Assembly: GCA_013140575.1 (NCBI GenBank)
Contig: JABFSN010000155.1
Location: 2,531-66,530, forward strand
Source: Phycisphaerales bacterium
Lineage (GTDB): Bacteria; Planctomycetota; Phycisphaerae; UBA1845
Direction of reading: 5' to 3'
DNA: 64,000 bases
In this document: positions 1-64,000 of the stretch, piece by piece
How positions within the stretch are numbered: position 1 is the stretch's first letter
How the letters are laid out: every line of letters starts with the position of its first letter
Made by a program: the position numbers and the translations under genes
Notes under the pieces: generated by a model
Told to the model about the DNA's origin: nothing
Databases searched by the model: none
Seen by the model: only the letters and a program-made list of their open reading frames with translations

Positions 1-123
1 ATGGCGGACGCGGAACTTGCACCCTGTCCGGGAGGCGACGGAGTCATTGACATTTTCGACATATTGGCCGTCCTTGATGCGTTCGCAGGGAACAACGCCT
101 GCGATTGTCCGGCCGGGCCGTGA
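1..123 (+). CDS. 3' end (last 40 codons) of a gene truncated by the window edge; Cys-capped dockerin-like C-terminal tail
   Basis: Frame 1 reads MADAELAPCPGGDGVIDIFDILAVLDAFAGNNACDCPAGP*. This closely matches the last ~35 aa of the 1542-aa protein ending at 58022 (DLAPCPAGDEMIDIFDILAVLDAFAGSNGCCSP*). The first ATG is probably internal and the gene continues upstream of the window. Confidence 0.7.
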   Translation: MADAELAPCPGGDGVIDIFDILAVLDAFAGNNACDCPAGP

Positions 124-146
124 AACGGCGGTCCGGCGGCGGGGGG

Positions 147-1226
147 TTATTCGATGGACAACGTGGGTTGGGCGCTGGGTTGCAGGTTGCGAATGCTGAT
201 TTGTCCGGCGGTGGCGGTGGCGACGTTTTGAATGGCCTGCAGGATGGCGTCGCCGGCCGACGAGAATAGTTTTTCGGGCGTGCCCTCGCCGATCAGAATG
301 CGCACGTCGGTGTTCAGCGGGATTGCGCCCAGGAAGGGGACGCCGAGTTCCTCGGCCGATCGCTTGGCGCCGCCGTGGTCGAAGATTTCGTCGCGGTGGC
401 CGCAGTGGGGGCAGATGTAGAAGCTCATGTTTTCGACGATGCCGAGGCAGGGAACGTTCAACTGGCGGTACATCATCAACGCGCGGCGGGCGTCGAGAAG
501 GGCCACGTCCTGCGGGGTGCAGACGATGACGGCGCCGGTCATGGGCAGCGACTGGGCGAGGGTCAGGGGCACGTCGCCGGTGCCGGGGGGCAGATCGACG
601 ACGAGATAGTCGAGCGGGCCCCAATTCACCTGTTCAAGAAACTGCTTGACGACGCCGTGCACCATCGGGCCGCGCCAGATCAGCGGTTTGTCGGGGTCGA
701 TCATGAAGCCAATGCTCATCAATTTGATGCCGCGGGCGTCGACGGGCAGGATGTGGTCGCCATCGACCGCGGGCTTGGCGCCGGCGACGCCCATCATCGT
801 GGGGATGGACGGACCGTAGACGTCGGCGTCCATCAGTCCGACCGTGGCGCCGGCGCGATGCAGGCCGACGGCGAGGAGGGCGGCCACGGTGCTTTTGCCG
901 ACACCGCCCTTTCCGGCGCCGACGGCGAAAATGTTTTTGACGTCAGGCAGGATGTTCCGCGGGCGGTTGTCGGCGCGGACCTGGCCGCTGAATTCGACGT
1001 GCACCTCGCGGACGCCGTCGAGCGATTGAATCGCCCGGGTCACGTCGCGGGTGATCTGGTCCTTCATGGGACAAGCGGGGGTGGTCAGTTCGACGTGGAC
1101 GTTTACGCGGCCGTCGTCGATGGCGACGTTTTTGATCATTTTGAGCGAGACGAGATCGCGGTGGAGTTCGGGGTCGTTGACCGTGCGAAGGACGGCCATG
1201 ATGTCGTCGCGCGTGGGTTTTGGCAT
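147..1226 (-). CDS. apbC: Fe-S cluster carrier ATPase, Mrp/ApbC (NBP35) family
   Basis: It has a DUF59-like N-terminus (DIMAVLRTVNDPELHRDLVSL), a deviant Walker A (GKGGVGKST) and a CPHCGH motif. The ORF track runs to 1370, but the ATG at 1226 (MPKPTRDD) removes a 48-aa leader with no family resemblance. Confidence 0.9.
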   Translation of the reverse strand: MPKPTRDDIMAVLRTVNDPELHRDLVSLKMIKNVAIDDGRVNVHVELTTPACPMKDQITRDVTRAIQSLDGVREVHVEFSGQVRADNRPRNILPDVKNIFAVGAGKGGVGKSTVAALLAVGLHRAGATVGLMDADVYGPSIPTMMGVAGAKPAVDGDHILPVDARGIKLMSIGFMIDPDKPLIWRGPMVHGVVKQFLEQVNWGPLDYLVVDLPPGTGDVPLTLAQSLPMTGAVIVCTPQDVALLDARRALMMYRQLNVPCLGIVENMSFYICPHCGHRDEIFDHGGAKRSAEELGVPFLGAIPLNTDVRILIGEGTPEKLFSSAGDAILQAIQNVATATAGQISIRNLQPSAQPTLSIE

Positions 1227-1455
1227 CGGGTCACTATAACGCATCCGTCGCGCGTTCGCCACGTGAGGCGATGCGGGGTGCGTGACGGAATCGGCGAGCG
1301 GGGCGTAGGCGCGTTGGGCCGCGGTTGCGGGATACCCGAGGGCTTGCGCCCCCGGCTCTGATCGGCGCACGCGTCATCAACGGGCGCCGTGAACACGGAA
1401 CATCGGATTGGTTTGCGCGTTGACGGCGCGTTGAACACGCCTACAATCGGCAGTC

Positions 1456-1785
1456 ATGTCTGAATTGGCCGGGAAGGATTGCGTGCCGTGTCGCGGCGGG
1501 GTTCCGCCGTTGGACGATGCGCGGGTCGGGGCGCTGCTGGGCGAGCTGGACGGCTGGCATGTCGAGGACGGGTTTCACCTGACGCGGACGTTCACGTTTC
1601 CCGATTTCGCGACGGCGCTGGCGTTCGTCAATCGGATCGGGGCGATGGCCGAGCAGCAGGGCCATCACCCGGATATCTTCCTGGCGTGGGGCAGGGTCCA
1701 GGTGACGATTTGGACACACAAGATCAACGGGCTGACGGAAAGCGATTTTGTTTTCGCGGCCAAGGTGGACCGGTTGGAGCGGTAG
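1456..1785 (+). CDS. phhB: 4a-hydroxytetrahydrobiopterin dehydratase (PCD/DCoH)
   Basis: The 109-aa product carries CVPCRGG...LDGWHV...LTRTFTFPDF...QGHHPDI...WTH, typical of the pterin-4a-carbinolamine dehydratase family. Confidence 0.9.
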   Translation: MSELAGKDCVPCRGGVPPLDDARVGALLGELDGWHVEDGFHLTRTFTFPDFATALAFVNRIGAMAEQQGHHPDIFLAWGRVQVTIWTHKINGLTESDFVFAAKVDRLER

Positions 1786-1922
1786 TGTTCCGGCGCAGCG
1801 AGATGTTCGAGTCGGCGTCGAGTGATACGGACAACGGTACGTATGTGAATAGCGTCGCGCCGATCGATTCCTCCGCCCCTGCCGGGGCGGGCGGAAAAAC
1901 GGGGACGTCCTCCACGGGTTCC

Positions 1923-1976
1923 GCGAGGCTGCGCCTCGCTCCACCCGTGGCTACAGTCCTGCGCCCCTACGGGGCG
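1923..1976 (+). repeat. Divergent member of the double-hairpin intergenic repeat family
   Basis: gcgaggc-tgc-gcctcgc hairpin, then a ggcta linker, then cgcccc-tac-ggggcg hairpin. This is the same architecture as the cores at 4432, 4549, 22179, 24752, 28964 and 45049. Confidence 0.5.
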
Positions 1977-2007
1977 GAATGCACGGGGACCCCAGCAAGG
2001 CGCTAAT

Positions 2008-2035
2008 CAAGGACAACGGTACGCCGTTGTCCTTG
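2008..2035. repeat. Perfect 12-bp-stem hairpin (caaggacaacgg-tacg-ccgttgtccttg)
   Basis: Read directly from the sequence. A half copy (ggacaacggtacg) lies near 1834. It sits in the phhB-pdxJ spacer and no U-tract follows. Confidence 0.6.
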
Positions 2036-2214
2036 TGCGGTGCGCTCGGATGATAATGAACGCCGCGTGTGGTGCGGAAGAGGAGACCACGGGCAAGCGA
2101 GTACCCTTGCCCGTGCCACCCGCTGCTTGGCCCGTTCGCGGGGAGTTGACGAGGGTGAATCCGGCAGACGGCGGCTGAAACCCGCCCTACAGTTACGGCG
2201 TCGAGGGGCGGTGC

Positions 2215-2958
2215 ATGTCTATTCGGCTGGGGGTGAACATCGACCACGTAGCCACGGTGCGGCAGGCGCGGCGGACCGACGAGCCGAGCGTGGTGTGGGC
2301 GGCGGCCGAGGCGGAGCTGGGGGGGGCGGACGGGATCACGTTTCATCTGCGCGAGGATCGACGGCACATTCAGGACGAGGACGCCCGGCTGTTGAAGCGG
2401 ACGGTGACGGTGCGTCTGAACATGGAAATGTCGATCGCGGCCGAGATCGTGGGCATCGCATGCGAGATTCACCCGACGGTATGCACGCTGGTGCCCGAGA
2501 AGCGGGAGGAATTGACGACGGAAGGCGGATTGGACGTTGTTCGGCTGCGCCCGCGGGTTTCGGAGGCGGTGCGGCGTTTGCGCGACGGGGGGATGGAAGT
2601 CAGCGGGTTCATCGAGCCAAGCGGCGATCAGATTCACGCGTGCGCGGAGGCGGGTTTCGACGCGGTGGAATTGTGGACGGGCGGGTACGCGCATGCGCGG
2701 ACCGAAGCCGAGGTGGACGCGGCGCTGACGGTGTTGGCGGATGGCGTGCGAACAAGCCGGGAGGCGGGATTGACGGTATTGGGCGGACATGGTTTGACTT
2801 ACCGGAATGTGGCGCGGGCGGCCGCTATTCCGGGATTCGTGGAGTTCAACATCGGTCATTCGATCGTGTCGCGTTCGGTTTTCGTGGGGATGCGCGAGGC
2901 GGTTCGAGCGATGAAGGAACTAATGGTGCGCGGCGAACGAGCGCCGATGCCGCGTTGA
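2215..2958 (+). CDS. pdxJ: Pyridoxine 5'-phosphate synthase
   Basis: MSIRLGVNIDHVATVRQARR...GITFHLREDRRHI...FNIGHSIV; the length of 247 aa is typical for PdxJ. Confidence 0.95.
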   Translation: MSIRLGVNIDHVATVRQARRTDEPSVVWAAAEAELGGADGITFHLREDRRHIQDEDARLLKRTVTVRLNMEMSIAAEIVGIACEIHPTVCTLVPEKREELTTEGGLDVVRLRPRVSEAVRRLRDGGMEVSGFIEPSGDQIHACAEAGFDAVELWTGGYAHARTEAEVDAALTVLADGVRTSREAGLTVLGGHGLTYRNVARAAAIPGFVEFNIGHSIVSRSVFVGMREAVRAMKELMVRGERAPMPR

Positions 2959-3009
2959 GGCGTTGGGAGCGCGGTAAAGAACTCGCGGGAAGGGATTCCC
3001 GCAAGTGTG

Positions 3010-3033
3010 GGTGCGAGAAGGTATTCTCGCACC
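3010..3033 (+). repeat. GGTGCGAGAA-GGTA-TTCTCGCACC hairpin repeat, copy 1, preceded by a related hairpin at 2985-3002
   Basis: It has a perfect 10-bp stem. Related copies are at 22040-22059 and 41784-41807. All three lie just 3' of plus-strand genes. Confidence 0.7.
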
Positions 3034-3051
3034 AGCGTGGGAGGATCAATA

Positions 3052-4305
3052 ATGCGACGATGGCACGTCAGGCTCGCGGCATTGTGGCTGGTGGTTCCCG
3101 CGGCGCTGGGGGCGGACGGGCCGGAGGGGGTGGGCAACGACGAATGCGTCGTGTTTTACGGAGATAAGACCGTCTACCCGCCGGGGTTCGGGTACGTGGT
3201 GGAGAATTTCATCCGCGTGCGGTATCCCGCGTCGACGTCGCGTTTCTGGCACGTGGGGGCGCCGGGGGATGAATTCGAGCGGGTCGAGACGCTAAACGCA
3301 TGGTTTGACGAACTGGTCGTGCCGCTGCATCCCACGGTGATCGTGCTGAGCACGGGTTTGGGCGACGGTTTGTTTCAGAAGCCGGACGAAGCGCGGTTGG
3401 CGACGGTGGCGAGCGAGTATGGGCGGTTGATCGACCGGTGTCTGACGTCGGGCGCGCGGGTGTATGTGGTGACGCCGCCGCCGCCGAGCATCGCCCGCAA
3501 GCAGGTTCTGGGGTCGCTCCATTACGACGGGACGGTGAAACGAATCGGGGACGCCATCGCGGGCGTGGCCCGGGAGAAGGGCGTGCCGGTCGTCGATTGG
3601 TACGGGGCGATCGTCACGCTGCAAGCCGGGGGTAAGGCCACCGATCTGACCGGGCGGGACGGTCTGACGCCGTCGGAGTTTTCCCATTCGGTGGCGGCGA
3701 AGGCGTTGATGGAGGCGTGGCGTCTCGAACCGTTGGATGTGTTGGTGACGGTGAATTGGACGGGGCGCACGGTCACGACGTCGCATGGGAGGGCGGAAGT
3801 TGTCGAGGAAAGCTCGAACATCGTTCGATTGAAGTTGAGCGAGTTTCCCATACCGCTGCGCATCGTCGGCAATCCTAAAGGCGAGGCGGAAGTCGAGCCG
3901 CCCGCGTGGATGGACCGGTGTCGGATCGTTTTGAAACTGGAGGGGGTGTCCGATGGGCAGATTTCAATCGCCGCGGCCGATTCGGCCGATACGGGACTGA
4001 TGTTTGCGGCGTCGGCGTTGGGCGAGGGGGTAAATCTGGCGGCGGGCGGCCCGGTGTCGCAGCACGCGGCCGTCGTGGGATTGTCCGACTGGATCGCGAA
4101 GAAGAATGCGGCCATGCAGACGATCGAGTTCATGTTGCAGAAGAACCGATCGGAGCCGCCGGAGCGGGAATTGAAGGGGGCGATCGATGCGTTCGTGGAA
4201 GCCGGCCGGCAGTACGTCGCGGGGTGCGAGAAGGTGATTCTGCGGTTGCCGCGGACGATGGATATTGAATTGAGAATCTCGGTGGATACGGGCGGGGGGC
4301 GGTAA
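3052..4305 (+). CDS. Secreted SGNH/GDSL-fold-like protein with an uncharacterised C-terminal half; catalytic motifs appear degenerate
   Basis: The signal-like start MRRWHVRLAALWLVVPAALGADG lies downstream of the hairpin repeat. The blocks resemble SGNH blocks I, III and V, but read VVFYGDKT (GDS to GDK), VIVLSTGLGDG (GxND to GLGDG) and RDGLTPSEF (DGxHP to DGLTP). Confidence 0.5.
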   Translation: MRRWHVRLAALWLVVPAALGADGPEGVGNDECVVFYGDKTVYPPGFGYVVENFIRVRYPASTSRFWHVGAPGDEFERVETLNAWFDELVVPLHPTVIVLSTGLGDGLFQKPDEARLATVASEYGRLIDRCLTSGARVYVVTPPPPSIARKQVLGSLHYDGTVKRIGDAIAGVAREKGVPVVDWYGAIVTLQAGGKATDLTGRDGLTPSEFSHSVAAKALMEAWRLEPLDVLVTVNWTGRTVTTSHGRAEVVEESSNIVRLKLSEFPIPLRIVGNPKGEAEVEPPAWMDRCRIVLKLEGVSDGQISIAAADSADTGLMFAASALGEGVNLAAGGPVSQHAAVVGLSDWIAKKNAAMQTIEFMLQKNRSEPPERELKGAIDAFVEAGRQYVAGCEKVILRLPRTMDIELRISVDTGGGR

Positions 4306-4359
4306 GGCGACCAAGGCACGAACGTGTCCTCGGTAAAGGCGTCTGTCGCCCCGCTGGGG

Positions 4360-4528
4360 CTAAATAGAAGCGCACAAAAGGGAAACCGGGTTTCGTCCGT
4401 CCTCCGGACGGGAAACATCGGGGAACCCAATCCAGGGGCTGAAGCCCCTGGCTAAGACCGTTCGCCCTACGGGCGAAGACTCGCGCGTCATGATGAAGTC
4501 GGGTTCCCAATTCCGTGGTTCTAGTTAG
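4360..4528 (+). repeat. MITE-like ~170-bp interspersed element, copy 1 (imperfect ~28-bp terminal inverted repeats, multi-hairpin interior)
   Basis: The termini are ctaaatagaagcgcacaaaagggaaaccg and cgggttcccaattccgtggttctagttag, which are imperfect reverse complements. Copies at 24680-24848 and, inverted, 44984-45165 align over the full length. No ORF is present. Confidence 0.75.
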
Positions 4529-4548
4529 TCCGGGCGGCCCGGACGTTT

Positions 4549-4593
4549 CCGGGGGCTGACGCCCCCGGCTATTGACTGTCGCCCCCGTGGGGC
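4549..4593 (+). repeat. Solo 45-bp double-hairpin core repeat
   Basis: The sequence is ccgggggc-tgac-gcccccgg ctattgactgtc gcccc-cgt-ggggc. A nearly identical copy lies at 28964-29008. Its TTG creates a spurious MTVAP.GL N-terminal extension in the ORF track. Confidence 0.75.
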
Positions 4594-4646
4594 TGACCGA
4601 AGAATCAAGAGTGACGAGCAACTCGTTCGAAGGCGGAGGTCGATCC

Positions 4647-5534
4647 ATGGATGGGCGGTTTCGCGGGACGTACACGGCGCTGGTGACGCCGTTCAAGGAT
4701 GAAGCGATCGACCACGCGGGGATGGAGGCGCTGGTCGAGCGGCAGATTGCGGCGGGAATCGACGGGGTTGTGCCGTGCGGGAGCACGGGCGAAAGTGCAA
4801 CGTTGTCGCACGCCGAACAGCATGAATTGATTCAAGGGGTCGTGCTGCATGTCGGCGGGCGTTGCAAGGTGTTGGCCGGGACGGGATCGAACTGCACGGA
4901 CGCGGCCGTCGCCATGACGCGGGAGGCGGAATCGAGCGGGGCGGACGGGGCGCTGGTGGTGACGCCGTATTACAATCGTCCGACGCAGGAGGGGTTGTTT
5001 CGGCATTACGCGGCCATCGCGGAATCGACGTCGCTGCCGATCGTGTTGTACAACGTGCCGGCGCGATGTTCCGTGGACCTGGCCAACGAGACGGTTCTGC
5101 GGTTGCGGGAACGATTCAGGAACATAGTGGCCATCAAGGACGCGAGCGGCGGGACGGATCGGGTTACGGAGTTGGTGACGCGAAGCGACATTGATGTATT
5201 GAGCGGGGATGACGAACACACGCTGGCGATGATGGCGCTGGGGGCCCGCGGCGTGATCAGTGTCATGTCCAATCTTGCGCCGGCGTGGATGAAATCGCTG
5301 GTCGACGCGGCCGCTGCGGGGGCGTTCGATTCTGCCCGGGAATGGCACGGGCGGGTGGCGGCATTGATTCGGGCGATCGGCAGGTTGGGGCCGAATCCGA
5401 TTCCGATCAAGACTGCGTTGGCGGTTCGCGGGTTGATCCGCGAGGAGTTTCGGCTGCCGCTGTGCCCCATGGAGGCGCGGGACCGGAATGTGGTGGTCGA
5501 GGCATTGAAGCGACTGGAAGTGCCCGCGGGGTGA
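4647..5534 (+). CDS. dapA: 4-hydroxy-tetrahydrodipicolinate synthase
   Basis: GTYTALVTPF...GVVPCGSTGESATLS...VVTPYYNRP...YNVP...AIKDASG. The start was moved to the ATG at 4647 (MDGRFRG) because 4572-4646 is repeat sequence. Confidence 0.93.
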   Translation: MDGRFRGTYTALVTPFKDEAIDHAGMEALVERQIAAGIDGVVPCGSTGESATLSHAEQHELIQGVVLHVGGRCKVLAGTGSNCTDAAVAMTREAESSGADGALVVTPYYNRPTQEGLFRHYAAIAESTSLPIVLYNVPARCSVDLANETVLRLRERFRNIVAIKDASGGTDRVTELVTRSDIDVLSGDDEHTLAMMALGARGVISVMSNLAPAWMKSLVDAAAAGAFDSAREWHGRVAALIRAIGRLGPNPIPIKTALAVRGLIREEFRLPLCPMEARDRNVVVEALKRLEVPAG

Positions 5535-5660
5535 TTCCGTCGAGCGGTCCGGCACACCCGCGTATTTGGGTCGGGCGCTCCGATCAGAATTCGCCACGCA
5601 GATGGCGAGTGGCGATCGGGCAACGCGATTCAGTAAGTGAAACGCCGCGGCGGGCGAGTT

Positions 5661-6995
5661 TCAATCGTCGACGCGAGCGAGAATACGCGCTCCGATCACG
5701 AAACACACGGCGCCCGCGCCGATGAGCACGCCGCAGGGCAGCAACATTTCCGACAGTTCGAACCCGCGCCAGATGGCGCCCTCCAGCGACAAGATGCCCC
5801 ATTTGACGAGGCTGAAATGACTCATGTTTTTCATGAACGCGGGCATGAACGCCAGCGGGACCATGCCGCCGCCGAACATGCACATGAACACAATGATCGC
5901 CCAGCCGGCGCCGCTGACGGACTGCTCGGTCCGACCGATGACGGACATCAACATCATCAGTCCGACCATGCCCAGCGCCGTGCAGACCGTGGCCAGGATC
6001 AACAGCCCCGGACTGGTCAGTTGGATGCCGATGATCAGCCCCAATCCCATCATGATGGCGACGACGGCCAACACGGACACGAAGCAGGCCAGCGCCTTGC
6101 CGGCCAGAACGTGTGTGCGCGTGATGGGGGCGATTTTCAAGCGGAAGAACGTGCCCGCGGTGCGTTCCTTGGCTACGGTGACGGCGAAGCCGGCCACGCA
6201 GGCCATCACCCCCCACATGATCGCCGACGGGAAACTGATATCCCATGGCGAGCGCGGCCGGCCGCGGATGCCGGCGAATGGGCCGCGGTCGTTCCCGGCG
6301 GCTGATTCGAGCGACACCTTCTCGATCCGCGCGATCTCCATCGACGGCCCGAATCCACTGGTTTGTCCGTCGCCAGCCTTGCTGAGCGCGTCGACCTGTT
6401 CCTCCATGGTCGCCAGGAATCCATCGACGCTGCGCAGCAACCCCTGCACGATGGTCCGCTGCACCGGTGGCATGTCCGTATCCGACGCGGTCTCCTCGAT
6501 CATGCGGTTGATCTGCGGGCGCATATCGGCCGGGTTCATGAACCGCTTCTGAATCAGGACGCCCATGGCCTGCATGATCATGCCCTCGAGCATGGCCCCT
6601 TCGGCGGCGCGGGCGGGGTCGACGCCCAGCCGTAGGGCGGGCGCTTTGCCCCAGATGAGGCCGGCCGTTTCGCCGAAGCCCTTGGGAATCTCGATGAATG
6701 CGGTCAGTTTCCCCTTGCGCACTTGATCGGCGGCCTGCTCGACGGGGAACTGTTGAATGGACAGCGATTCCAGCTTGATGAGTTGTTCGACGAACAGCCG
6801 GGACATGTCCGAGGCGTCGTTGTCGGTCACGGCGACGCTGATGGACTTTTCCTGGGGCTGGTCGCTGAACGAGGCCTGAATCGTTCCGAACAGCAGACCC
6901 ATCACGAGGGGGAAAACGAAAATAAAGAACATGCCCAGCAGGTCGCGGGACATGATCCGCAGGTCCTTGACGGCGAGTGTGACGATAGCGCCCAT
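5661..6995 (-). CDS. ABC-2 type transporter permease
   Basis: The 444-aa product has an N-terminal TM helix, a large extracytoplasmic loop and then about 5 C-terminal TM helices. It is translationally coupled to the upstream ABC ATPase (overlap at 6995). Confidence 0.8.
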   Translation of the reverse strand: MGAIVTLAVKDLRIMSRDLLGMFFIFVFPLVMGLLFGTIQASFSDQPQEKSISVAVTDNDASDMSRLFVEQLIKLESLSIQQFPVEQAADQVRKGKLTAFIEIPKGFGETAGLIWGKAPALRLGVDPARAAEGAMLEGMIMQAMGVLIQKRFMNPADMRPQINRMIEETASDTDMPPVQRTIVQGLLRSVDGFLATMEEQVDALSKAGDGQTSGFGPSMEIARIEKVSLESAAGNDRGPFAGIRGRPRSPWDISFPSAIMWGVMACVAGFAVTVAKERTAGTFFRLKIAPITRTHVLAGKALACFVSVLAVVAIMMGLGLIIGIQLTSPGLLILATVCTALGMVGLMMLMSVIGRTEQSVSGAGWAIIVFMCMFGGGMVPLAFMPAFMKNMSHFSLVKWGILSLEGAIWRGFELSEMLLPCGVLIGAGAVCFVIGARILARVDD

Positions 6996-7885
6996 CAGTC
7001 CCGCAGGCTCCTTCCGGTCAGCGTCAGGAAGACGGATTCCAGATCGGGCTGATCGACGTGAAACGTCTTGAACACGACGCCGGCACGAGTCAGCCGCATC
7101 AGCTCCTCGACGGGTTTTTCTGTTTCAAAGCGTAGCGACGTTCCCTCGACCTGCCCCGGCAGCGTGGACGGATCGTTCACCGGGCGCTCGAGTTCGGCCG
7201 TGACCACGGGGCGCCGGCCGTGACGGGCGATCAGGTTGGGCACGGTGTCGCAGTCCAGGAGCTTGCCGCGGTCCATGATGGCCACGCGATCGCACAGGCG
7301 TTGCGCTTCTTCCATGTAGTGCGTGGTGTACAGGACGGTCAGGCCGTCCTGTTTGAGGCGCTCGATGATCTCGAAAATGTGATTGCGCGATTGCGGATCG
7401 ACGCCGGCCGTGGGTTCATCGCACAAGAGAATCGGCGGGCTGGGTAGCAGGGCGCACGCCAGGTTCAGCCGCCGCTGCATGCCGCCCGAATAGGTTTTGG
7501 CCCGCGAATGGCGGCGGTCCTTCAGGCCGGCGAAGTCCAATGCCCATTCGACGCGTTCGGTCAGCCGCTTGCCGGTCACGCCGTACAACCGGCCGAAAAA
7601 CGCGAGGTTTTCCTGCCCGGTGAGGTCTTCGTAGAGCGCCACGCGCTGCGGGGCGATGCCCAGGCCGCGGCGCACTTCCGGGCGCGACGGGTCGGATGCG
7701 CCATTGACGGTCACCGATCCCGAATCGGGCCGGATCGCCCCGACCAGCATGTGAATCGTGGTGGATTTGCCGGCGCCGTTGGGCCCCAGCAGGCCGAACG
7801 TTTCGCCGCGCTTGATGTCCAGCGAGACATCATCGACGGCTACCAGTGTGCCGTAGGATTTGCGAAGGTGTTCAGCGTGAATCAT
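6995..7885 (-). CDS. ABC transporter ATP-binding protein
   Basis: It has Walker A (GPNGAGKST), the signature motif (YSGGMQRRL) and Walker B (LLCDEPTAGVD). The start is set at MIHAEHLRKSYG (ATG at 7885). Confidence 0.9.
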   Translation of the reverse strand: MIHAEHLRKSYGTLVAVDDVSLDIKRGETFGLLGPNGAGKSTTIHMLVGAIRPDSGSVTVNGASDPSRPEVRRGLGIAPQRVALYEDLTGQENLAFFGRLYGVTGKRLTERVEWALDFAGLKDRRHSRAKTYSGGMQRRLNLACALLPSPPILLCDEPTAGVDPQSRNHIFEIIERLKQDGLTVLYTTHYMEEAQRLCDRVAIMDRGKLLDCDTVPNLIARHGRRPVVTAELERPVNDPSTLPGQVEGTSLRFETEKPVEELMRLTRAGVVFKTFHVDQPDLESVFLTLTGRSLRD

Positions 7886-7901
7886 GTTGCGTCCAATCGG
7901 C

Positions 7902-7931
7902 GACGTTTGGCGACAAGACGTTTGGCGACAA
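7902..7931. repeat. Perfect 15-bp tandem direct repeat x2 (GACGTTTGGCGACAA)
   Basis: Read directly. It lies 17-46 nt upstream of the ABC ATPase start codon on the minus strand and is a possible operator or leader element. Confidence 0.6.
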
Positions 7932-8106
7932 GGCGCTATCAGCCGACCACAAGCCGGATTATAGGTATCCACGGAGCGAGCACAACGCAAGTCACGGCGC
8001 TGGCGACGACAACGATGGTTCGGAGTAGCGGCGCACGTTATTTCGGCGGCGACAGGAAATTACGGTCCATCCGTCTGGCGAGCGAGAGAGCCGTTGCGCG
8101 GACCGG

Positions 8107-9375
8107 TCAGGGCTCCGCTGGATACCGCGGCGAGGGGCGAACGGAAGCGCTTCGGTCGCGCGGGCGGTCGAATTCGAACGGGTGATTCGCCAACAAGTAC
8201 GGTCGATGACGGGCGACGCTGACCAGAAGGGCGACGGCGACGCAGTTGGTCAACAGGCTGCTGCCGCCGTAACTGACGAACGGCAGCGTCATGCCGGTGA
8301 TGGGCATCAACCCCACGGTCATGCCGATGTTTATGATTACCTGTGAGGCGATCAACGCGACCACGCCGACGGCGAGCAGGCGGGCGAAGGGTTCGGTCGT
8401 GGCCGCGGCGATTTCCATGCCGGCCATGACGATGATTGCGTAAAACGCGAGGACCAACAGACACCCGAGCAATCCCCATTGGTGGCCGATGAGCGCGAAG
8501 ACGAAGTCATTGTGCCGGTCGGGCAGAAAATCGTATTCGATGAACGTGCCGCGGCCCCATCCTTCACCGGTAAGGCCGCCGGAGCCGAGGGCCGTCTTGG
8601 AACGAAGCAACTGCATGCCGTCGTCAACGGTCCACTGCCGGGCTTGGCGCGGCGTGGCCAGAAAGCGGTATTTGTCCGGTTCGTCGATGATTCGCTGCCG
8701 CAAAGATTCCGACTGCAACAAGACGCCAAGAATGCGGTCGCGCTGATAGCCACGAATGCCGAACCATGCGATCGGCGCCAAACAGAGCGAGATCAGCAGA
8801 ATGGCCGTCAGATGCCGCGTGCGGGCGCCGGCGGCGAACAGCATGATGAACAACACCGGCGCCATCAGGATGGTCGTACCAAGGTTGGGTTCGAGCAGAA
8901 TCAGGATGGCGGGCGCGGCGGAAGCGATAAATGGAATCAGCAGGCCCGTCAGCGTGCGATAATTCCTGCGATAGCGCAAATAAGCGGCCAGTCCGACGAT
9001 ATAGGCGATCTTGGCGAATTCGGACGGCTGGAATTGGAATCCGGGCAACTGAATCCACCGGTAGGCCCCACGCCGATTGGGAATCAATTCGCCGAAGGAG
9101 ACGTATCGTGCCAGCGCCAACGGAAGCAGCGCGACGACGGCCAATGCGACGACTACCCAGGCGCAACGGGCGAACCATCCGAAACCCAATCGCACGATGA
9201 CCAGTCCGCACAGCGCACCACCCAACAGTGTGGCAAGTTGTTTGACGGTGTAGCGAGGCACGGCCAAATCGGACTCGGTCGCGTAAATGCACAATAACCC
9301 GACGGCCGACAAAGCCAACGCGGCGGTCACAGCCAGGACCGCCGACTGCGGCATTCGCAGCGCGCCACGAATCAC
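8107..9375 (-). CDS. rodA: Peptidoglycan glycosyltransferase RodA (SEDS family, FtsW/RodA/SpoVE)
   Basis: This polytopic membrane protein has PSEFAKI and LPFVSYGGSSLL motifs. Its start overlaps the stop of the PBP2 gene. Confidence 0.85.
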   Translation of the reverse strand: MIRGALRMPQSAVLAVTAALALSAVGLLCIYATESDLAVPRYTVKQLATLLGGALCGLVIVRLGFGWFARCAWVVVALAVVALLPLALARYVSFGELIPNRRGAYRWIQLPGFQFQPSEFAKIAYIVGLAAYLRYRRNYRTLTGLLIPFIASAAPAILILLEPNLGTTILMAPVLFIMLFAAGARTRHLTAILLISLCLAPIAWFGIRGYQRDRILGVLLQSESLRQRIIDEPDKYRFLATPRQARQWTVDDGMQLLRSKTALGSGGLTGEGWGRGTFIEYDFLPDRHNDFVFALIGHQWGLLGCLLVLAFYAIIVMAGMEIAAATTEPFARLLAVGVVALIASQVIINIGMTVGLMPITGMTLPFVSYGGSSLLTNCVAVALLVSVARHRPYLLANHPFEFDRPRDRSASVRPSPRYPAEP

Positions 9376-11474
9376 GACGGTTGGCCCCCGTTCACTGTTT
9401 GGGTGGCCAGTTCACCCAGAAGCAGATCGAAAAGCATCTGCGCAATGTCGCGGGCGATCGGTCCGCTGACATGTCCGCCGCTGCCTCCAAATTCGACCAG
9501 CACGACGAACGCAAACCTTGGCGGCGTATTCCAGTCCGGCCGCCCCGACGTGTCCAGCCGTTGCAGGTAACCGCCGAACCAGGCGTGCGCGTATTTCTCG
9601 TCGGACTGAGTGCCGGCGGGCGGGAAGAGCGACTCCACGACCACGTCCTTTTCAGCATCGAATTCAGCCGAGGGAAACCGTTCCCGAAATGCGTCGACGG
9701 CGTCGCGCTTTAACGCAGCCGGCAAAGCGACCGATTGGGAGTTGCCGTTTGCGTTCCGGTAATCAATGCGATAGTGCGTGGGTTTGGGTGGTGTTGTGGC
9801 GCTTCCGGTCTTGCCGCACAGAGCGAACCGTTCGTTCGCCCAGTGCGCGGTAACGTAGGCCGTCCCCTCGGTGTCGTTGGTGACCTGAAACATTCCTTCA
9901 CGCACGGCACGCCATGCGTCCGCGTGGATGGGAAGACGCAGGGCCCTGGGTTCGCCCAGCCCACGGATCAGTTGCGTCGGTTTCCAGATGCCCGAGGCAT
10001 AGACCGCAAACAGATTGGCCGCCTGCAACGGCGAGACGACAAGTTCGCCCTGACCGATGGCGTAGTTGCGGGCGTCGCCGGGCGACAGCGGCGCCTGTCG
10101 GTATAGCGCGAGCCATTCGGGCGTGGGGTTAATTCCGAACCGCTCTTCGCGAAGTCCGGTGCCGGCGAGGTGTCCCAGACCGGCCCATTCGAAGCTGCGG
10201 CAAAGCCGTTCCACGCCGACCGCGTCGCCGAGATGGTACATGAAGATATTGCAACTCCCGCGCAGGGCGGACGTCGCGGTTACGTCCCCGTGTGCCTTGC
10301 GTTGTCCCGTGACCGTGCTCTCCCAGCAGCGGTAGCGGTCCCGCACGTTTTCCAGATAATACCCGTCACAATGAAACGTCGACTCCGTATTTATGACGCC
10401 GCTCGCCAAACCGGCCAGGCAGGTCATCGGCTTGACGATTGAGCCCGGATGATAGACGTTTGCCACCGGGCGGAAGCGCAGCGGCTCGAATCGCACGTCA
10501 TTGCGCAGGTCCGAATAGAGACGGCGAAACAGATTAGCGTCGTAGCCCGGGTAAGACACCAGCGCGAGAATCTCCCGCGACTCGACGTCCAGCACCACCA
10601 CGCTGCCCCCGGCGGGATGGGGGCATAATTGCGGAATGCGCTCATCGAGCAGTTCGTAGAGCCGCTCCTGCAAGTCCATGCGGATCGTAAGCGTCACGTC
10701 GCGGCCGGATAGGGGCTTGATGTCTTCCATGGTCCGTCCATTGCGCGACTGTTGGATCCGCCCCCGGCGGCCGCGAAGAAGGCGCTCAGCCGCGTATTCA
10801 ACGCCGGACACGCCGCGGGATTCGATCGGCTCGTATCGTGACAGTGGATCGTCAGATGCCGGGTCATTCATCAGATCGTCGGGGCCGACGGCGCCCAATT
10901 GTCCGACGATGTGCGGCAGTGACGGACTGGAATGATAGACGCGCACCGTACCGTCCGTGACGTGCGCGGACGGCGTCGCGGCGAAGCGTTCGCGGGCGGC
11001 GACCTGCATCTGGTCGTCGAGCGCCGTTAGTATGGGGTGGGGCATGCGTTGCTCGCGAATTGGCACGGGATAGCCGGCGGCGGCGCTGACCCGGTCCGCC
11101 CAATTTTCAACGCGCGCGGCTATATCACGCGCACGCTGGTGCAGGACATCCATGGATTCACCCCGAAAGGCGGACAGGCGAATCCACAACGGGGGAACGG
11201 TGCGCACCGGTTCGCGTCGCGCCTCTTCGACGATTGCGTCGTAGTCCACCGCCACCTGCCAACAAGGTTGATCGGCGGCCAATACCGCTCCGAACCGGTC
11301 CAGGATGCGCCCGCGAACGAACGGTAACGGCTGTGCCGGGCGAAGCAGAACGGCGTCCGCCTGCGTACGATAATCACCGGCATGAAGCACCTGCAAATCG
11401 ACAAGGCGGGCGACGATAACCAGCAGCGCGGCGGCAAGAACGATCAAGACGATTTTTAATCGGCGATCAAACAT
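9372..11474 (-). CDS. mrdA: Penicillin-binding protein 2 (elongasome transpeptidase)
   Basis: It has an N-terminal TM anchor, SxxK (SIVK), SxN (SCN) and KTG (KTGSAT) motifs, and sits in mreD-mrdA-rodA synteny. Confidence 0.9.
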   Translation of the reverse strand: MFDRRLKIVLIVLAAALLVIVARLVDLQVLHAGDYRTQADAVLLRPAQPLPFVRGRILDRFGAVLAADQPCWQVAVDYDAIVEEARREPVRTVPPLWIRLSAFRGESMDVLHQRARDIAARVENWADRVSAAAGYPVPIREQRMPHPILTALDDQMQVAARERFAATPSAHVTDGTVRVYHSSPSLPHIVGQLGAVGPDDLMNDPASDDPLSRYEPIESRGVSGVEYAAERLLRGRRGRIQQSRNGRTMEDIKPLSGRDVTLTIRMDLQERLYELLDERIPQLCPHPAGGSVVVLDVESREILALVSYPGYDANLFRRLYSDLRNDVRFEPLRFRPVANVYHPGSIVKPMTCLAGLASGVINTESTFHCDGYYLENVRDRYRCWESTVTGQRKAHGDVTATSALRGSCNIFMYHLGDAVGVERLCRSFEWAGLGHLAGTGLREERFGINPTPEWLALYRQAPLSPGDARNYAIGQGELVVSPLQAANLFAVYASGIWKPTQLIRGLGEPRALRLPIHADAWRAVREGMFQVTNDTEGTAYVTAHWANERFALCGKTGSATTPPKPTHYRIDYRNANGNSQSVALPAALKRDAVDAFRERFPSAEFDAEKDVVVESLFPPAGTQSDEKYAHAWFGGYLQRLDTSGRPDWNTPPRFAFVVLVEFGGSGGHVSGPIARDIAQMLFDLLLGELATQTVNGGQPS

Positions 11475-12009
11475 GGGGACCCCGTCTTCGAGGCGGGTTG
11501 GAATCCGGAGCGCGCGATACGCGCAGGCCGAGGATCGCGGCCAGACGCAACAGTATGGCGTCGATGGGGATGGCCCACGCGCAGGAATAGACCACGTGCC
11601 CCGCGTCGGACAGAACCGCGCGAATCGACGCGCCCATCGGCAACGGAAAGACGGCGGCCCGGTAGAGCGTCAGTCCTGCGTACACGAAGACGCCGATGAG
11701 CGCGGTAACCGCGAAATGCGTGGCCGCGTTTCTGAGATAGACCGCGTCCCGAATGCCGTTCGCGGCCAGGGCCGAGAACGCGTAGGCCGCGGACATGACG
11801 CCCGGGCGTTCGATGCTCAGCAGATCGGCCAGGACGCCCAGTGCCCATCCGCAGATCAACGCCTCCCGGCGGCGGCCATACAACCCGAAAAAGACGGTCA
11901 AGACCAGCAGCCAATCGGGGCGGATGGCGCCGATTGCGACCCGCGACGCCAGCGTGGTTTGCGCCGCCGCCGCCAACAAACCCACAATGGCCACAACGGA
12001 CCAGTTCAT
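11467..12009 (-). CDS. mreD: Rod shape-determining protein MreD
   Basis: It is a 180-aa, ~5-TM small membrane protein immediately upstream of and overlapping mrdA. The call rests mainly on position, size and topology. Confidence 0.6.
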   Translation of the reverse strand: MNWSVVAIVGLLAAAAQTTLASRVAIGAIRPDWLLVLTVFFGLYGRRREALICGWALGVLADLLSIERPGVMSAAYAFSALAANGIRDAVYLRNAATHFAVTALIGVFVYAGLTLYRAAVFPLPMGASIRAVLSDAGHVVYSCAWAIPIDAILLRLAAILGLRVSRAPDSNPPRRRGPHV

Positions 12010-13118
12010 GAGCCGCCTCGTCCGTCGGCCGCGGGCGAATTTCCGGCGAATGGCGATTGATGGTCCGGGACGCCGCCCACAATCTCAAGCACCGCGTCCG
12101 CTGCGGCCAGTTGCACGCGTGGATCCGAGTTCGACTCCAGTGTCCGGCGCAGCGCGCCCAGTGCGTGTCGATCGCCGATGGCGCCCAATGCAACGGCCGC
12201 CAGCTGCCGCACGCGCATGATTTGCTCCGCGGGCGGGTCGCCGGGAACCCTTGGCCGGGGTTCGTTGAATGTGAGTGCCGCCGCCGCCAATGCAAAGCCG
12301 TCGTTGCGTCCGAGCCGGCCCAGGGCGGCCGCGGCCGCAAGACGCACTTCAAGATATTCCCCGCTTTCCAGAGAATATTGAAACGTCGCCGCCAAAGACG
12401 GTCGGCGCAGCCGAGCGAGGGCGTTCAGAGCGCGGACACGCACCGGCCCGAGTCCGGAGTTGGACCAGAACACCAGCTGTTGAACGGCCTCTTCATTGCC
12501 CAGCCGGGCCATTGATTCCAATGCCTGTCGGCGAATGCCCTCGTCGCGATCCGTCATGGCCCTGGCCAGCAGACCGGCGGCGCCCGTCTCGTCGAGTATT
12601 CCCAGAAGAAACGCGGCGTCACGGCGTACATCCGCGGAATCGTGTCGCAACATCATGGACGCGAATTCGCCGGTTCGGCCGGTGTCACCAAGACGGTGCA
12701 AAGCGTAAAGGGCGGACAGGCGCACACCGGCGTCCGCGTCATCCGCGAAGGGCAGAACCCATTCGCGTGCATCCGCGTCGCCGGCCATTCCCAGTGCGAT
12801 CAATGCCGCGAAGCGCACCCCGGGCGACGGATCCTGCAAAGACGACCGAAACCATTCGATCGCCGCTGCACCGCAATGCCGCTGCATCACTTCAATGCCG
12901 GCGGCGCGCACGCTGCCGGCCTCTGTGTAGCGTACGGCCTGTTTGACGACCTCCACGCAGCGATCGCGAAGCACAAGTTCTTCGCGAAGCGTCAGCGGGG
13001 TCTGCGAGGGCGCGATGCACCCTGCGAGCGAAGACGCAGTGCACACCAGCGCCAGGAACGCATAGCCGCGTCGCCGCCGCCTGCGACGAGAATGGATGCG
13101 ATCGGCCCGTCCGGTCAT
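12006..13118 (-). CDS. HEAT (PBS-lyase type) repeat lipoprotein
   Basis: The lipobox-like signal is LALVCTASSLAGC. Repeated D.D..VR..A..ALG..GD motifs occur, for example DPSPGVRFAALIALGMAGD and DADAGVRLSALYALHRLGD. It overlaps lnt and mreD by 4 nt each. Confidence 0.75.
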   Translation of the reverse strand: MTGRADRIHSRRRRRRRGYAFLALVCTASSLAGCIAPSQTPLTLREELVLRDRCVEVVKQAVRYTEAGSVRAAGIEVMQRHCGAAAIEWFRSSLQDPSPGVRFAALIALGMAGDADAREWVLPFADDADAGVRLSALYALHRLGDTGRTGEFASMMLRHDSADVRRDAAFLLGILDETGAAGLLARAMTDRDEGIRRQALESMARLGNEEAVQQLVFWSNSGLGPVRVRALNALARLRRPSLAATFQYSLESGEYLEVRLAAAAALGRLGRNDGFALAAAALTFNEPRPRVPGDPPAEQIMRVRQLAAVALGAIGDRHALGALRRTLESNSDPRVQLAAADAVLEIVGGVPDHQSPFAGNSPAADGRGGS

Positions 13119-14917
13119 TGCGGCGACACCTCCCTCGTCGCGGACCGCGCCGACAAAATACGGGCGAGGATGTAATCAAGATACAACAGCAACCAAACCA
13201 CCGCGCAGGCGATCGCGAACACGTCGCCGATCCGCGAATAGAGCGACGAGCGTGTGTCAACGGCGACTCGGGCAACGAGATGGCCGACCTGCCCGACTCC
13301 CAATGCATCGTGCGCCCGGCCGTCGGGCCGGATAAACCCGCTGATGCCGGTATTGACGGTGCGGGCGATGCCGACGCGGTTCTCGACCGCGCGAAACGTG
13401 CATATGGCGAAGTGTTGTTGCAGTTCGTGGCCGTGGAGAAACCAGCCGTCGTTGCTGATGTTGAGCAGAAAATCGACGCGCTTCCCGGGAATCGCGGCAT
13501 CGTGAACGAACCGCCGGCAGACGTAGGGCATCACGTCTTCATAGCAGATCAGCACGCCGAATCGAAACGATTCGCCGATGCGGGTCCGCATTTGGAACAC
13601 TTCCACGTCGTCGCCGGGAGTCAAAGAGTATTCGTAACCTTCCGCGCCGAACGGAGACAGCGCATTCAGCCAGAAATAGAGCGCGCGCAAACGGCCGTAG
13701 CGGAACGGAACGGTCTCGCCGAACAACACGGGATGGATTTTGTCATGGCGGTTCGGCTCCGATCCGCCGGGCTTGAAATGAAACGCGGAATTGTGCAGGA
13801 TTTGCGTGCCCTTCAAACTGAGCGGCGTCGGCGTCACCGACATGCTGCCGATCACGATCGACGCGCCGGTTTCGGTCGCCCACGACTGCAGCAGATCATA
13901 GCATTCCACGCTAAAGGCGAGCACTCCCCGCAGCGCCGGGTTTCTCAATTCCGATTGAGCCTGATCGCGGTATTCCTTGTTCAAGTACATCCACGCCCAC
14001 GCCGTTTCCGGAAACAAGTACAAGTCCGGCGCGCCGGGCAGCGCGGCGCGCATCAAATCGAAATACATCGATCGCTTCTCGTGGGGTCCGGGTTCGTCGC
14101 GCGACTGGTCGCGTTCCGTGTAATTCGGGTGATCGTGTTGCAGCAGTGCGATCGCGGGGCCGTCCGAAATAGTGTCCTGATTCAGTCGATAGACGCCGTA
14201 GACGACGGTCAGAACCAGAAGGGCAAGCGCCGTGACGGCGCCCCTGCGGGCCCGCCGCCGCTGGCTCCTTGCCAGGTCCGATTGCCCCTGCCGATACCGC
14301 GCGAAGATCAGGTCCGCGATTGCGCCGTTCACCGCCGCCAGTACGAACGTCACGCCGTAGGCGCCGACCAGATCACTGATCTGAATGACCGGCAATATCC
14401 GGTACTGACTGTGTGCCAGAAAAAACCAGGGAAAGCCCGATAAGACAAGACCGCGGAGAAATTCCGCCCCCACCCACACTACGGGTACGGCGATCGCCAG
14501 CGGAATGCGCCGGCGTCGCACCGCGTGTCGAATGGGGCACGCCGCCAGGGGAAAATAGCAGGCCAGATACGCCGACAGCGCCACGTAGCCCACACCCGTG
14601 GGAGCGTACATCCAGCGCATGTTGATCAGAAAAAAGGCGAAACCCAGCACCCAGGCGAAGACGTAGACGCGCCGCGCCAGCGCCGTCCCGCCGATCACGA
14701 TCAGCCATGGCACCAGACACACATAAGCGAGATACCATTGGTCGAGCGGCGCCGGAATCAAACTCGTGAACAGCAGGGAAAGCGATAGCAGACCGGCCAC
14801 CGCCCAACGCGAGTGAATCTGAAAACCCAGGTGCGGCGGTTGCGGGGCACCGGGAAGCACGGCGCTGCGAGCGGTCTCGAGCGGCCGATCGCCGACCGCG
14901 GACCGCCGTCCGGTCAT
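13115..14917 (-). CDS. lnt: Apolipoprotein N-acyltransferase
   Basis: It has a multi-TM N-terminal half and a C-terminal CN-hydrolase domain with VLICYEDVMP (catalytic Cys). The ORF extends to 15055, but that would overlap moeA by 89 nt, so the ATG at 14917 is preferred. The start remains uncertain. Confidence 0.82.
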   Translation of the reverse strand: MTGRRSAVGDRPLETARSAVLPGAPQPPHLGFQIHSRWAVAGLLSLSLLFTSLIPAPLDQWYLAYVCLVPWLIVIGGTALARRVYVFAWVLGFAFFLINMRWMYAPTGVGYVALSAYLACYFPLAACPIRHAVRRRRIPLAIAVPVVWVGAEFLRGLVLSGFPWFFLAHSQYRILPVIQISDLVGAYGVTFVLAAVNGAIADLIFARYRQGQSDLARSQRRRARRGAVTALALLVLTVVYGVYRLNQDTISDGPAIALLQHDHPNYTERDQSRDEPGPHEKRSMYFDLMRAALPGAPDLYLFPETAWAWMYLNKEYRDQAQSELRNPALRGVLAFSVECYDLLQSWATETGASIVIGSMSVTPTPLSLKGTQILHNSAFHFKPGGSEPNRHDKIHPVLFGETVPFRYGRLRALYFWLNALSPFGAEGYEYSLTPGDDVEVFQMRTRIGESFRFGVLICYEDVMPYVCRRFVHDAAIPGKRVDFLLNISNDGWFLHGHELQQHFAICTFRAVENRVGIARTVNTGISGFIRPDGRAHDALGVGQVGHLVARVAVDTRSSLYSRIGDVFAIACAVVWLLLYLDYILARILSARSATREVSPQ

Positions 14918-14966
14918 GTCCGCCTCGCCTCTCACTGCGATTCCCCGTGCTCGAACCATGCGTTCT

Positions 14967-16193
14967 TCATTCGTAGCCGTGTTCCAACGGATGGACCCGG
15001 ACATCGGCGCCGGCAGACGCTTCACCCGTGTGGGGCGGGCGCGCCACCAGTGCATTGGCGGCGCCGAATCCGAACAGATCGCCGGACCCGTTCCACGGTA
15101 CCAACGCCACGCGCCATTCGCCGGCGTCAGTCAACGCCAACCGCGCCGGCAGAAACGCCGCCCGATCGGCCGTCGCCGGACATCGACCGTCAAGCCGCGC
15201 GGACACGAGCATTCCGATTCCGCCCGGCAGTCCGCACATCACCCGAATCGCGGGGCGCACCAGCAGCCAATAGGCCACGAAACATCCGACCGGGTTCCCG
15301 GCCAGTGCAAACACGCGGCATCCCGACTGATGAACGCCGAACAGACCCGGTTTTCCCGGCCGAATGGCCCATTTACGGATCATCACCTGGACGCCCAGCC
15401 CGGCCAGAACCTCCGGCACCAGGTCTAACGTCCCCATCGAAACTCCACCGGAGATGCAAAACACGTCGGCGTCCAATCCCCGTGCCATGCGCTCCCGCAA
15501 CGCCGGTCGCTCATCCGGACACGCGCCCAGATCAACCGGCGATATGCCGTCTGACCGCAGCAGGGCGTTCAACATCGGTCCGTTCGAATTGCGAATCCGT
15601 CCCGGTCCCGGTGTCTGCGACACGTCGACCAGTTCATTGCCCGTGACCAGAATCGCAACGCGCGGCCGGCGGTAGACGACAACTTCGGCGGCGCCGACCG
15701 CTGCGGCAACCGCCATCCGAGCCGGCGTCATTCGTTGGCCCGCTGTGATGACGACATCACCGGCGTGGACGTAGCGTCCACGCGATTCAACATGCGCACC
15801 GGTCATTACCGTCGACCGAATGGAAACGAACGACCCGCCGCCGCCGATTTCCACGTTTTCCACGGGTACTACCGCGGTCGTTCCCGGTGGAACCGCCGCG
15901 CCGGTGTTGATCTGGACAGCCTCGCCGCCGGCGAGGGCCCGCTCGAACACCGAGCCGGCCGCGACCTGCCCGACGATGTGAAACCGCGTCTGCCCCGACG
16001 GATCGTGGATCGCGAAACCATCCATCATCGACTTGTCGAACGGCGGGTAGTCCGTGTCGCAGACGACGGGTTCGGCCGTCACCCGATCGAGCGCGTCGGC
16101 GAGCGGGACGCGCTCGGTTCCCAGGGTTGACACGTGCCGCAACACCACCGTTTGGGCGGTTTCGATCGCGGCCAAGGTGATCGGCGCTTCCAT
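14967..16193 (-). CDS. moeA: Molybdopterin molybdotransferase
   Basis: PPFDKSMMDGFAI...QINTGAAVPPG...VAILVTGNEL...SGGVSMG; the length of 408 aa fits MoeA. Confidence 0.9.
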   Translation of the reverse strand: MEAPITLAAIETAQTVVLRHVSTLGTERVPLADALDRVTAEPVVCDTDYPPFDKSMMDGFAIHDPSGQTRFHIVGQVAAGSVFERALAGGEAVQINTGAAVPPGTTAVVPVENVEIGGGGSFVSIRSTVMTGAHVESRGRYVHAGDVVITAGQRMTPARMAVAAAVGAAEVVVYRRPRVAILVTGNELVDVSQTPGPGRIRNSNGPMLNALLRSDGISPVDLGACPDERPALRERMARGLDADVFCISGGVSMGTLDLVPEVLAGLGVQVMIRKWAIRPGKPGLFGVHQSGCRVFALAGNPVGCFVAYWLLVRPAIRVMCGLPGGIGMLVSARLDGRCPATADRAAFLPARLALTDAGEWRVALVPWNGSGDLFGFGAANALVARPPHTGEASAGADVRVHPLEHGYE

Positions 16194-16314
16194 GCGCTCA
16201 TTCTGGTACCATCCCGACGAGCGGTCAAACGACCGTTGCGTCGTGCGCCGTCCGCTCGAATCGGTGTGACCAGGCGGGATCGCTTTCGCAGCGATCTCCC
16301 GTGCGGAGACATTC

Positions 16315-17586
16315 GTGATGCCACCAACCCGAACGACCCAACGCGTTGCGACAAGTCGCGGTCATGTAGTTCGCGCGATCCGCTGGACCACCATCATCGC
16401 CATGGCCGCGCCGGCGTTCGCCCAACCCGACCGCCACAATGGCCGGTTGGAAAAAATCGGATCGTTCCGCGTGCTGCGGGTGTGGGGCGAACCCGATGAA
16501 ATGGGATTCGCCCACGGCTTCCTCGTCGGAAAGGATATCGTCTCTGACCTGAACGTGATCATCCCCGCATTCTTCAATGGCGACGTGCAGCGCTACGAAC
16601 AGTCGTTACCGGGGCTACGGCAGTTCATCAACATTCCCGACCGCCCATTGGCCGAAATCAAGGGCATTTTCCGCGGAATCACCGAAGCCGCCGGCGCCGC
16701 ACCGGAAGTGCCGGTCCTGAAACGCCCGTTGACGCTCGACGACCTGATCTGGTTCAACGCCCTCGATGTCCTGCGCGCGTTCGGCTGCTCGGGTTTCACG
16801 GTCTGGGGCGACCGGGCCGGCGAATTCGGCGTCATCACCGCCCGCAACTTCGATTTCACGCCATTCGCCCCCACGGTCGTCGAACACCATCTGATCCTCG
16901 TCCGTGAACCCGCGGGACGGCATCGGGTAATGTCCATCACGTTCCCCGGGTACGTCGGCGCGTTCACCGCCATCAACGACGCGGGGGCCGCGGTATTCAT
17001 TCACGACGGCAGCGCCCCGTCGGCCGAAAAACCCGACGGTCGCTATCGGCCGCTGGTGCTCGCCATTCAGGAAATCCTTGAAACCAGCGAGCCGGACAAC
17101 GTTTTTCAACGGGCCCGCGATGAACTGGCCCGCGACCCCAGCCCGTTCAGCTACATGGTCCGCGTGGTCATTCCCTTCGTGCCGGCCGCACCCGCGCCGG
17201 TCGTGGTGTTACGGACGGACCCGACGGGCGTGGGCGTGAACCCCATTCGCGAAGAGATCTGCATCACCACCAACCATTACCTGAACGATGCGTTCCAACC
17301 GCCGTCGGCCGACTACCCGAATTCCACGAATCGCTACCGCATATTGGAGAGCCGTGTGGGCGAAATCGTGACGCCCGAGACCGCATGGCAGGCGCTGGCT
17401 GCCGTGGCCGTCGCCGACACATCCTGCGGCACGCTGCACAGCCTCGTGTACCTGCCGGAACGGCGGCGTATCGACCTGGCGTTCGCGACATGGCAGGGGT
17501 CGTTCGTGCCGGCGACACGGATGAAGCCGGTCAGCATCGCATTTGGTGAGTTGTTTCCCGAGCCGCACGATCGAAGGCGCCGCTGA
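16315..17586 (+). CDS. Secreted Ntn-hydrolase-like protein (peptidase C45 / acyl-CoA:6-APA acyltransferase-like)
   Basis: It has a signal peptide (IIAMAAPAFAQP), a candidate autoprocessing/nucleophile site AFGCSGFTVWG, and an ARNFDF motif as in C45/choloylglycine-type Ntn hydrolases. This assignment is from motif memory only. Confidence 0.45.
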   Translation: MMPPTRTTQRVATSRGHVVRAIRWTTIIAMAAPAFAQPDRHNGRLEKIGSFRVLRVWGEPDEMGFAHGFLVGKDIVSDLNVIIPAFFNGDVQRYEQSLPGLRQFINIPDRPLAEIKGIFRGITEAAGAAPEVPVLKRPLTLDDLIWFNALDVLRAFGCSGFTVWGDRAGEFGVITARNFDFTPFAPTVVEHHLILVREPAGRHRVMSITFPGYVGAFTAINDAGAAVFIHDGSAPSAEKPDGRYRPLVLAIQEILETSEPDNVFQRARDELARDPSPFSYMVRVVIPFVPAAPAPVVVLRTDPTGVGVNPIREEICITTNHYLNDAFQPPSADYPNSTNRYRILESRVGEIVTPETAWQALAAVAVADTSCGTLHSLVYLPERRRIDLAFATWQGSFVPATRMKPVSIAFGELFPEPHDRRRR

Positions 17587-17758
17587 TGGTTCGGCGACGC
17601 CCGACGCGCCCGGTTTGCAACACGCGTGCCGCCCGCTAAAATACAACCCGTGGCATGGGCTGCGGGGGTCGCGCGGACCGGTTTCACGCCCGTCGCGCGG
17701 CGGCCGCGGGCACCGGTGGGTGAGCGGCGAACGAGTCGGTTGGTAAGCGGAATCCTGA

Positions 17759-17831
17759 TGGGCTGTGGTGCAATTGGTAGCACGTCTGACTCTGGATCAG
17801 AAGGTTCTAGGTTCGAGTCCTAGCAGCCCAG
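17759..17831 (+). tRNA. tRNA-Gln (anticodon CTG)
   Basis: Hand-folded cloverleaf. The acceptor is TGGGCTG/CAGCCCA (U1-A72, discriminator G). The D arm is GTGC-AATTGGTA-GCAC. The anticodon arm is TCTGA-CTCTGGA-TCAGA. The variable loop is AGGTT and the T arm is CTAGG-TTCGAGT-CCTAG. CCA is not encoded and a T6 run follows. Confidence 0.9.
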
Positions 17832-17970
17832 TTTTTTGAGATCCCCCGCCGACCGGGCCACACGCGGTTCTTCGACCCGTGTGACCGAGCTCCAGCGCTG
17901 TCGATAAAACGCTGGTCTGGCGTGAACACTGGGTCACACAAACTGCAAAGTTTTCTGCGAGAAGACTCGT

Positions 17971-18294
17971 ATGCGCAATACACGGTACTCCGATGACGAA
18001 ATCGTTCTCTGCACGTACGCCGCACTATCCAACGCCGACGACTTCGGCGGTGTTGAGGCCATTCACTCGCTGGGCCGGCGGAGTAGGGGCTCCATCGTGC
18101 TCAAGATTCGAAACATTGCGGCCATGCTGGATGAACGAAAGATACCCCGGGAGAATCTCGTATCGCCGTTGTCGGGGCGGCCGCCGGGACAGAACGGCCG
18201 AAGCACGGACTGGGATCGGGTCACCCAATTGGTTGAGCTGTCCTCGGCGGAGCTGTTAGCGAAATGCAAACGAATTTTCGATCAGGCATCGTAA
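17971..18294 (+). CDS. Hypothetical 107-aa protein; resembles the N-terminal region of HNH-type putative restriction endonucleases but has no nuclease motif
   Basis: The pattern is YSDDEIVLCTYAAL...HSLGRRSRGSIVLKIRNIAAMLDE...DWDRV. G+C and GC3 are visibly lower than in neighbouring genes. It lies directly 3' of tRNA-Gln. Confidence 0.45.
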   Translation: MRNTRYSDDEIVLCTYAALSNADDFGGVEAIHSLGRRSRGSIVLKIRNIAAMLDERKIPRENLVSPLSGRPPGQNGRSTDWDRVTQLVELSSAELLAKCKRIFDQAS

Positions 18295-18327
18295 GGCGGA
18301 CCCCGCCCGCCCCATCCGTCTGGCGCC

Positions 18328-20043
18328 GTGATTGCCGACCAACCGTGTGGAGGCAGCGTATTGATAAGCGTGCATCACACTTCGAGTATTCGGTTCGCGA
18401 TCCCGACGACGATCCTCGCCCGGGTGCTGCGGCCCCATGTTGTCGCCGGTGTTGTCATGGCATGGGGGACTGGGGCGCCGGCGGCGGGCGAGTTGCGTCC
18501 GGCGGAATGCGTTTTGATATTCAATTCCCGGAGCGCGGCGTCGCGGGAACTCGCGGAATACTACGCGGCGCGGCGCGACGTTCCGAAGGCCAACCTGTTG
18601 GGGATGGACGTTTCGAGCGGCGAGACGCTTTCGCGACGGGAATTCGACGAGAAACTGCGGCCTGCCATACGGGCGTTTTTGGCGAAGCGGCCGGCGGACG
18701 CCGCGGTTCGCTGCCTGGTGACGTTTTACGACGTGCCGCTGCGCGTCGGGCCGTTTCAACCGGGCGATGAGGACCGGCGCCGAGCGGAGGCGCTTTCGGG
18801 TCGTTTAACCAAGACCTTATTCGAGCTGAGGGGGTTGGCGGATCGCGTCGCCGCCGGACACGCGGCGGCCGCGCGCCCTGGGAGCGGCGCGAAGTCAAGA
18901 GACGACGCGGCGGAGCTGGCTGAATCGCGCGAAGCGTATCGGGCGGCGATCGCGGCCCGCATGGCGTCGGAGCCGCCCGCGGCCACCGAGGCGTGGCGCG
19001 AAGGACGTCGAATCTTGGCGTTGCTGGTGCAGGAAGCGGAGGGGTCGTCGGGGATTCTGGATCGTCTGCGTCCGGGGGCCGAACTCGGCGAATCGCCGTC
19101 GGCCGATGCGGTGCGCTCGGTCGGAGAACAACTGACGCGAACGGAGGCGAGAATCGCGGAGTTGACGGCGTGGGGTGCGGACGGCGATGCATTCGAGCGG
19201 GCGTTGCCCTTGATTCGACAGGCGCGGGGACGGTTCGGGGAGGCGACGGCGTTGTTGCAACGCGTGCGATCGTTACGCGGCGAGGAAACGGAAGCAGCGT
19301 TGGATAGTGAGTTGGCCGTCGTGTTGTGGGGCGATCACGAAATCAGCGGTTGGTTGCCGAATCCCGTGCACTACGCCCGGTCCGCACGTGCGGACCACGC
19401 GATGCAAACATTAATGGTGGCGCGTCTGGACGCGCCCACGCCGGCGCTGGTGCGGCGGATGATTGACGATTCAATCGCGGTTGAACGCGACGGTTTGTCA
19501 GGGGTGTTTTACATCGACGCCCGCGGGAAGGTGGAAAAGGGACTGCGGGCGTTCGACGATGACCTGTTAACGCTGGCGGAGATGGTGCGGACGCGCACGT
19601 CGATTCCCGTGGTAGTGGATCGCCGACCCGATGTGTTTGAGGCGGGGGCGTGCCCGAATGCAGCGCTGTATTGCGGTTGGTACAGCCTGTCGAAGTACGT
19701 GGATGCGTTCGATTTCGTACCCGGGGCCGTCGCGGTGCACGTGGCCAGTTTCGAGTTGACCAGTTTGAAGAAAGCGAACAAGCCATTGTGGTGCAAGTCG
19801 TTGTTGGAAGACGGCGTCGCGGCGACGTATGGGGCGACGAGCGAGCCGTTTTTGGAATCGTTCCCGCTGCCGACGCAGTTTTTCGGCCGGTTGTTGACGG
19901 GTCGCTACACGCTCGTCGAGGCCTACAGCGCGACCGTCCCGGTGTTGTCGTGGCGGTTGAGCCTGCTGGGTGATCCGCTGTACAACCCGTTCCGATCGCG
20001 ACCGATGTTGCCCGCGGATTGGGACCGCACGGACAAGAACTGA
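18328..20043 (+). CDS. TIGR03790-like conserved hypothetical protein (PVC-group family), secreted
   Basis: VLIFNSRSAASRELAEYYAARRDVPKANLL near the N-terminus and ATYGATSEPFLESFP...LLGDPLYNPF at the C-terminus match my recollection of the TIGR03790 family. The true start is probably internal to the listed ORF. Confidence 0.55.
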   Translation: MIADQPCGGSVLISVHHTSSIRFAIPTTILARVLRPHVVAGVVMAWGTGAPAAGELRPAECVLIFNSRSAASRELAEYYAARRDVPKANLLGMDVSSGETLSRREFDEKLRPAIRAFLAKRPADAAVRCLVTFYDVPLRVGPFQPGDEDRRRAEALSGRLTKTLFELRGLADRVAAGHAAAARPGSGAKSRDDAAELAESREAYRAAIAARMASEPPAATEAWREGRRILALLVQEAEGSSGILDRLRPGAELGESPSADAVRSVGEQLTRTEARIAELTAWGADGDAFERALPLIRQARGRFGEATALLQRVRSLRGEETEAALDSELAVVLWGDHEISGWLPNPVHYARSARADHAMQTLMVARLDAPTPALVRRMIDDSIAVERDGLSGVFYIDARGKVEKGLRAFDDDLLTLAEMVRTRTSIPVVVDRRPDVFEAGACPNAALYCGWYSLSKYVDAFDFVPGAVAVHVASFELTSLKKANKPLWCKSLLEDGVAATYGATSEPFLESFPLPTQFFGRLLTGRYTLVEAYSATVPVLSWRLSLLGDPLYNPFRSRPMLPADWDRTDKN

Positions 20044-20063
20044 CCGGCGGGAAGCTGAGTTTC

Positions 20064-20130
20064 GTAGGGTGGGCACTGCGCACCGATTCCCGTCCATGCC
20101 GTTCGAAGAGGTGGGCAATGCCCACCCTAC
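20064..20130. repeat. 67-bp element with perfect 12-bp terminal inverted repeats (GTAGGGTGGGCA ... TGCCCACCCTAC) containing two GGTGGGCA-type palindromes
   Basis: Read directly. It begins 21 nt after the stop of the 18328-20043 gene. Confidence 0.65.
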
Positions 20131-20322
20131 AAGCCGCGACGATATCGCCTTCTCGACAGGGCGCGTGACGGAATCGGCCTGTTCGCCTCGGCGGTTACAA
20201 TCGAGCAGCCCATTTCGACTTGCCCGCGCCGTTCGGACGACGTAAAATGTCGATAGGAAGGGGCGGGATGCGCTTTTTCGCTTTTTGCGGCGGTTCGGTT
20301 CCATTCCGTCCGATCCGGGGGC

Positions 20323-22008
20323 GTGAACATGAAACAACATCGAGGATTGACGAGGCCGTCGGCGTGGACGTTGACCCGTGCGTCGGCGATGGCGACGACG
20401 GTCGGCGCGGCGTTTTGGGCGGTGGCGGCGTTCATGACGGGGGTTGGTTTCGCCGACGAAATCCCGGCCGCCACGACCTCGACCACGGCGGCGACTGCGC
20501 CGAACGGTCGCGGCGCGATCATCCCGGTATCCGACGAAATCAGCGACGTCACGACGGAGAGCATCAAGCGGCGCGTGGCCGGCGCGCTCGAAGAGGGCGC
20601 CGGCGTCATCGTGTTCGAGATCAACACGCCGGGCGGGTACGTGACCAGTGCGCTGGAGATTTCGAATTACATCAAGAACCTGGAGAACGTGAAGACCATC
20701 GCCTGGGTCAACACGGATGCGTATTCGGCCGGTTCGATGATCGCCGTCGCGTGCGACGAGATCGTGATGGCCAAGTCGTCCACGCTGGGTGACTGCGGGG
20801 TGATTATGGGCGGCCCGACGGGGCCGGAGGAAGTGCCGGAGGGCATTCGCGCCAAGGCGGAAAGCCCGGTGCTGGAACAGTTCCGCGATTCGGCCGCCAA
20901 GCACGGGTACGACCGCTTGTTGTGCGAGGCCATGGTGGTCAAGGAGCACGAAGTCTACTGGATCGAGCACGTCGAGACCGGGGAGCGGAAGTTCGTCGAG
21001 ACCGGGGAGAAAGATCGCCTGTTGGAGACGGATCGAAAGACGAGCGTGTTCGGGTTGGAGGTGACGGCCCCGTCGTCGAAGGAACCGGAATGGCGATTGG
21101 TTAAGACGGCGCATGATCCGGTGAGCGATTCGGAGATGGCCGTCGATCAGCCCATCGACAAGGCGACCGAGTTGTTGACCATGTCGCAGAGCCGGGCGTT
21201 CGCGTTCGGATTCTGCAAGGGGATTGTGTCCTCGGAGAAGGATTTGGCGGCGCGGTATGGTCTGTCGCTGCCGATTCCGCGAATCGAGTTCACGGCGCTG
21301 GAAGTGTTCACGCGTTGGCTGACGTCGATGCCGGTGCGCGCGTTTTTGATGATCATAGTGATGCTGGGCGTGTACGTGGAATTCAACACGCCGGGGTTGG
21401 GCGCAGCGGGGTTGGTGGCGCTGATCGCGCTAGGCATATTCCTGGGGGCGCCGTTCCTGACCGGATTGGCCAATGTCTGGGAAATCGTGATCATTGCATT
21501 GGGATTAATCCTGATCGGCGTGGAGTTGTTCGTGCTGCCGGGGTTCGGCGTCGCGGGGATCAGCGGCATCGTGCTGTTGCTGGTTGGATTGCTGGCGACG
21601 TTCGTGCCAGAGGAGCCGGGTCGGTTTCCGATTTACTGGCCGAGCATGGAGGCGGGGGTCGAGGGGTTGAAGCGCGGGGTGCAGACGTTGGGCGCGGCGC
21701 TGGTGTTGTCCATCGTCGGCATCGTGGCGTTGAGCCGGTATTTGCCGCGGATTCCGTACGTGAACGCGATCGTGCCCGCCAATCCCACGCCGTCGGAGGT
21801 GATGCCCAGCGATCCGTACGACGGACTGGCGCGGGTCGGCGACGTGGGGCGGACGATTGGTGCGCTGCGGCCCGCGGGAAAGGCGAAATTCGGGACCATG
21901 CTGGTGGACGTGGTGAGCCAGGGTCAACTGCTCGACGAGGGAACGCAGGTCGAGGTCATCGAACGGATGGGCAATCGGGTGGTGGTTCGGCCGGCGCGGT
22001 CGGCGTGA
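20323..22008 (+). CDS. NfeD-family membrane-bound ClpP-class serine protease (long form)
   Basis: A signal peptide is followed by a ClpP-like domain (IIPVSDEISDVTTESIKRRV...VFEINTPGGYVTSALEISNYI...AYSAGSMIA), a multi-TM block and a C-terminal OB-like NfeD domain (GRTIGALRPAGKAKFG...VEVIERMGNRVVV). Confidence 0.85.
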   Translation: MNMKQHRGLTRPSAWTLTRASAMATTVGAAFWAVAAFMTGVGFADEIPAATTSTTAATAPNGRGAIIPVSDEISDVTTESIKRRVAGALEEGAGVIVFEINTPGGYVTSALEISNYIKNLENVKTIAWVNTDAYSAGSMIAVACDEIVMAKSSTLGDCGVIMGGPTGPEEVPEGIRAKAESPVLEQFRDSAAKHGYDRLLCEAMVVKEHEVYWIEHVETGERKFVETGEKDRLLETDRKTSVFGLEVTAPSSKEPEWRLVKTAHDPVSDSEMAVDQPIDKATELLTMSQSRAFAFGFCKGIVSSEKDLAARYGLSLPIPRIEFTALEVFTRWLTSMPVRAFLMIIVMLGVYVEFNTPGLGAAGLVALIALGIFLGAPFLTGLANVWEIVIIALGLILIGVELFVLPGFGVAGISGIVLLLVGLLATFVPEEPGRFPIYWPSMEAGVEGLKRGVQTLGAALVLSIVGIVALSRYLPRIPYVNAIVPANPTPSEVMPSDPYDGLARVGDVGRTIGALRPAGKAKFGTMLVDVVSQGQLLDEGTQVEVIERMGNRVVVRPARSA

Positions 22009-22039
22009 CGTCGCGGGAAGGGATTTCGGCGAAGCTGGG

Positions 22040-22059
22040 TGCGAGAAGGGATTCTCGCA
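22040..22059 (+). repeat. TGCGAGAA-GGGA-TTCTCGCA hairpin repeat, copy 2
   Basis: It is a family member of 3010-3033 and lies 32 nt after the NfeD stop. Confidence 0.6.
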
Positions 22060-22137
22060 TCTGCGACGGGTGAGGCCATGGGTTCCATCTCCGTCGCGGA
22101 TGAGAGTGGATTGGAAAGCGCCGATCGGTTGCTACCA

Positions 22138-22229
22138 TTCGTCCGCCCTCCGGGCGGAAGAGATATGGGGGCCGTCACCCAGGGACTGAAGTCCCTGGCT
22201 ACGATCGTGCGCCCTACGGGCGAAGAGTC
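22138..22229 (+). repeat. Truncated (TIR-less) copy of the interior of the ~170-bp MITE-like element
   Basis: ttcgtccgccctccgggcgg...ccagggactgaagtccctggctacgatcgtgcgccctacgggcga aligns with the central part of 24680-24848. The terminal arms are absent. Confidence 0.65.
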
Positions 22230-22265
22230 CACGGTGGGCGGGCATGGCCGCTGAAAGGCGCGGAC

Positions 22266-22766
22266 ATGGGTGAACTAACGGTCGTTATTGTGCTGTATGC
22301 GGTGGCAGTGCTGCTGTTGACCGCGGAGTTTTTCATTCCGTCGCACGGCGTGCTGACGGTGGTCGGGGTCGTGTTCCTGGTGCTGGCCATCGTGCGGACG
22401 TTTCAATTCGGACGGGCCGCGGGCATTGTGTCCATCGTGGCGTCGCTGATCCTGCTGCCGACGTTCGTGGTCATCGCGGTGAAGATGTGGCCGCGGACGC
22501 GGATGGGGCGTCTCATTGCGCCGCCCAACCCGGTGTATACGGCCGAGGATCTGGGAGCGCCGACGGCGGAGCTGGAGCCGTTGTTGGGGTCGCGCGGCCG
22601 AACGCTGTCGGCCATGCGTCCGGTGGGTCTGTGCGAATTCGACGGGCGGCGCTTGCAGTGCGTGTGCGAGTCCGGGATGCTGGACGCGGGCGTCGCCGTG
22701 ACGGCGCTGCGCATCAAGGGCCGCAATCTGGAAGTGGCGGCGGTCGGGCCGATGACGACGGTGTAA
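22266..22766 (+). CDS. NfeD-family protein (short form: TM helices plus C-terminal OB-fold)
   Basis: Three N-terminal TM helices are followed by GSRGRTLSAMRPVGLCEFDGRRLQCVCESGMLDAGVAVTALRIKGRNLEV. It lies directly upstream of floA. Confidence 0.75.
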   Translation: MGELTVVIVLYAVAVLLLTAEFFIPSHGVLTVVGVVFLVLAIVRTFQFGRAAGIVSIVASLILLPTFVVIAVKMWPRTRMGRLIAPPNPVYTAEDLGAPTAELEPLLGSRGRTLSAMRPVGLCEFDGRRLQCVCESGMLDAGVAVTALRIKGRNLEVAAVGPMTTV

Positions 22767-22811
22767 TCGACCGTTGGGCGGCGCGGCGGACGTGGAGAAA
22801 GGCGGATCGAG

Positions 22812-23867
22812 GTGAGTCACATGTCGACACTGATCGGTCAAACAGCGAGTTGGGGATGGATCCTGGCAGCCATCGCCGTGGTCGTCGGGCTGGTGGTCGT
22901 GTTTGTTGTATTCCAGTTCATCGGTCTGTGGATTCAGGCGTACATGAGCGGGGCGCGGGTCAGCATATTCGAGCTGATCGGGATGCGTCTGCGAAAGGTG
23001 CACTCGGCGACCATCGTGCTGTGCAAAATCCAGTTGGTGAAGGCCGGCATCCACGATATTACCACGAACGATTTGGAAGCCCATTTCCTGGCCGGCGGAC
23101 GGGTGCCGCAGGTGTGCCGGGCGATCATCCAGGCCAACCGGGCGCAGATCGATCTGGATTATCGCAACGCGTGCGCCATCGACCTGGCCGGGCGTGATAT
23201 TTTGGACGCGGTGAACACATCGGTGAATCCCAAGGTGATCGACTGCCCGGACAAAGAATCGCCGGTGGAACGTCTGGATTCCGTGGCCAGGGACGGTATC
23301 CGCCTGCTGGCCAAGGCCCGGGTAACGGTTCGGACCAACATCCGCCAGTTGGTGGGCGGGGCGACCGAGGCCACGATCATCGCCCGCGTCGGTCAGGCGA
23401 TCGTCAGCGCCATCGGGTCGGCCGAGTCGTACAAGGTAGTGCTGGAAAGCCCGGAAGCCATCGCCCGCAAGGCATTGCAGTCGGGTCTGGACGCGGGGAC
23501 GGCGTTCGAAATCCTGTCGGTGGACATCGCCGATATAAGCGTGGCCGGCGTCGATAAGGAGGCCAACGTCGGCGCGAAACTGCAGGCCGAGCAGGCTGAG
23601 GCCGACAAGCGCCGGTTCCAGGCCGAGGCCGAAAAGCGGGCGGCGATGGCCCGGGCGCTGGAGGCCGAGATGTCGGCCCGCGTGCAGGAAAACCGTGCGA
23701 AAGTGGTCGAGGCCGAGGCCCAGGTGCCGCTGGCCATGGCCGAGGCGTTCCGAAAGGGCAATCTGGGGATCATGGACTACTACAAGATGAAGAACATCGT
23801 GGCCGACACAGCCATGCGTGAATCGATCGGCGGCGAACCGGGCGGCAAGGGACCGGGACCGGCGTAG
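22812..23867 (+). CDS. floA: Flotillin-like protein FloA (SPFH domain, UPF0365/YqfA family)
   Basis: It has an N-terminal TM hairpin and [27 protein letters not shown], and a C-terminal Ala/Glu-rich coiled region ([22 protein letters not shown]). It sits in NfeD-FloA synteny. Confidence 0.9.
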
Positions 23868-23876
23868 GAACGTGCG

Positions 23877-24683
23877 ATGATGGTGGACGTCGGCAACCTG
23901 GCGCAGTCGTTCCGAGATATCGACCCGGACGACTGGTCGAACCTGCTGTACATTCTGCTGGTCATCCTGTTGCCGGCGCTCGGAAAACTGGGGGCGTGGC
24001 TGCGGGAACGATCCGCCAACGTCGGAGAGAAGGCGGCCGACGAGCCGAAAACTGGTTCACCGGCGAAGGCGAGTCCGACGACCGCGCGCGCGGCGCCGCC
24101 CGTGGCGATGCCGTCCGTTCCGCCGGTCATCAACCGCGCTGATCCGCGTCCAGGGGGCGCGGCCGCGCCGACGGATGACCCACGACGGCGCGGCCCCATC
24201 ACCGTCCGAGTTCAGCGCGGCGATCGACCTGCGGAAGCGATCGGCGACTTGCCGCCGCCGGCGAAAGGCCGATCGCGTCCGACGCCCGATCGTCGAGCGC
24301 CGCGACCGGCTAAAGCTGAACGGCCGGCCATTCCCATTCCCGACGCCGTGCCCGTCCGGACCGGGGTGCGATCGTCCGCTCCGGCGACGCGTCCGGTCGC
24401 GCGTGTTCAGGCGTCCAGCGAGTTGGAACGGAGATTGCCCGACTGGCATTTGTCGCCCGGTGGGAAACCGTCGAGACAAGCCGCGGATGGACTGCGTTCG
24501 GATCAATCCCGGTCGACGCCCGTGCCCGGCGTAGCGCCGCACCCGGGCGATTGGCGAGCGAGGGACGTGTCGCCGGCGCTGCGTCGCCTGCTGCAGCGCA
24601 GGGATTTTGGCGCGGTCATCTTGTTGAACGAGCTGCTGCGTCCGCCGCTGGCGCTGCGCGAGCAAGGCGATCGGCCGTATTAA
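23877..24683 (+). CDS. Hypothetical single-pass membrane protein with a long Pro/Arg/Ala-rich disordered region
   Basis: It has one TM helix (LLYILLVILLPALGKLGAW) and then low-complexity P/R/A sequence. It starts 10 nt after floA. No recognisable domain. Confidence 0.55.
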   Translation: MMVDVGNLAQSFRDIDPDDWSNLLYILLVILLPALGKLGAWLRERSANVGEKAADEPKTGSPAKASPTTARAAPPVAMPSVPPVINRADPRPGGAAAPTDDPRRRGPITVRVQRGDRPAEAIGDLPPPAKGRSRPTPDRRAPRPAKAERPAIPIPDAVPVRTGVRSSAPATRPVARVQASSELERRLPDWHLSPGGKPSRQAADGLRSDQSRSTPVPGVAPHPGDWRARDVSPALRRLLQRRDFGAVILLNELLRPPLALREQGDRPY

Positions 24684-24848
24684 ATAAGAACACACAAGAG
24701 GGAAACCGAGTTTCGTGCGCCCTCCGGGCGGAAAGAAATGGGGAATCCGTTCCAGGGGCTGAAGCCCCTGGCTAAGACCGTGCGCCCTACGGGCGAGGAT
24801 GCGCGAGACTTGCCGAAATCGGTTTCCCTATTCCGTGGTTCTATTTAG
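24680..24848 (+). repeat. MITE-like ~170-bp interspersed element, copy 2
   Basis: It aligns end to end with 4360-4528 and with the reverse complement of 44984-45165 (roughly 85 percent identity by eye). Its first bases overlap the stop codon of the preceding gene. Confidence 0.75.
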
Positions 24849-25052
24849 CCGCGACACGACCGAAATACCGGGCGATCGGTTTGGGCATTGGATCCCAAAT
24901 TGGAAACCGAGTGAGACCCGGGTCGAGGTTACCCCGCCCGCGAAAGTCGGTCCCGCGCGGCCCGCAACTCGCGTGGCGGGTTCTGATCAGAACCCCGGAT
25001 GCAAGTCCAGGGCCGAATGCGAACGGCTGCGCGGAGCCCGAATCCCAAAACG

Positions 25053-25805
25053 TCAGTTCATGTTGTGGCACGAAAGGCACAGGCGTGATTCCTCGATCGG
25101 GACCGCCAATAGGTTTGGCGCGCCGCTGTAAAGATCGTGGCAGGAAACACAACTGACCCGCCCGCCGGGCAGGCGGATCCGCGGTGGCACCAACTGAATC
25201 GGCCGCAGGACGCTGTCCGGCCGGCGATGTGCCGCGTGGCGATAGTCGCCACCGATGGGGTGATCACCGTTGGGTTGGCCGTTCACAAAGCTGACGGTCC
25301 GGGCGCGGCCGTTTCCGACCGCATCGGCGGCGCTGATTCCGTCGTGACACGCCAGGCACCGCCGCGATTCGGCATCAATGGATCCGCCCCACCGCGAATT
25401 CTCGTCAACATCGACGCCGATGTGTGCCCGATCCACGCTCCGCCAATGCGCTGCGCGGGTCGATTCGGCGGTCGACGTCGCATGGCAGTTTGCACAGAAT
25501 CCCCCGTCCCCATCGGGTCCATCGCCCGAAATCCGAAGGCGCGGCGCCGACGTTCCATCGGGCATACCGTCGTGGCACGTGGCGCAGGTGATCGCGCCGC
25601 CCGGTCCAGCAGGCCATCCGGGCGGAATACGGACCGCGGCCGACGGCACGACATCAACAGGATGATTCCACATTCCCGGACCGGTGGAAGACCCTTCCGG
25701 GCCGCTGTGGTCAGGTGGCCCGGCGATAATGGACGAAGTGCTGATCAGGAACGAAATGGACCCGACGGCGCAATGACGAAACCGCCTCCGTGTCCCCCTC
25801 GTCAT
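25053..25805 (-). CDS. Multihaem c-type cytochrome (five CxxCH motifs)
   Basis: CATCH, CANCH, CLACH, CVSCH and CLSCH are spread over 250 aa, with an N-terminal signal/anchor (VGSISFLISTSSIIAG). Confidence 0.8.
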   Translation of the reverse strand: MTRGTRRRFRHCAVGSISFLISTSSIIAGPPDHSGPEGSSTGPGMWNHPVDVVPSAAVRIPPGWPAGPGGAITCATCHDGMPDGTSAPRLRISGDGPDGDGGFCANCHATSTAESTRAAHWRSVDRAHIGVDVDENSRWGGSIDAESRRCLACHDGISAADAVGNGRARTVSFVNGQPNGDHPIGGDYRHAAHRRPDSVLRPIQLVPPRIRLPGGRVSCVSCHDLYSGAPNLLAVPIEESRLCLSCHNMN

Positions 25806-26079
25806 CGGTCATCCCCCGTCAATTCGCGGCGAGGCGATTGGGGTCGGGTCCGACCCCGGTTGCGGCAGGCGTGAACTGCCGGCCCAGTGAACATGTACGA
25901 TATGGGTGCACTTGGCTGGGGCGGCTGGGGCCGGTCCGAAAAGGACCGTGGATTCAGCGGTGCCAGTGACGCTGTTATTCACCTCGTTCGATAACCGGCG
26001 CCCGAATCCGAGCCCGATGGGCGCGGGAATTCCGGTCGGACGCGATTCGATGGAATGCGAAGTGCTAAGATCAGATGAT

Positions 26080-26940
26080 ATGAAACACGCGCCGGGGGAT
26101 ATCGTGTCGGGGAGACTGTGTGCGTGGTTCCGGGCCCGTCGGTCGGTCGGGGGGTGGACGGTTCTGGCTGCGGGGGTGCTGTTGGCGGTGATGCCGGTCC
26201 ACGCCCAGCAGGTGATTCGTCCGGTCAAGGATGGGACGATTCTGGACACCGGAGCCGACGGCGTGCCCGATACGCTGGACGCCACGTTCAACAACTCGAC
26301 GCCGGGATTCGAAGGGGCGATCACGTTGATTCGCGGAGTGAACGCCCGCGAAATCCGTGTGTTCTGGGAATACAACCTCGCGGCGGTGACGATGATCGTG
26401 CCGGTATCAGCCAAGTTGACGCTGACGCTGCGGGGCGCGCCGATTTTTCCGCTGCCGCCGGCGACAGTTCGCGTGGCGGCCTATCCGTCCGATTTGCTGG
26501 AATCACTCGCCGATTTTGGCGCGGTTCCCGAATCGTGCGTCGGCGTGGCGACCGTGGAACCGTTTCAGGAACCGACGGATTTCACGATCGATGTCAGCGG
26601 CGTGGTGAACGACGCCCTGGCGAGCGGTTTGGACCGGGCGGCGTTCCGGTTTCAGATCGAATCGGGCGCGCCCGGCGACGTTTACCAGGCGTTCATTGAC
26701 GCGGTCGATTCCGATCCAGCGACGAAGCCGGTGTTGACGCTCCGCGCCGCGACGTCACTACTGCGGCATGACTACGACGTGGACGGCGACGTCGATCTGG
26801 GCGATTTCCAGCATTTTGACGGATGCTCGACCGGTGTCGGCGGGATGTTCGGACCCGGTTGCCGCACGTTCGACGCCGACGTCGACAGCGACATCGACGT
26901 GTTGGATTTCGGCGACTTCCAGCGGCATTTCACCAACTGA
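26080..26940 (+). CDS. Secreted protein with a C-terminal two-segment dockerin-like (EF-hand-like) module
   Basis: It has a signal peptide (WTVLAAGVLLAVMPVHAQQ). The C-terminus reads YDVDGDVDLGDFQHFDGC...FDADVDSDIDVLDFGDFQRHF. The N-terminal ~220 aa are unassigned. The start was chosen at the ATG at 26080. Confidence 0.65.
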   Translation: MKHAPGDIVSGRLCAWFRARRSVGGWTVLAAGVLLAVMPVHAQQVIRPVKDGTILDTGADGVPDTLDATFNNSTPGFEGAITLIRGVNAREIRVFWEYNLAAVTMIVPVSAKLTLTLRGAPIFPLPPATVRVAAYPSDLLESLADFGAVPESCVGVATVEPFQEPTDFTIDVSGVVNDALASGLDRAAFRFQIESGAPGDVYQAFIDAVDSDPATKPVLTLRAATSLLRHDYDVDGDVDLGDFQHFDGCSTGVGGMFGPGCRTFDADVDSDIDVLDFGDFQRHFTN

Positions 26941-26966
26941 CGCATCGCACCGAATCGAGGCGTCGG

Positions 26967-27191
26967 TCAGTAGATTTCATGAATGACGATTTCGCCGAAC
27001 AGCGGCGGTTCGTAGTAGACATCCGTCACGGTGACTCCGAAATCGAAGAATCCGTCGAAGTCATCCTCGTCGTAACGGTCGATGTACACCCCGCCTGTTG
27101 TTGGATCGCACGAGGCCGAAAAGGCCATGACCATGCCGCCCGCGGCGACGGCGGCGAGCATCCGACGAACCCAATTGACACGTTGAATCAT
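26967..27191 (-). CDS. Small (74 aa) putative lipoprotein, acidic/aromatic-rich
   Basis: It has a signal with a lipobox-like MAFSASC, then DRYDEDDFDGFFDFGVTVTDVYYEPP. An AT-rich upstream region is present. No known family. Confidence 0.45.
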   Translation of the reverse strand: MIQRVNWVRRMLAAVAAGGMVMAFSASCDPTTGGVYIDRYDEDDFDGFFDFGVTVTDVYYEPPLFGEIVIHEIY

Positions 27192-27351
27192 ATCGCACCT
27201 CCCGGGTATCAGAACCCACGATTGGTCCGCCCTTAATACAATTGACCGTTTCCAACCGATTTAGTTGGGGAGAAATCGAAATCGCCGTAACTAATTGAAA
27301 AATATGTGATTGCGTCGATTCGCGGTGCCCTGTCGGACGCCGAACGGCGTA

Positions 27352-28752
27352 TCAAACCAATTCATGCAGGTCCGCAAACGCGGGGATTTCGATTGGCGTC
27401 GGCGCGCGAGTTCGGAGGTCAACGGCGAGGGCGTTGGCGGCGTTGGGTTCACCGTGGGTCAGGAAGATGCGGCGGGGAGGTTGGTCCAACGCGCCCAGCC
27501 AGTCGATCAGGCCGTCGTGATCGGCGTGGGCGGAGAAACCCAGCAGCGAGACGACGCGTGCGCGGACCTGGTGCGGGGCGCCGTGGATGCGGACGACGGG
27601 GCGGCGTTCGACGAGTTCACGGCCTAGAGTGCCGGCGGCCTGATAGCCGGTCAGGAGGACGGTGCATTCGGGACGCGAGATGTTGCGGGCGAGATGGTGT
27701 TTGATGCGCCCGGCGTTACACATTCCGGAGCCGGCCATGATGATGCAGGAGCCGCGGATGCGATTGATGGCCTTGGATTCGTCGCGGGTTTCGATCAGCG
27801 ACAGTCCGGGGTAGCGCATGAGCGCCTGACCGGAGTTGATAACCCGCTGGGCGTCGTCGTCCATCAACTCGTGATGCTGACGGAAGACGTCGAGCGCGCT
27901 GACAGCCATGGGGCTGTCGAGAAAGGTCAGCAGCTGCGGGATACGCTTGTCGTGAACGAGACGGGTCAGGATGTACAACAGTTCCTGGGCCCGTTCGACG
28001 GCGAAGGTGGGGATGATGACGTTTCCGCCGGCGTCCACGGTGGAGTTGATCACGCCGCACAATTGGGATTCGACGGTTTGGGCGTTGTCGTGCCGCCGTC
28101 CGCCGTACGTGGATTCCATGACCATGTAGTCGGCCGACGCCGGGCGGACGGGATCGCGAACGATGGGTTTGCCGCGCTGGCCGATGTCGCCGGAAAAGAC
28201 AATCGTACGATCGACGCCGTTTTCGCGGATGCGTAGTTCGAGGGTGGCCGAGCCGAGAATGTGGCCTGCGTCGCGATAGGTTACGTTGACGGCGTCGTTC
28301 AGGGCGAGCGGTTGGTCGTAGGCGACGGGTCGAAATCTTCGCATGGTTTGTTCGACGTGGTCGGCGGCGTATAGGGGTTTGACGGGATGGGGAGGTTGGC
28401 GGCCCTCGCGCTGGTGGCGCTTGTTTTTGAATTTGGCATCCTCGGCCTGAATACGGGCGGAGTCGAGCAGGATGATGCGGGCCAGGTCGCGGGTGGGTTC
28501 GGTGGCGAAAATCGGCCCGACGTACCCGTCGGCCACGAATCTGGGGATCAGGCCGGAGTGATCGAGGTGGGCATGGGTCAGGAGGAGGGCGTCGACGGTG
28601 TCAGGCGGGATCGGCGGTGGTTCCCAGTTGCGGGCCAGGAAGGCGCGTTCTTGAAACAAACCGCAGTCGATCAACAGACGTCTACCCCCGCCCTCGACGA
28701 AATATCGGGAGCCGGTGACTTGTCCGGCGGCACCGAGAAACTGGATGTGCAT
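27352..28752 (-). CDS. MBL-fold beta-CASP family ribonuclease/hydrolase
   Basis: MHIQFLGAAGQVTGS...LLLTHAHLDHSG (HxHxDH) plus beta-CASP and C-terminal RNA-specificity-like regions (FSAHADHDGL). Confidence 0.85.
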   Translation of the reverse strand: MHIQFLGAAGQVTGSRYFVEGGGRRLLIDCGLFQERAFLARNWEPPPIPPDTVDALLLTHAHLDHSGLIPRFVADGYVGPIFATEPTRDLARIILLDSARIQAEDAKFKNKRHQREGRQPPHPVKPLYAADHVEQTMRRFRPVAYDQPLALNDAVNVTYRDAGHILGSATLELRIRENGVDRTIVFSGDIGQRGKPIVRDPVRPASADYMVMESTYGGRRHDNAQTVESQLCGVINSTVDAGGNVIIPTFAVERAQELLYILTRLVHDKRIPQLLTFLDSPMAVSALDVFRQHHELMDDDAQRVINSGQALMRYPGLSLIETRDESKAINRIRGSCIIMAGSGMCNAGRIKHHLARNISRPECTVLLTGYQAAGTLGRELVERRPVVRIHGAPHQVRARVVSLLGFSAHADHDGLIDWLGALDQPPRRIFLTHGEPNAANALAVDLRTRAPTPIEIPAFADLHELV

Positions 28753-28963
28753 GGTTCGATCCCGTGTTCGCGTTTTTGTGGTTGACGACCGCGGTGATTA
28801 TAGCAGAAAGGAAGCGATGGGGCGCTGTGCGTCGGAGGCGGCGAGTATCCAATCCGCATCACGGGCGTGGTGTTTCGTCGAGATTTCGTTTTCGGTTGAT
28901 CGGAACGGGGCGTAGCGCCCGGGTCTGCCGCCCCTCCGGGGCTATTTCGTGGGCGTGACGGAT

Positions 28964-29008
28964 CCGGGGGCTGACGCCCCCGGCTATTGACTGTCGCCCC
29001 TACGGGGC
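28964..29008 (+). repeat. Solo 45-bp double-hairpin core repeat
   Basis: The sequence is ccgggggc-tgac-gcccccgg ctattgactgtc gcccc-tac-ggggc, almost identical to 4549-4593. Confidence 0.75.
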
Positions 29009-29142
29009 TACGCGAGAAGCGAAGCGACGGTTTGGTAGTCGTGTTCGATTCATTCCCGACGGCGACATGGAGTAGGTCTGCCATAGCAGCGCCGCGCGTT
29101 TCATTGTGGACGGCGACCGTTGCCGTAGAATTCATCGCGGTG

Positions 29143-30222
29143 ATGCGAATGGAGCCATTTGATCTCGAGCGGACGGAGCGAATCCTGGTCGTGCTGCCGA
29201 CGTGGGTGGGCGATTGCGTGATGGCCACGCCGACGCTGCGTGCCATTCGGCGTCGGTTTTCGACGGCGCGGATTACATTTCTGATGGCGCCGAACGTCGA
29301 TGGGTTGATGGCCGGCGGCGATTGGATGGACGAGGTGGAGCATTGGCCGGCGCGCGGCGATCGGAATGACGTGGGGGCGAACTGGCGGCTGGCGCGGCGG
29401 TTGCGTGGGGCGTCGTTCGATTTGGCCGTGCTGCTGCCGAATTCGTTCCGGGCGGGGATGATGGCGCTGTTGTCCGGGGCGCGGCGGCGGCTGGGGTATG
29501 CGCGCGACGGGCGGAGCGTGTTGCTGACCGATCGCGTGGCAACGGTTGACCGTGGAATCGAACCGCACCCAATCTGCGAACATTACGGGCGAATTGCGGC
29601 GGCGCTGGGATGTCCGTTTCCGGGCGATACGCTCCAATTGTTCACGACACCGGATTGCGACGCATCGGTCGAGCGGCGTTTGCGGTTTGCGGGAATGGAC
29701 GGCGGTGGGCCGTTGGTGGTGATCAGCCCGGGGGCGTCGTTCGGGGCGTCGAAGTTGTGGATGCCGGAACGGTTCGCGGCCGTCGCGGACCGACTGGTTG
29801 AATCGTACGGCGCATCTGTGGTGATCACGTTCGGACCGGGCGAGAAGGAACTGGCATCGAGCATTGCGGATCAGATGGAATCGGGCGGTGAGGTGTTTGA
29901 CGATCCGCCGTTGTCGCTGGGCGAATTGAAATCGCTGATTCGGCGAGCCCAATTGCTGATGGTGACGGATTCGGGGCCGCGGCACATCGCCAAGGCGTTC
30001 GGCGTTCCGGTGGTGACGCTGTTCGGGCCGACGCATCAGGCGTGGACGGACACGGATTATGCGGATGAGCGGAAACTGTCGATACAGGTCGATTGCGGTC
30101 CGTGCCAACAGAAGGTGTGCCCGCTGGGGCATCGCAAGTGCATGGACGGCATCACGACGGACATGGTAACGGAAGCGTGCGGCGAGTTGTTGGGATCGCG
30201 CACTGCGGCCGCGGTGCGATAG
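29143..30222 (+). CDS. Glycosyltransferase family 9 (ADP-heptose:LPS heptosyltransferase, RfaF/WaaF-like)
   Basis: ILVVLPTWVGDCVMATPTLRAI...LLPNSFRAG...ISPGASFGASKLWMPERF...VTDSGPRHIAKAFGVPVVTLFGPT. The start was moved past the repeat to MRMEPF. Confidence 0.85.
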   Translation: MRMEPFDLERTERILVVLPTWVGDCVMATPTLRAIRRRFSTARITFLMAPNVDGLMAGGDWMDEVEHWPARGDRNDVGANWRLARRLRGASFDLAVLLPNSFRAGMMALLSGARRRLGYARDGRSVLLTDRVATVDRGIEPHPICEHYGRIAAALGCPFPGDTLQLFTTPDCDASVERRLRFAGMDGGGPLVVISPGASFGASKLWMPERFAAVADRLVESYGASVVITFGPGEKELASSIADQMESGGEVFDDPPLSLGELKSLIRRAQLLMVTDSGPRHIAKAFGVPVVTLFGPTHQAWTDTDYADERKLSIQVDCGPCQQKVCPLGHRKCMDGITTDMVTEACGELLGSRTAAAVR

Positions 30223-30225
30223 GTC

Positions 30226-31080
30226 GTGGACGTGGAGGCGGGACAAGGTGCGTACGTCGTCGTCGGTGACATGACCATGGCACGCGAATACGCCGGTGCG
30301 TTTCAACGGGCTGGCCTGACGTCGCTGGATGCGTTCCTGAGACATTCGGCGTCGCAATCGCTGGGCAAGCCGGGATTGCCGTCGTGGCGGGAACGGGTGC
30401 GAGTGGAGCTTGACGGTACGGGGGGCGGCGAGCGGGTGGTCTATGTGAAACGATTTCGCCGTCCGCCGATCGGGGCGCAGTGGGGCCGTGTCGTTCAGGG
30501 CGTCGTGCGGCATGGGACGGCGTGGATCGAATGGCATTGGATGCGGCGGTTGGCGGCGGACGGGATCGCGACGGCGACGCCGGTGGCGTTCGGCGAACGG
30601 ATGCGCGGGGCGCGGGAGGAGGCGAGCGTACTGGTGAGCGCGGCCGTTCCGGGCGTATCGCTTGAATCGTGGGTGCGGGATCGGACGAGTCGCTGTCCGC
30701 GCGTCTTGGTGACGCAGTTGGCGGAATTCGTCGGGCGGTTTCATGGTCGTGGCTACGTTCACCGGGACCTGTACCTGTCGCATGTGTTTTTTGACGAGCG
30801 GTCCGGCGAGTTGAGATTGATCGACCTGCAACGGGTGATGCGGCCGAGGTGGCGGCGGGTGCGTTGGCAGATCAAGGACCTGGCGGCATTGGATTATTCG
30901 ACGCCGCGCAGCGCGGCGACTTCGACGGATCGGGTTCGGTTCTTGCGGCGGTATTTGGGTTTGCGTCGGCTGGGTGAATCCGGAAGGCGGCTCGTCCGAC
31001 GAGTGCGGGCCAAGTCGATGAACATCGCGCGGCACGATCAGCGTCGTCGAGCCCGTCTGTTCGTGGAGCGAGTGAATTGA
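30226..31080 (+). CDS. Lipopolysaccharide kinase (Kdo/WaaP/InaA) family protein
   Basis: GYVHRDLYLSHVFF...LRLIDLQRV is a kinase catalytic-loop-like motif. It has a GTG start 4 nt after the GT9 stop. Confidence 0.72.
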   Translation: MDVEAGQGAYVVVGDMTMAREYAGAFQRAGLTSLDAFLRHSASQSLGKPGLPSWRERVRVELDGTGGGERVVYVKRFRRPPIGAQWGRVVQGVVRHGTAWIEWHWMRRLAADGIATATPVAFGERMRGAREEASVLVSAAVPGVSLESWVRDRTSRCPRVLVTQLAEFVGRFHGRGYVHRDLYLSHVFFDERSGELRLIDLQRVMRPRWRRVRWQIKDLAALDYSTPRSAATSTDRVRFLRRYLGLRRLGESGRRLVRRVRAKSMNIARHDQRRRARLFVERVN

Positions 31081-32306
31081 AGGTAGGCGTCGTAGCCGAG
31101 TGGATGGACCGGTCGCGGGGCGGCGCGGAATGGTCGACGTCGCAGTTCATCGACGCGCTGCTGGAGCGGGGTATCACGATCGAACTGCTGACGCGCAGCC
31201 GGGCGCCGTCGGCGCCGGGGCTGTGCGTCCGAACCGTTGAAACACCACGGTGGCCGCGGAGCGCTGGAACGGCCGGGTTTTTGGCGGCCGCCGAGGCGTA
31301 CGCACGGGAAACGGATTGTGACATTGTACATACGATGATCCCGTGCGAGGGCGCGCACGTGTATCAACCGCGGGGCGGGCTGGTCGCGGAGACGATCGCG
31401 CGAACGTTGGCATCGCGGCCGGAAGGGTTGCCGCGAATGATAAAACGGCTCGATTTGGCGATGAACCGGCGGCAGCGATTGCTGTTGAAGAAGGAGCGGT
31501 CGTGGCTGACCGGGTCCCATAAGCCGGCGGTGATCGCGATTTCGAATTACGTCGCCCGGCAGTTGCGCGATCATCACGACTATCCTGACGAATTGATTTA
31601 TCGCATTCCCAACGGCGTTTCGATCGTGCCCGCCGACGAAAAGGCTCGGGTTGCCGAGCGGGCCATGATTCGTCGGCGTCATGGGATTGCCGATGAGGCG
31701 TTCGTGATGCTCGCGGTTTGCCATCATTTTCGATTGAAGGGAGTCGGCCGGCTGATCGAGGCGCTGGGTCGGGTCGTGGGTCGGACAGGTTCTCCCATTC
31801 GCGCGGTGGTCGTCGGCCGGGACCGGGTTGAGCCGTGGAAGTTGGTCGCGAGTCGGCACAGGGTGGGCGATGCAGTTGTTTTTACCGGACCAGTGGAAAG
31901 CGTGAGGCCGTATTATCACGCGGCGGATGTGCTGGTTCATGCATCGTATTACGATCCGTGCAGCCGAGTAGTACTTGAGGCGATGCAGTACGGGTTGATG
32001 GTCGTGACGACAGTGTTTGATGGGGCATCGGAACAGGTTGTAGACGGCACGACGGGTTTCGTGATTGCGTCACCCGATGACACCGACGAGTTGGTCCGGG
32101 TGTTGATGAGTATAATGGAGCGTTGGAGGCAGAAAAGGGCGTCGGCGGGACCGGCGAGCGCGTCGGGGCGATGGACGATGCAGGGTCATGCCGATGAAGT
32201 ATTATCGGTGTATCGGTTGTTGCGCGGGACGGGGGGTCGCGGCCGATCGGCGGGGCATGGGGAAGTCGGCGAGGGAGTCGGAAGCACTTGTCAGATGGGG
32301 GATTGA
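31077..32306 (+). CDS. Glycosyltransferase family 4 (GT-B, GT1 clan)
   Basis: VHASYYDPCSRVVLEAMQYGLMVVTT..GASEQVVDGTTGFV (E-x7-E-type region). A TTG start overlaps the kinase stop. Confidence 0.8.
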   Translation: MKVGVVAEWMDRSRGGAEWSTSQFIDALLERGITIELLTRSRAPSAPGLCVRTVETPRWPRSAGTAGFLAAAEAYARETDCDIVHTMIPCEGAHVYQPRGGLVAETIARTLASRPEGLPRMIKRLDLAMNRRQRLLLKKERSWLTGSHKPAVIAISNYVARQLRDHHDYPDELIYRIPNGVSIVPADEKARVAERAMIRRRHGIADEAFVMLAVCHHFRLKGVGRLIEALGRVVGRTGSPIRAVVVGRDRVEPWKLVASRHRVGDAVVFTGPVESVRPYYHAADVLVHASYYDPCSRVVLEAMQYGLMVVTTVFDGASEQVVDGTTGFVIASPDDTDELVRVLMSIMERWRQKRASAGPASASGRWTMQGHADEVLSVYRLLRGTGGRGRSAGHGEVGEGVGSTCQMGD

Positions 32307-32339
32307 GTCGGTAGTGTATGGGTCGGGGAGTAACGACCG

Positions 32340-34097
32340 GTGCGATCGGCGCCGGTCGGGGGCTATCCCGGTACACCGTGGCGGTTGGTGGGTAGCGTCG
32401 TGGGCCGTGCCAAGACTGTGAATCAAGCGCAGAAAACCATTCGTGTACTGCTGGTCGGTCGCGCCGGTGATTCGGCGGCGTCGCCGGCAGTATTCTTGCG
32501 GGACTGTGTGGACCTGGTGACGGTTCCGTCGGCGCACGACGCGCAGACGGAGCTGCGCAAGAGTCCGTTTGATTACGTGCTGGCGTCGCCGAGATTGCTT
32601 TCGGATTTGGCGACGGACGAGAGACGCAGGGCGACGGAAGTGGGTGAGCGGACCAGCCGCGGAGTGGCGATCGTGGACGACCGGGGGACAGTGGTTTGGG
32701 CCAGCCCGACGTTCATGCGCTTTCCGTTCGACATCCGCGAGTTGGTGACGCGGTCGTGCCGTGCGAACACGGACGGGGAGGCGGCGCAGTCCCGAGACGC
32801 GCAGTCGGGCGGCGACGCGCGACGGTTGGTGCATGGTGGCGATGACGGTCGGCAGTTTGAAATAGCGGTGACGCCAATCGTGGAGGTGGGATCGCAGTCG
32901 ACGCGAACGGTGGCATTGGTGACGGACGTGACGCAGGCGCGGCGGCGGCAGGAGCAGTTGGCGGCGTTGGACCAGGCCGGTCGGGACCTGGTGCGGCTGG
33001 ATACGGAACAGGTGTCGCGTCTGGACGCACGTGAACGACTGGGGCTGCTGGAGCAGAAGATCAGCCGGCACCTGAGCGAGCTGATGCATTTCGACAATTT
33101 TACGATCCGGGTTCTGGACAAGGCGACGAACAAGCTGGAACTGGTGCTGTCCTGGGGATTGCCCGTGGACCACAAGTTCGCGGATTTGTACGCATTGCCG
33201 GATGGGAACGGGATTTGCGGCTACGTGACGTATCATGGCAAGAGCTGGGTTTGTCCGGACGTGACCAAGGAGCCGCGGTATTTTGCGGGGATCGAGGGGG
33301 CGAGGAGTTCGTTGACGGTTCCGTTGCGGTTGAACGACGAGGTAATCGGGGTGTTGAACGTGGAGAGCAAGGAGCCAGCGGCGTTCAACGAAGAGAGCCG
33401 TCAGGACGCGGAGACGATTGGACTGGATATTGCGACGGCGCTGCACATCCTGGATTTGCTGGTCACGGAGCGCTACACGACGACGGGCAAGCTGGGCACG
33501 GACGTGATGGCGGAGATCGCGGGCCCGGTGAACGATATCCTGACCGATGTTGAGAACCTGATCGAGGATTACATCGGGCATGACGAACTGCGGCACCGGT
33601 TGAACAAGCTTTCGGGGACGACGGTCAATCTGCGGGACGCGATCAAGCGGGTGACGTCGCCGAAGCGCGGGGTGATCGGGACGTCGGCGGCGGGCATATC
33701 GCGGACGGATCCGGTGCTGACGGGCAAGCGCATACTGATTGCCGATGACGAGAGCATGATCCGCGACACGGTGCGAGACGTTCTGGTGAGCTACGGCTGC
33801 GAGGTGGGGGTGGCCGACAACGGCGATCAGGCGGTGGAGATGCTGGGGCAGGGGGCATACGACCTGGTGCTGAGCGACATACGCATGCCGGGCAAGAACG
33901 GGTATGAAGTGTTTGCGGCGGCGAAGGACGCGTCGGACAAGATGCCGGTGATCCTGATGACGGGGTTCGGCTACGATCCGAATCATTCGATCGTCCGGGC
34001 GCGGCGAACAGGATTGTCGGCCGTCCTGTTCAAGCCATTCAAGGTCGACCAACTGCTGGGCGAGATCCGGTCGGCGTTGCGGCGGGTCGCGGACTGA
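32340..34097 (+). CDS. Multidomain response regulator: degenerate N-terminal receiver-like region, PAS-like segment, GAF domain and C-terminal canonical receiver
   Basis: The C-terminal REC is KRILIADDESMIRD...DLVLSDIRMPGKNGYEV...PVILMTGFG...LFKPF. The GAF-like segment is GICGYVTYHGKSWVCPDV...SSLTVPLRLNDEVIGVLNVES. The N-terminal IRVLLVGRAG...FDYVLAS lacks the acidic pocket. The start is uncertain. Confidence 0.78.
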   Translation: MRSAPVGGYPGTPWRLVGSVVGRAKTVNQAQKTIRVLLVGRAGDSAASPAVFLRDCVDLVTVPSAHDAQTELRKSPFDYVLASPRLLSDLATDERRRATEVGERTSRGVAIVDDRGTVVWASPTFMRFPFDIRELVTRSCRANTDGEAAQSRDAQSGGDARRLVHGGDDGRQFEIAVTPIVEVGSQSTRTVALVTDVTQARRRQEQLAALDQAGRDLVRLDTEQVSRLDARERLGLLEQKISRHLSELMHFDNFTIRVLDKATNKLELVLSWGLPVDHKFADLYALPDGNGICGYVTYHGKSWVCPDVTKEPRYFAGIEGARSSLTVPLRLNDEVIGVLNVESKEPAAFNEESRQDAETIGLDIATALHILDLLVTERYTTTGKLGTDVMAEIAGPVNDILTDVENLIEDYIGHDELRHRLNKLSGTTVNLRDAIKRVTSPKRGVIGTSAAGISRTDPVLTGKRILIADDESMIRDTVRDVLVSYGCEVGVADNGDQAVEMLGQGAYDLVLSDIRMPGKNGYEVFAAAKDASDKMPVILMTGFGYDPNHSIVRARRTGLSAVLFKPFKVDQLLGEIRSALRRVAD

Positions 34098-34252
34098 ACC
34101 ATTTCGTTCGACTGACGTATTCATACGGATAATGGCGGCGGGAATTGACAGGGGCGCGGCGTGGGTTGCGTCAGTGTGGAGCGGGCGTTAGTCTGCGCCG
34201 CATCGTTACACCTACAATAATGCAGTGGTGATTGAATTTCGGAGGCCATTAG

Positions 34253-35251
34253 ATGGCGACGACTCAACTTGACGTGAAACAGATCGGGCAGGCGGTGGAA
34301 TCGGCGAGCGAGCCGTTTCGGCGGCTGAACGAGCAGATTCACCGGGTGATTATCGGGCAGAACGATTTGGTCAACAAGATGTTGATCGGGCTGTTGGCGA
34401 ACGGGCACCTTCTGATTGAGGGGGTGCCGGGGTTGGCGAAGACGTTGACCATATCGACGATGGCGCGGGGCATTCGTGCGAAGTTTCAGCGGTTGCAGTT
34501 CACGCCGGATTTGCTGCCGGCGGATTTGATCGGGACGCAGATCTACCGGCCGCAGGATGGGGAATTCGCCGTGAAGAAGGGGCCGATCTTCGCGAACGTG
34601 ATTCTGGCAGACGAGATCAACCGGGCGCCGGCGAAGGTGCAGAGTGCGTTGCTGGAGGCGATGCAGGAGCGGCAGGTGACGATCGGGCGGGACACGTTCA
34701 AGATGGACGATCCGTTTTTGGTGCTGGCGACGCAGAATCCGATCGAGCAGGAGGGGACGTATCCGCTGCCGGAGGCACAGGTGGACCGGTTCGTGATGAA
34801 GCTGCTGATCGGGTATCCGACGAAGCAACAGGAGCGGCAGATTCTGGAACGCATGGGGAGCACGAAGCCGACGATGGACGTGGACACGGTGATGGAGCCG
34901 GCGGACATCGCGCGGGCGCGGCAGTTGGTCGACGAAATCTACATGGACAACAAGATCAAGGATTACATCGTCGAGCTGGTATATGCGACGCGGGAGCCGT
35001 TGGCGGCGAAGGTGCCGGTGGCGGGATTGATTCAGTACGGGGCGTCGCCGCGGGCGACGATCGCGTTGACGCTGACGGCGAAGGCGTCGGCGTTTCTGGC
35101 CGGTCGGGGGTATGTGACGCCGCAGGACGTGAAGGACGTGGCGATGGACGTGCTGCGGCACCGGGTGATTATCACCTACGAGGCCGAGGCGGAAGAGAAA
35201 ACGTCGGATGACGTGGTGCGGGCCATATTGGAGCATGTTCCCGTACCCTAA
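34253..35251 (+). CDS. moxR: MoxR-family AAA+ ATPase
   Basis: LLIEGVPGLAKT (Walker A), ILADEINRAPAKVQSALLEAMQE (Walker B region) and ATQNPIEQEGTYPLPEAQVDRF. Confidence 0.93.
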   Translation: MATTQLDVKQIGQAVESASEPFRRLNEQIHRVIIGQNDLVNKMLIGLLANGHLLIEGVPGLAKTLTISTMARGIRAKFQRLQFTPDLLPADLIGTQIYRPQDGEFAVKKGPIFANVILADEINRAPAKVQSALLEAMQERQVTIGRDTFKMDDPFLVLATQNPIEQEGTYPLPEAQVDRFVMKLLIGYPTKQQERQILERMGSTKPTMDVDTVMEPADIARARQLVDEIYMDNKIKDYIVELVYATREPLAAKVPVAGLIQYGASPRATIALTLTAKASAFLAGRGYVTPQDVKDVAMDVLRHRVIITYEAEAEEKTSDDVVRAILEHVPVP

Positions 35252-35276
35252 CGAACAGTCGGCGGGGCGAGCGCAG

Positions 35277-35588
35277 ATGATTGAACTAATCAAGGGGAAT
35301 CTGGATAAGATCGCAGCGTTGTGCCGCCGATTTGGCGTTGGGCGGCTGGAGGTGTTCGGATCGGCGGCGCACGGGAGTTTCGACCCGATTCGCAGCGACG
35401 TGGATTTTCTGGTTGAATTTCTGCCCGGCCAGGCGATGGGGCCGTGGTTGGGGAACTATTTTGATTTCAAGGCGGCGCTGGAAGAACTGTTGAACCGCCG
35501 GGTCGATCTGGTGATGCCCCGCGCGATGAAGAACCCGTATTTTATCGCGGAAGTAAATCGAAGTCGGACGCAGGTGTATGCAGCGTAA
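35277..35588 (+). CDS. mntA: Nucleotidyltransferase-domain antitoxin (MNT of a HepT/MNT type VII TA pair)
   Basis: LEVFGSAAHGSFDPIRSDVDFLVEF carries the GS..x..D.D minimal NTase motif. The gene overlaps the downstream DUF86 gene by 11 nt. The start was set to the ATG at 35277. Confidence 0.85.
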   Translation: MIELIKGNLDKIAALCRRFGVGRLEVFGSAAHGSFDPIRSDVDFLVEFLPGQAMGPWLGNYFDFKAALEELLNRRVDLVMPRAMKNPYFIAEVNRSRTQVYAA

Positions 35589-35919
35589 GACCGCCAAGTA
35601 TTTGGAAGACATTCGCGAAGCGGCGGCGGCGATTCGGGAATTCGTTTCGGGACGGTCCCTCGCCGACTATCGTTGCGATGCGATGATGCGGTCGGCCGTC
35701 GAGCGGAAATTCGAGATTATCGGTGAGGCCGTGCGGCGCATCGCGGCGCACGATCCAGAGACGGCCGCGCGGATTGGCGATCAGGGACGGATCATTTCAT
35801 TTCGAAATGTTCTGATTCACGGGTACGACTTGATCGACGACGACGAGGTCTGGAGGGTGATTCACGACCACCTACCGCAGCTCGAGAGCGACATTGGCGA
35901 ATTGTTGAGCGGGAAATAG
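35578..35919 (+). CDS. hepT: HepT-like (DUF86/HEPN) ribonuclease toxin
   Basis: The 113-aa product carries the Rx4HxY HEPN motif (RNVLIHGY). It is preceded by the NTase partner. Confidence 0.88.
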   Translation: MQRKTAKYLEDIREAAAAIREFVSGRSLADYRCDAMMRSAVERKFEIIGEAVRRIAAHDPETAARIGDQGRIISFRNVLIHGYDLIDDDEVWRVIHDHLPQLESDIGELLSGK

Positions 35920-35943
35920 GGCAGCATTCGATTTGTCATTGCC

Positions 35944-36819
35944 ATGATCCCCAAGGAACTGCTGAAGAAGATAAGGCGGATCGAGATTCGCACGTCGCAG
36001 ATGGTCAACGAGGTGTTGGCCGGACAGTATCATTCCGCGTTCAAGGGGCGGGGGATGGAGTTTGAGGAGGTGCGGCAGTACGAGATCGGGGACGACGTGC
36101 GTACGATCGACTGGAACGTGAGCGCGCGGTACGGGCACCCGTTCGTGAAGGTGTTTCGCGAGGAGCGAGAATTGACGGTGATGCTGCTCGTGGACTTGAG
36201 CCGGTCGCACCTGTTCGGGACGGCGACGCAGTTGAAACGGGAGCTGGCGGCGGAGGTGTCGGCGACGCTGGCGTTTTCGGCGATCCGCAATAACGACAAA
36301 ATCGGGATGATTTCGTTCACGGACCGGGTCGAGCAATACGTGCCGCCGAAGAAGGGGACGCGGCACGTGCTGCGCCTCGTGCGGGATCTGCTGTATCACG
36401 AGCCGAAGGGGTCGGGGACGGACATTTCGCAGGTGTTCGATCATCTGAACCGGGTGACGCGGCGGCGGTGCGTGGTGTTCGTGGTGAGCGATTTTCAGAC
36501 GGAGGGGTACGAGCGGCCGATGTCGATCGCGCGGCGAAGGCATGACGTGATTCCGATTACGATCACGGACCGGCGGGAGATCGAATTGCCAAACGTGGGG
36601 CTGATCGAACTGGTGGATGCGGAGACGGGAGAAACCGTCGTGGTGGATACATCGAGCAAGGGACTGCGGCGTCGGTATTCGGCCGACGCGGTGGTGGTGG
36701 CGACGGAGCGGGACCGGTCGTTCCGGCGGAACAAGATCGACGCGATCGACGTGATGACGGGGGAGTCGTTCGTGGAGCCGTTGACGCGGTTTTTTCGGGC
36801 GAGGAAGGCGCGGGCGTAG
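35944..36819 (+). CDS. DUF58 domain protein (MoxR-associated, BatII-like)
   Basis: EFEEVRQYEIGDDVRTIDWNVSAR is characteristic of DUF58, and a VWA-like fold follows. Confidence 0.9.
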   Translation: MIPKELLKKIRRIEIRTSQMVNEVLAGQYHSAFKGRGMEFEEVRQYEIGDDVRTIDWNVSARYGHPFVKVFREERELTVMLLVDLSRSHLFGTATQLKRELAAEVSATLAFSAIRNNDKIGMISFTDRVEQYVPPKKGTRHVLRLVRDLLYHEPKGSGTDISQVFDHLNRVTRRRCVVFVVSDFQTEGYERPMSIARRRHDVIPITITDRREIELPNVGLIELVDAETGETVVVDTSSKGLRRRYSADAVVVATERDRSFRRNKIDAIDVMTGESFVEPLTRFFRARKARA

Positions 36820-36861
36820 CGAGGAACAACGAGAGGAAATTCGTTAACAAGAGAAGAGATC

Positions 36862-36889
36862 CACAGATTACACAGATTTGCACAGATTA
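36862..36889 (+). repeat. Tandem CACAGATT(A/T)N repeat x3
   Basis: The sequence ccacagatta cacagatttg cacagatta was read directly. A related inverted copy is at 51985-52009. Confidence 0.6.
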
Positions 36890-36900
36890 AGAAAGAGAGA

Positions 36901-38397
36901 ATGGGCGAATCCGCAGGTGTGGCGGTGTTATCAGCCGGAATACGCAGGGTAGAGATGATGGAATCACCAAAGTTGCAAGTGCCGCAGTATTCGAGGGGGG
37001 CGACCTCGGCCGGGGTTTCCCGCGGGATGATGTTTGTCGTGGTCGCATTGCTGGCGGTGGTGATCGGGTTGCAGTCGATTTCGCTGCAACGGGCGCGATC
37101 GGGCGACGGGCAGAACGGCGAAACGGTGGAAGGCGGCAGACGAAATGGTCGGGACGCGGAGTTGGAGCAGGCGCTGGCCATCAAGCTGGAGGATCGGAAT
37201 CTGCCGGAGGCGGCCGTTGAGACGTGGGACCGGTATTTGGCGGTCGCGGAAATGTCGGCGGTTGATGAAGGCAAGATACGGTTTCGGATGGGCAAGCTGA
37301 AGCAACAAGCGGCGCGGTATCAGGATGCGGTGGCGGAGTATTATCGAGCGGAGAAGCTGCTGGGGGATCAGGCGGGGGATTTGTCGCAGAAGATCACGGT
37401 GAATGTTCGTGCGTGTCTTGAGGGTCTGGGTCAGTTCGCGGATTTGACACGGGAGATGGCGTCGCGGGCGGATGAGTCGGGGACGCCGGAGACGGGCGGT
37501 TCGCTGGAAGACCGGCAGGTGGTGGCGCAGATCGGCGACGAGAAGATCACGGTGGCCGATTTCGACCGGATGTTGACGGAGATGATCGAGCGGCGGATCG
37601 GGATGGAGGCGGGGTTGTCGGCGGAGGAGGCGCAGAGCGCCCGGAAAGAGATGCACGATCAGTTCAACGATCCGCAGGCGCGGACGCAGCAATTGCAGCA
37701 GTTCGTGGCCGCCCGGGTGCTGGCCGACCAGGCGCGGAAGGGCGGGTTGCACGAATTGGCGGCGTTCCGGGCGCAGATGTCGGACCTGGCGGATCAGTTG
37801 CTGGCGACGCGTTTGATGCTGGATGAGATTCCGAAGCGGGCGACGGTGACGGCGGAGGACGTCGAGCGCTATTACGAGGCGAACAAGGCGGAATACGCGG
37901 ATGCGGCGAAGATTTCGATCGCCCATGTTCTGTGCGATTCCGAAGAGAAGGCGAACGAGGTTCTGGAGAAGGCGCGGGGCGGGGCGTTTTTCGGGGCGCT
38001 GGCGGTGGAGCATTCGCTGGATGGGGGGACGAAAGAGAACGGGGGAGTGATCGGTCAGCCGATGGCCGACAGCGGGGAATTCGTGCCGGGGATAGGGAAG
38101 AATCCGGAATTGCACGTGGCGGTGCTGGTCGCGGCAAAAGACGCGGTATTGCCGAAATCGTATGCGAGTGACCGTGGGTGGCACGTGGTGAAGGTGGTGG
38201 ACCGGGTGGAGCGGGTGCAGAAGACGTTGGAAGAGGTGCGCGAGCGAGTGGCGGCGGATGCGCGGGCGGCGCGGCAGAAGGAAGTGACCCAGCAGTACAT
38301 CGAAGAGCTGTTGCGCGGGGCGGAAGTCACATTCTATCCGGATGCGTTTGCGGGGCAGGGGACAGTGGAGGGGGCGGCGAACGGCGATGGGGTGTAG
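36901..38397 (+). CDS. Membrane-anchored parvulin-type peptidyl-prolyl isomerase (SurA/PrsA-like) with TPR-like N-terminal region
   Basis: It has a TM anchor (MMFVVVALLAVVIGL). The PpiC-type domain is ISIAHVLCDSEEKANEVLEKARGGAFFGALAVEHSLD...GGVIGQPMADSGEFVPGIG. Confidence 0.75.
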   Translation: MGESAGVAVLSAGIRRVEMMESPKLQVPQYSRGATSAGVSRGMMFVVVALLAVVIGLQSISLQRARSGDGQNGETVEGGRRNGRDAELEQALAIKLEDRNLPEAAVETWDRYLAVAEMSAVDEGKIRFRMGKLKQQAARYQDAVAEYYRAEKLLGDQAGDLSQKITVNVRACLEGLGQFADLTREMASRADESGTPETGGSLEDRQVVAQIGDEKITVADFDRMLTEMIERRIGMEAGLSAEEAQSARKEMHDQFNDPQARTQQLQQFVAARVLADQARKGGLHELAAFRAQMSDLADQLLATRLMLDEIPKRATVTAEDVERYYEANKAEYADAAKISIAHVLCDSEEKANEVLEKARGGAFFGALAVEHSLDGGTKENGGVIGQPMADSGEFVPGIGKNPELHVAVLVAAKDAVLPKSYASDRGWHVVKVVDRVERVQKTLEEVRERVAADARAARQKEVTQQYIEELLRGAEVTFYPDAFAGQGTVEGAANGDGV

Positions 38398-38402
38398 GGA
38401 AG

Positions 38403-38441
38403 GAAGGGACGAAGGGACGAAGGGACGAAGGGACGAAGGGA
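38403..38441 (+). repeat. Tandem 8-bp purine-rich repeat (GAAGGGAC) x ~4.9
   Basis: Read directly. It lies in the 76-nt spacer between the PPIase stop and the DUF4381 start. Degenerate GGGAC-rich tracts recur at 40585-40633 and 41700-41775. Confidence 0.8.
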
Positions 38442-38473
38442 GTAACCGTCCGCCGTCCGTCGCCGACCCCCGA

Positions 38474-39505
38474 ATGAGGTCGCGCATTCTGCGGATCGTC
38501 ACTGGGTTGTTGATCGGTGCGCTATTGGTCGGGGGGTGTGGTGATGGAAAGGCGGCAACGGACGGTGCAGGAGAAGTGGAAGGGGTGGTTAAGACGGCGG
38601 AGATGGGGCCGGTGCAGATGACGGTTTCGGTGGACCGGGGGGAGATCACGATCGCGGATCGGTTGAAGCTGCGGATCGAGGTGACGGCCGAGGAGGGCGT
38701 CGAGGCGAGGATGCCGTCGTTCGGGGAGCAGATGGACGCGTTCGGGATCCGCGATTTTCATGAGACGTCGGCCGAGGCGATCGAGGGAGGGAAGCGGCGA
38801 TGGGTTCATGAGTACGATTTGGACATTTTCCTGTCGGGGGATTATGCGGTGCCGGCGTTGACGGCGACATTCACGGATGCGCGAAAGGGGGCGGAGGAGA
38901 CGATCGAATCGAGCGTCACGACGGACGGGTTTGACGTCAAGGTAAAGTCGCTGGCGGAGGGGGAGTTCGATCCGACGAAGATCCGCGACGTGAAGGGGCC
39001 GGTGGCGTTGCCGGCGGATCCTCGATGGACGCTGTTGTGGTGGGGATTGGGCGTGGTCGGCGGCGGGGCGATCGTGGTCGGTTGCGCGGCGTGGCTGATT
39101 CGGCGGAGTCGCCGGCCGGGGGTGGAGTGGGTGGCACCGGCGCATGAGTGGGCGTTCGCTGAATTGCACCGACTGGCGAATGCAAAGTTGATCGAAAAGG
39201 GGATGGTACACGAGTTTTATTTCCGGTTGAGCATGATTGTGCGCGAGTACATCGAGCGGCGGTTTCAACTGACGGCGCCGGAATGGACGACGGAGGAGTT
39301 TCTAGTGCACCTGCGGCGGAGTGATGCGTTGCCCGCGGTACACCGCGATGCGCTGGAGCAGTTTCTGCAGCGGTGCGACATGGTGAAGTTCGCGTTATAC
39401 GAACCGACGACGGCGGAGATCGAGGGGGCGTTCAACGCGGCGCGGGATTTTGTGCAGAAGACGGCGTTTCGGGAGGGCGGCGAAGTGACGAGGGCGGCCG
39501 CATGA
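38474..39505 (+). CDS. DUF4381-like lipoprotein (BatIII-like member of the Bat operon)
   Basis: The lipoprotein signal is LLIGALLVGGCGDG. A central TM (WTLLWWGLGVVGGGAIVVGCAAWLI) is followed by HEWAFAELHRL....EFYFRLSMIVREYIERRF...EFL...CDMVKFA, as I recall for DUF4381. Confidence 0.68.
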   Translation: MRSRILRIVTGLLIGALLVGGCGDGKAATDGAGEVEGVVKTAEMGPVQMTVSVDRGEITIADRLKLRIEVTAEEGVEARMPSFGEQMDAFGIRDFHETSAEAIEGGKRRWVHEYDLDIFLSGDYAVPALTATFTDARKGAEETIESSVTTDGFDVKVKSLAEGEFDPTKIRDVKGPVALPADPRWTLLWWGLGVVGGGAIVVGCAAWLIRRSRRPGVEWVAPAHEWAFAELHRLANAKLIEKGMVHEFYFRLSMIVREYIERRFQLTAPEWTTEEFLVHLRRSDALPAVHRDALEQFLQRCDMVKFALYEPTTAEIEGAFNAARDFVQKTAFREGGEVTRAAA

Positions 39506-40584
39506 TCTGGCACCAGGCGTGGATGCTGGTGTTGCTGGCGTTGGCGCCGTTGATTTGGTGGCGGTGGTGGCGGCGCGCGCCGTACGCGGCCGTTCGGTTT
39601 TCGTCGATCGAGTGGTTGAAGCGGCAGGGGCGGTCGTGGCGGGTGCGGTTGCGGGCGGTGTTGCCAGCGTTGCGGACGGCGGCGGTGGTTCTGCTGGTGG
39701 TGGCATTGGCCAGACCCCAGAAGGGCAATGAAGAGACGCGGATTTTGTCGGAGGGTGTGGCCATTCAGTTGGTGGTGGACCGGTCCAGCAGCATGAATGC
39801 GATGGACTTTTCAGTCGAAGGGCAGCAGGTCGATCGACTGACGGCGGTGAAAAAGGTCGTTCATGAGTTTGTAAGCGGTGGAAAGGGGCTGGACGGTCGG
39901 CCGAATGATCTAATTGGGATGATTACATTCGCGGGTTATGCGGATGGGAATTGTCCGTTGACGTTGGATCATGCGTTTTTGCTGGAGACGCTGGATCAGA
40001 TTGAGATTGTTGATGAGCGATCGGAAGATGGGACGGCGATTGGAGATGCGCTGGCGCTGGCGGTGGAGCGGCTGCGAGAGTTGGATAAGAGACCGGATGT
40101 CGCGACGGGGAACCGGATCAAGAGCAAGGTGATTGTGTTGCTGACGGACGGGGAGAATAATGCCGGTGCGATATTGCCCGCAAAAGCAGCGGAATTAGCA
40201 AAGACGTACGGCATTAAGGTCTATTCGATTGGGGCGGGGACGGAGGGGTATGTCCCGATTCGCAACAGTGATCCGGCGGGGTTCAACTTTTTCAGCCGAG
40301 TATATGCGACGATCAACGAAGGCACGTTGAAAGAGATCGCGTCGATTGCCGAGGGCAAGTACTGGTGGGCAACGGATACGGATTCATTGCGGGGGGTTTA
40401 CGCGGAAATCGATGCGTTGGAGAAGAGCGAGACTGAGGAGAAGAGGTACTCGCAGTACGCGGAACTCGCGACGGAATGGGTGGAACTGGGATCGATACGC
40501 CTGCCGCCGATACTGGCGGGGGTGCTGGCGGCGATGATGCTGGAGATCGTGCTGGCGAACACGGGGTTGAGGAAGACGCCGTAG
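39502..40584 (+). CDS. batA: VWA-domain membrane protein BatA
   Basis: It has an N-terminal TM pair, a MIDAS motif (VVDRSSSM) and a C-terminal TM. Its ATG overlaps the previous stop (ATGA). Confidence 0.85.
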   Translation: MIWHQAWMLVLLALAPLIWWRWWRRAPYAAVRFSSIEWLKRQGRSWRVRLRAVLPALRTAAVVLLVVALARPQKGNEETRILSEGVAIQLVVDRSSSMNAMDFSVEGQQVDRLTAVKKVVHEFVSGGKGLDGRPNDLIGMITFAGYADGNCPLTLDHAFLLETLDQIEIVDERSEDGTAIGDALALAVERLRELDKRPDVATGNRIKSKVIVLLTDGENNAGAILPAKAAELAKTYGIKVYSIGAGTEGYVPIRNSDPAGFNFFSRVYATINEGTLKEIASIAEGKYWWATDTDSLRGVYAEIDALEKSETEEKRYSQYAELATEWVELGSIRLPPILAGVLAAMMLEIVLANTGLRKTP

Positions 40585-40633
40585 GGGGAAGGGACAGAGG
40601 GGCAATGGGACGGAGGGACGAAGGAACCGTGGA

Positions 40634-41653
40634 GTGGGGATTGCGGGCATGGGATTGAGTTTCGATCATCCGGGATTGTTGCATCTGCTGTGGGCGGTGC
40701 CTGCGCTGACCGGCGTCTACATGTGGGGTTCGGCGCGGCGGCGGGCGGCGTTGGCGCGGTTTGCGACGGTGAATCTGATCGGGGCGCTGGTGCCGTCGGT
40801 GAGTGCCGGGAAGCGGCACTTGAAGATGGCGCTGGTGCTGGGGGCGACGGCGCTGGTGGTGCTGGCGGTGACGGGGCCACGGTGGGGCAGTCATTTTGAG
40901 GAGGTGGAGAGGCGGGGGGTGGACATCATGTTCGTGCTGGACGTGTCGAATTCGATGCTGGCGGAAGACGTGGCCCCGAACCGACTGGAGCGGGCGAAGC
41001 TGGATATCAAGGACATGGTGGAAGTGCTGGAGGGGGATCGGGTGGGCCTGGTGACGTTTGCGGGGGAGTCGTCGCGGACGTGCCCGTTGACCATCAACTA
41101 TGGGGCGTTTCGGTTGGCGTTGGACGCCGTGGACACGCGGGCCGCGCCGCGCGGAGGGACCAACATCGGCGATGCGATCCGGGATGCGGCGCGGAGCTTC
41201 ACGGATGAGGTGAAGGATCACAAGGCCATCGTTTTGATCAGCGACGGCGGGGAGACGGACGAGAGTTACGCGGTGGAGGCGGCACAGAATTCGTTCGAGG
41301 AGCGTGGCATTCGCGTGTTTTCGGTGGGTTATGGCGACCGGGTGCAGGGGGGACGGATTCCGGTCACCAAGAACGGGCAGCGCGTCTATGTGACGCATCA
41401 GGGGCAGGAGGTATGGACCAAGCTAGAGCCCGAGACGTTGCAGTCGGTCGCGGCCGTCGCGGACGGGGGATATTTTACCAACACGGATTTCCGGGACATC
41501 CATGAACATGTCAAGGCGAAGGTGGACGCACAGTCATACGAAACGGCGCGGAAACAGATGAAGTATCCGCGGTTTCATTGGTTTGCGGGGGCGGCGCTGG
41601 CGCTGCTGATGATGGAGATGATGATTACGGATCGGAAGGGGGGATGGCGGTGA
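40634..41653 (+). CDS. batB: VWA-domain membrane protein BatB
   Basis: It has a MIDAS motif (FVLDVSNSM), the LERAK motif and a C-terminal TM. The start may be the second ATG at 40649. Confidence 0.85.
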   Translation: MGIAGMGLSFDHPGLLHLLWAVPALTGVYMWGSARRRAALARFATVNLIGALVPSVSAGKRHLKMALVLGATALVVLAVTGPRWGSHFEEVERRGVDIMFVLDVSNSMLAEDVAPNRLERAKLDIKDMVEVLEGDRVGLVTFAGESSRTCPLTINYGAFRLALDAVDTRAAPRGGTNIGDAIRDAARSFTDEVKDHKAIVLISDGGETDESYAVEAAQNSFEERGIRVFSVGYGDRVQGGRIPVTKNGQRVYVTHQGQEVWTKLEPETLQSVAAVADGGYFTNTDFRDIHEHVKAKVDAQSYETARKQMKYPRFHWFAGAALALLMMEMMITDRKGGWR

Positions 41654-42804
41654 ATAGGCACGATGGCACGAACGCACGGAGGGAGGAGTTCACCGCAGAG
41701 GCGCGGAGGGTGCGGAGGGAAGAGGGGGAAGGGGAGAAGGGTTTAAAGACTGAGAAAGGGACGAGGGGATTACTGCGAGGTTGGGTGCGAGAGGGGATTC
41801 TCGCACCAGGAGACACGACTGTGCCGGTCGCCATCGGGGATGAACAACTGGATGGGTTGTATCGATCGTATGCGGCATTCGCGGGTATTTTCAGAGCAGG
41901 GGTTGTCGCAACGGTGGTATATCTGGTCGTCTCAATGTTCCCGATTTCCGCGTATGGACAGACGGCGGCGACGCAGGGTGCCGAGGAACTGGTGCGAAGT
42001 GCCAATGCAGCGTACGCGTCCGGGGAATACCAAGAGGCCCTGCAGTTATACGGGTACGCGGATGTGGTCAAGCCGGAGTCTGCGGAGGTGGCGTACAACC
42101 GCGGAGTGACGCTGTACAAGATGGGGGACTATGTGGCCGCCCGCGGGGCGTTGAACAAAGCGTTGTCTACGCGGGATCTGGCCCTGGAGGCGAAGGCTAA
42201 ATTCAATCTGGGGAATGTGGCATATTCGTCGGCGTTAGAGAAGACGTCGGCGCCGCAGGAGGCGATCGAGCTGCTGAAACAGGCGATCGGCCACTATCGC
42301 GATTCGTTGGCCGTCAATCCGGCGGACGAAGATGCGTTGGCCAACATTCAATCGTCGCAATTGCTGATCAAAGACCTGTTGGACAAGCTGAAACAGCAGC
42401 AGGAGCAACAGCAGAATCAAGATCAGCAGCAACAAGGCGATCAGAATCAACCGCAACAGGATCCGCAACAAGACCAGTCGCAGCAGGAGCAGGAGGACCA
42501 ATCGCAACAACAGGATCAGCAGCAACAAGAGAAGGAGAAACAGCAAGGCGAGGAATCGCAGCAGGAACAACAACAAGATGGTTCGCAAGGCGAGGCGGAC
42601 CAGAAGGGCGAGCTGGACCGGCGGCAGGAACAAAGCGAGGAAGATCAACAGCAGGCGGGTGAGACGCCGTCCGACGTGCAGGAGATGACCAGGGAAGAGG
42701 CGGAGCGATTGCTGCAGTCGGTGCGGGATCGGGAGAAGGAACGGCGGGATGCGAAGGCGCAGCGAATGCGGGCGCGACGCGTGCCGGTGTCGAAGGATTG
42801 GTGA
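41644..42804 (+). CDS. batC: TPR-repeat protein BatC with a long Gln/Glu/Asp-rich C-terminal region
   Basis: TPR units are present (YASGEYQEALQLYGYA, YNRGVTLYKMGDYVAARGAL, FNLGNVAY). The first ~60 codons run through repeat sequence (hairpin at 41784-41807), so the true start is probably further downstream, before the TM segment VVATVVYLVVSMFPISAYG. Confidence 0.7.
   Translation: MAVNRHDGTNARREEFTAEARRVRREEGEGEKGLKTEKGTRGLLRGWVREGILAPGDTTVPVAIGDEQLDGLYRSYAAFAGIFRAGVVATVVYLVVSMFPISAYGQTAATQGAEELVRSANAAYASGEYQEALQLYGYADVVKPESAEVAYNRGVTLYKMGDYVAARGALNKALSTRDLALEAKAKFNLGNVAYSSALEKTSAPQEAIELLKQAIGHYRDSLAVNPADEDALANIQSSQLLIKDLLDKLKQQQEQQQNQDQQQQGDQNQPQQDPQQDQSQQEQEDQSQQQDQQQQEKEKQQGEESQQEQQQDGSQGEADQKGELDRRQEQSEEDQQQAGETPSDVQEMTREEAERLLQSVRDREKERRDAKAQRMRARRVPVSKDW
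41784..41807 (+). repeat. GGTGCGAGA-GGGGAT-TCTCGCACC hairpin repeat, copy 3
   Basis: It is a family member of 3010-3033 and 22040-22059 and lies at the batB/batC junction. Confidence 0.6.
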
Positions 42805-42935
42805 TGAAGCGAGGCGGTCGAGATTGCCCGGGATTCCTCGATCGCGGGGGACGGGTGCGCCGGGGCGAGCATCGTCGCCCCAAGCCGGGGCCGGGCCACG
42901 CCGGCGATTATCGAGCCCCCGCCCATCGCCGGGCG

Positions 42936-44750
42936 ATGGATGTGGCGCCCGGACGCGGCAGACGCATACGTGAGTCGCCCGTCATCGGGGCGATGGTCGT
43001 TGCGGCATTGTGTCTGTCGAGCGCCGCGGGGGCAGAGGTGCGGTTTTCGATTTCGGCGCGGGAAACGTATGTGGGGATGCCGGTGGTGATTCAGGTGACG
43101 ATCGAGAATCCGACGGCGCACGAGCCGCCGGTCGTCGAGGAAGCCGACGGCGTCACGGTGCGAGTGGACGCCGGCGGCACGCAGTCGATGACGAGCATTA
43201 TCAACGGACGCGTGCAGCGGTCGCAGACCATCACCTATCAATGCGTGCTGACGCCGCGGACGGCGGGGACGATCACCCTTCCGGGCGTGAAGATCAACGT
43301 CGATGGGGAGTGGCACGAGTCGGGATCGACGACGGTGGTGGTGAAGGAGTCGTACACCGGCGATCTGATGTACCTGCACCTGGTCGGCGACAACGACGGG
43401 GTATACGTGGGCGAGCCGATCGACATGACGCTGGAGGTGTGGCTGAAGCCGTACAGCGATCGCGTGGTGGACATGGACGCGGCGGGGATGTGGCGGCAGT
43501 GCGTGGACGCGGCCAATAGTTCATGGGGACCGTTCACCGAGGTGCTCGAACGGGGCGAGGTGCGCGTGCGGACGGACACGCGAAACGACGAGCAGGGGCG
43601 TCCGCAGCGGTACTTCGTGTACATGCTGCGGCAGGTGGTGTGGCCGGAGCGGCCGGGACGGTTCGACGCGTCGAACATCAGTGTGGTGGTGCAATACCCG
43701 ACGCGCGTGGAGCGCAGCCGGTTTGGGATCTTCGCACCGGAGTATCGGGTGACGAGCGCCAGGCCGATTTCGGCGGCGGTGGAGGACGCGGCCGTTCAGA
43801 TACAGGCACCCCCGTCGAAGGGTCAGCCGGAATGCTACCGGGGCGCGGTGGGCAACTACACGTTGAAGGTCTCGGCGGCGCCGACGGACGTGGCCGTGGG
43901 TGATCCGATCACGCTGACGATCAGGCTAAGCGGGGCCGGGCGAATGGAGTTGTTGCAGCCGCCGCCGATCGCGGCGCAATCGTCGTTGACCGACGGGTTT
44001 CGGGTTCCGGACGAGGCGCTGGCGGGCGTGGTGGAGCAGAACGTCAAGACCTTCACGCAGTCGATCCGACCGAAGGACGACGGCATCCGCGAGATTCCAC
44101 CGATTGAGTTCGCGTATTTCGATCCGCAGTCGGAGCGGTACGTGACGCTGCGGAGCGACCCGATTCCGATATTCGTAAAGGAGTCGGGTCGAATGGCCGT
44201 GTCGCAGGTCGTGGAGGGGTCGCCGTTGCCGAGCCACCGGACGACGCTGACGGAACTGGAGGGGATGACCACCAACTATGAAATCGTGGACGAGCTGCTG
44301 GCCCAACATCGGATCATGCCCGGCTGGCGGACGTGGTCGTTCACCGCGGCGATGCCGTTGTTGTACGGCGTCAGCGTGCTGGTAACGCGGCACCGGGAAC
44401 GGGTGCGGGGTGATACCGGTTTCGCGCGACGACGGCACGCGCGGCGGCGGGCATTGGATGGGTTGCGGTCGGTTTCGGTCGGCGGCGGCGATGCGGCGAC
44501 GGCGGTCTCGGCCGCGTTGCTGGGGTACGTAGCCGACAGGTGCAACCTGCCGCACGGCGGACTGACGCGATCGGACGCGGTAACGAGGTTGAATGATCGC
44601 GGCGTGGCGGACGATCTGGTCCGGGAGATTGACGCGGTGCTGGCGGAATGCGAGGCCGCGCGATACGCGGCGAGCGTCGGCGGCGGAGAATCGTTTTCCG
44701 CGAAGCGCGCCCGAGCGTGCATTCAGCAATTGGAAAGGTGCCGGATTTGA
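42936..44750 (+). CDS. batD: BatD-like oxygen-tolerance protein
   Basis: It has a signal peptide (MVVAALCLSSAAGAEV), repeated Ig-like segments (GMPVVIQVTIEN / GDPITLTIRLSG) and a C-terminal TM plus cytoplasmic tail, as in BatD. The start is ambiguous (42798, 42936 or 42993). Confidence 0.75.
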   Translation: MDVAPGRGRRIRESPVIGAMVVAALCLSSAAGAEVRFSISARETYVGMPVVIQVTIENPTAHEPPVVEEADGVTVRVDAGGTQSMTSIINGRVQRSQTITYQCVLTPRTAGTITLPGVKINVDGEWHESGSTTVVVKESYTGDLMYLHLVGDNDGVYVGEPIDMTLEVWLKPYSDRVVDMDAAGMWRQCVDAANSSWGPFTEVLERGEVRVRTDTRNDEQGRPQRYFVYMLRQVVWPERPGRFDASNISVVVQYPTRVERSRFGIFAPEYRVTSARPISAAVEDAAVQIQAPPSKGQPECYRGAVGNYTLKVSAAPTDVAVGDPITLTIRLSGAGRMELLQPPPIAAQSSLTDGFRVPDEALAGVVEQNVKTFTQSIRPKDDGIREIPPIEFAYFDPQSERYVTLRSDPIPIFVKESGRMAVSQVVEGSPLPSHRTTLTELEGMTTNYEIVDELLAQHRIMPGWRTWSFTAAMPLLYGVSVLVTRHRERVRGDTGFARRRHARRRALDGLRSVSVGGGDAATAVSAALLGYVADRCNLPHGGLTRSDAVTRLNDRGVADDLVREIDAVLAECEAARYAASVGGGESFSAKRARACIQQLERCRI

Positions 44751-44983
44751 TCCGCGTGGTCGGACTTGGTGCTTTACGGCGGCGTGCGACGACGCTGGTG
44801 GTCCGACACACTCGGGCATTCGGGTCGGGCATTCTGATCCGAACCCGCCACGCGAGCGGCGGGCCGCACGGAACGGATGTCGGAAATCGGATCGCACGGG
44901 AGCCGGCTCGCGTTCGGCTCCGGACTTGCGTTGGGGGTTCTGAAGTCGGCGCCGCGACTCGAATCCGCATCCGTGTCCCGGCA

Positions 44984-45165
44984 CTAAATAGAACCAAGGA
45001 GTAGGGAAACCGATTTCGTCATGCCCCACGAACACGACCCGCGAATCTTCGCCCGCAGGGCGCACGATCTTAGCCAGGGACTTCAGTCCCTGGATCGCGT
45101 GCGTCATTTCTTCCCGCCCGGAGGGCGCACGAATCCCGGTTTCCCTTTTGTGTGTTCTTATTTAG
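44984..45165 (-). repeat. MITE-like ~170-bp interspersed element, copy 3 (inverted relative to copies 1 and 2)
   Basis: Its reverse complement aligns end to end with 24680-24848 apart from an ~11-nt insertion. It lies between batD and batE. Confidence 0.75.
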
Positions 45166-45953
45166 CGGCGCTGGTGGTCATGCCGGCGTTCGTTTGTGCG
45201 CAGTCGCCGGTTTCACAAAAGGATCCGATCCGGGCGACGCTGGACGATGCCCTGCGCGCGTATCGACTGGGCGTGGACAAGCTGCGCGACGAGCCGGACG
45301 GCGCCGTGAAGGAGTTCCGCCGGACAAGGGATGGATTTCAGGCGGTCGTCGACGCCGGCGTCGAGAATGGCAAACTATACTACGACCTGGGCAACGCCCA
45401 TTTGCGCCTGGGCGAGGTGGGCAAGGCCGTCGCCCATTATCGCAAGGCGGAGCGGTTGATTCCCGGCGACGAAAACCTGGCGGCCAATCTGCGGTTCGCG
45501 CGCTCCATGCGCCGCGATCAGATCGAATCGAGCGGGAAGAAGACGTTTCTGAAGACCGTGTTCTTTCTGCATTACGATTGGACGCTACGGGTGCGGCTGA
45601 TCGTTGCGTTGGTCTGCTATGGCGGATTCTGGGGGTTGATGATCGTCCGGCGGAGTTGGCCGCGGGCGGGCGTGGGGTACGCGGCGCTGGTCGCGCTGGC
45701 GTTGTGGATCAGTTTCGGGGCGTCGGCCTGTCTGACGTGTTACGAGCGGCGGTCGCCGTCTGAGGGCGTACTGGTGACAAACGATGTCATCGTGCGCAAG
45801 GGAAACGGGGAATCGTACGATCCGCAGTTTGCGGCGCCGCTGCACGAGGGCGTGGAATTCGCGGTTCTCGAACGACGGTCAAACTGGGTGTACATCGAAT
45901 TGCCAGACGGGAGCCGCGGCTGGATTCGAGATCGGGATGCGCTCGTATTCTGA
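45150..45953 (+). CDS. batE: BatE-like TPR plus SH3b-domain membrane protein
   Basis: It has a TPR (YYDLGNAHLRLGEVGKAVAHYRKAERL), 2-3 TM helices and a C-terminal SH3b-like segment (EFAVLERRSNWVYIELPDGSRGWIRDRDALVF). The ORF track start at 45021 lies inside the repeat. The GTG at 45150 or the ATG at 45180 is more likely. Confidence 0.7.
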   Translation: MCSYLAALVVMPAFVCAQSPVSQKDPIRATLDDALRAYRLGVDKLRDEPDGAVKEFRRTRDGFQAVVDAGVENGKLYYDLGNAHLRLGEVGKAVAHYRKAERLIPGDENLAANLRFARSMRRDQIESSGKKTFLKTVFFLHYDWTLRVRLIVALVCYGGFWGLMIVRRSWPRAGVGYAALVALALWISFGASACLTCYERRSPSEGVLVTNDVIVRKGNGESYDPQFAAPLHEGVEFAVLERRSNWVYIELPDGSRGWIRDRDALVF

Positions 45954-46073
45954 CCGCTTTTTCGAGAACCCCATCCGTTTAGCCTCGCGCCCGCCCACCG
46001 GGCTGCCCAACCATCGCTTCGCGGTGGTCAGGCCACCCGGCCAGAACTCCGGTCGCGCGTCGGCTCGAGTTTC

Positions 46074-46781
46074 CTATTCCTTCAATTCCAACACCAGGCT
46101 CTGGAGTTCCGTGGGCCCCGCGTTTTCCACGGTGTGGGTCGTGGGCTCATTCCAGCTCGCCTGCCCCGCGGAGAGCGATTTCTCCTCGGTCTTGCCATCT
46201 CCCGTCGTCACCTTGTATTTCGCGTCCACCAGGGCGTAGGCGACGTTCGCCGGATGCGAGTGCTTCGCCAACTTGCCGCCGGCCTTGATGTGCGCACCCA
46301 GCAGGCGCACGCGATCGTTGTCCAACAACACCTTGGTATTCTCCGGAGCCGCTTTCACCTGGTCATCACCCTGCAGCGGCTTCGGCTTCGATCCCGCCGC
46401 GGCCGGCTTCGTCAACTCGAAAACCACGAGCTTCAGCTCCGTCGTACCCAAGTTCTCGACTTCGTGCGTCTCCGCTTTGAGATAGGTGGCCGCGCCCGCT
46501 TTCAACTCGACCTCCTTTGTCATTCCGTCGGGATACGTGAACTTCACCTTGCCCCCATTGATCGCGTAAATCACGTGATCCGGGTGAGAGTGCATGGCGA
46601 GTTTTTCGCCGCCCTTCGCCTCTACGTTTAATACTCGCACGGATTCGTTTTCCAAGGCCACCTGGTGGTTGTGGGGAGAGACCTTGACCGGATCCTGAGC
46701 CAGGCTCGCGCGGCTCCCGACCGCCACGACCAATACGGCCGTCAACGCGCACCCTCCAAATCGATTCAGGGTCTTGAACAT
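46074..46781 (-). CDS. Secreted bicupin protein
   Basis: It has a signal peptide (MFKTLNRFGGCALTAVLVVAVGSRASLAQ) and two cupin motifs (HSHPDHVIYAINGGKVKF and HSHPANVAYALVDAKYKV). Confidence 0.8.
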   Translation of the reverse strand: MFKTLNRFGGCALTAVLVVAVGSRASLAQDPVKVSPHNHQVALENESVRVLNVEAKGGEKLAMHSHPDHVIYAINGGKVKFTYPDGMTKEVELKAGAATYLKAETHEVENLGTTELKLVVFELTKPAAAGSKPKPLQGDDQVKAAPENTKVLLDNDRVRLLGAHIKAGGKLAKHSHPANVAYALVDAKYKVTTGDGKTEEKSLSAGQASWNEPTTHTVENAGPTELQSLVLELKE

Positions 46782-47372
46782 CGGAACGCTCCATTCCGTT
46801 AAGAAGGCGTGTGCCGTCGGCCGGGGCCCGCGGCCGTCCAAACTCGTTTGACCGAAGCACACTGCGCGTCATGCTAACTCGCGGCGCGGCGTCGCACAAC
46901 GATTCGACCCCGAACCGTCGCCGACCAGGTGCATCCCGGGAACCGGGCCGGGGGCTCGCCCCTCGCGACAGCACAGGATGGGAAGCAACGATCGCCGCGG
47001 CGGGATTCCAAAAAGACCGACCGCGTCACGCCCGTCGGCTGCGGCACGTCGCGGTTCATGTCGCGGACATGAAGGCGTAGCACACGGGCCGGCCGAACGG
47101 GCATCCGGCGACCCGCGAACAATTCCAATCGCCCGATCATCGTGCCCCCAACCAGCGCCGCGCGATGGGTGGGTCATCCAGTCCATGCCACTCGCCGAAG
47201 CAGCATCGAGCTTGTTCAGGGGAGGGGATTCCCACAAATCCTGCTGCGCGTGGGGTTCTTCCAGAAGCCGTCCTTTACTCCGCGGCGGGCTGCGCCTTAG
47301 AATCGCTGCATCGTGGAGACTGGCGGGCAATGCGGCTTCCGCGACGAAATCGACTCAAAAAAGGCTCGCATC

Positions 47373-47597
47373 ATGACCCGGACGATCGACGCGGTGTATG
47401 AAGGCGGCGTGCTGCGGCCGCTCCAACTGCAGGACGGAATCGCCGAGCACGCTCGTGTGAGGCTAACCCTCGAGACCGTCGGCTCAGCGACGGGCGGCAT
47501 GGCCGACTGTGTCGGCACCCTGCCTGATGACGACGCCGCGGAGATGCGCCGGATTGTTCACGACCAATTCGAACAGGTGAACCCGGGTGAATGGTGA
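47373..47597 (+). CDS. DUF104/AF2212-like antitoxin (VapB-type partner of the PIN toxin)
   Basis: MTRTIDAVYEGGVLRPLQLQDGIAEHARVRLTLE matches the DUF104 antitoxin N-terminal pattern. It overlaps the PIN gene. Confidence 0.7.
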   Translation: MTRTIDAVYEGGVLRPLQLQDGIAEHARVRLTLETVGSATGGMADCVGTLPDDDAAEMRRIVHDQFEQVNPGEW

Positions 47598-47979
47598 CCG
47601 CATCGCCCTGGATACGACCGCGGCCATCGACGTGTTGAACAACACGGGCGAGCTGCGCGAGTGGATCGCCACCTTTACGCTGGTGAGTTTGCCGGTACCG
47701 GTCGTGGGCGAGCTTTGCTTTGGTGCGATGAATTCGCAGCGCGCCGGTAAGAACCGTAGGCGGGTGGATGCGCTGATCGCGCGGTGCAGCGTGCTGGACG
47801 CGAACCTAGTGACCGCCGAAGTCTGCGCCCGTATTCGCTTCCGGCTGAAACAGTCGGGCCGCCCGATTCCGGAGCACGACGTATGGATCGCCGCATTGTG
47901 CATTCAACACGGCTTGCCTCTCGCGACGTCGGATGAGCACTTCGTACTGGTGGAAGGGCTTGAGGTAGTGAAGCGATGA
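47587..47979 (+). CDS. vapC: PIN-domain ribonuclease toxin VapC
   Basis: IALDTTAAID (first acidic residue), VVGEL, HDVWIAA and LATSDEHF match conserved PIN acidic positions. It has a GTG start. Confidence 0.85.
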   Translation: MNGDRIALDTTAAIDVLNNTGELREWIATFTLVSLPVPVVGELCFGAMNSQRAGKNRRRVDALIARCSVLDANLVTAEVCARIRFRLKQSGRPIPEHDVWIAALCIQHGLPLATSDEHFVLVEGLEVVKR

Positions 47980-48139
47980 TTGCTGGCGCGGACGGGTGAC
48001 CCCGTCTTTTCCGACGGCGAAGACCGGGCCACCCAGCCCGGACTGACGCAGCCGCGTCCGAGCGTGGCTTCACCTTGAGAAAACCGATTAGGGACTCGGC
48101 GGGCAGCGCCCGCGCCACCCGGTCGTTCCGGTTGCTCGG

Positions 48140-49435
48140 TCAATCGGGCTTCTTCGGTTCGCCGGATTTGGGCTGTTCCTTGGGCTTGGCCGGGTCGGTC
48201 GGTTTGGCCTGACCGCCGGCGGGTTGGGCTTGGGCTTCGTTCGGCTTGCCCTGCGCGGGGGGCGATTGGGGGTTTGGCGGTGCCGCGCCGGGCTGGGCGT
48301 TGGACGGTGCGGGTGTGCCGGGCGCGGCGCCGGCGGGAGCTTGTTTTGCATCGCCCGCGGGCGCGGGACCGGCGGGCGCTTGCTTGGCATCCCCGGCGGG
48401 CGCGTTGGCGTCGGACTTCTCGGCTTTCGCCCGGCGGGTGGTGGCCTTGGGGAGTGATCGCCAGTTCTCGGCCTCGTAGCGCTCCTTCTGGGCCTGATCG
48501 GGAATCTGGTCCAGACGGGTCTTGAACTCCTGGAACAGATCATCGAGCGGGGCGGTCACCTTGCGGCGGCGCTCATTGATCTCGCGGCGTTTTTCGGGCG
48601 TGTCCGACTTGGCCAACTCATCCTTGATGGCCGTCAACTCCTCGTGGTGCGTGTCGCGGAAGTCGGCCGACCGCTTCTTGATCTCGCGCAGAATGGACCG
48701 GGCGGCCTCCTGCTGCGGGGGCGTCAACTGATAGTCGCGGATGAACTTCTCGACGTACGCATCGAAATGACTGTCCAGCAACAGACCCTGCGGGTCGCGG
48801 GCATGTTCGCCGAGGGCGGCGCCATCCGGCTTCGACGGGCGCGGCGGATCGTCGACCAGGCGCTTGGCGGCCGGGAAAATGGTCCCTTCGGCCAGGTCGC
48901 CTGTTTTCCATTTCTCGAAGTTGCCGTTCATCATCTCGAACGTGCGTTGCATTTCCTTCATGTCGTAGTCGTGGACACGCTTCTGATCGGGCGTCAACAC
49001 GTCGCCCCACTCCTCGTTCGAGCGGAAAATCTCGTCCCGGGCCTCACGGAGGATGTTCAGGGCGACGGGCGCCAGTTTCTGGGCCGTCGGCGAGTCGGGC
49101 AGGTGCCCCTGCCGCTGGTAGTAGGCCAGGTCGCGGATCAGCGGCCAGATGTCGTCCTGATGATCGTCGAGGAATTTCTTGACCCGCGTGTTCATCATCT
49201 CGCGGGTGTATTCAGTCTGCTCTTCGTTGAGGTTGTAACGGAAGGCGATGCGCTTGACGGCCTGCTCGGTGAGCGCGTCGACCGGCCAAAAGCCCTCGAC
49301 CTCGGCCCGGGCCTTGGCGGGCTCCACCTTGTCCGGCGGGAAGGGTTCGCTCTTGCGCTCCGACGGCTGGGCGACGGCGGCGGACACCGACCAAACTAGA
49401 ACGGCGGTCAAACAGGGAATCAATCGGACCTTCAC
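48140..49435 (-). CDS. Secreted protein with repeated LTxxQ-type (Spy/CpxP-like) motifs and a Pro/Ala/Gln-rich C-terminal tail
   Basis: It has a signal peptide (LTAVLVWSVSAAVAQP), the motifs NLNEEQTEY, VLTPDQKRV and QLTPPQQEA, and a tail with duplicated APAGDAKQAPAG. Confidence 0.55.
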   Translation of the reverse strand: MKVRLIPCLTAVLVWSVSAAVAQPSERKSEPFPPDKVEPAKARAEVEGFWPVDALTEQAVKRIAFRYNLNEEQTEYTREMMNTRVKKFLDDHQDDIWPLIRDLAYYQRQGHLPDSPTAQKLAPVALNILREARDEIFRSNEEWGDVLTPDQKRVHDYDMKEMQRTFEMMNGNFEKWKTGDLAEGTIFPAAKRLVDDPPRPSKPDGAALGEHARDPQGLLLDSHFDAYVEKFIRDYQLTPPQQEAARSILREIKKRSADFRDTHHEELTAIKDELAKSDTPEKRREINERRRKVTAPLDDLFQEFKTRLDQIPDQAQKERYEAENWRSLPKATTRRAKAEKSDANAPAGDAKQAPAGPAPAGDAKQAPAGAAPGTPAPSNAQPGAAPPNPQSPPAQGKPNEAQAQPAGGQAKPTDPAKPKEQPKSGEPKKPD

Positions 49436-49651
49436 GGCGTTTCAACCTCCATGGTTACGAATCCGCCCCATCCTCGGGGGATTCGCCTGCTGTCTATCCT
49501 GCCATTCACCCGAGCCCCCGCCAACAGGCGGCGGGCCGAATGTCCCGGGCCGCGTTTTGGTATTGCCCCGGGGGGCGCACCCGGGCGCCCGGTACTTATA
49601 TCTTAAAACCAGGTGTCCGGGTTGCAATCGCCACGAAAAATCCGGTCGGCC

Positions 49652-49675
49652 GGCGATAAAACGGGCGATAAAACG
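49652..49675. repeat. Perfect 12-bp tandem direct repeat x2 (GGCGATAAAACG)
   Basis: Read directly. It lies in the divergent intergenic region about 110 nt upstream of the NYN-domain gene. It is followed by cgtcggac x2. Confidence 0.6.
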
Positions 49676-49786
49676 CTGACCCCGGATCGTCGGACCGTCG
49701 GACCGTCCCCCGTCCTTCGCCGCGCTTGCCCCGCGTTCCGCCGCATCTACGATGGGATTCGCGCGCCTGCGGATGGGGGCCATACC

Positions 49787-50335
49787 ATGCATCAGCACGT
49801 CATCATCGACGGGAACAACCTGCTCCACGCCGCCCATGCCCGCGGCCCACGGCAACCCATCGGCCGCGAAACGCTGGTCCGACGCATCGAATCCTGGGCG
49901 AAGGGCCATCGCAGCGCCGTTACGATTGTCTTCGACGGTCCGTCGCCGCGCCCCGGCCTGGCCCGGCAGATGACCTCCGGACCGGTCACGGTACTGTTCA
50001 GCGCCCCCGAATCGGCCGACGACGTCATCATCCGTATGATCCGCGATGAATTTCGCCGCGCCGCGCTGCGCATCGTCACCGGCGACACGGCCATCGCCTA
50101 CGAAGCCCGAAACTGCCGCTGCGCGCACGTCGACGCGACCGCGTTCGTCGATGAACTGATGCCTGACCGTGCGGACGCCGCCCGCCGCGCGACAGGCGCG
50201 ACCTCATCACCGGATGACGATCGCAATCCCGCCAGGGCAACCGCCGCACGCGACGACAAACCCCCACCGCCCACGGCCGACGAATCCCGCGAATGGCTCG
50301 ACCTGTTCGGGCTGTCGGACGGGGGCGATGTGTAA
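49787..50335 (+). CDS. NYN-domain (YacP/Rae1-like) predicted ribonuclease
   Basis: VIIDGNNLLHA...VTIVFDGPSP...VLFSAPESADDVIIRMI...IVTGDTAI follows the YacP-like NYN pattern. A disordered acidic/Pro-rich tail follows. Confidence 0.68.
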   Translation: MHQHVIIDGNNLLHAAHARGPRQPIGRETLVRRIESWAKGHRSAVTIVFDGPSPRPGLARQMTSGPVTVLFSAPESADDVIIRMIRDEFRRAALRIVTGDTAIAYEARNCRCAHVDATAFVDELMPDRADAARRATGATSSPDDDRNPARATAARDDKPPPPTADESREWLDLFGLSDGGDV

Positions 50336-50560
50336 TCAGACGGGAACGGCGACGTCGGCGACGAATGCGTCGAGCACCGGCGAGTCCGCGTCCAGCGTGT
50401 CCGCACCGAATGTCGCGATATGAAATCGAACGGCCGACGATACGTCCGCCACTGCCTCCCTGGGGGAATCGCCTTCACCCACGACAACGCCCTTCATGCC
50501 CAGTGGATACCCCACGTAGCCATCGGGATGCTTCTCGACGATAATCTTGATGTGCTTCAC
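50336..50560 (-). CDS. HicB-family antitoxin-like protein (UPF0150 fold), no adjacent HicA
   Basis: MKHIKIIVEKHPDGYVGYPLGMKGVVVGEGDSPREAVADVSSAVRFHI matches the HicB N-terminal domain pattern. It is only 74 aa and has no DNA-binding extension. Confidence 0.65.
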   Translation of the reverse strand: MKHIKIIVEKHPDGYVGYPLGMKGVVVGEGDSPREAVADVSSAVRFHIATFGADTLDADSPVLDAFVADVAVPV

Positions 50561-50701
50561 CTGCGACGTCTCCCGTTCGGGGTCCGGTACTTTTTACGCA
50601 CGCGCCACCCGTTTGCCACGCAATGCCCGGCCATTCTATCACAAACGCCCGTGCACTCGAAACGCCCGCCGCGCGGCGACTTCCCAGCGCGTTATTCGTT
50701 A

Positions 50702-51871
50702 CTACCGGTGTACCGGCGTCCCGCGGATGTTGGCGTCGGCGGGTTTGGGTTCGCCCCGGTCGGCGGGGTGGGTCGTGGACGCGAGCGACTCGGCAAGCGG
50801 CTTCTTGTGCTCCGGAACGACGACCAGCTTGCACGCCCGCCCCTCGGCCAGCAGCGGCATCGATGCGTCGATATCCTCCAGCCGGATCGTCTTGGTGATC
50901 AGCGGCCGCAGGTCCACCACGCCCTCGCCCAGCAGCCAGCGCGTCTTGTACCACGTATCAAATATCCGCCGCCCGTTCATCGAACGCACGGTCAGGTTCT
51001 TGAATATCATGTTCTCGGCCACGTCGATCTCGACGGGCTTGGACGGTATGCCGAACAGCACCACCACTCCGCCGTTTCGCACCGTGCGGAAGGCCGTGGT
51101 GATCGCGTCCGGCGCTCCGCTCATCTCCAGCACGATGTCCACGCCGTGTCCGCCGTTGGCCGTCACCATGGCATCGACCACGGTTTCCGCGCCGCCGGTT
51201 GGATAGTCCCTGGGATTGAACACCGCGTGGGCCCCCATCCGCGTTGCCAGCGTCAACCGGAACGCATTCACGTCCGACGCGAACAGCCGCGCCGCCCCCG
51301 ACGCCCGGGCGATGGCCGTGCTGAACAGCCCGATCGGCCCGCAGCCCAGTATCGCCACAGACTGTCCCGTGATTTCCTGGTTCATGGTCGCGAACACGGC
51401 GTTGCCGAACGGCTCCTGCAAACACGCGATCTCCGGCGCAATCTTCTCGCGATCGTTCCGCCAGATCACCTTCTCCGGCACGGCGACGTACTCCGCGAAC
51501 CCCCCGTCGCGGTCCACGCCTAGAATCACCGTGTTCGGGCACATGTGGGCCTGGCCAGTGCGGCATTGGTAGCACATGCCGCAAGTGATATGGGACTCGG
51601 CCGAAACGTAGTCCCCCGGTGAAACGGTACGTACGTCCTTGCCGACTTCCACGACCGTGCCGGCGATTTCGTGGCCAAGGGTCAACGGGGGCTTGATGCG
51701 GCGGGACGACCAGCGGTCCCAGCTCCAGATGTGCAGGTCGGTGCCGCAGATGCCGGCGGCTTCGACGCGGACCAGACAGTCGTCGCGGCCGATGGTCGGA
51801 AGCGCGACATCTTCAACCGCCAGGCCGCGTTCGGACTTCATTTTACGAACGGCTTTCATTCGTTCCGACAT
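50702..51871 (-). CDS. tdh: L-threonine 3-dehydrogenase (Zn-dependent MDR family) with a ~35-aa C-terminal extension
   Basis: MKAVRKMKSERGLAVEDVALP...AAGICGTDLHIWSWDRWS...LGHEIAGTVVEVG...ILGCGPIG is closely Tdh-like. The tail KKPLAESLASTTHPADRGEPKPADANIRGTPVHR is extra. Confidence 0.85.
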   Translation of the reverse strand: MSERMKAVRKMKSERGLAVEDVALPTIGRDDCLVRVEAAGICGTDLHIWSWDRWSSRRIKPPLTLGHEIAGTVVEVGKDVRTVSPGDYVSAESHITCGMCYQCRTGQAHMCPNTVILGVDRDGGFAEYVAVPEKVIWRNDREKIAPEIACLQEPFGNAVFATMNQEITGQSVAILGCGPIGLFSTAIARASGAARLFASDVNAFRLTLATRMGAHAVFNPRDYPTGGAETVVDAMVTANGGHGVDIVLEMSGAPDAITTAFRTVRNGGVVVLFGIPSKPVEIDVAENMIFKNLTVRSMNGRRIFDTWYKTRWLLGEGVVDLRPLITKTIRLEDIDASMPLLAEGRACKLVVVPEHKKPLAESLASTTHPADRGEPKPADANIRGTPVHR

Positions 51872-51984
51872 GCATCACTCCGTTTCAGCGTCGCCCATCC
51901 GCCCGAGACCGGAAATTGATCCACCGAGGACACAGAGGAACACAGAAGGGATGCGGTACACGATTCCACGCCGACAAGAACAAG

Positions 51985-52009
51985 CTGTGTCAATCTGTGT
52001 CATTTGTGG
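51985..52009 (-). repeat. Inverted copy of the CACAGATT-type short repeat
   Basis: ctgtgtcaatctgtgtcatttgtgg is the reverse complement of ccacaaatgacacagattgacacag; compare with 36862-36889. Confidence 0.5.
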
Positions 52010-52086
52010 ACGCTATCCGACCGAATCGCCGATAACTTGTCGTCGTTCCTGCGTTTCGCCTTTCGACGTTTCGCCTTTCGCTCTTT

Positions 52087-52869
52087 TCACTTCTCCACCG
52101 ACACGGCGTAGCCGCTGGTTTCCAGCGGCAGCCGGAACGACAGTTCGTCCAAGCCCCGGTTGATCGAATCGGCCGACAGGTCCGGGAAATCCGCCCGGGT
52201 GACGCTGGCGCCGTCGCGCGACACCATCACCGTCCGCACGGGCAGGTCGACGGTTCGCGACACGAAAAACTCCATGCGGCTGTACTGCGCGGCCAACCGG
52301 CTGGATTCTCGCGGGATGCAGATCAGATGATCGGTGTCGGGAGGCGCCCCCGCGGCGCCGTCGCCCGGCGACACCTCGAAATGTTTCAGGATTTGATCCT
52401 TGCGTTGACCGAACGGAATGGGGAACGGGGCGTTGTCGATGCTGAACAGATCGATTTCCGTTCCCGGCGGGGCGATGTCGCGCTTGATGATGGATTTCGT
52501 TTTCTGATTGGCTTCGTGAAACCAACGCCCGTCGAACAGGTACCAGTAGCGCGACGGCGACGCAATGCCGTCCTGAATGGTCTTGTCGAACGATATGAAA
52601 AATCGCGGATTGGGCGTCTCGCGTTTGAACAGAATCTCCCCCTCGCGGCGGGTGACATCGGCCGTCACCCGGTCTTCCATCGTGTAAATGACGCGGCATT
52701 TCAGGTCGTTCACCGTCCGCCCGCGGGCTTCAACCCGATCAAGGACGGCTTCCACGTCCACGACGGATCGGCCCGGCGTTTCGTCCTGCGGATCGGCTGC
52801 GGCCGCGGAAACGACGTTGAATGCGCAAAAAACTCCGGCGAGAAATGTCCGCACCGAATGCACGTGCAC
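52087..52869 (-). CDS. Secreted hypothetical protein, possibly LolA-like/lipoprotein-sorting fold
   Basis: It has a signal peptide (FLAGVFCAFNVVSAAAADP). Size and beta-rich sequence resemble LolA/DUF2092-type proteins. The functional assignment is weak. Confidence 0.4.
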   Translation of the reverse strand: MHVHSVRTFLAGVFCAFNVVSAAAADPQDETPGRSVVDVEAVLDRVEARGRTVNDLKCRVIYTMEDRVTADVTRREGEILFKRETPNPRFFISFDKTIQDGIASPSRYWYLFDGRWFHEANQKTKSIIKRDIAPPGTEIDLFSIDNAPFPIPFGQRKDQILKHFEVSPGDGAAGAPPDTDHLICIPRESSRLAAQYSRMEFFVSRTVDLPVRTVMVSRDGASVTRADFPDLSADSINRGLDELSFRLPLETSGYAVSVEK

Positions 52870-53060
52870 GATTCCCTTTCAAACCTCCACAACGAGCGGC
52901 AGCGCGGCGAATCCCGCCCGATGCCAGCATGGGTGATGCTATCTGGAAACACGCCAATAGGAAACCGGCGATCGACGGAGGGTCGCTGCGCAACGCTCGC
53001 GTGGCAGGTGGCGGGTGGCACAGCCACGCTCGCGAGGCCATGACCACGAAGGACCAATTC

Positions 53061-53086
53061 CATGCCCACCTCGAAAGGTGGGCATG
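53061..53086. repeat. Perfect 10-bp-stem hairpin (catgcccacc-tcgaaa-ggtgggcatg) flanked by direct GGCGGGTGGCA-containing repeats
   Basis: Read directly. The flanking similar segments are about 53000-53037 and 53100-53128. Confidence 0.6.
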
Positions 53087-53423
53087 CCACCCGATCGGCG
53101 CGTGGCGGCGGGTGGCATGCTCTCGCGGTACCTCGCGCGAGCGTGCTTTTGGTAGCGGTGCGCCGCCGGAGCACGAAGCGCGATGGGGTAACACGACACA
53201 TCCAAACATTGTAAATAATGCTTGAATCGGTCGCGGTGTCTGGTAACATGGGTTCGTTGGGGTCGTCGTTTCATTCCGGAGTTTGCCGCGAACGGGAGGG
53301 GCATGCGAAGTGCGCGGTCAGTCGCGGATGAGGGACACGGGTGGAGGGGATCGGCAACCCAAACGGCGGGTCATCGATCGTCAGGCGTAATCCTTGCAAG
53401 TTGGATTCAGGGAGGGAATTCGA

Positions 53424-56400
53424 ATGGCATCGTCAGTGCGATGTATTGGGTTGGGGGCGAGGAACGGTGGTTCGCAAACGGGAATGGAACGGCGGTTGGC
53501 CTCGCGCTCGCACCGCGGTGTGGCGCCCGCGTCTCTCTCTCGACGAAGCGTACGCGGGAGATTCACGGCCTTCGTGGGTTTCGGCGTGCTGATCGCCGGG
53601 CACGCGGCCATCGGGCAGCCGGTGCGTTACGTGGACAAGGACGCCGAGGGGGCGAACAACGGCTCGAACTGGGCGAATGCGTACACCAACCTGCAAAGCG
53701 CCTTGACGCCAGCCGTGGTGACCACGCACGTTTGGGTCGCGGACGGAACCTATCGACCGGGGCTGGCGGTGCCGCGGACGGTCACCTTTCAGTTGCAGAA
53801 CAACCTGGAAGTGTACGGTGGATTCGACGGAACGGAGACGATGCTCTCCGAACGAAGCCCGGAAACGAACGTCACCATCCTGTCCGGCGACCTGAACAGC
53901 AACGACTCGTACGTTGGTCGCTGCACGGCCGATTCGCCGGATTGCGATTCGTTCGGCAAACTGTGCGACGAGGGCTTCTGCATCATCGCCAGCAACAACG
54001 CCGAGAATGTCTACCACGTGGTCACGGGCAGCGGGACGAACGCGACGGCCGTGCTTGACGGGTTCACGATCACGAGTGGGAATGCGAATGTTTGTTGTGA
54101 CCCCAGCACTACTTCTGGCGCGGGGATGGTCAACGACGCGGGCAGTCCCACGGTCATCAATTGTACGTTCGCCGGGAATTCGGCATCCTTCGGCGCGGGT
54201 ATGTTTAATGACACGGGCAGCAATCCCGTGGTGAAGGGATGCCGATTCCGGGGCAATTCCGCGACCTCGGGCGGCGGAATGCTCAACGAGACCACCAGCA
54301 GTCCGAAGGTGAGCAATTGCTATTTCATTGCGAACCACGCGATCATCGGCGGCGGAATGAAAAACACAGCGAACTCCGACCCCACGGTGACAAACTGCCA
54401 ATTCCTCGGCAACAAGACGGGAATCACGGGCGGTGGCGGCGGAATGGATAACGATTTGAGCAGCCCGACGGTGACCAATTGCGGCTTCAGCGGCAATTCG
54501 GCCCTCAATGGCGGCGGGATGGGCAACTACAATTTCAGCAACCCGTTAGTCACCAACTGCACGTTCAGCGGCAATTCGGCCGGTATCGCTGGCGGCGGAA
54601 TGAACAACACCTTTAGTAGCAATCCGACGGTGACCAACAGCATTCTGTGGGGGAACAGTGATGGGGGCGGGATGGACGAATCCGCGCAGATTCACACCGA
54701 CAGCGGCACGCCGGTGGTCAACTACAGCACCGTCCAGGGCGGATGGACCGGCGCGGGCGGAACGGGAAACGGTTCGGCCGATCCGGGATTCTTCGATGCC
54801 GACGGACTGGACAACGTCGCCGGCACGACCGACGACGACCTGCGCTTGCAGCCCGGTTCCCAGGCGATCGACGCCAGCAACAATGCGGCCGTCCCCGCCG
54901 ACGACGCCGACCTGGATAACGACCTGAACACCAACGAGCCGGTCCCGTACGACCTGCGTAACAACGCGCGGTTCCGCGATGCCTGGAACGTGCCCAACAG
55001 CGGCTCCGGCTCCATCCCGATCGTGGACATGGGGGCGTACGAAAGCGTGGGAACGGTGGTGCTGGTGGACGCGACGCCCACGGGCTGGGCCGGCTCGACC
55101 GCGCTGACCACCGATTTGCAGTCCGCGCTGACGTTCGCGCAGTCCTACTTCGACGAAATCACCGAAATCTGGGTCGCGGCCGGAACGTACACACCCGGCG
55201 CGGATCGGAGCGATACGTTCCAACTGCTCAACGGCGTGGGCATCTATGGCGGGTTTGCGGGCAACGAGACATCGCTCTTCCAGCGGGACGTGGACGAAAA
55301 CGTCACAATTTTGAGCGGCGACCTGACCGACGACGACACACCCGTGGCGTGTACGGCGAATTCACCGGATTGCGACTCGTTCGGCGGGCTGTGCCTGAAC
55401 GGGCACTGCATCATCGCCGACAACAACGACGAGAACAGCTACCACGTGGTGACAGGAAGTGGCACGAACGCGACGGGCATCCTTGACGGATTCACCATCA
55501 CGGCGGGCAATGCCAACGGCGGTCCCTTTGTGGATTGGGGCGGTGGCGGCGTCTCAATCGTTGGGGGAAGTCCAACTGTAACCAACTGTACGATTGTCGG
55601 GAATTCGGCGATCGCACGCGGCGGGGCGATGCACAATCATATCAATAGTTCCCCCAGTGTGACCAACTGTACGTTTGTTGGAAACTCATCATCAAACTTT
55701 GCGGGAGGGATTTTCAATAACAGCAACAGCAGCCCAACGGTGGTTAACTGTATATTCGCCGGGAATTCAGCGGGTCTCGACGGCGGGGGGATGCTGAACA
55801 ACTTCAGCAGTAACGCCGTGCTAACCAATTGCGTCTTCAGCGGGAATATCTGCAACCGCTTTGGCGCGGCGTTGAACAATTCAAACTCTAGCGATCCAAT
55901 CGTGGTCAATTGCGTGTTCAGCAGAAACACGTCGATGCAGAATGGAGGCGGAATGTACAACTTCGCCAGCCCAATGGTGTCCAATTGCATTCTGTGGGGC
56001 AACGTTGATTCGGGCGGAACGGACGAATCTGCTCAAATCGACACACAAGTCGGCACGCCGACCGTCAATTACAGCATCGTGCAGGGCGGGTGGACGGGCG
56101 CGGGCGGAACGGGGAACAGCGCGGCCGATCCATTGTTTTTTGATGCCGACGGCGTGGACGGAATCGTCGGCACGGCGGACGACGATCTGCGGCCGATCGG
56201 CGGGTCGCCGGCGATTGACGCGGGGGACAATTTCGCCGTTCCGGCGGACTTCGCCGATTTGAACGATGACTTCGATTTCGCGGAACGGACGCCGATCGAT
56301 CTGGCCGGCAAGCTGCGGTTTGTCGACGACCTGGGCACGTCGGACACGGGTGTGGACGATCCGCCGAACTATCCGTACGTGGTGGACATGGGGGCGTACG

Positions 56401-58022
56401 AATACTTCCCCGACTGCAACCATAACGGAGTTGCCGACGACATCGACATCATGTTGGCGACCAGCCTGGACGTGAACGGCGACGACATTCCCGACGAGTG
56501 CGCCCAATGGAACCCGCCGCTGGTGAACGACGGATTGTGGGGGACGGCCGGCAACTGGGCGCCGCCGGTGGTGCCGGACAATGTCATGGACGACGTGTTT
56601 GACGTGACCATCAGCGGGTCCGTGGAAGTCGTGACGTTGAACATCAACGCGGATGTCAATTCGCTGAAGCTGCTCGACGATGCGACGTTGAACGTGACGC
56701 TGGGCGATTTGAACGTGCTGACCGCGGCCGGCATCATCGTGGACGGAACGCTGAACGTCACCGGGACGCACACGCTGGATTCGGCCGGTCCGGTGGTGGT
56801 CGATGATTCGCCCGATGTGTTCGCATTGGGCGGCTGCGTTCCGCCGCCGACGGTGTCGCTGCGCGGGTCGGGGAGCCACACGATGACGTCGTTGACCGTA
56901 CAGGAATGCGCCCAGGTGCTCGCGGGCGACAGCGTCACGACGCTGGTGTCGGGTCCGGTGTTGATCGGACCGGGGGGGTTCTACGGTCCCGATCCGGATC
57001 GCCTCGACCCGTCGGCCGCCGAGTTGACATGTAACGGGTTGGGCATCACCGGAAACGAATTCGCGGCCGGTGTGTTTGAATTGGACGACACCATGATGTT
57101 GACGGTGAACGGCGACGTGAACCTGATCGCCGGCGGGCCGTTTCCGTCGTCGCCATCGGCGCGGCTGTTGGGCGGATGTGTGCCGCCGCCGACGTTGCGG
57201 GCGCGGGGGTTCGCGACGTTGATCATTGCCGGCAGCCTGAATGTTTCCGAATGCGCGGAAGTGTCGTTCGGACCGAACGTGACGTTCGGCCTGTTGTCGC
57301 CGGGTGATCCGGCGGCGCCTGAAACGGCGGCGCTCCCGACGGCGGGGCCGGAACCGTTGCCATCGGTGGCGTTGCGCGGGAACATGGTGAACGCGCAGAC
57401 CGAGCCGTCGCGGTTCAACTGGCGGTTCGGCGAACTGGTTTTGTCGGCGGGTCCATCGCATCAGATCGAGGCGGCCGGCGAAGACCGCGGCGCCGCGCCG
57501 GACGGGTTCACCAACAACTACGCCATCGGGCGGATGGAATTGGCGGCGACGTCGGCCACGACGGTCGTCGACCAGAATCTCAACGGATCGGCGTCAGCCG
57601 ACGCGCTGTACGTGGGCGAGCTGGTTCTGCAATCGGGGTCGACGCTGACGCTGCTTGCGAAATTGTACGCCGGGCGGGTGATCAACAACGGCGGGATGAT
57701 TCTGACGCCGGGTCTGTTGGACACGGTCGATTGTGTCACGGATGCGCAGTGCGACGATGGGATCGTATGCACGACCGACGACTGCAGCGGCGGCGGTTGC
57801 GCGTACGCGTTCGCGTTGTTCGGCGACGTGAATGCAGATGGCGGCGTGGATATTTTCGATATTCTGTGCGTGCTGGACGGATTCGCCGGGGTGTTTACGA
57901 CATGTTCGCAGCCGAGCGTGGACTTGGCCCCGTGTCCGGCCGGCGACGAGATGATCGACATATTTGACATATTGGCCGTTCTGGATGCGTTCGCGGGCAG
58001 TAACGGCTGTTGCAGCCCGTGA
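53424..58022 (+). CDS. Giant secreted protein: two tandem choice-of-anchor-Q/PbH1-like parallel beta-helix modules, a third repeat region, and a Cys-rich plus dockerin-like C-terminus
   Basis: The signal-like N-terminus is RFTAFVGFGVLIAGHAAIG. Duplicated ~477-aa modules carry YGGF.G.E..L..R......VTILSGDL...DSPDCDSFG.LC..G.CII..NN.EN.YHVVTGSGTNAT..LDGFTIT.GNA followed by (GGGM.N....P.V.NC.F.GN.A)n. The C-terminus is CVTDAQCDDGIVCTTDDCSGGGC...GDVNADGGVDIFDILCVLDGFAG...DIFDILAVLDAFAGSNGCCSP. The start could be 53394, 53424 or 53484. Confidence 0.85.
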   Translation: MASSVRCIGLGARNGGSQTGMERRLASRSHRGVAPASLSRRSVRGRFTAFVGFGVLIAGHAAIGQPVRYVDKDAEGANNGSNWANAYTNLQSALTPAVVTTHVWVADGTYRPGLAVPRTVTFQLQNNLEVYGGFDGTETMLSERSPETNVTILSGDLNSNDSYVGRCTADSPDCDSFGKLCDEGFCIIASNNAENVYHVVTGSGTNATAVLDGFTITSGNANVCCDPSTTSGAGMVNDAGSPTVINCTFAGNSASFGAGMFNDTGSNPVVKGCRFRGNSATSGGGMLNETTSSPKVSNCYFIANHAIIGGGMKNTANSDPTVTNCQFLGNKTGITGGGGGMDNDLSSPTVTNCGFSGNSALNGGGMGNYNFSNPLVTNCTFSGNSAGIAGGGMNNTFSSNPTVTNSILWGNSDGGGMDESAQIHTDSGTPVVNYSTVQGGWTGAGGTGNGSADPGFFDADGLDNVAGTTDDDLRLQPGSQAIDASNNAAVPADDADLDNDLNTNEPVPYDLRNNARFRDAWNVPNSGSGSIPIVDMGAYESVGTVVLVDATPTGWAGSTALTTDLQSALTFAQSYFDEITEIWVAAGTYTPGADRSDTFQLLNGVGIYGGFAGNETSLFQRDVDENVTILSGDLTDDDTPVACTANSPDCDSFGGLCLNGHCIIADNNDENSYHVVTGSGTNATGILDGFTITAGNANGGPFVDWGGGGVSIVGGSPTVTNCTIVGNSAIARGGAMHNHINSSPSVTNCTFVGNSSSNFAGGIFNNSNSSPTVVNCIFAGNSAGLDGGGMLNNFSSNAVLTNCVFSGNICNRFGAALNNSNSSDPIVVNCVFSRNTSMQNGGGMYNFASPMVSNCILWGNVDSGGTDESAQIDTQVGTPTVNYSIVQGGWTGAGGTGNSAADPLFFDADGVDGIVGTADDDLRPIGGSPAIDAGDNFAVPADFADLNDDFDFAERTPIDLAGKLRFVDDLGTSDTGVDDPPNYPYVVDMGAYEYFPDCNHNGVADDIDIMLATSLDVNGDDIPDECAQWNPPLVNDGLWGTAGNWAPPVVPDNVMDDVFDVTISGSVEVVTLNINADVNSLKLLDDATLNVTLGDLNVLTAAGIIVDGTLNVTGTHTLDSAGPVVVDDSPDVFALGGCVPPPTVSLRGSGSHTMTSLTVQECAQVLAGDSVTTLVSGPVLIGPGGFYGPDPDRLDPSAAELTCNGLGITGNEFAAGVFELDDTMMLTVNGDVNLIAGGPFPSSPSARLLGGCVPPPTLRARGFATLIIAGSLNVSECAEVSFGPNVTFGLLSPGDPAAPETAALPTAGPEPLPSVALRGNMVNAQTEPSRFNWRFGELVLSAGPSHQIEAAGEDRGAAPDGFTNNYAIGRMELAATSATTVVDQNLNGSASADALYVGELVLQSGSTLTLLAKLYAGRVINNGGMILTPGLLDTVDCVTDAQCDDGIVCTTDDCSGGGCAYAFALFGDVNADGGVDIFDILCVLDGFAGVFTTCSQPSVDLAPCPAGDEMIDIFDILAVLDAFAGSNGCCSP

Positions 58023-58230
58023 CGCGCCGTGTGGCAATCCCTGACGGGGAACCATAGCCGGGGAGCTGTTGCCACGAGCGGCCCGCCGATAATGAGATGA
58101 GCCTCGGGGTTGGAGGGGTTTCGTGTATGGCGCTTTCGTCTGGAATCGGACCGTCGGCACGCCTAGAATGGCGTAGCGGCGGATCGGTTGCCGTCCGTGC
58201 GTGTCGGGCATTCCACGTTCGAGGGGATTC

Positions 58231-59613
58231 ATGTTGCGCGGGTCAATCTTCACGGGCGTCGCGATGTCGGTCATGGCAGTGCTGCGGCCGGTGCATGCGC
58301 AGAACGCATCATTGACGCTGGAACCGAACGGGACCTGCGTGGACCCCGGCCAACAGTTGGTGGTGACGGTTTCGATGACGTTGGCGCCGATTGACGTTTG
58401 CGTGGGGCAGTTTTTTCTGGCGTACGACGCGGACGCGCTGGATTTCGTCGGCATGGTTCCCGCGCCGGGGACGCCGTTCACGCTGCCGTTCGGTCCGACG
58501 GTGAACGAATCGTCGGGGACCATTGATTACGCATTCGCGCCGCCGTTCGGGAGTTGCAACGGGGCGACACCGGGACCGGCCGACATCGCGTTGATCACGT
58601 TTGACGTGATTGGTCCGTGCAGTGCGGCGGTGCGATTCCGGGACAGCGATCCGCCGGCCAAGCTGGCGAGCAGCGTGCCGCAAACGATATTCCCCGAATT
58701 GGTCGACCTTTCGTACGTGCGTGTGGACGACGGCGAGTTGTCGGCGATGGTGTGCCCGGCGAACATCATGGTGAACTTGGAAATCGGTCGGCCGGGAGCG
58801 GTAGCGTCGTGGTCCGATCCGGCGGACGGATGCGGAGTCGTTCCGCCGGGGGCGGTTTGCGATCCGCCGAGTGGTTCGATATTCCCGGTGGGAACTACCA
58901 GCGTCGGGTGCCACGTCGACGGGCCGTGCGGCGAGGCGTCGTGCATGTTCGACGTGGAGGTCGTGCCGCCGGCGGGGCCGCCGTACATCGTTCACGGACT
59001 GGGTCGCGAAGGTGAAACGCGACCGTTCACGGGTTACGTCGACCCGCGATCTGAAAGCTCGAACGGCGTCGATTGGAACATGGGGATCGACGAAATCGAG
59101 CTGCTGTTCAGCGAGCCGGTTCGGGCGCTGGGCGGCGGGCCGTGGGACGTCACGTCGTTCATGGTGCACACGACCGGCGGTCGGGCACCGACGATCGTCG
59201 AGGTGGATTCGTCGGCCAATCCGCTTGTCGTCATCCGATTTGACCCGGATACGCCGCCGCCGTTGCAGGAATGGACGACGGTGGTGGCGCAGGTCGAGGA
59301 TCTGACCGGCGATCCGATGGTGGCCGGGGCGAATATGGGCCCGGGTGTCGGGGAACCCGATCGCGTGGATTTCGCATTTCTGCCGGGAAATGTCGATGGC
59401 AACGGGCAGGTTCAACCTGTCGACTTGATTCGATTTCGCCAGTTGTACGCGGGCGCGGTTCCGGCAATGGGCGTGGTTGCGGACTACGTGGATATGAACC
59501 GGGGCGGCACGGTGGCACCGACGGACCTGATTCGGATGCGGCAGTTGTTGGCCGGGACCGCGCCGGCGACTCGGGTCTGGCTGGTTGTGTCGATGAACCA
59601 CTCCCAGCCGTAG
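58231..59613 (+). CDS. Secreted cohesin-like / HYR / dockerin three-module protein
   Basis: It has a signal peptide (VAMSVMAVLRPVHAQ). The cohesin-like segment is LVVTVSMTLAPIDVCVGQFFLAYDADALDFVGMVP...GTIDYAF...ADIALITFDVIG. The HYR-like segment is CPANIMVNLEIGRPGAVASWSDP...PSGSIFPVGTTSVGCHV....GEASCMFDVEV. The dockerin segments are GNVDGNGQVQPVDLIRFRQL and VDMNRGGTVAPTDLIRMRQLLAG. Confidence 0.78.
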   Translation: MLRGSIFTGVAMSVMAVLRPVHAQNASLTLEPNGTCVDPGQQLVVTVSMTLAPIDVCVGQFFLAYDADALDFVGMVPAPGTPFTLPFGPTVNESSGTIDYAFAPPFGSCNGATPGPADIALITFDVIGPCSAAVRFRDSDPPAKLASSVPQTIFPELVDLSYVRVDDGELSAMVCPANIMVNLEIGRPGAVASWSDPADGCGVVPPGAVCDPPSGSIFPVGTTSVGCHVDGPCGEASCMFDVEVVPPAGPPYIVHGLGREGETRPFTGYVDPRSESSNGVDWNMGIDEIELLFSEPVRALGGGPWDVTSFMVHTTGGRAPTIVEVDSSANPLVVIRFDPDTPPPLQEWTTVVAQVEDLTGDPMVAGANMGPGVGEPDRVDFAFLPGNVDGNGQVQPVDLIRFRQLYAGAVPAMGVVADYVDMNRGGTVAPTDLIRMRQLLAGTAPATRVWLVVSMNHSQP

Positions 59614-59739
59614 GTTCGTTGACCGATTGTGGCGTCCGATATTGAGCGGCGCTTGAAAAGTGTCTGTGTCCGTGATACCATGCGTCAACTGACGAGACGA
59701 GACTGACCATTAAACTTGAAACGCGGTGACCTGGTACCC

Positions 59740-59937
59740 ATGAAGCAGTTCCGACGAGTCGCGGCGCGATTCCTGAAATCCGAAGACGGGCCCAGCGCCG
59801 TCGAGTATGGCGTGCTGTTGGCGCTGCTCGTGGTGATTGCGCTGTCGGCGATATCACTGCTGGGCGAGAAGGCGGGCGAGGTTTTCAACGGCGTTTCCGA
59901 CGACTTGTCGGAAGCGAAGCAGGCCGCGGGTTCCTGA
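59740..59937 (+). CDS. flp: Flp/Fap-family type IVb (Tad) pilin
   Basis: MKQFRRVAARFLKSEDG/PSAVEYGVLLALLVVIALSAI has the G/xxxxEY prepilin processing motif followed by a hydrophobic helix. It is 65 aa long. Confidence 0.85.
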   Translation: MKQFRRVAARFLKSEDGPSAVEYGVLLALLVVIALSAISLLGEKAGEVFNGVSDDLSEAKQAAGS

Positions 59938-59954
59938 ACCGATTCTGGTTCAGG
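59933..59954. terminator. Candidate bidirectional hairpin between convergent genes (cctgaacc-gattct-ggttcagg)
   Basis: An 8-bp perfect stem spans both stop codons (flp TGA at 59935-59937 and the minus-strand stop at 59950-59952). No U-tract is present, so terminator function is uncertain. Confidence 0.3.
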
Positions 59955-62900
59955 CGATTCGCCGGCGGCGGGATTGCCCTTTCCACGCGGTCCACCCACC
60001 GATCATCAACATCATGGGGATGAAACCGATCAGCCCGCAGATGCGCGGCGGCGTGGGGTCGTCGTCGTCGTCATCATCGGAATCGTCGGGCGGCGGCACG
60101 GCCGGTCCGCGGCCGACGGCGAAATCAGATAGCGAATCGCGCACCACCCAAACGCACCCGGCGTCGCGATCGACGCCGAAATCGCCGACCGCATCGGTGG
60201 GCACGGCGTCGCCGCGGTTTTGGTCGGCGTCGCCGGCCAAGACCCATCGACCGGAAGTTTCGTCGAACACGTAGACGGCGAGCGGTGCGTGGGTCAAATC
60301 GGCGTCGGCCAGCAGCTCGTCGGTGTAGCACATCTGAACAACGGCGGTGAACTCGCCGAACAGGTTTTCGTCGACGCGGGCGGTGAAGGGCAGCGCGTCA
60401 CCATCGAGAATGCCGTCAAAATCGTCACGCAGGTTGCCGTCCGCGAGCATTAGGACGATCGAACCGGACGTTGCGTTGTCGATGCCGAGCATCGCCCCGG
60501 CGCCGGTGACGTCGGACGCGACGGACGCGTCGGCCTGTCCGTCGGAATCAATCGTGGCGGAATCGGTGTAGGTGGCGGGGGGTTCGTCGTCACCGTTGTC
60601 GTTCCCGTTTCCGTTTTGGTTGCCGTTCTGATTGCCGTTGTCGTTGTCATTGTCGTTGCCGTTGTCACCGTCGTCGTTGTCGTTGCCGTTGCCGTTGTCG
60701 TCGTCGTCGTCATCAACCGGCGCGGGGGTGAACCAGTTGATGTTGTTGCCGGCGTCGGTGACGCCGTCGAGGCCGAGTTCGTCGAGGGCGGAACCGCCGT
60801 CGTCGCTGGTGTATTCGCTTCGCGAAAGTGTGACGTTGGCGATGGTGACGCTGTCCGACGATCCGCGATCGAGCCGGAACGCGTCGGTGGCGTTGACGGC
60901 GGACATGATGACGGGCGAGTCGGGCGATTGGCCGTCGATGTTGAGCACGGCATCGCCGTCGAGGGTGATAACGGCACCGGGGCGGAAGCGCAGCGTCGAG
61001 AATGGGATGAAGTCGATGAACGAGCCGGAATCGTTGATGGCGATGTCGCCGAATTGGTACTTGAACGCCCCCGCCAGGGAGTAGTCGCCGTTGTCGCCGT
61101 CGATGTTGACCTGACCGAGCAGCTTGAAATCGTCATCGGCGGCGGCGCTGAAGGTTTCGGCTCCGCCGGACGAACGCAGATTGACGGTCGAACCGGAAAC
61201 GGCGTCGATATTGACGTTGGAGCCGGCCGCACCCGCGGTGATGCTTCCGAAGGTGGTCAGCGTGGCGTCGTCCGCGACGATGATTTCGTCGCCGTCGTCA
61301 TTGAACGTGATGTCGTGGTTGGCGGAGTCGGACCCGATGACGAGTTCGCCGGCGTCGATGTCGAGTCTGACGCCGGTCGCGCCGGCGAACAGCGCCGTGG
61401 CCCCGCCGGTCAACGTCACCGTTCCGGACTCGAGTTTATTGACGATTGCGTTGGCGCCGAGCGTGCTGTTCGCGGTCGTGGTGACGGTTGTCGTGCCCGT
61501 CCCGCCGAGCCGAAACGATTCACCGGCGGGCAGGGTCAGCCGGAGATCGCCGACCGTCACATCGCCGTCGCCGTCGAGGCGGCCGGTAGTGGCATCGACT
61601 CGGGAAACGGCGCCATCGCCGAGGAGCGTCAGTTCGCGGTTCAGGATGGCGACCGTCGCCGTCAGCGTTTTTCCGTCTGCGACGTCGATGGCGGCGTTGG
61701 CGGTCATTGTGACGGCAGTCGGAGTGACGGATTCGTCGACTTGCAGCACGGCGCCCGCGGCGTCGAGCATGATGGTGCCGGGGTTGCCGGATTCGGTCAG
61801 CGTCAGGCGGTTATCCTTGACACCGATCGCGCCGGTCAGAATCCTGCCGGCGGCGACTTCCAACGTCAGATCGCCCGAACCGGTCAACAGGGTGACGTCG
61901 GGCAGCGTGCAGTTCTGATCGACGTCGATGACGGCGCCGTTGGCGTTGACGTTGACGTCGGCGACCGATGCGAGCGAGCCGGTCATGTTCAATTCGGCGA
62001 GGGCGCCGTTCAGATTGATGGTGGTGAAAGCGCCGCCGCCGGAGCAGGTGAGGACGGCGCCGGCCGCGACGTTGACGACCGACTGATAGGTTGGAGCGCC
62101 GACGATGTTGATGGACGATGAAGCGGACACGGTCGTGGTAGCGACGGTCGTGCTGGCGTTCACGACCACCTCGCCGCCGGACGTGTCCAGAATGACGTTG
62201 GTGATGTGCCCGTTGGCTTCGGAAATCACCAGTGCGTTGCTGTTCACGTCGAAACCATTGACCGACGTGATTGTTTGACCGCCATTCTGGACGGTCAGAT
62301 CGCCGGCCGCGCTGGTCATGGTGCAGCGGGGGATCGTACACGCGACGTCAACGTCGAGAATACCGCCGTTGGCGGTGACATTTAGCGTGCCGATGATGCC
62401 CGGAGTTGTGGTCGTGTTCAGCTCGGCATTGGTTCCATTCAATGCGACGGTGGAAACCGTGCCGGCGCCAATGGAAGTCAAGATCATTGCGGCGGCGACG
62501 GTGGCCGTGGTGGTCAGCGATTCGGTTGCGGCAACGTCCAGGGTGGTGTTGGCGTTGGCGGCAAGGGCGGTGATGGTGGACGATTCGTTAATGTCCAGCG
62601 TGGTTCCGGCGATGGTGTTGGTCAGTGTCGAAACCGTTCCGGCCGCCGAGACGAGAACGGTGCCGGCGGCGGTAGCGGTGTTCAGCGTGGAAAGCGTGCC
62701 CGTGTTATTGAGGGTCAGTGTTTTGGCGGCGTTAAGGGTGGCCGTGCCGCCGAGCGTTTTTCCGGAGGCGACATCAATCGTTGCGTTCTGGGAGACGGTC
62801 AGGGCGGTGATGGTGGCGTTTTCGTCGACGTCGAGTTTGCCGGTGGTGAGGTCGGCGCCGGCGATATCCACTTTCGAAACGACCAGGGCGTGGGCGGTGT

Positions 62901-63834
62901 CGCCGGAGATTTTCAGTTGAGAGGTGGCGCTGTTCAGTGTGAATCCGCCGGTGGCGGTGATGGTTTCGGCGCTGGTTCCGGTGGTGCCGGACAGGGTCAG
63001 CGTCAGGGCACCGATGGGGACGGCGTCGGTGAGGGTCAGGGCGGCGCCACTGTTGAGATTGATGGTCGCCGATCCGCCCAGGTTCAGGTCCGTGATGAGC
63101 GCGGTGCCGGTGACGTTCAGGCGCGCCGAGGAGCTGTTGAGGGTGAAGCCGGCGGTGGCGTTGATCTGCGACGTGGTCGCGGCGCCGATCAGGTTCAAGG
63201 TGTCGGCGCCGAGACTGGCGGCGGCGTTTAGCTTCAACGTCGTGGCGGCGGCCAAATCAATGGTGAAGTCGCCGGTGGGCGTCAACGTGGACAGGATGCA
63301 GTCGAAATCGCAATCGAGCGTGGCCACGCCGCCGTCAAAACCGATGTCCAGTGTGCCGATGCGGGCGGAGGCGCTGGTGAATCGGACGGTGTTGTTTCCG
63401 AGGGTCCAATGATTGGCATTGTCCGCGTCGTCGATGGCGGTATTGATCTCGACGATTTCGCCGGAGACGCTGGCGGGAACGAGGAAACCGGCCGTCCGGG
63501 CGCCGGCGCCGGCGCCGGTGGCGCGGAGTTCGCCCGCGCCCGATTGAATCACGACGTTGCCGGCGCTGTTGCCGAGCACGACCTTGCGATCGGCGGCGCC
63601 GAAACTGATGGTGGCCGTGAAGCCGCCGGCGTTGATGCCGGCGACGGTGAACGCCGTGGTGGCGTCAACGGTGACGGTGTGATTGCCGGTCCAGATGAGC
63701 ACGGTGTCGTTGGCCGTCACCAACGTCGAGATGTTGGCGTCGGCCGTCACCAGTTTGTCGACGGCGGCAGCGGGCGTCAATGTCAATGCGACGACGATTC
63801 CGATGGCGAACAGGATCGTATGGCGAGGGTTCAT
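59950..63834 (-). CDS. Giant secreted Thr/Ala/Gly/Asn-rich beta-solenoid-like protein with an Asp/Asn/Gly low-complexity stalk and a C-terminal TM-plus-basic anchor
   Basis: It has a signal peptide (MNPRHTILFAIGIVVALTLTPAAA). Hundreds of residues are imperfect repeats (for example GTVSTLTNTIAGTTLDINESSTITALAANANTTLDV), reminiscent of autotransporter-associated beta-strand repeats. It also has a DDDDDDNGNGNDNDDGDNGNDNDNDNGNQNGNQNGNGNDNGDDE tract. The C-terminus is DDSDDDDDDDPTPPRICGLIGFIPMMLMIGGWTAWKGQSRRRRIA. Confidence 0.85.
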   Translation of the reverse strand: MNPRHTILFAIGIVVALTLTPAAAVDKLVTADANISTLVTANDTVLIWTGNHTVTVDATTAFTVAGINAGGFTATISFGAADRKVVLGNSAGNVVIQSGAGELRATGAGAGARTAGFLVPASVSGEIVEINTAIDDADNANHWTLGNNTVRFTSASARIGTLDIGFDGGVATLDCDFDCILSTLTPTGDFTIDLAAATTLKLNAAASLGADTLNLIGAATTSQINATAGFTLNSSSARLNVTGTALITDLNLGGSATINLNSGAALTLTDAVPIGALTLTLSGTTGTSAETITATGGFTLNSATSQLKISGDTAHALVVSKVDIAGADLTTGKLDVDENATITALTVSQNATIDVASGKTLGGTATLNAAKTLTLNNTGTLSTLNTATAAGTVLVSAAGTVSTLTNTIAGTTLDINESSTITALAANANTTLDVAATESLTTTATVAAAMILTSIGAGTVSTVALNGTNAELNTTTTPGIIGTLNVTANGGILDVDVACTIPRCTMTSAAGDLTVQNGGQTITSVNGFDVNSNALVISEANGHITNVILDTSGGEVVVNASTTVATTTVSASSSINIVGAPTYQSVVNVAAGAVLTCSGGGAFTTINLNGALAELNMTGSLASVADVNVNANGAVIDVDQNCTLPDVTLLTGSGDLTLEVAAGRILTGAIGVKDNRLTLTESGNPGTIMLDAAGAVLQVDESVTPTAVTMTANAAIDVADGKTLTATVAILNRELTLLGDGAVSRVDATTGRLDGDGDVTVGDLRLTLPAGESFRLGGTGTTTVTTTANSTLGANAIVNKLESGTVTLTGGATALFAGATGVRLDIDAGELVIGSDSANHDITFNDDGDEIIVADDATLTTFGSITAGAAGSNVNIDAVSGSTVNLRSSGGAETFSAAADDDFKLLGQVNIDGDNGDYSLAGAFKYQFGDIAINDSGSFIDFIPFSTLRFRPGAVITLDGDAVLNIDGQSPDSPVIMSAVNATDAFRLDRGSSDSVTIANVTLSRSEYTSDDGGSALDELGLDGVTDAGNNINWFTPAPVDDDDDDNGNGNDNDDGDNGNDNDNDNGNQNGNQNGNGNDNGDDEPPATYTDSATIDSDGQADASVASDVTGAGAMLGIDNATSGSIVLMLADGNLRDDFDGILDGDALPFTARVDENLFGEFTAVVQMCYTDELLADADLTHAPLAVYVFDETSGRWVLAGDADQNRGDAVPTDAVGDFGVDRDAGCVWVVRDSLSDFAVGRGPAVPPPDDSDDDDDDDPTPPRICGLIGFIPMMLMIGGWTAWKGQSRRRRIA

Positions 63835-64000
63835 TCCCCGGGGCTCCTTCCATGATTAGGATTCAATTCTTCAGTCGGCCGCTACCGCCACCGTGCGTCC
63901 GGGTACGTGTCTAGCGATTCGGCGGATTGCCTGCCACGGGCAGGCGTGAATGTAGCCCCGAGTTTCAACACGGGCTATGCCGGCACCCCGACGGCGCCAA

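Follow-up and report, generated by a model that had tools for sequence, protein, structure and literature searches.

A putative planctosome-type cohesin-dockerin gene pair beside a conserved Flp pilin gene pair in a Phycisphaerales bacterium

Four adjacent genes, here called A, B, C and D, occupy positions 53394 to 63834 of the window, that is, of the whole 64-kb stretch of DNA that was analysed. Genes A (53394 - 58022), B (58201 - 59613) and C (59716 - 59937) are on the forward strand. Gene D (59950 - 63834) is on the reverse strand and is convergent with C; the stop codons of the two genes are 12 nt apart. The open reading frames of all four genes are present at these coordinates, and their GC3 (0.78 - 0.83) is of the coding type. 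The ORF coordinates, GC3 and domain scans show that the four neighbouring genes and their modules, as claimed in a preliminary description of this DNA, are real. Its domain calls (cohesin, HYR, dockerins and Flp) hold up when Pfam and NCBIfam scans, profiles and orthologues are taken together. Of the models that it had named, Cohesin is positive on the isolated domain of B, but HYR, Dockerin_1, dockerin_GC and choice_anch_Q all stay below their cut-offs in the window.

Gene A (GC3 0.79) encodes an exported protein of 1,542 residues, the true start of which is probably an internal methionine. Two modules in tandem, each with 'NCxFxGNSA..GGGM' repeats, are joined in it by a region rich in Cys to a C-terminal GC-type dockerin. 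The first module (residues ~98 - 550; 53685 - 55043) is beta-helix-like by sequence pattern only, and is 53% identical (E = 9e-123) to the second module (residues ~573 - 1003; 55110 - 56402). The sole NCBIfam match of these modules is choice-of-anchor Q (choice_anch_Q, NF041518), which scores 21.9 bits on A, below the cut-off of 25. A sequence search of the PDB with A found no relative.

The dockerin tail of A (57813 - 58004) contains two DIFDIL..VLD.FAG segments and has a ..GCCSP end. It scores 98.7 bits against an HMM of GC-type tails built here. Its best NCBIfam match, a weak one, is the GC-type dockerin model (dockerin_GC, NF041540; 13.9 bits, missing the cut-off of 29), which is also the best and equally sub-threshold match (19.4 bits) of a second GC-type tail at positions 1 - 123 of the forward strand, in a gene that is cut by the window edge and stands 53 kb from B. 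The GC-type tails are related to dockerins: a profile of two tails homologous to that of A, from the loci L002 and L014, matches the solved dockerins 5lxv_B (E = 0.0024), 2b59_B, 1daq, 2y3n and 2mte. No paper describing a cohesin partner for the GC-type dockerin class (NF041540) was found in the literature. Another module, an EF-hand pair or dockerin-like and containing two Cys residues, forms the C terminus (26767 - 26937, forward strand) of a 344-residue protein (25906 - 26940). It matched no model when scanned alone and can be aligned with modules, two of four of which match Dockerin_1. The two additional tails reported earlier, at 1 - 123 and 26767 - 26937, are both present. That the three dockerin subtypes imply partner specificity is plausible and as yet unsupported, and only one cohesin, that of B, was identified in the window.

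The protein encoded by gene B (470 residues) comprises a signal peptide, a cohesin, an HYR domain and, at its C terminus, a conserved module. When full-length B is scanned, all scores are just under the Pfam cut-offs, which are given in brackets: Cohesin 23.2 (24.1), HYR 20.2 (21.7) and Dockerin_1 15.6 (22.9). The isolated cohesin domain (residues 45 - 140; 58333 - 58620) scores 25.8 bits against Pfam Cohesin (PF00963), above the cut-off, as do the B orthologues P0001 and P0002, with 33.1 and 25.9 bits. The cohesin is thus over the Pfam cut-off in all three members of the B family (in B as the isolated domain). The five best matches of the B cohesin profile in the PDB are all cohesins. The structural model of B is of low confidence (pLDDT 49.7 overall and ~45 - 69 in the cohesin domain); the top Foldseek matches obtained with it are almost all cohesins, with a probability of 1.0 and TM values of 0.43 - 0.56. 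The HYR domain (PF02494) comprises residues 182 - 254 (58744 - 58962). A profile of the three B orthologues matches more than 15,000 proteins at profile positions ~167 - 250, and among the matches listed all but P0002 match these positions in many tandem copies. One such protein, P0109, has nine Pfam HYR domains, and P0002 itself has a precomputed HYR match.

The C-terminal module of B (residues 259 - 470, ~215 aa; 58975 - 59610), hereafter the C-module, is made up of an Ig-like X domain, a Dockerin_1 domain and a conserved ...W...N..QP end. The dockerin repeats (59389 - 59547) comprise two copies of a Ca2+-binding loop with a helix after it, in the segments GNVDGNGQVQPVDLIRFRQL and VDMNRGGTVAPTDLIRMRQL, and these positions are invariant in the C-module alignment. 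Dockerin_1 (PF00404) gives 15.6 - 17.3 bits on the B tail, short of its cut-off, and 27.8 bits, above the cut-off, on a C-module protein of L014, which shares with B only this module and has no recognisable cohesin. Precomputed PF00404 matches are found on P0001, P0003 - P0006 and other proteins with the C-module. Other Phycisphaerales proteins that have the C-module at their end are S8 peptidases, GH16, CHRD and cytochrome c proteins and glucose dehydrogenases, and 25 residues are invariant in an alignment of the C termini of diverse enzymes. Because unrelated enzymes of the relatives end in it, the module would be a shared docking or sorting tag. The window yielded no cohesin-bearing anchor protein for the C-module.

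Gene C codes for a Flp-type prepilin, which probably starts at the ATG of position 59740; positions 59653 - 59681, ahead of the gene, give a sigma-70-like promoter match. The protein scores 23 bits (E = 6.7e-5) against Pfam Flp_Fap (PF04964), below the cut-off of 32.2. It has the canonical G/PSAVEY motif with a hydrophobic helix immediately after it (SEDG/PSAVEYGVLLALLVV), and a G/P[ST][AT]VEY motif is shared by five genomes. No tad or cpa gene turned up in a Pfam scan that covered the larger genes predicted in the window, so that the pilin, earlier called a lone one, is alone within the scanned set.

The product of gene D is an exported, repetitive protein of 1,294 residues with a signal peptide. 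About 15 full-length orthologues with 45 - 75% identity are found in Phycisphaerae. The internally repeated region (residues ~180 - 740; 61615 - 63297) is built of ~150-residue units, and the hhalign comparison of residues 440 - 590 with residues 590 - 740 has a probability of 100% and an E value of 1.7e-38. An acidic D/N/G stalk (residues 1041 - 1087; 60574 - 60714; D 0.34, N 0.34, G 0.19) leads to a conserved C-terminal domain (residues 1088 - 1246; 60097 - 60573), predicted by AlphaFold2 to be a beta-sandwich with a pLDDT of 95.8. The domain has no PDB neighbour at E <= 1e-3. It was considered as a cohesin and rejected, the hhalign probability against the B cohesin being 0.4%. Neither a cohesin nor a dockerin is found in D with Pfam and NCBIfam. 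The polypeptide ends in a tail (59953 - 60048) with a P-x-[ILMV]-C-G-[LI]-x-G motif, a hydrophobic helix and a basic end, and the Cys-Gly pair is invariant in D tails. The acidic stalk and the C-terminal membrane anchor previously ascribed to D are both seen, the former in the composition and the latter as a TM segment with a basic tail. The tail may act as a type I membrane anchor, or it may be a sorting signal that has yet to be curated; NCBIfam sorting-signal models (PEP-CTERM, MYXO-CTERM and others) gave no match at E <= 10 for three D tails.

The order A-B-C-D is also found in a relative, L001, which repeats the succession of GC-dockerin gene, B, Flp and D, and in which B and D are 64% and 75% identical to the window versions. 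In L002, a B orthologue (43% identical) adjoins a different protein with a GC-type dockerin. In L014, a C-module gene beside a D orthologue is flanked by two GC-type dockerin proteins. The synteny suggested earlier as a check therefore recurs both as the complete order in L001 and as GC-type dockerin genes beside B-family genes. GC-type tails are found on only six proteins in 414 kb (the window and the loci), five of which are encoded no more than two genes away from a B-family or C-module gene, a count that is biased because the loci were picked via B or D; the known B-family sequences are three in number.

The D-Flp pair is seen in five genomes, in which the remaining flanking genes all differ. 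The sole neighbour retained by D in more distant genomes is the Flp gene: OFTM258, SCS3bin.42 and OFTM285 have D with Flp and without A or B, and OFTM371 has D without any of the three. By this synteny, C and D are a separately conserved convergent pair across Phycisphaerae, apart from A and B.

From the gene structure, domain identities, conservation and synteny observed, we infer the binding partners, surface location and function of the four proteins as follows. Two units would stand side by side, A and B being a cohesin-dockerin pair that is not cellulosomal but planctosome-like (see below) and C and D a separate pair, a reading that we regard as evenly poised between right and wrong. GC-type dockerin genes adjoin B-family genes in two independent arrangements and a C-module gene in a third, which is the new observation here and points to GC-type dockerins as the ligands of the B cohesin. 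The B cohesin would then capture proteins that have a GC-type dockerin at their end, foremost among them the neighbour A, a large tandem beta-helix-like exoprotein that would be the cargo of B. The C-module would dock B, like the enzymes that carry this module, onto a cohesin-bearing anchor encoded elsewhere, and the HYR domain would probably serve in ligand or surface binding. B may thus be an adaptor that adds GC-dockerin cargo to a cell-surface assembly in a Ca2+-dependent manner. In the other unit, C is a Flp-type pilin and D a 1,300-residue repetitive stalked protein, which would be held by its Cys-Gly/TM/basic tail.

The X-dockerin module of B and the GC-type tail could instead be export or sorting tags that are read, in the manner of T9SS C-terminal domains or PEP-CTERM, by a dedicated secretion or attachment machinery, with the B cohesin binding another ligand. 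The X-dockerin module is at the extreme C terminus of every B relative that was aligned or recovered, on unrelated cargo; its last dipeptide is conserved (QP/RP) and the flanking residues are nearly invariant. The cargo genes are scattered among housekeeping genes, and the NCBIfam name of the GC type is 'dockerin domain-anchored'. However, the Ca2+ loop and helix that occur twice in true dockerins are retained in both tails, which match Dockerin_1 or solved dockerins; a 700-residue protein of L014 has its GC-type module in an internal position; and a cohesin is encoded next door. We regard sorting tags of this kind as unlikely.

A, B, C and D might also be mere neighbours, with no physical interaction, in genomes rich in exported modular proteins. 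These genomes abound in dockerin-like modules of three kinds, the gaps between A and B and between B and C measure 100 - 180 nt, and a promoter-like site of its own precedes C. Chance adjacency does not readily account for the three different arrangements in which GC-dockerin genes adjoin a B-family or C-module gene, nor for a D-Flp pair that recurs while its flanks turn over, and it is improbable. A single scaffold made from all four genes, with D as the membrane-anchored base suggested earlier, B bridging D to A, and the Flp pilin included, is very unlikely. In its favour, the four genes adjoin one another in two genomes (the window and L001), and the L014 D orthologue is also beside dockerin-bearing genes. 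D as a base is nevertheless unsupported: neither a cohesin nor a dockerin is found in D, the one globular domain of D is a confidently predicted beta-sandwich unlike a cohesin, and the distant D genes keep Flp alone or neither Flp nor A and B.

The two-unit reading can be extended, tentatively, to the statement that B-family cohesins are the receptors of the orphan GC-type dockerins, that the X-dockerin module is a lineage-wide tag and that D-Flp is a new anchored fibre system; this broader proposal is possible and rather doubtful. If it is true, a Gram-negative phylum would possess a non-cellulosomal display system with two tiers of cohesins and dockerins, and dozens of enzymes and adaptors would be loaded onto the cell surface of Phycisphaerae by means of a 215-residue X-dockerin module. 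D-Flp would be a fibre system of which both the Cys-Gly C-terminal sorting signal and the beta-sandwich domain are new.

Several known systems resemble parts of the locus. The tail of D shares a tripartite layout with C-terminal sorting signals (PEP-CTERM/exosortase, MYXO-CTERM and GlyGly-CTERM), but no curated model matches it and no sortase-like gene is seen near D. Gene C resembles Flp/Tad type IVb pilins in its length, its G/xxxxEY processing motif and its hydrophobic helix. Unlike these, it adjoins the gene of a giant repetitive protein and is without tad/cpa companions among the scanned window genes. B has in common with the adaptor scaffoldins of clostridial and ruminococcal cellulosomes a predicted cohesin fold, the Dockerin_1-type duplicated Ca2+-binding segment, an X module directly before the dockerin and the adaptor logic. 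The locus was nevertheless rejected as a cellulosome: it contains one cohesin only, lacks CBM, SLH and sortase anchor modules and has no CAZyme, let alone a CAZyme cluster, and its host is a Gram-negative planctomycete.

A further known system is the planctosome, a hypothetical model proposed in silico for freshwater Phycisphaerae, the Nemodlikiaceae (Andrei et al. 2019, ISME J; PMC6461901). Its adaptor has a signal peptide, a cohesin, an HYR domain and a dockerin (PMC6461901), and B carries all four features. An adaptor of this kind is thus already known, having been described in silico (PMC6461901), although the preliminary description knew of no named or characterised system with this arrangement. 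The model further includes a 2,210-residue anchor (LTD, P-domains, TSP3 repeats and a cohesin) and M12B/M14 peptidases (PMC6461901). No anchor of this type (LTD, P-domains, TSP3, cohesin) is present among the window genes scanned, and no dockerin-bearing peptidase cargo, M12B/M14 included, is present in the window; S8 peptidases are among the proteins ending in the C-module in relatives. The two systems share the class of bacteria, the adaptor domain set, the lack of a link to cellulose, a purely in silico basis and a presumed cargo of dockerin-tagged hydrolases including peptidases (PMC6461901). They differ in that the adaptor here adjoins the beta-helix-like giant A with its GC-type dockerin, and in that the dockerin of B sits in a 215-residue conserved module, the likeness being judged by domain set. 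By that measure, the locus is a variant of the planctosome, itself proposed from sequence only.

The locus formed by genes A to D is real and its domain-level reading is correct; a system of this kind has already been proposed and is unproven. Gene A lies at 53394-58022 (1542 residues), gene B at 58201-59613 (470 residues) and gene C at 59716-59937 (73 residues, with the start probably the ATG at 59740), all on the forward strand; the convergent gene D is at 59950-63834 on the reverse strand (1294 residues). The four open reading frames are those called in the preliminary description, and their GC3 of 0.78-0.83 marks them as coding frames. The G+C content of the window is 62-66%. Direct reading of the N termini of A, B and D reveals Sec-type signal peptides. 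The other larger genes of the window scanned against Pfam are housekeeping genes (mrdA/rodA, lnt, moeA, pdxJ, dapA, as well as LPS core genes and an alcohol dehydrogenase). No tad or cpa genes were found in this set, within which the Flp pilin deserves its earlier epithet 'lone'. A plasmid origin was rejected, as B has no match in PLSDB by tblastn. The same housekeeping set includes an NfeD-NfeD-FloA (flotillin) operon and a long operon, at 20323-23867 and ~34250-45953; the long operon, on the plus strand, is Bat/aerotolerance-like, with the genes for BatD and a TPR/SH3 protein at its end. The GC skew is strongly positive at 28-44 kb. At 47301-47979, also within this set, an AF2212-like small protein is followed by a PIN-domain protein, a pair that has the appearance of a VapBC-like toxin-antitoxin system.

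The product of gene A is an exported giant with a terminal dockerin of another type than that of B. Its residues ~98-550 share 53% identity with residues ~573-1003 (E 9e-123), so that the two repeat modules described earlier stand; their repeat pattern suggests a beta-helix. The sole model matches of A, choice_anch_Q (21.9, cut-off 25) and dockerin_GC (13.9, cut-off 29), are sub-threshold, and its dockerin is recovered instead through a profile of homologous GC-type tails from related loci, which matches solved dockerins. Two additional dockerin-like tails had been noticed in the window. The one at 1-123 is also GC-type. The other, at 26767-26937, is a C-terminal EF-hand-pair/dockerin-like module with two Cys in a 344-residue protein; it has no model match on its own, and aligns with modules of which two out of four match Dockerin_1 (best E 1.2e-6). 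The modules of A-D and both extra tails having been verified, the original observation is confirmed.

The two-Cys module has the pattern DxDGDxDLxDF...C...C..DxDxDxDVDxxDF, and is also found in the related genome loci L003 (~16500-16700), L007 (~12700-12900) and L014 (12974-15076). It is internal, directly preceding Ig repeats, in large exported Flp-adjoining proteins of L003 (956 residues) and L007 (833 residues, with weak trypsin-family matches). A further motif, DCNxNGxxDxxDIxxxTSLDxNxDxIPDEC, is common to A (residues ~1030-1065, window ~56480-56590) and a 700-residue di-haem oxidoreductase of L014, with 59% identity over 34 residues, and directly precedes the Cys-rich and GC-dockerin regions.

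Gene B encodes an exported cohesin-HYR-X-dockerin protein, and its cohesin-HYR head makes it distinctive. When the whole protein is scanned against Pfam, all modules fall slightly below their cut-offs (Cohesin 23.2 against 24.1, HYR 20.2 against 21.7, Dockerin_1 15.6 against 22.9). The proposed cohesin nevertheless holds up at the sequence level: as an isolated domain it scores 25.8 bits, above the cut-off of 24.1, and in two full-length orthologues it reaches 33.1 and 25.9 bits. A profile of three B-family sequences gave five weak matches in the PDB, all of them cohesins. Full-length B was modelled by AlphaFold2 from 12 sequences; the model is poor (pLDDT 49.7) and served as a rough fold query only, with which Foldseek matched almost exclusively cohesin modules. 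In the representative library, upwards of 15,000 proteins match the three-sequence profile, which covers the cohesin-HYR half (6,621 with E <= 1e-10). Among the 150 matches listed, all but one cover profile positions ~167-250, in many tandem copies; one such protein (P0109) has nine Pfam HYR domains. HYR-repeat giants dominate this search, which is uninformative on cohesin distribution. Relatives came neither from a metagenome scan that used the cohesin-HYR alignment nor from the N-terminal 262 residues of B used alone as a homologue query.

With the full-length query, P0001 (64% identical) and P0002 (43%) had been the only relatives to match over the full length, besides about 17 further proteins that match the C-terminal half of B only. 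Their alignment delimits a module of ~215 residues (B residues 259-470, window 58975-59610) with 25 invariant positions. Its parts are a beta-rich X domain, with pLDDT 73-84 in the model of B, two dockerin segments and a conserved end, ...PATRxW....N..QP-COOH; the X part and the end have no Pfam or NCBIfam model. In Phycisphaerales proteins (P0003-P0019, L025-L034) the module occupies the extreme C terminus of unrelated polypeptides: S8 peptidases, a GH16 protein, glucose/sorbosone dehydrogenases, a CHRD protein and a cytochrome c protein. One of these cargo genes sits among housekeeping genes. Additional copies occur on marine-sediment and other metagenome contigs, and a second metagenome scan returned only nine short contigs, which bear this module. 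The tag is therefore common and B only one of its many carriers; the dockerin of B belongs to this larger module, which is shared widely. This X-dockerin tag family of 215 residues is a useful addition of the analysis.

These data suggest a two-unit adaptor model, to which we give about an even chance of being correct. The cohesin of B would bind GC-type dockerins, that of A in the first place; the X-dockerin module would attach B, together with numerous enzymes, to an anchor that has a cohesin and is encoded elsewhere; and the HYR domain may add ligand or surface binding. One rival is that the C-terminal modules are sorting tags and not docking modules. The extreme C-terminal position of the X-dockerin module on unrelated proteins is what such tags would show; the two dockerin segments of the X-dockerin module and the match of GC-type tails to solved dockerins point to docking.

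Less of the preliminary description survives where it joined all four genes into a single scaffold with D as its possible membrane base. The acidic stalk and anchor-like C terminus of D are both present, as a D/N/G stalk and a hydrophobic helix with a basic end. The tail (residues 1263-1294, window 59953-60048) reads P-x-[ILMV]-C-G-[LI]-x-G, followed by ~20 hydrophobic residues and the basic end. Its Cys-Gly is invariant in all D orthologues of L001-L017. In layout the tail is like the sorting signals PEP-CTERM and MYXO-CTERM; the curated NCBIfam sorting-signal models do not match it. D as a whole has no Pfam or NCBIfam match. Internal repeats of ~150 residues (440-590 against 590-740, hhalign probability 100%) are visible only by profile-profile comparison, since BLASTP of D against itself reveals none. 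The conserved C-terminal domain of ~160 residues (1088-1246, window 60097-60573), modelled from 11 orthologues, is a beta-sandwich (pLDDT 95.8) with no PDB neighbor at E <= 1e-3 in Foldseek; MYDGF and ZU5 come closest (best E 0.017, TM <= 0.55). The possibility that this domain is a hidden cohesin was rejected: hhalign against the B cohesin gave a probability of 0.4%, and there was no cohesin among the Foldseek matches. The domain is also found in paralogues of 1,800-2,000 residues (P0038-P0040, L018-L023). A role of D as base is therefore without support: it lacks a docking module, and only in close relatives is it syntenic with A and B.

What is conserved is the pair of D and the Flp gene. 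In gene C a hydrophobic helix follows the Flp processing motif, SEDG/PSAVEY; its identification as a Flp-type pilin holds, with a Pfam score (23 bits, E 6.7e-5) that is below the cut-off of 32.2. D has about 15 full-length orthologues. The MAGs that contain D orthologues are all labelled Phycisphaerae, Phycisphaeraceae or Planctomycetota, so that the window comes from a planctomycete of the class Phycisphaerae. A Flp-like gene of 63-73 codons is convergent with D, 12-140 nt downstream, in five genomes: that of the window (59716-63834), L001, OFTM258, SCS3bin.42 (also in GCA_044345325) and OFTM285, the loci being, besides the window, L001, L003/L015, L007/L008/L017 and L010. Among these genomes D is 45-75% identical and all remaining neighbors differ; A and B are missing from the three more distant ones, and no tad genes lie near the pair. 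That it persists despite the turnover of its flanks suggests that the two genes are linked in function, perhaps in a surface fiber that is pilus-associated or co-regulated. No published description of the pairing was found. The pair and the tail of D offer a lead of their own, if a smaller one, on how planctomycete surface proteins are anchored; with the uncurated Cys-Gly tail and the beta-sandwich without a PDB match, the pair is also a useful addition of the analysis. Downstream of D in OFTM371, the place of the pilin gene is taken by REP-like repeats; at ~13840-14480 (L005/L006/L011) a repeated element is present in two or three copies, whose translations read '...GPWLQPWG...' or '...TVGHPTGAPGRQRSGDHDHHSTC'.

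The gene order of the window, GC-dockerin gene, B, Flp and convergent D, recurs in L001, the contig of P0001, where the GC-type dockerin is 90% identical to that of A and D is 75% identical. In L002, the locus of P0002, a different protein of 328 residues with a GC-type dockerin at its end adjoins B in divergent orientation. Three genes follow D in L014 (Dive96_bin4.107): an orthologue of this L002 protein, a 476-residue protein that has the X-dockerin module and an N-terminal domain not assignable as a cohesin, and the di-haem oxidoreductase, which bears one type-2 and one GC-type module. That the neighbor proteins in L002 and L014 begin with a cohesin domain is not supported. The protein shared by L002 (826-1812, reverse strand) and L014 (9868-10974, forward strand) has ~330-370 residues, 43% identity and a beta-rich N-terminal region, and in both loci its gene adjoins a B-family or X-dockerin-module gene. 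GC-type and B-type genes thus recur together. Our own HMMs, run over 414 kb (the window and all loci), place a GC-type tail on six proteins, and for five of these a B-family or X-dockerin-module gene is at most two genes away; the count is suggestive and carries no statistic, because the loci were chosen through B or D. The further rival, that A-D are a mere neighborhood, sits poorly with this recurrent GC-dockerin/B-cohesin adjacency, itself a useful addition of the analysis.

Few protein-protein interactions are known to be as tight as those of cohesin-dockerin pairs, which synthetic biology employs as orthogonal connectors; to our knowledge, their roles outside Firmicutes are essentially untested. 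Phycisphaerae are abundant degraders in water and sediment, and the shared X-dockerin module would offer a handle for counting the secreted enzymes displayed on their surface. A literature search found no paper on GC-type dockerins. The recurrent adjacency supplies a candidate cognate pair that is open to direct testing. Should the cohesin of B bind GC-type dockerins, the two would form an additional, new cohesin-dockerin specificity class, and a concrete side-by-side pair for the planctomycete 'planctosome' concept.

The planctosome is a purely computational proposal of Andrei et al. (PMC6461901) and has three parts: an anchor of 2,210 residues with LTD, P-domains, TSP3 repeats and a cohesin; an adaptor with a signal peptide, dockerin, HYR and cohesin; and dockerin-bearing M12B and M14 peptidases as cargo. 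Neither the anchor nor the peptidases were found among the window genes scanned. Compared by domain set alone, B is identical to the adaptor, which comes from MAG ZH-13MAY13-plancto74. Its architecture is therefore not new, and the earlier impression that the arrangement might not be a named or characterized system has to give way to this in-silico precedent. A comparable in-silico complex has been proposed for Cloacimonadota (PMC8542988).
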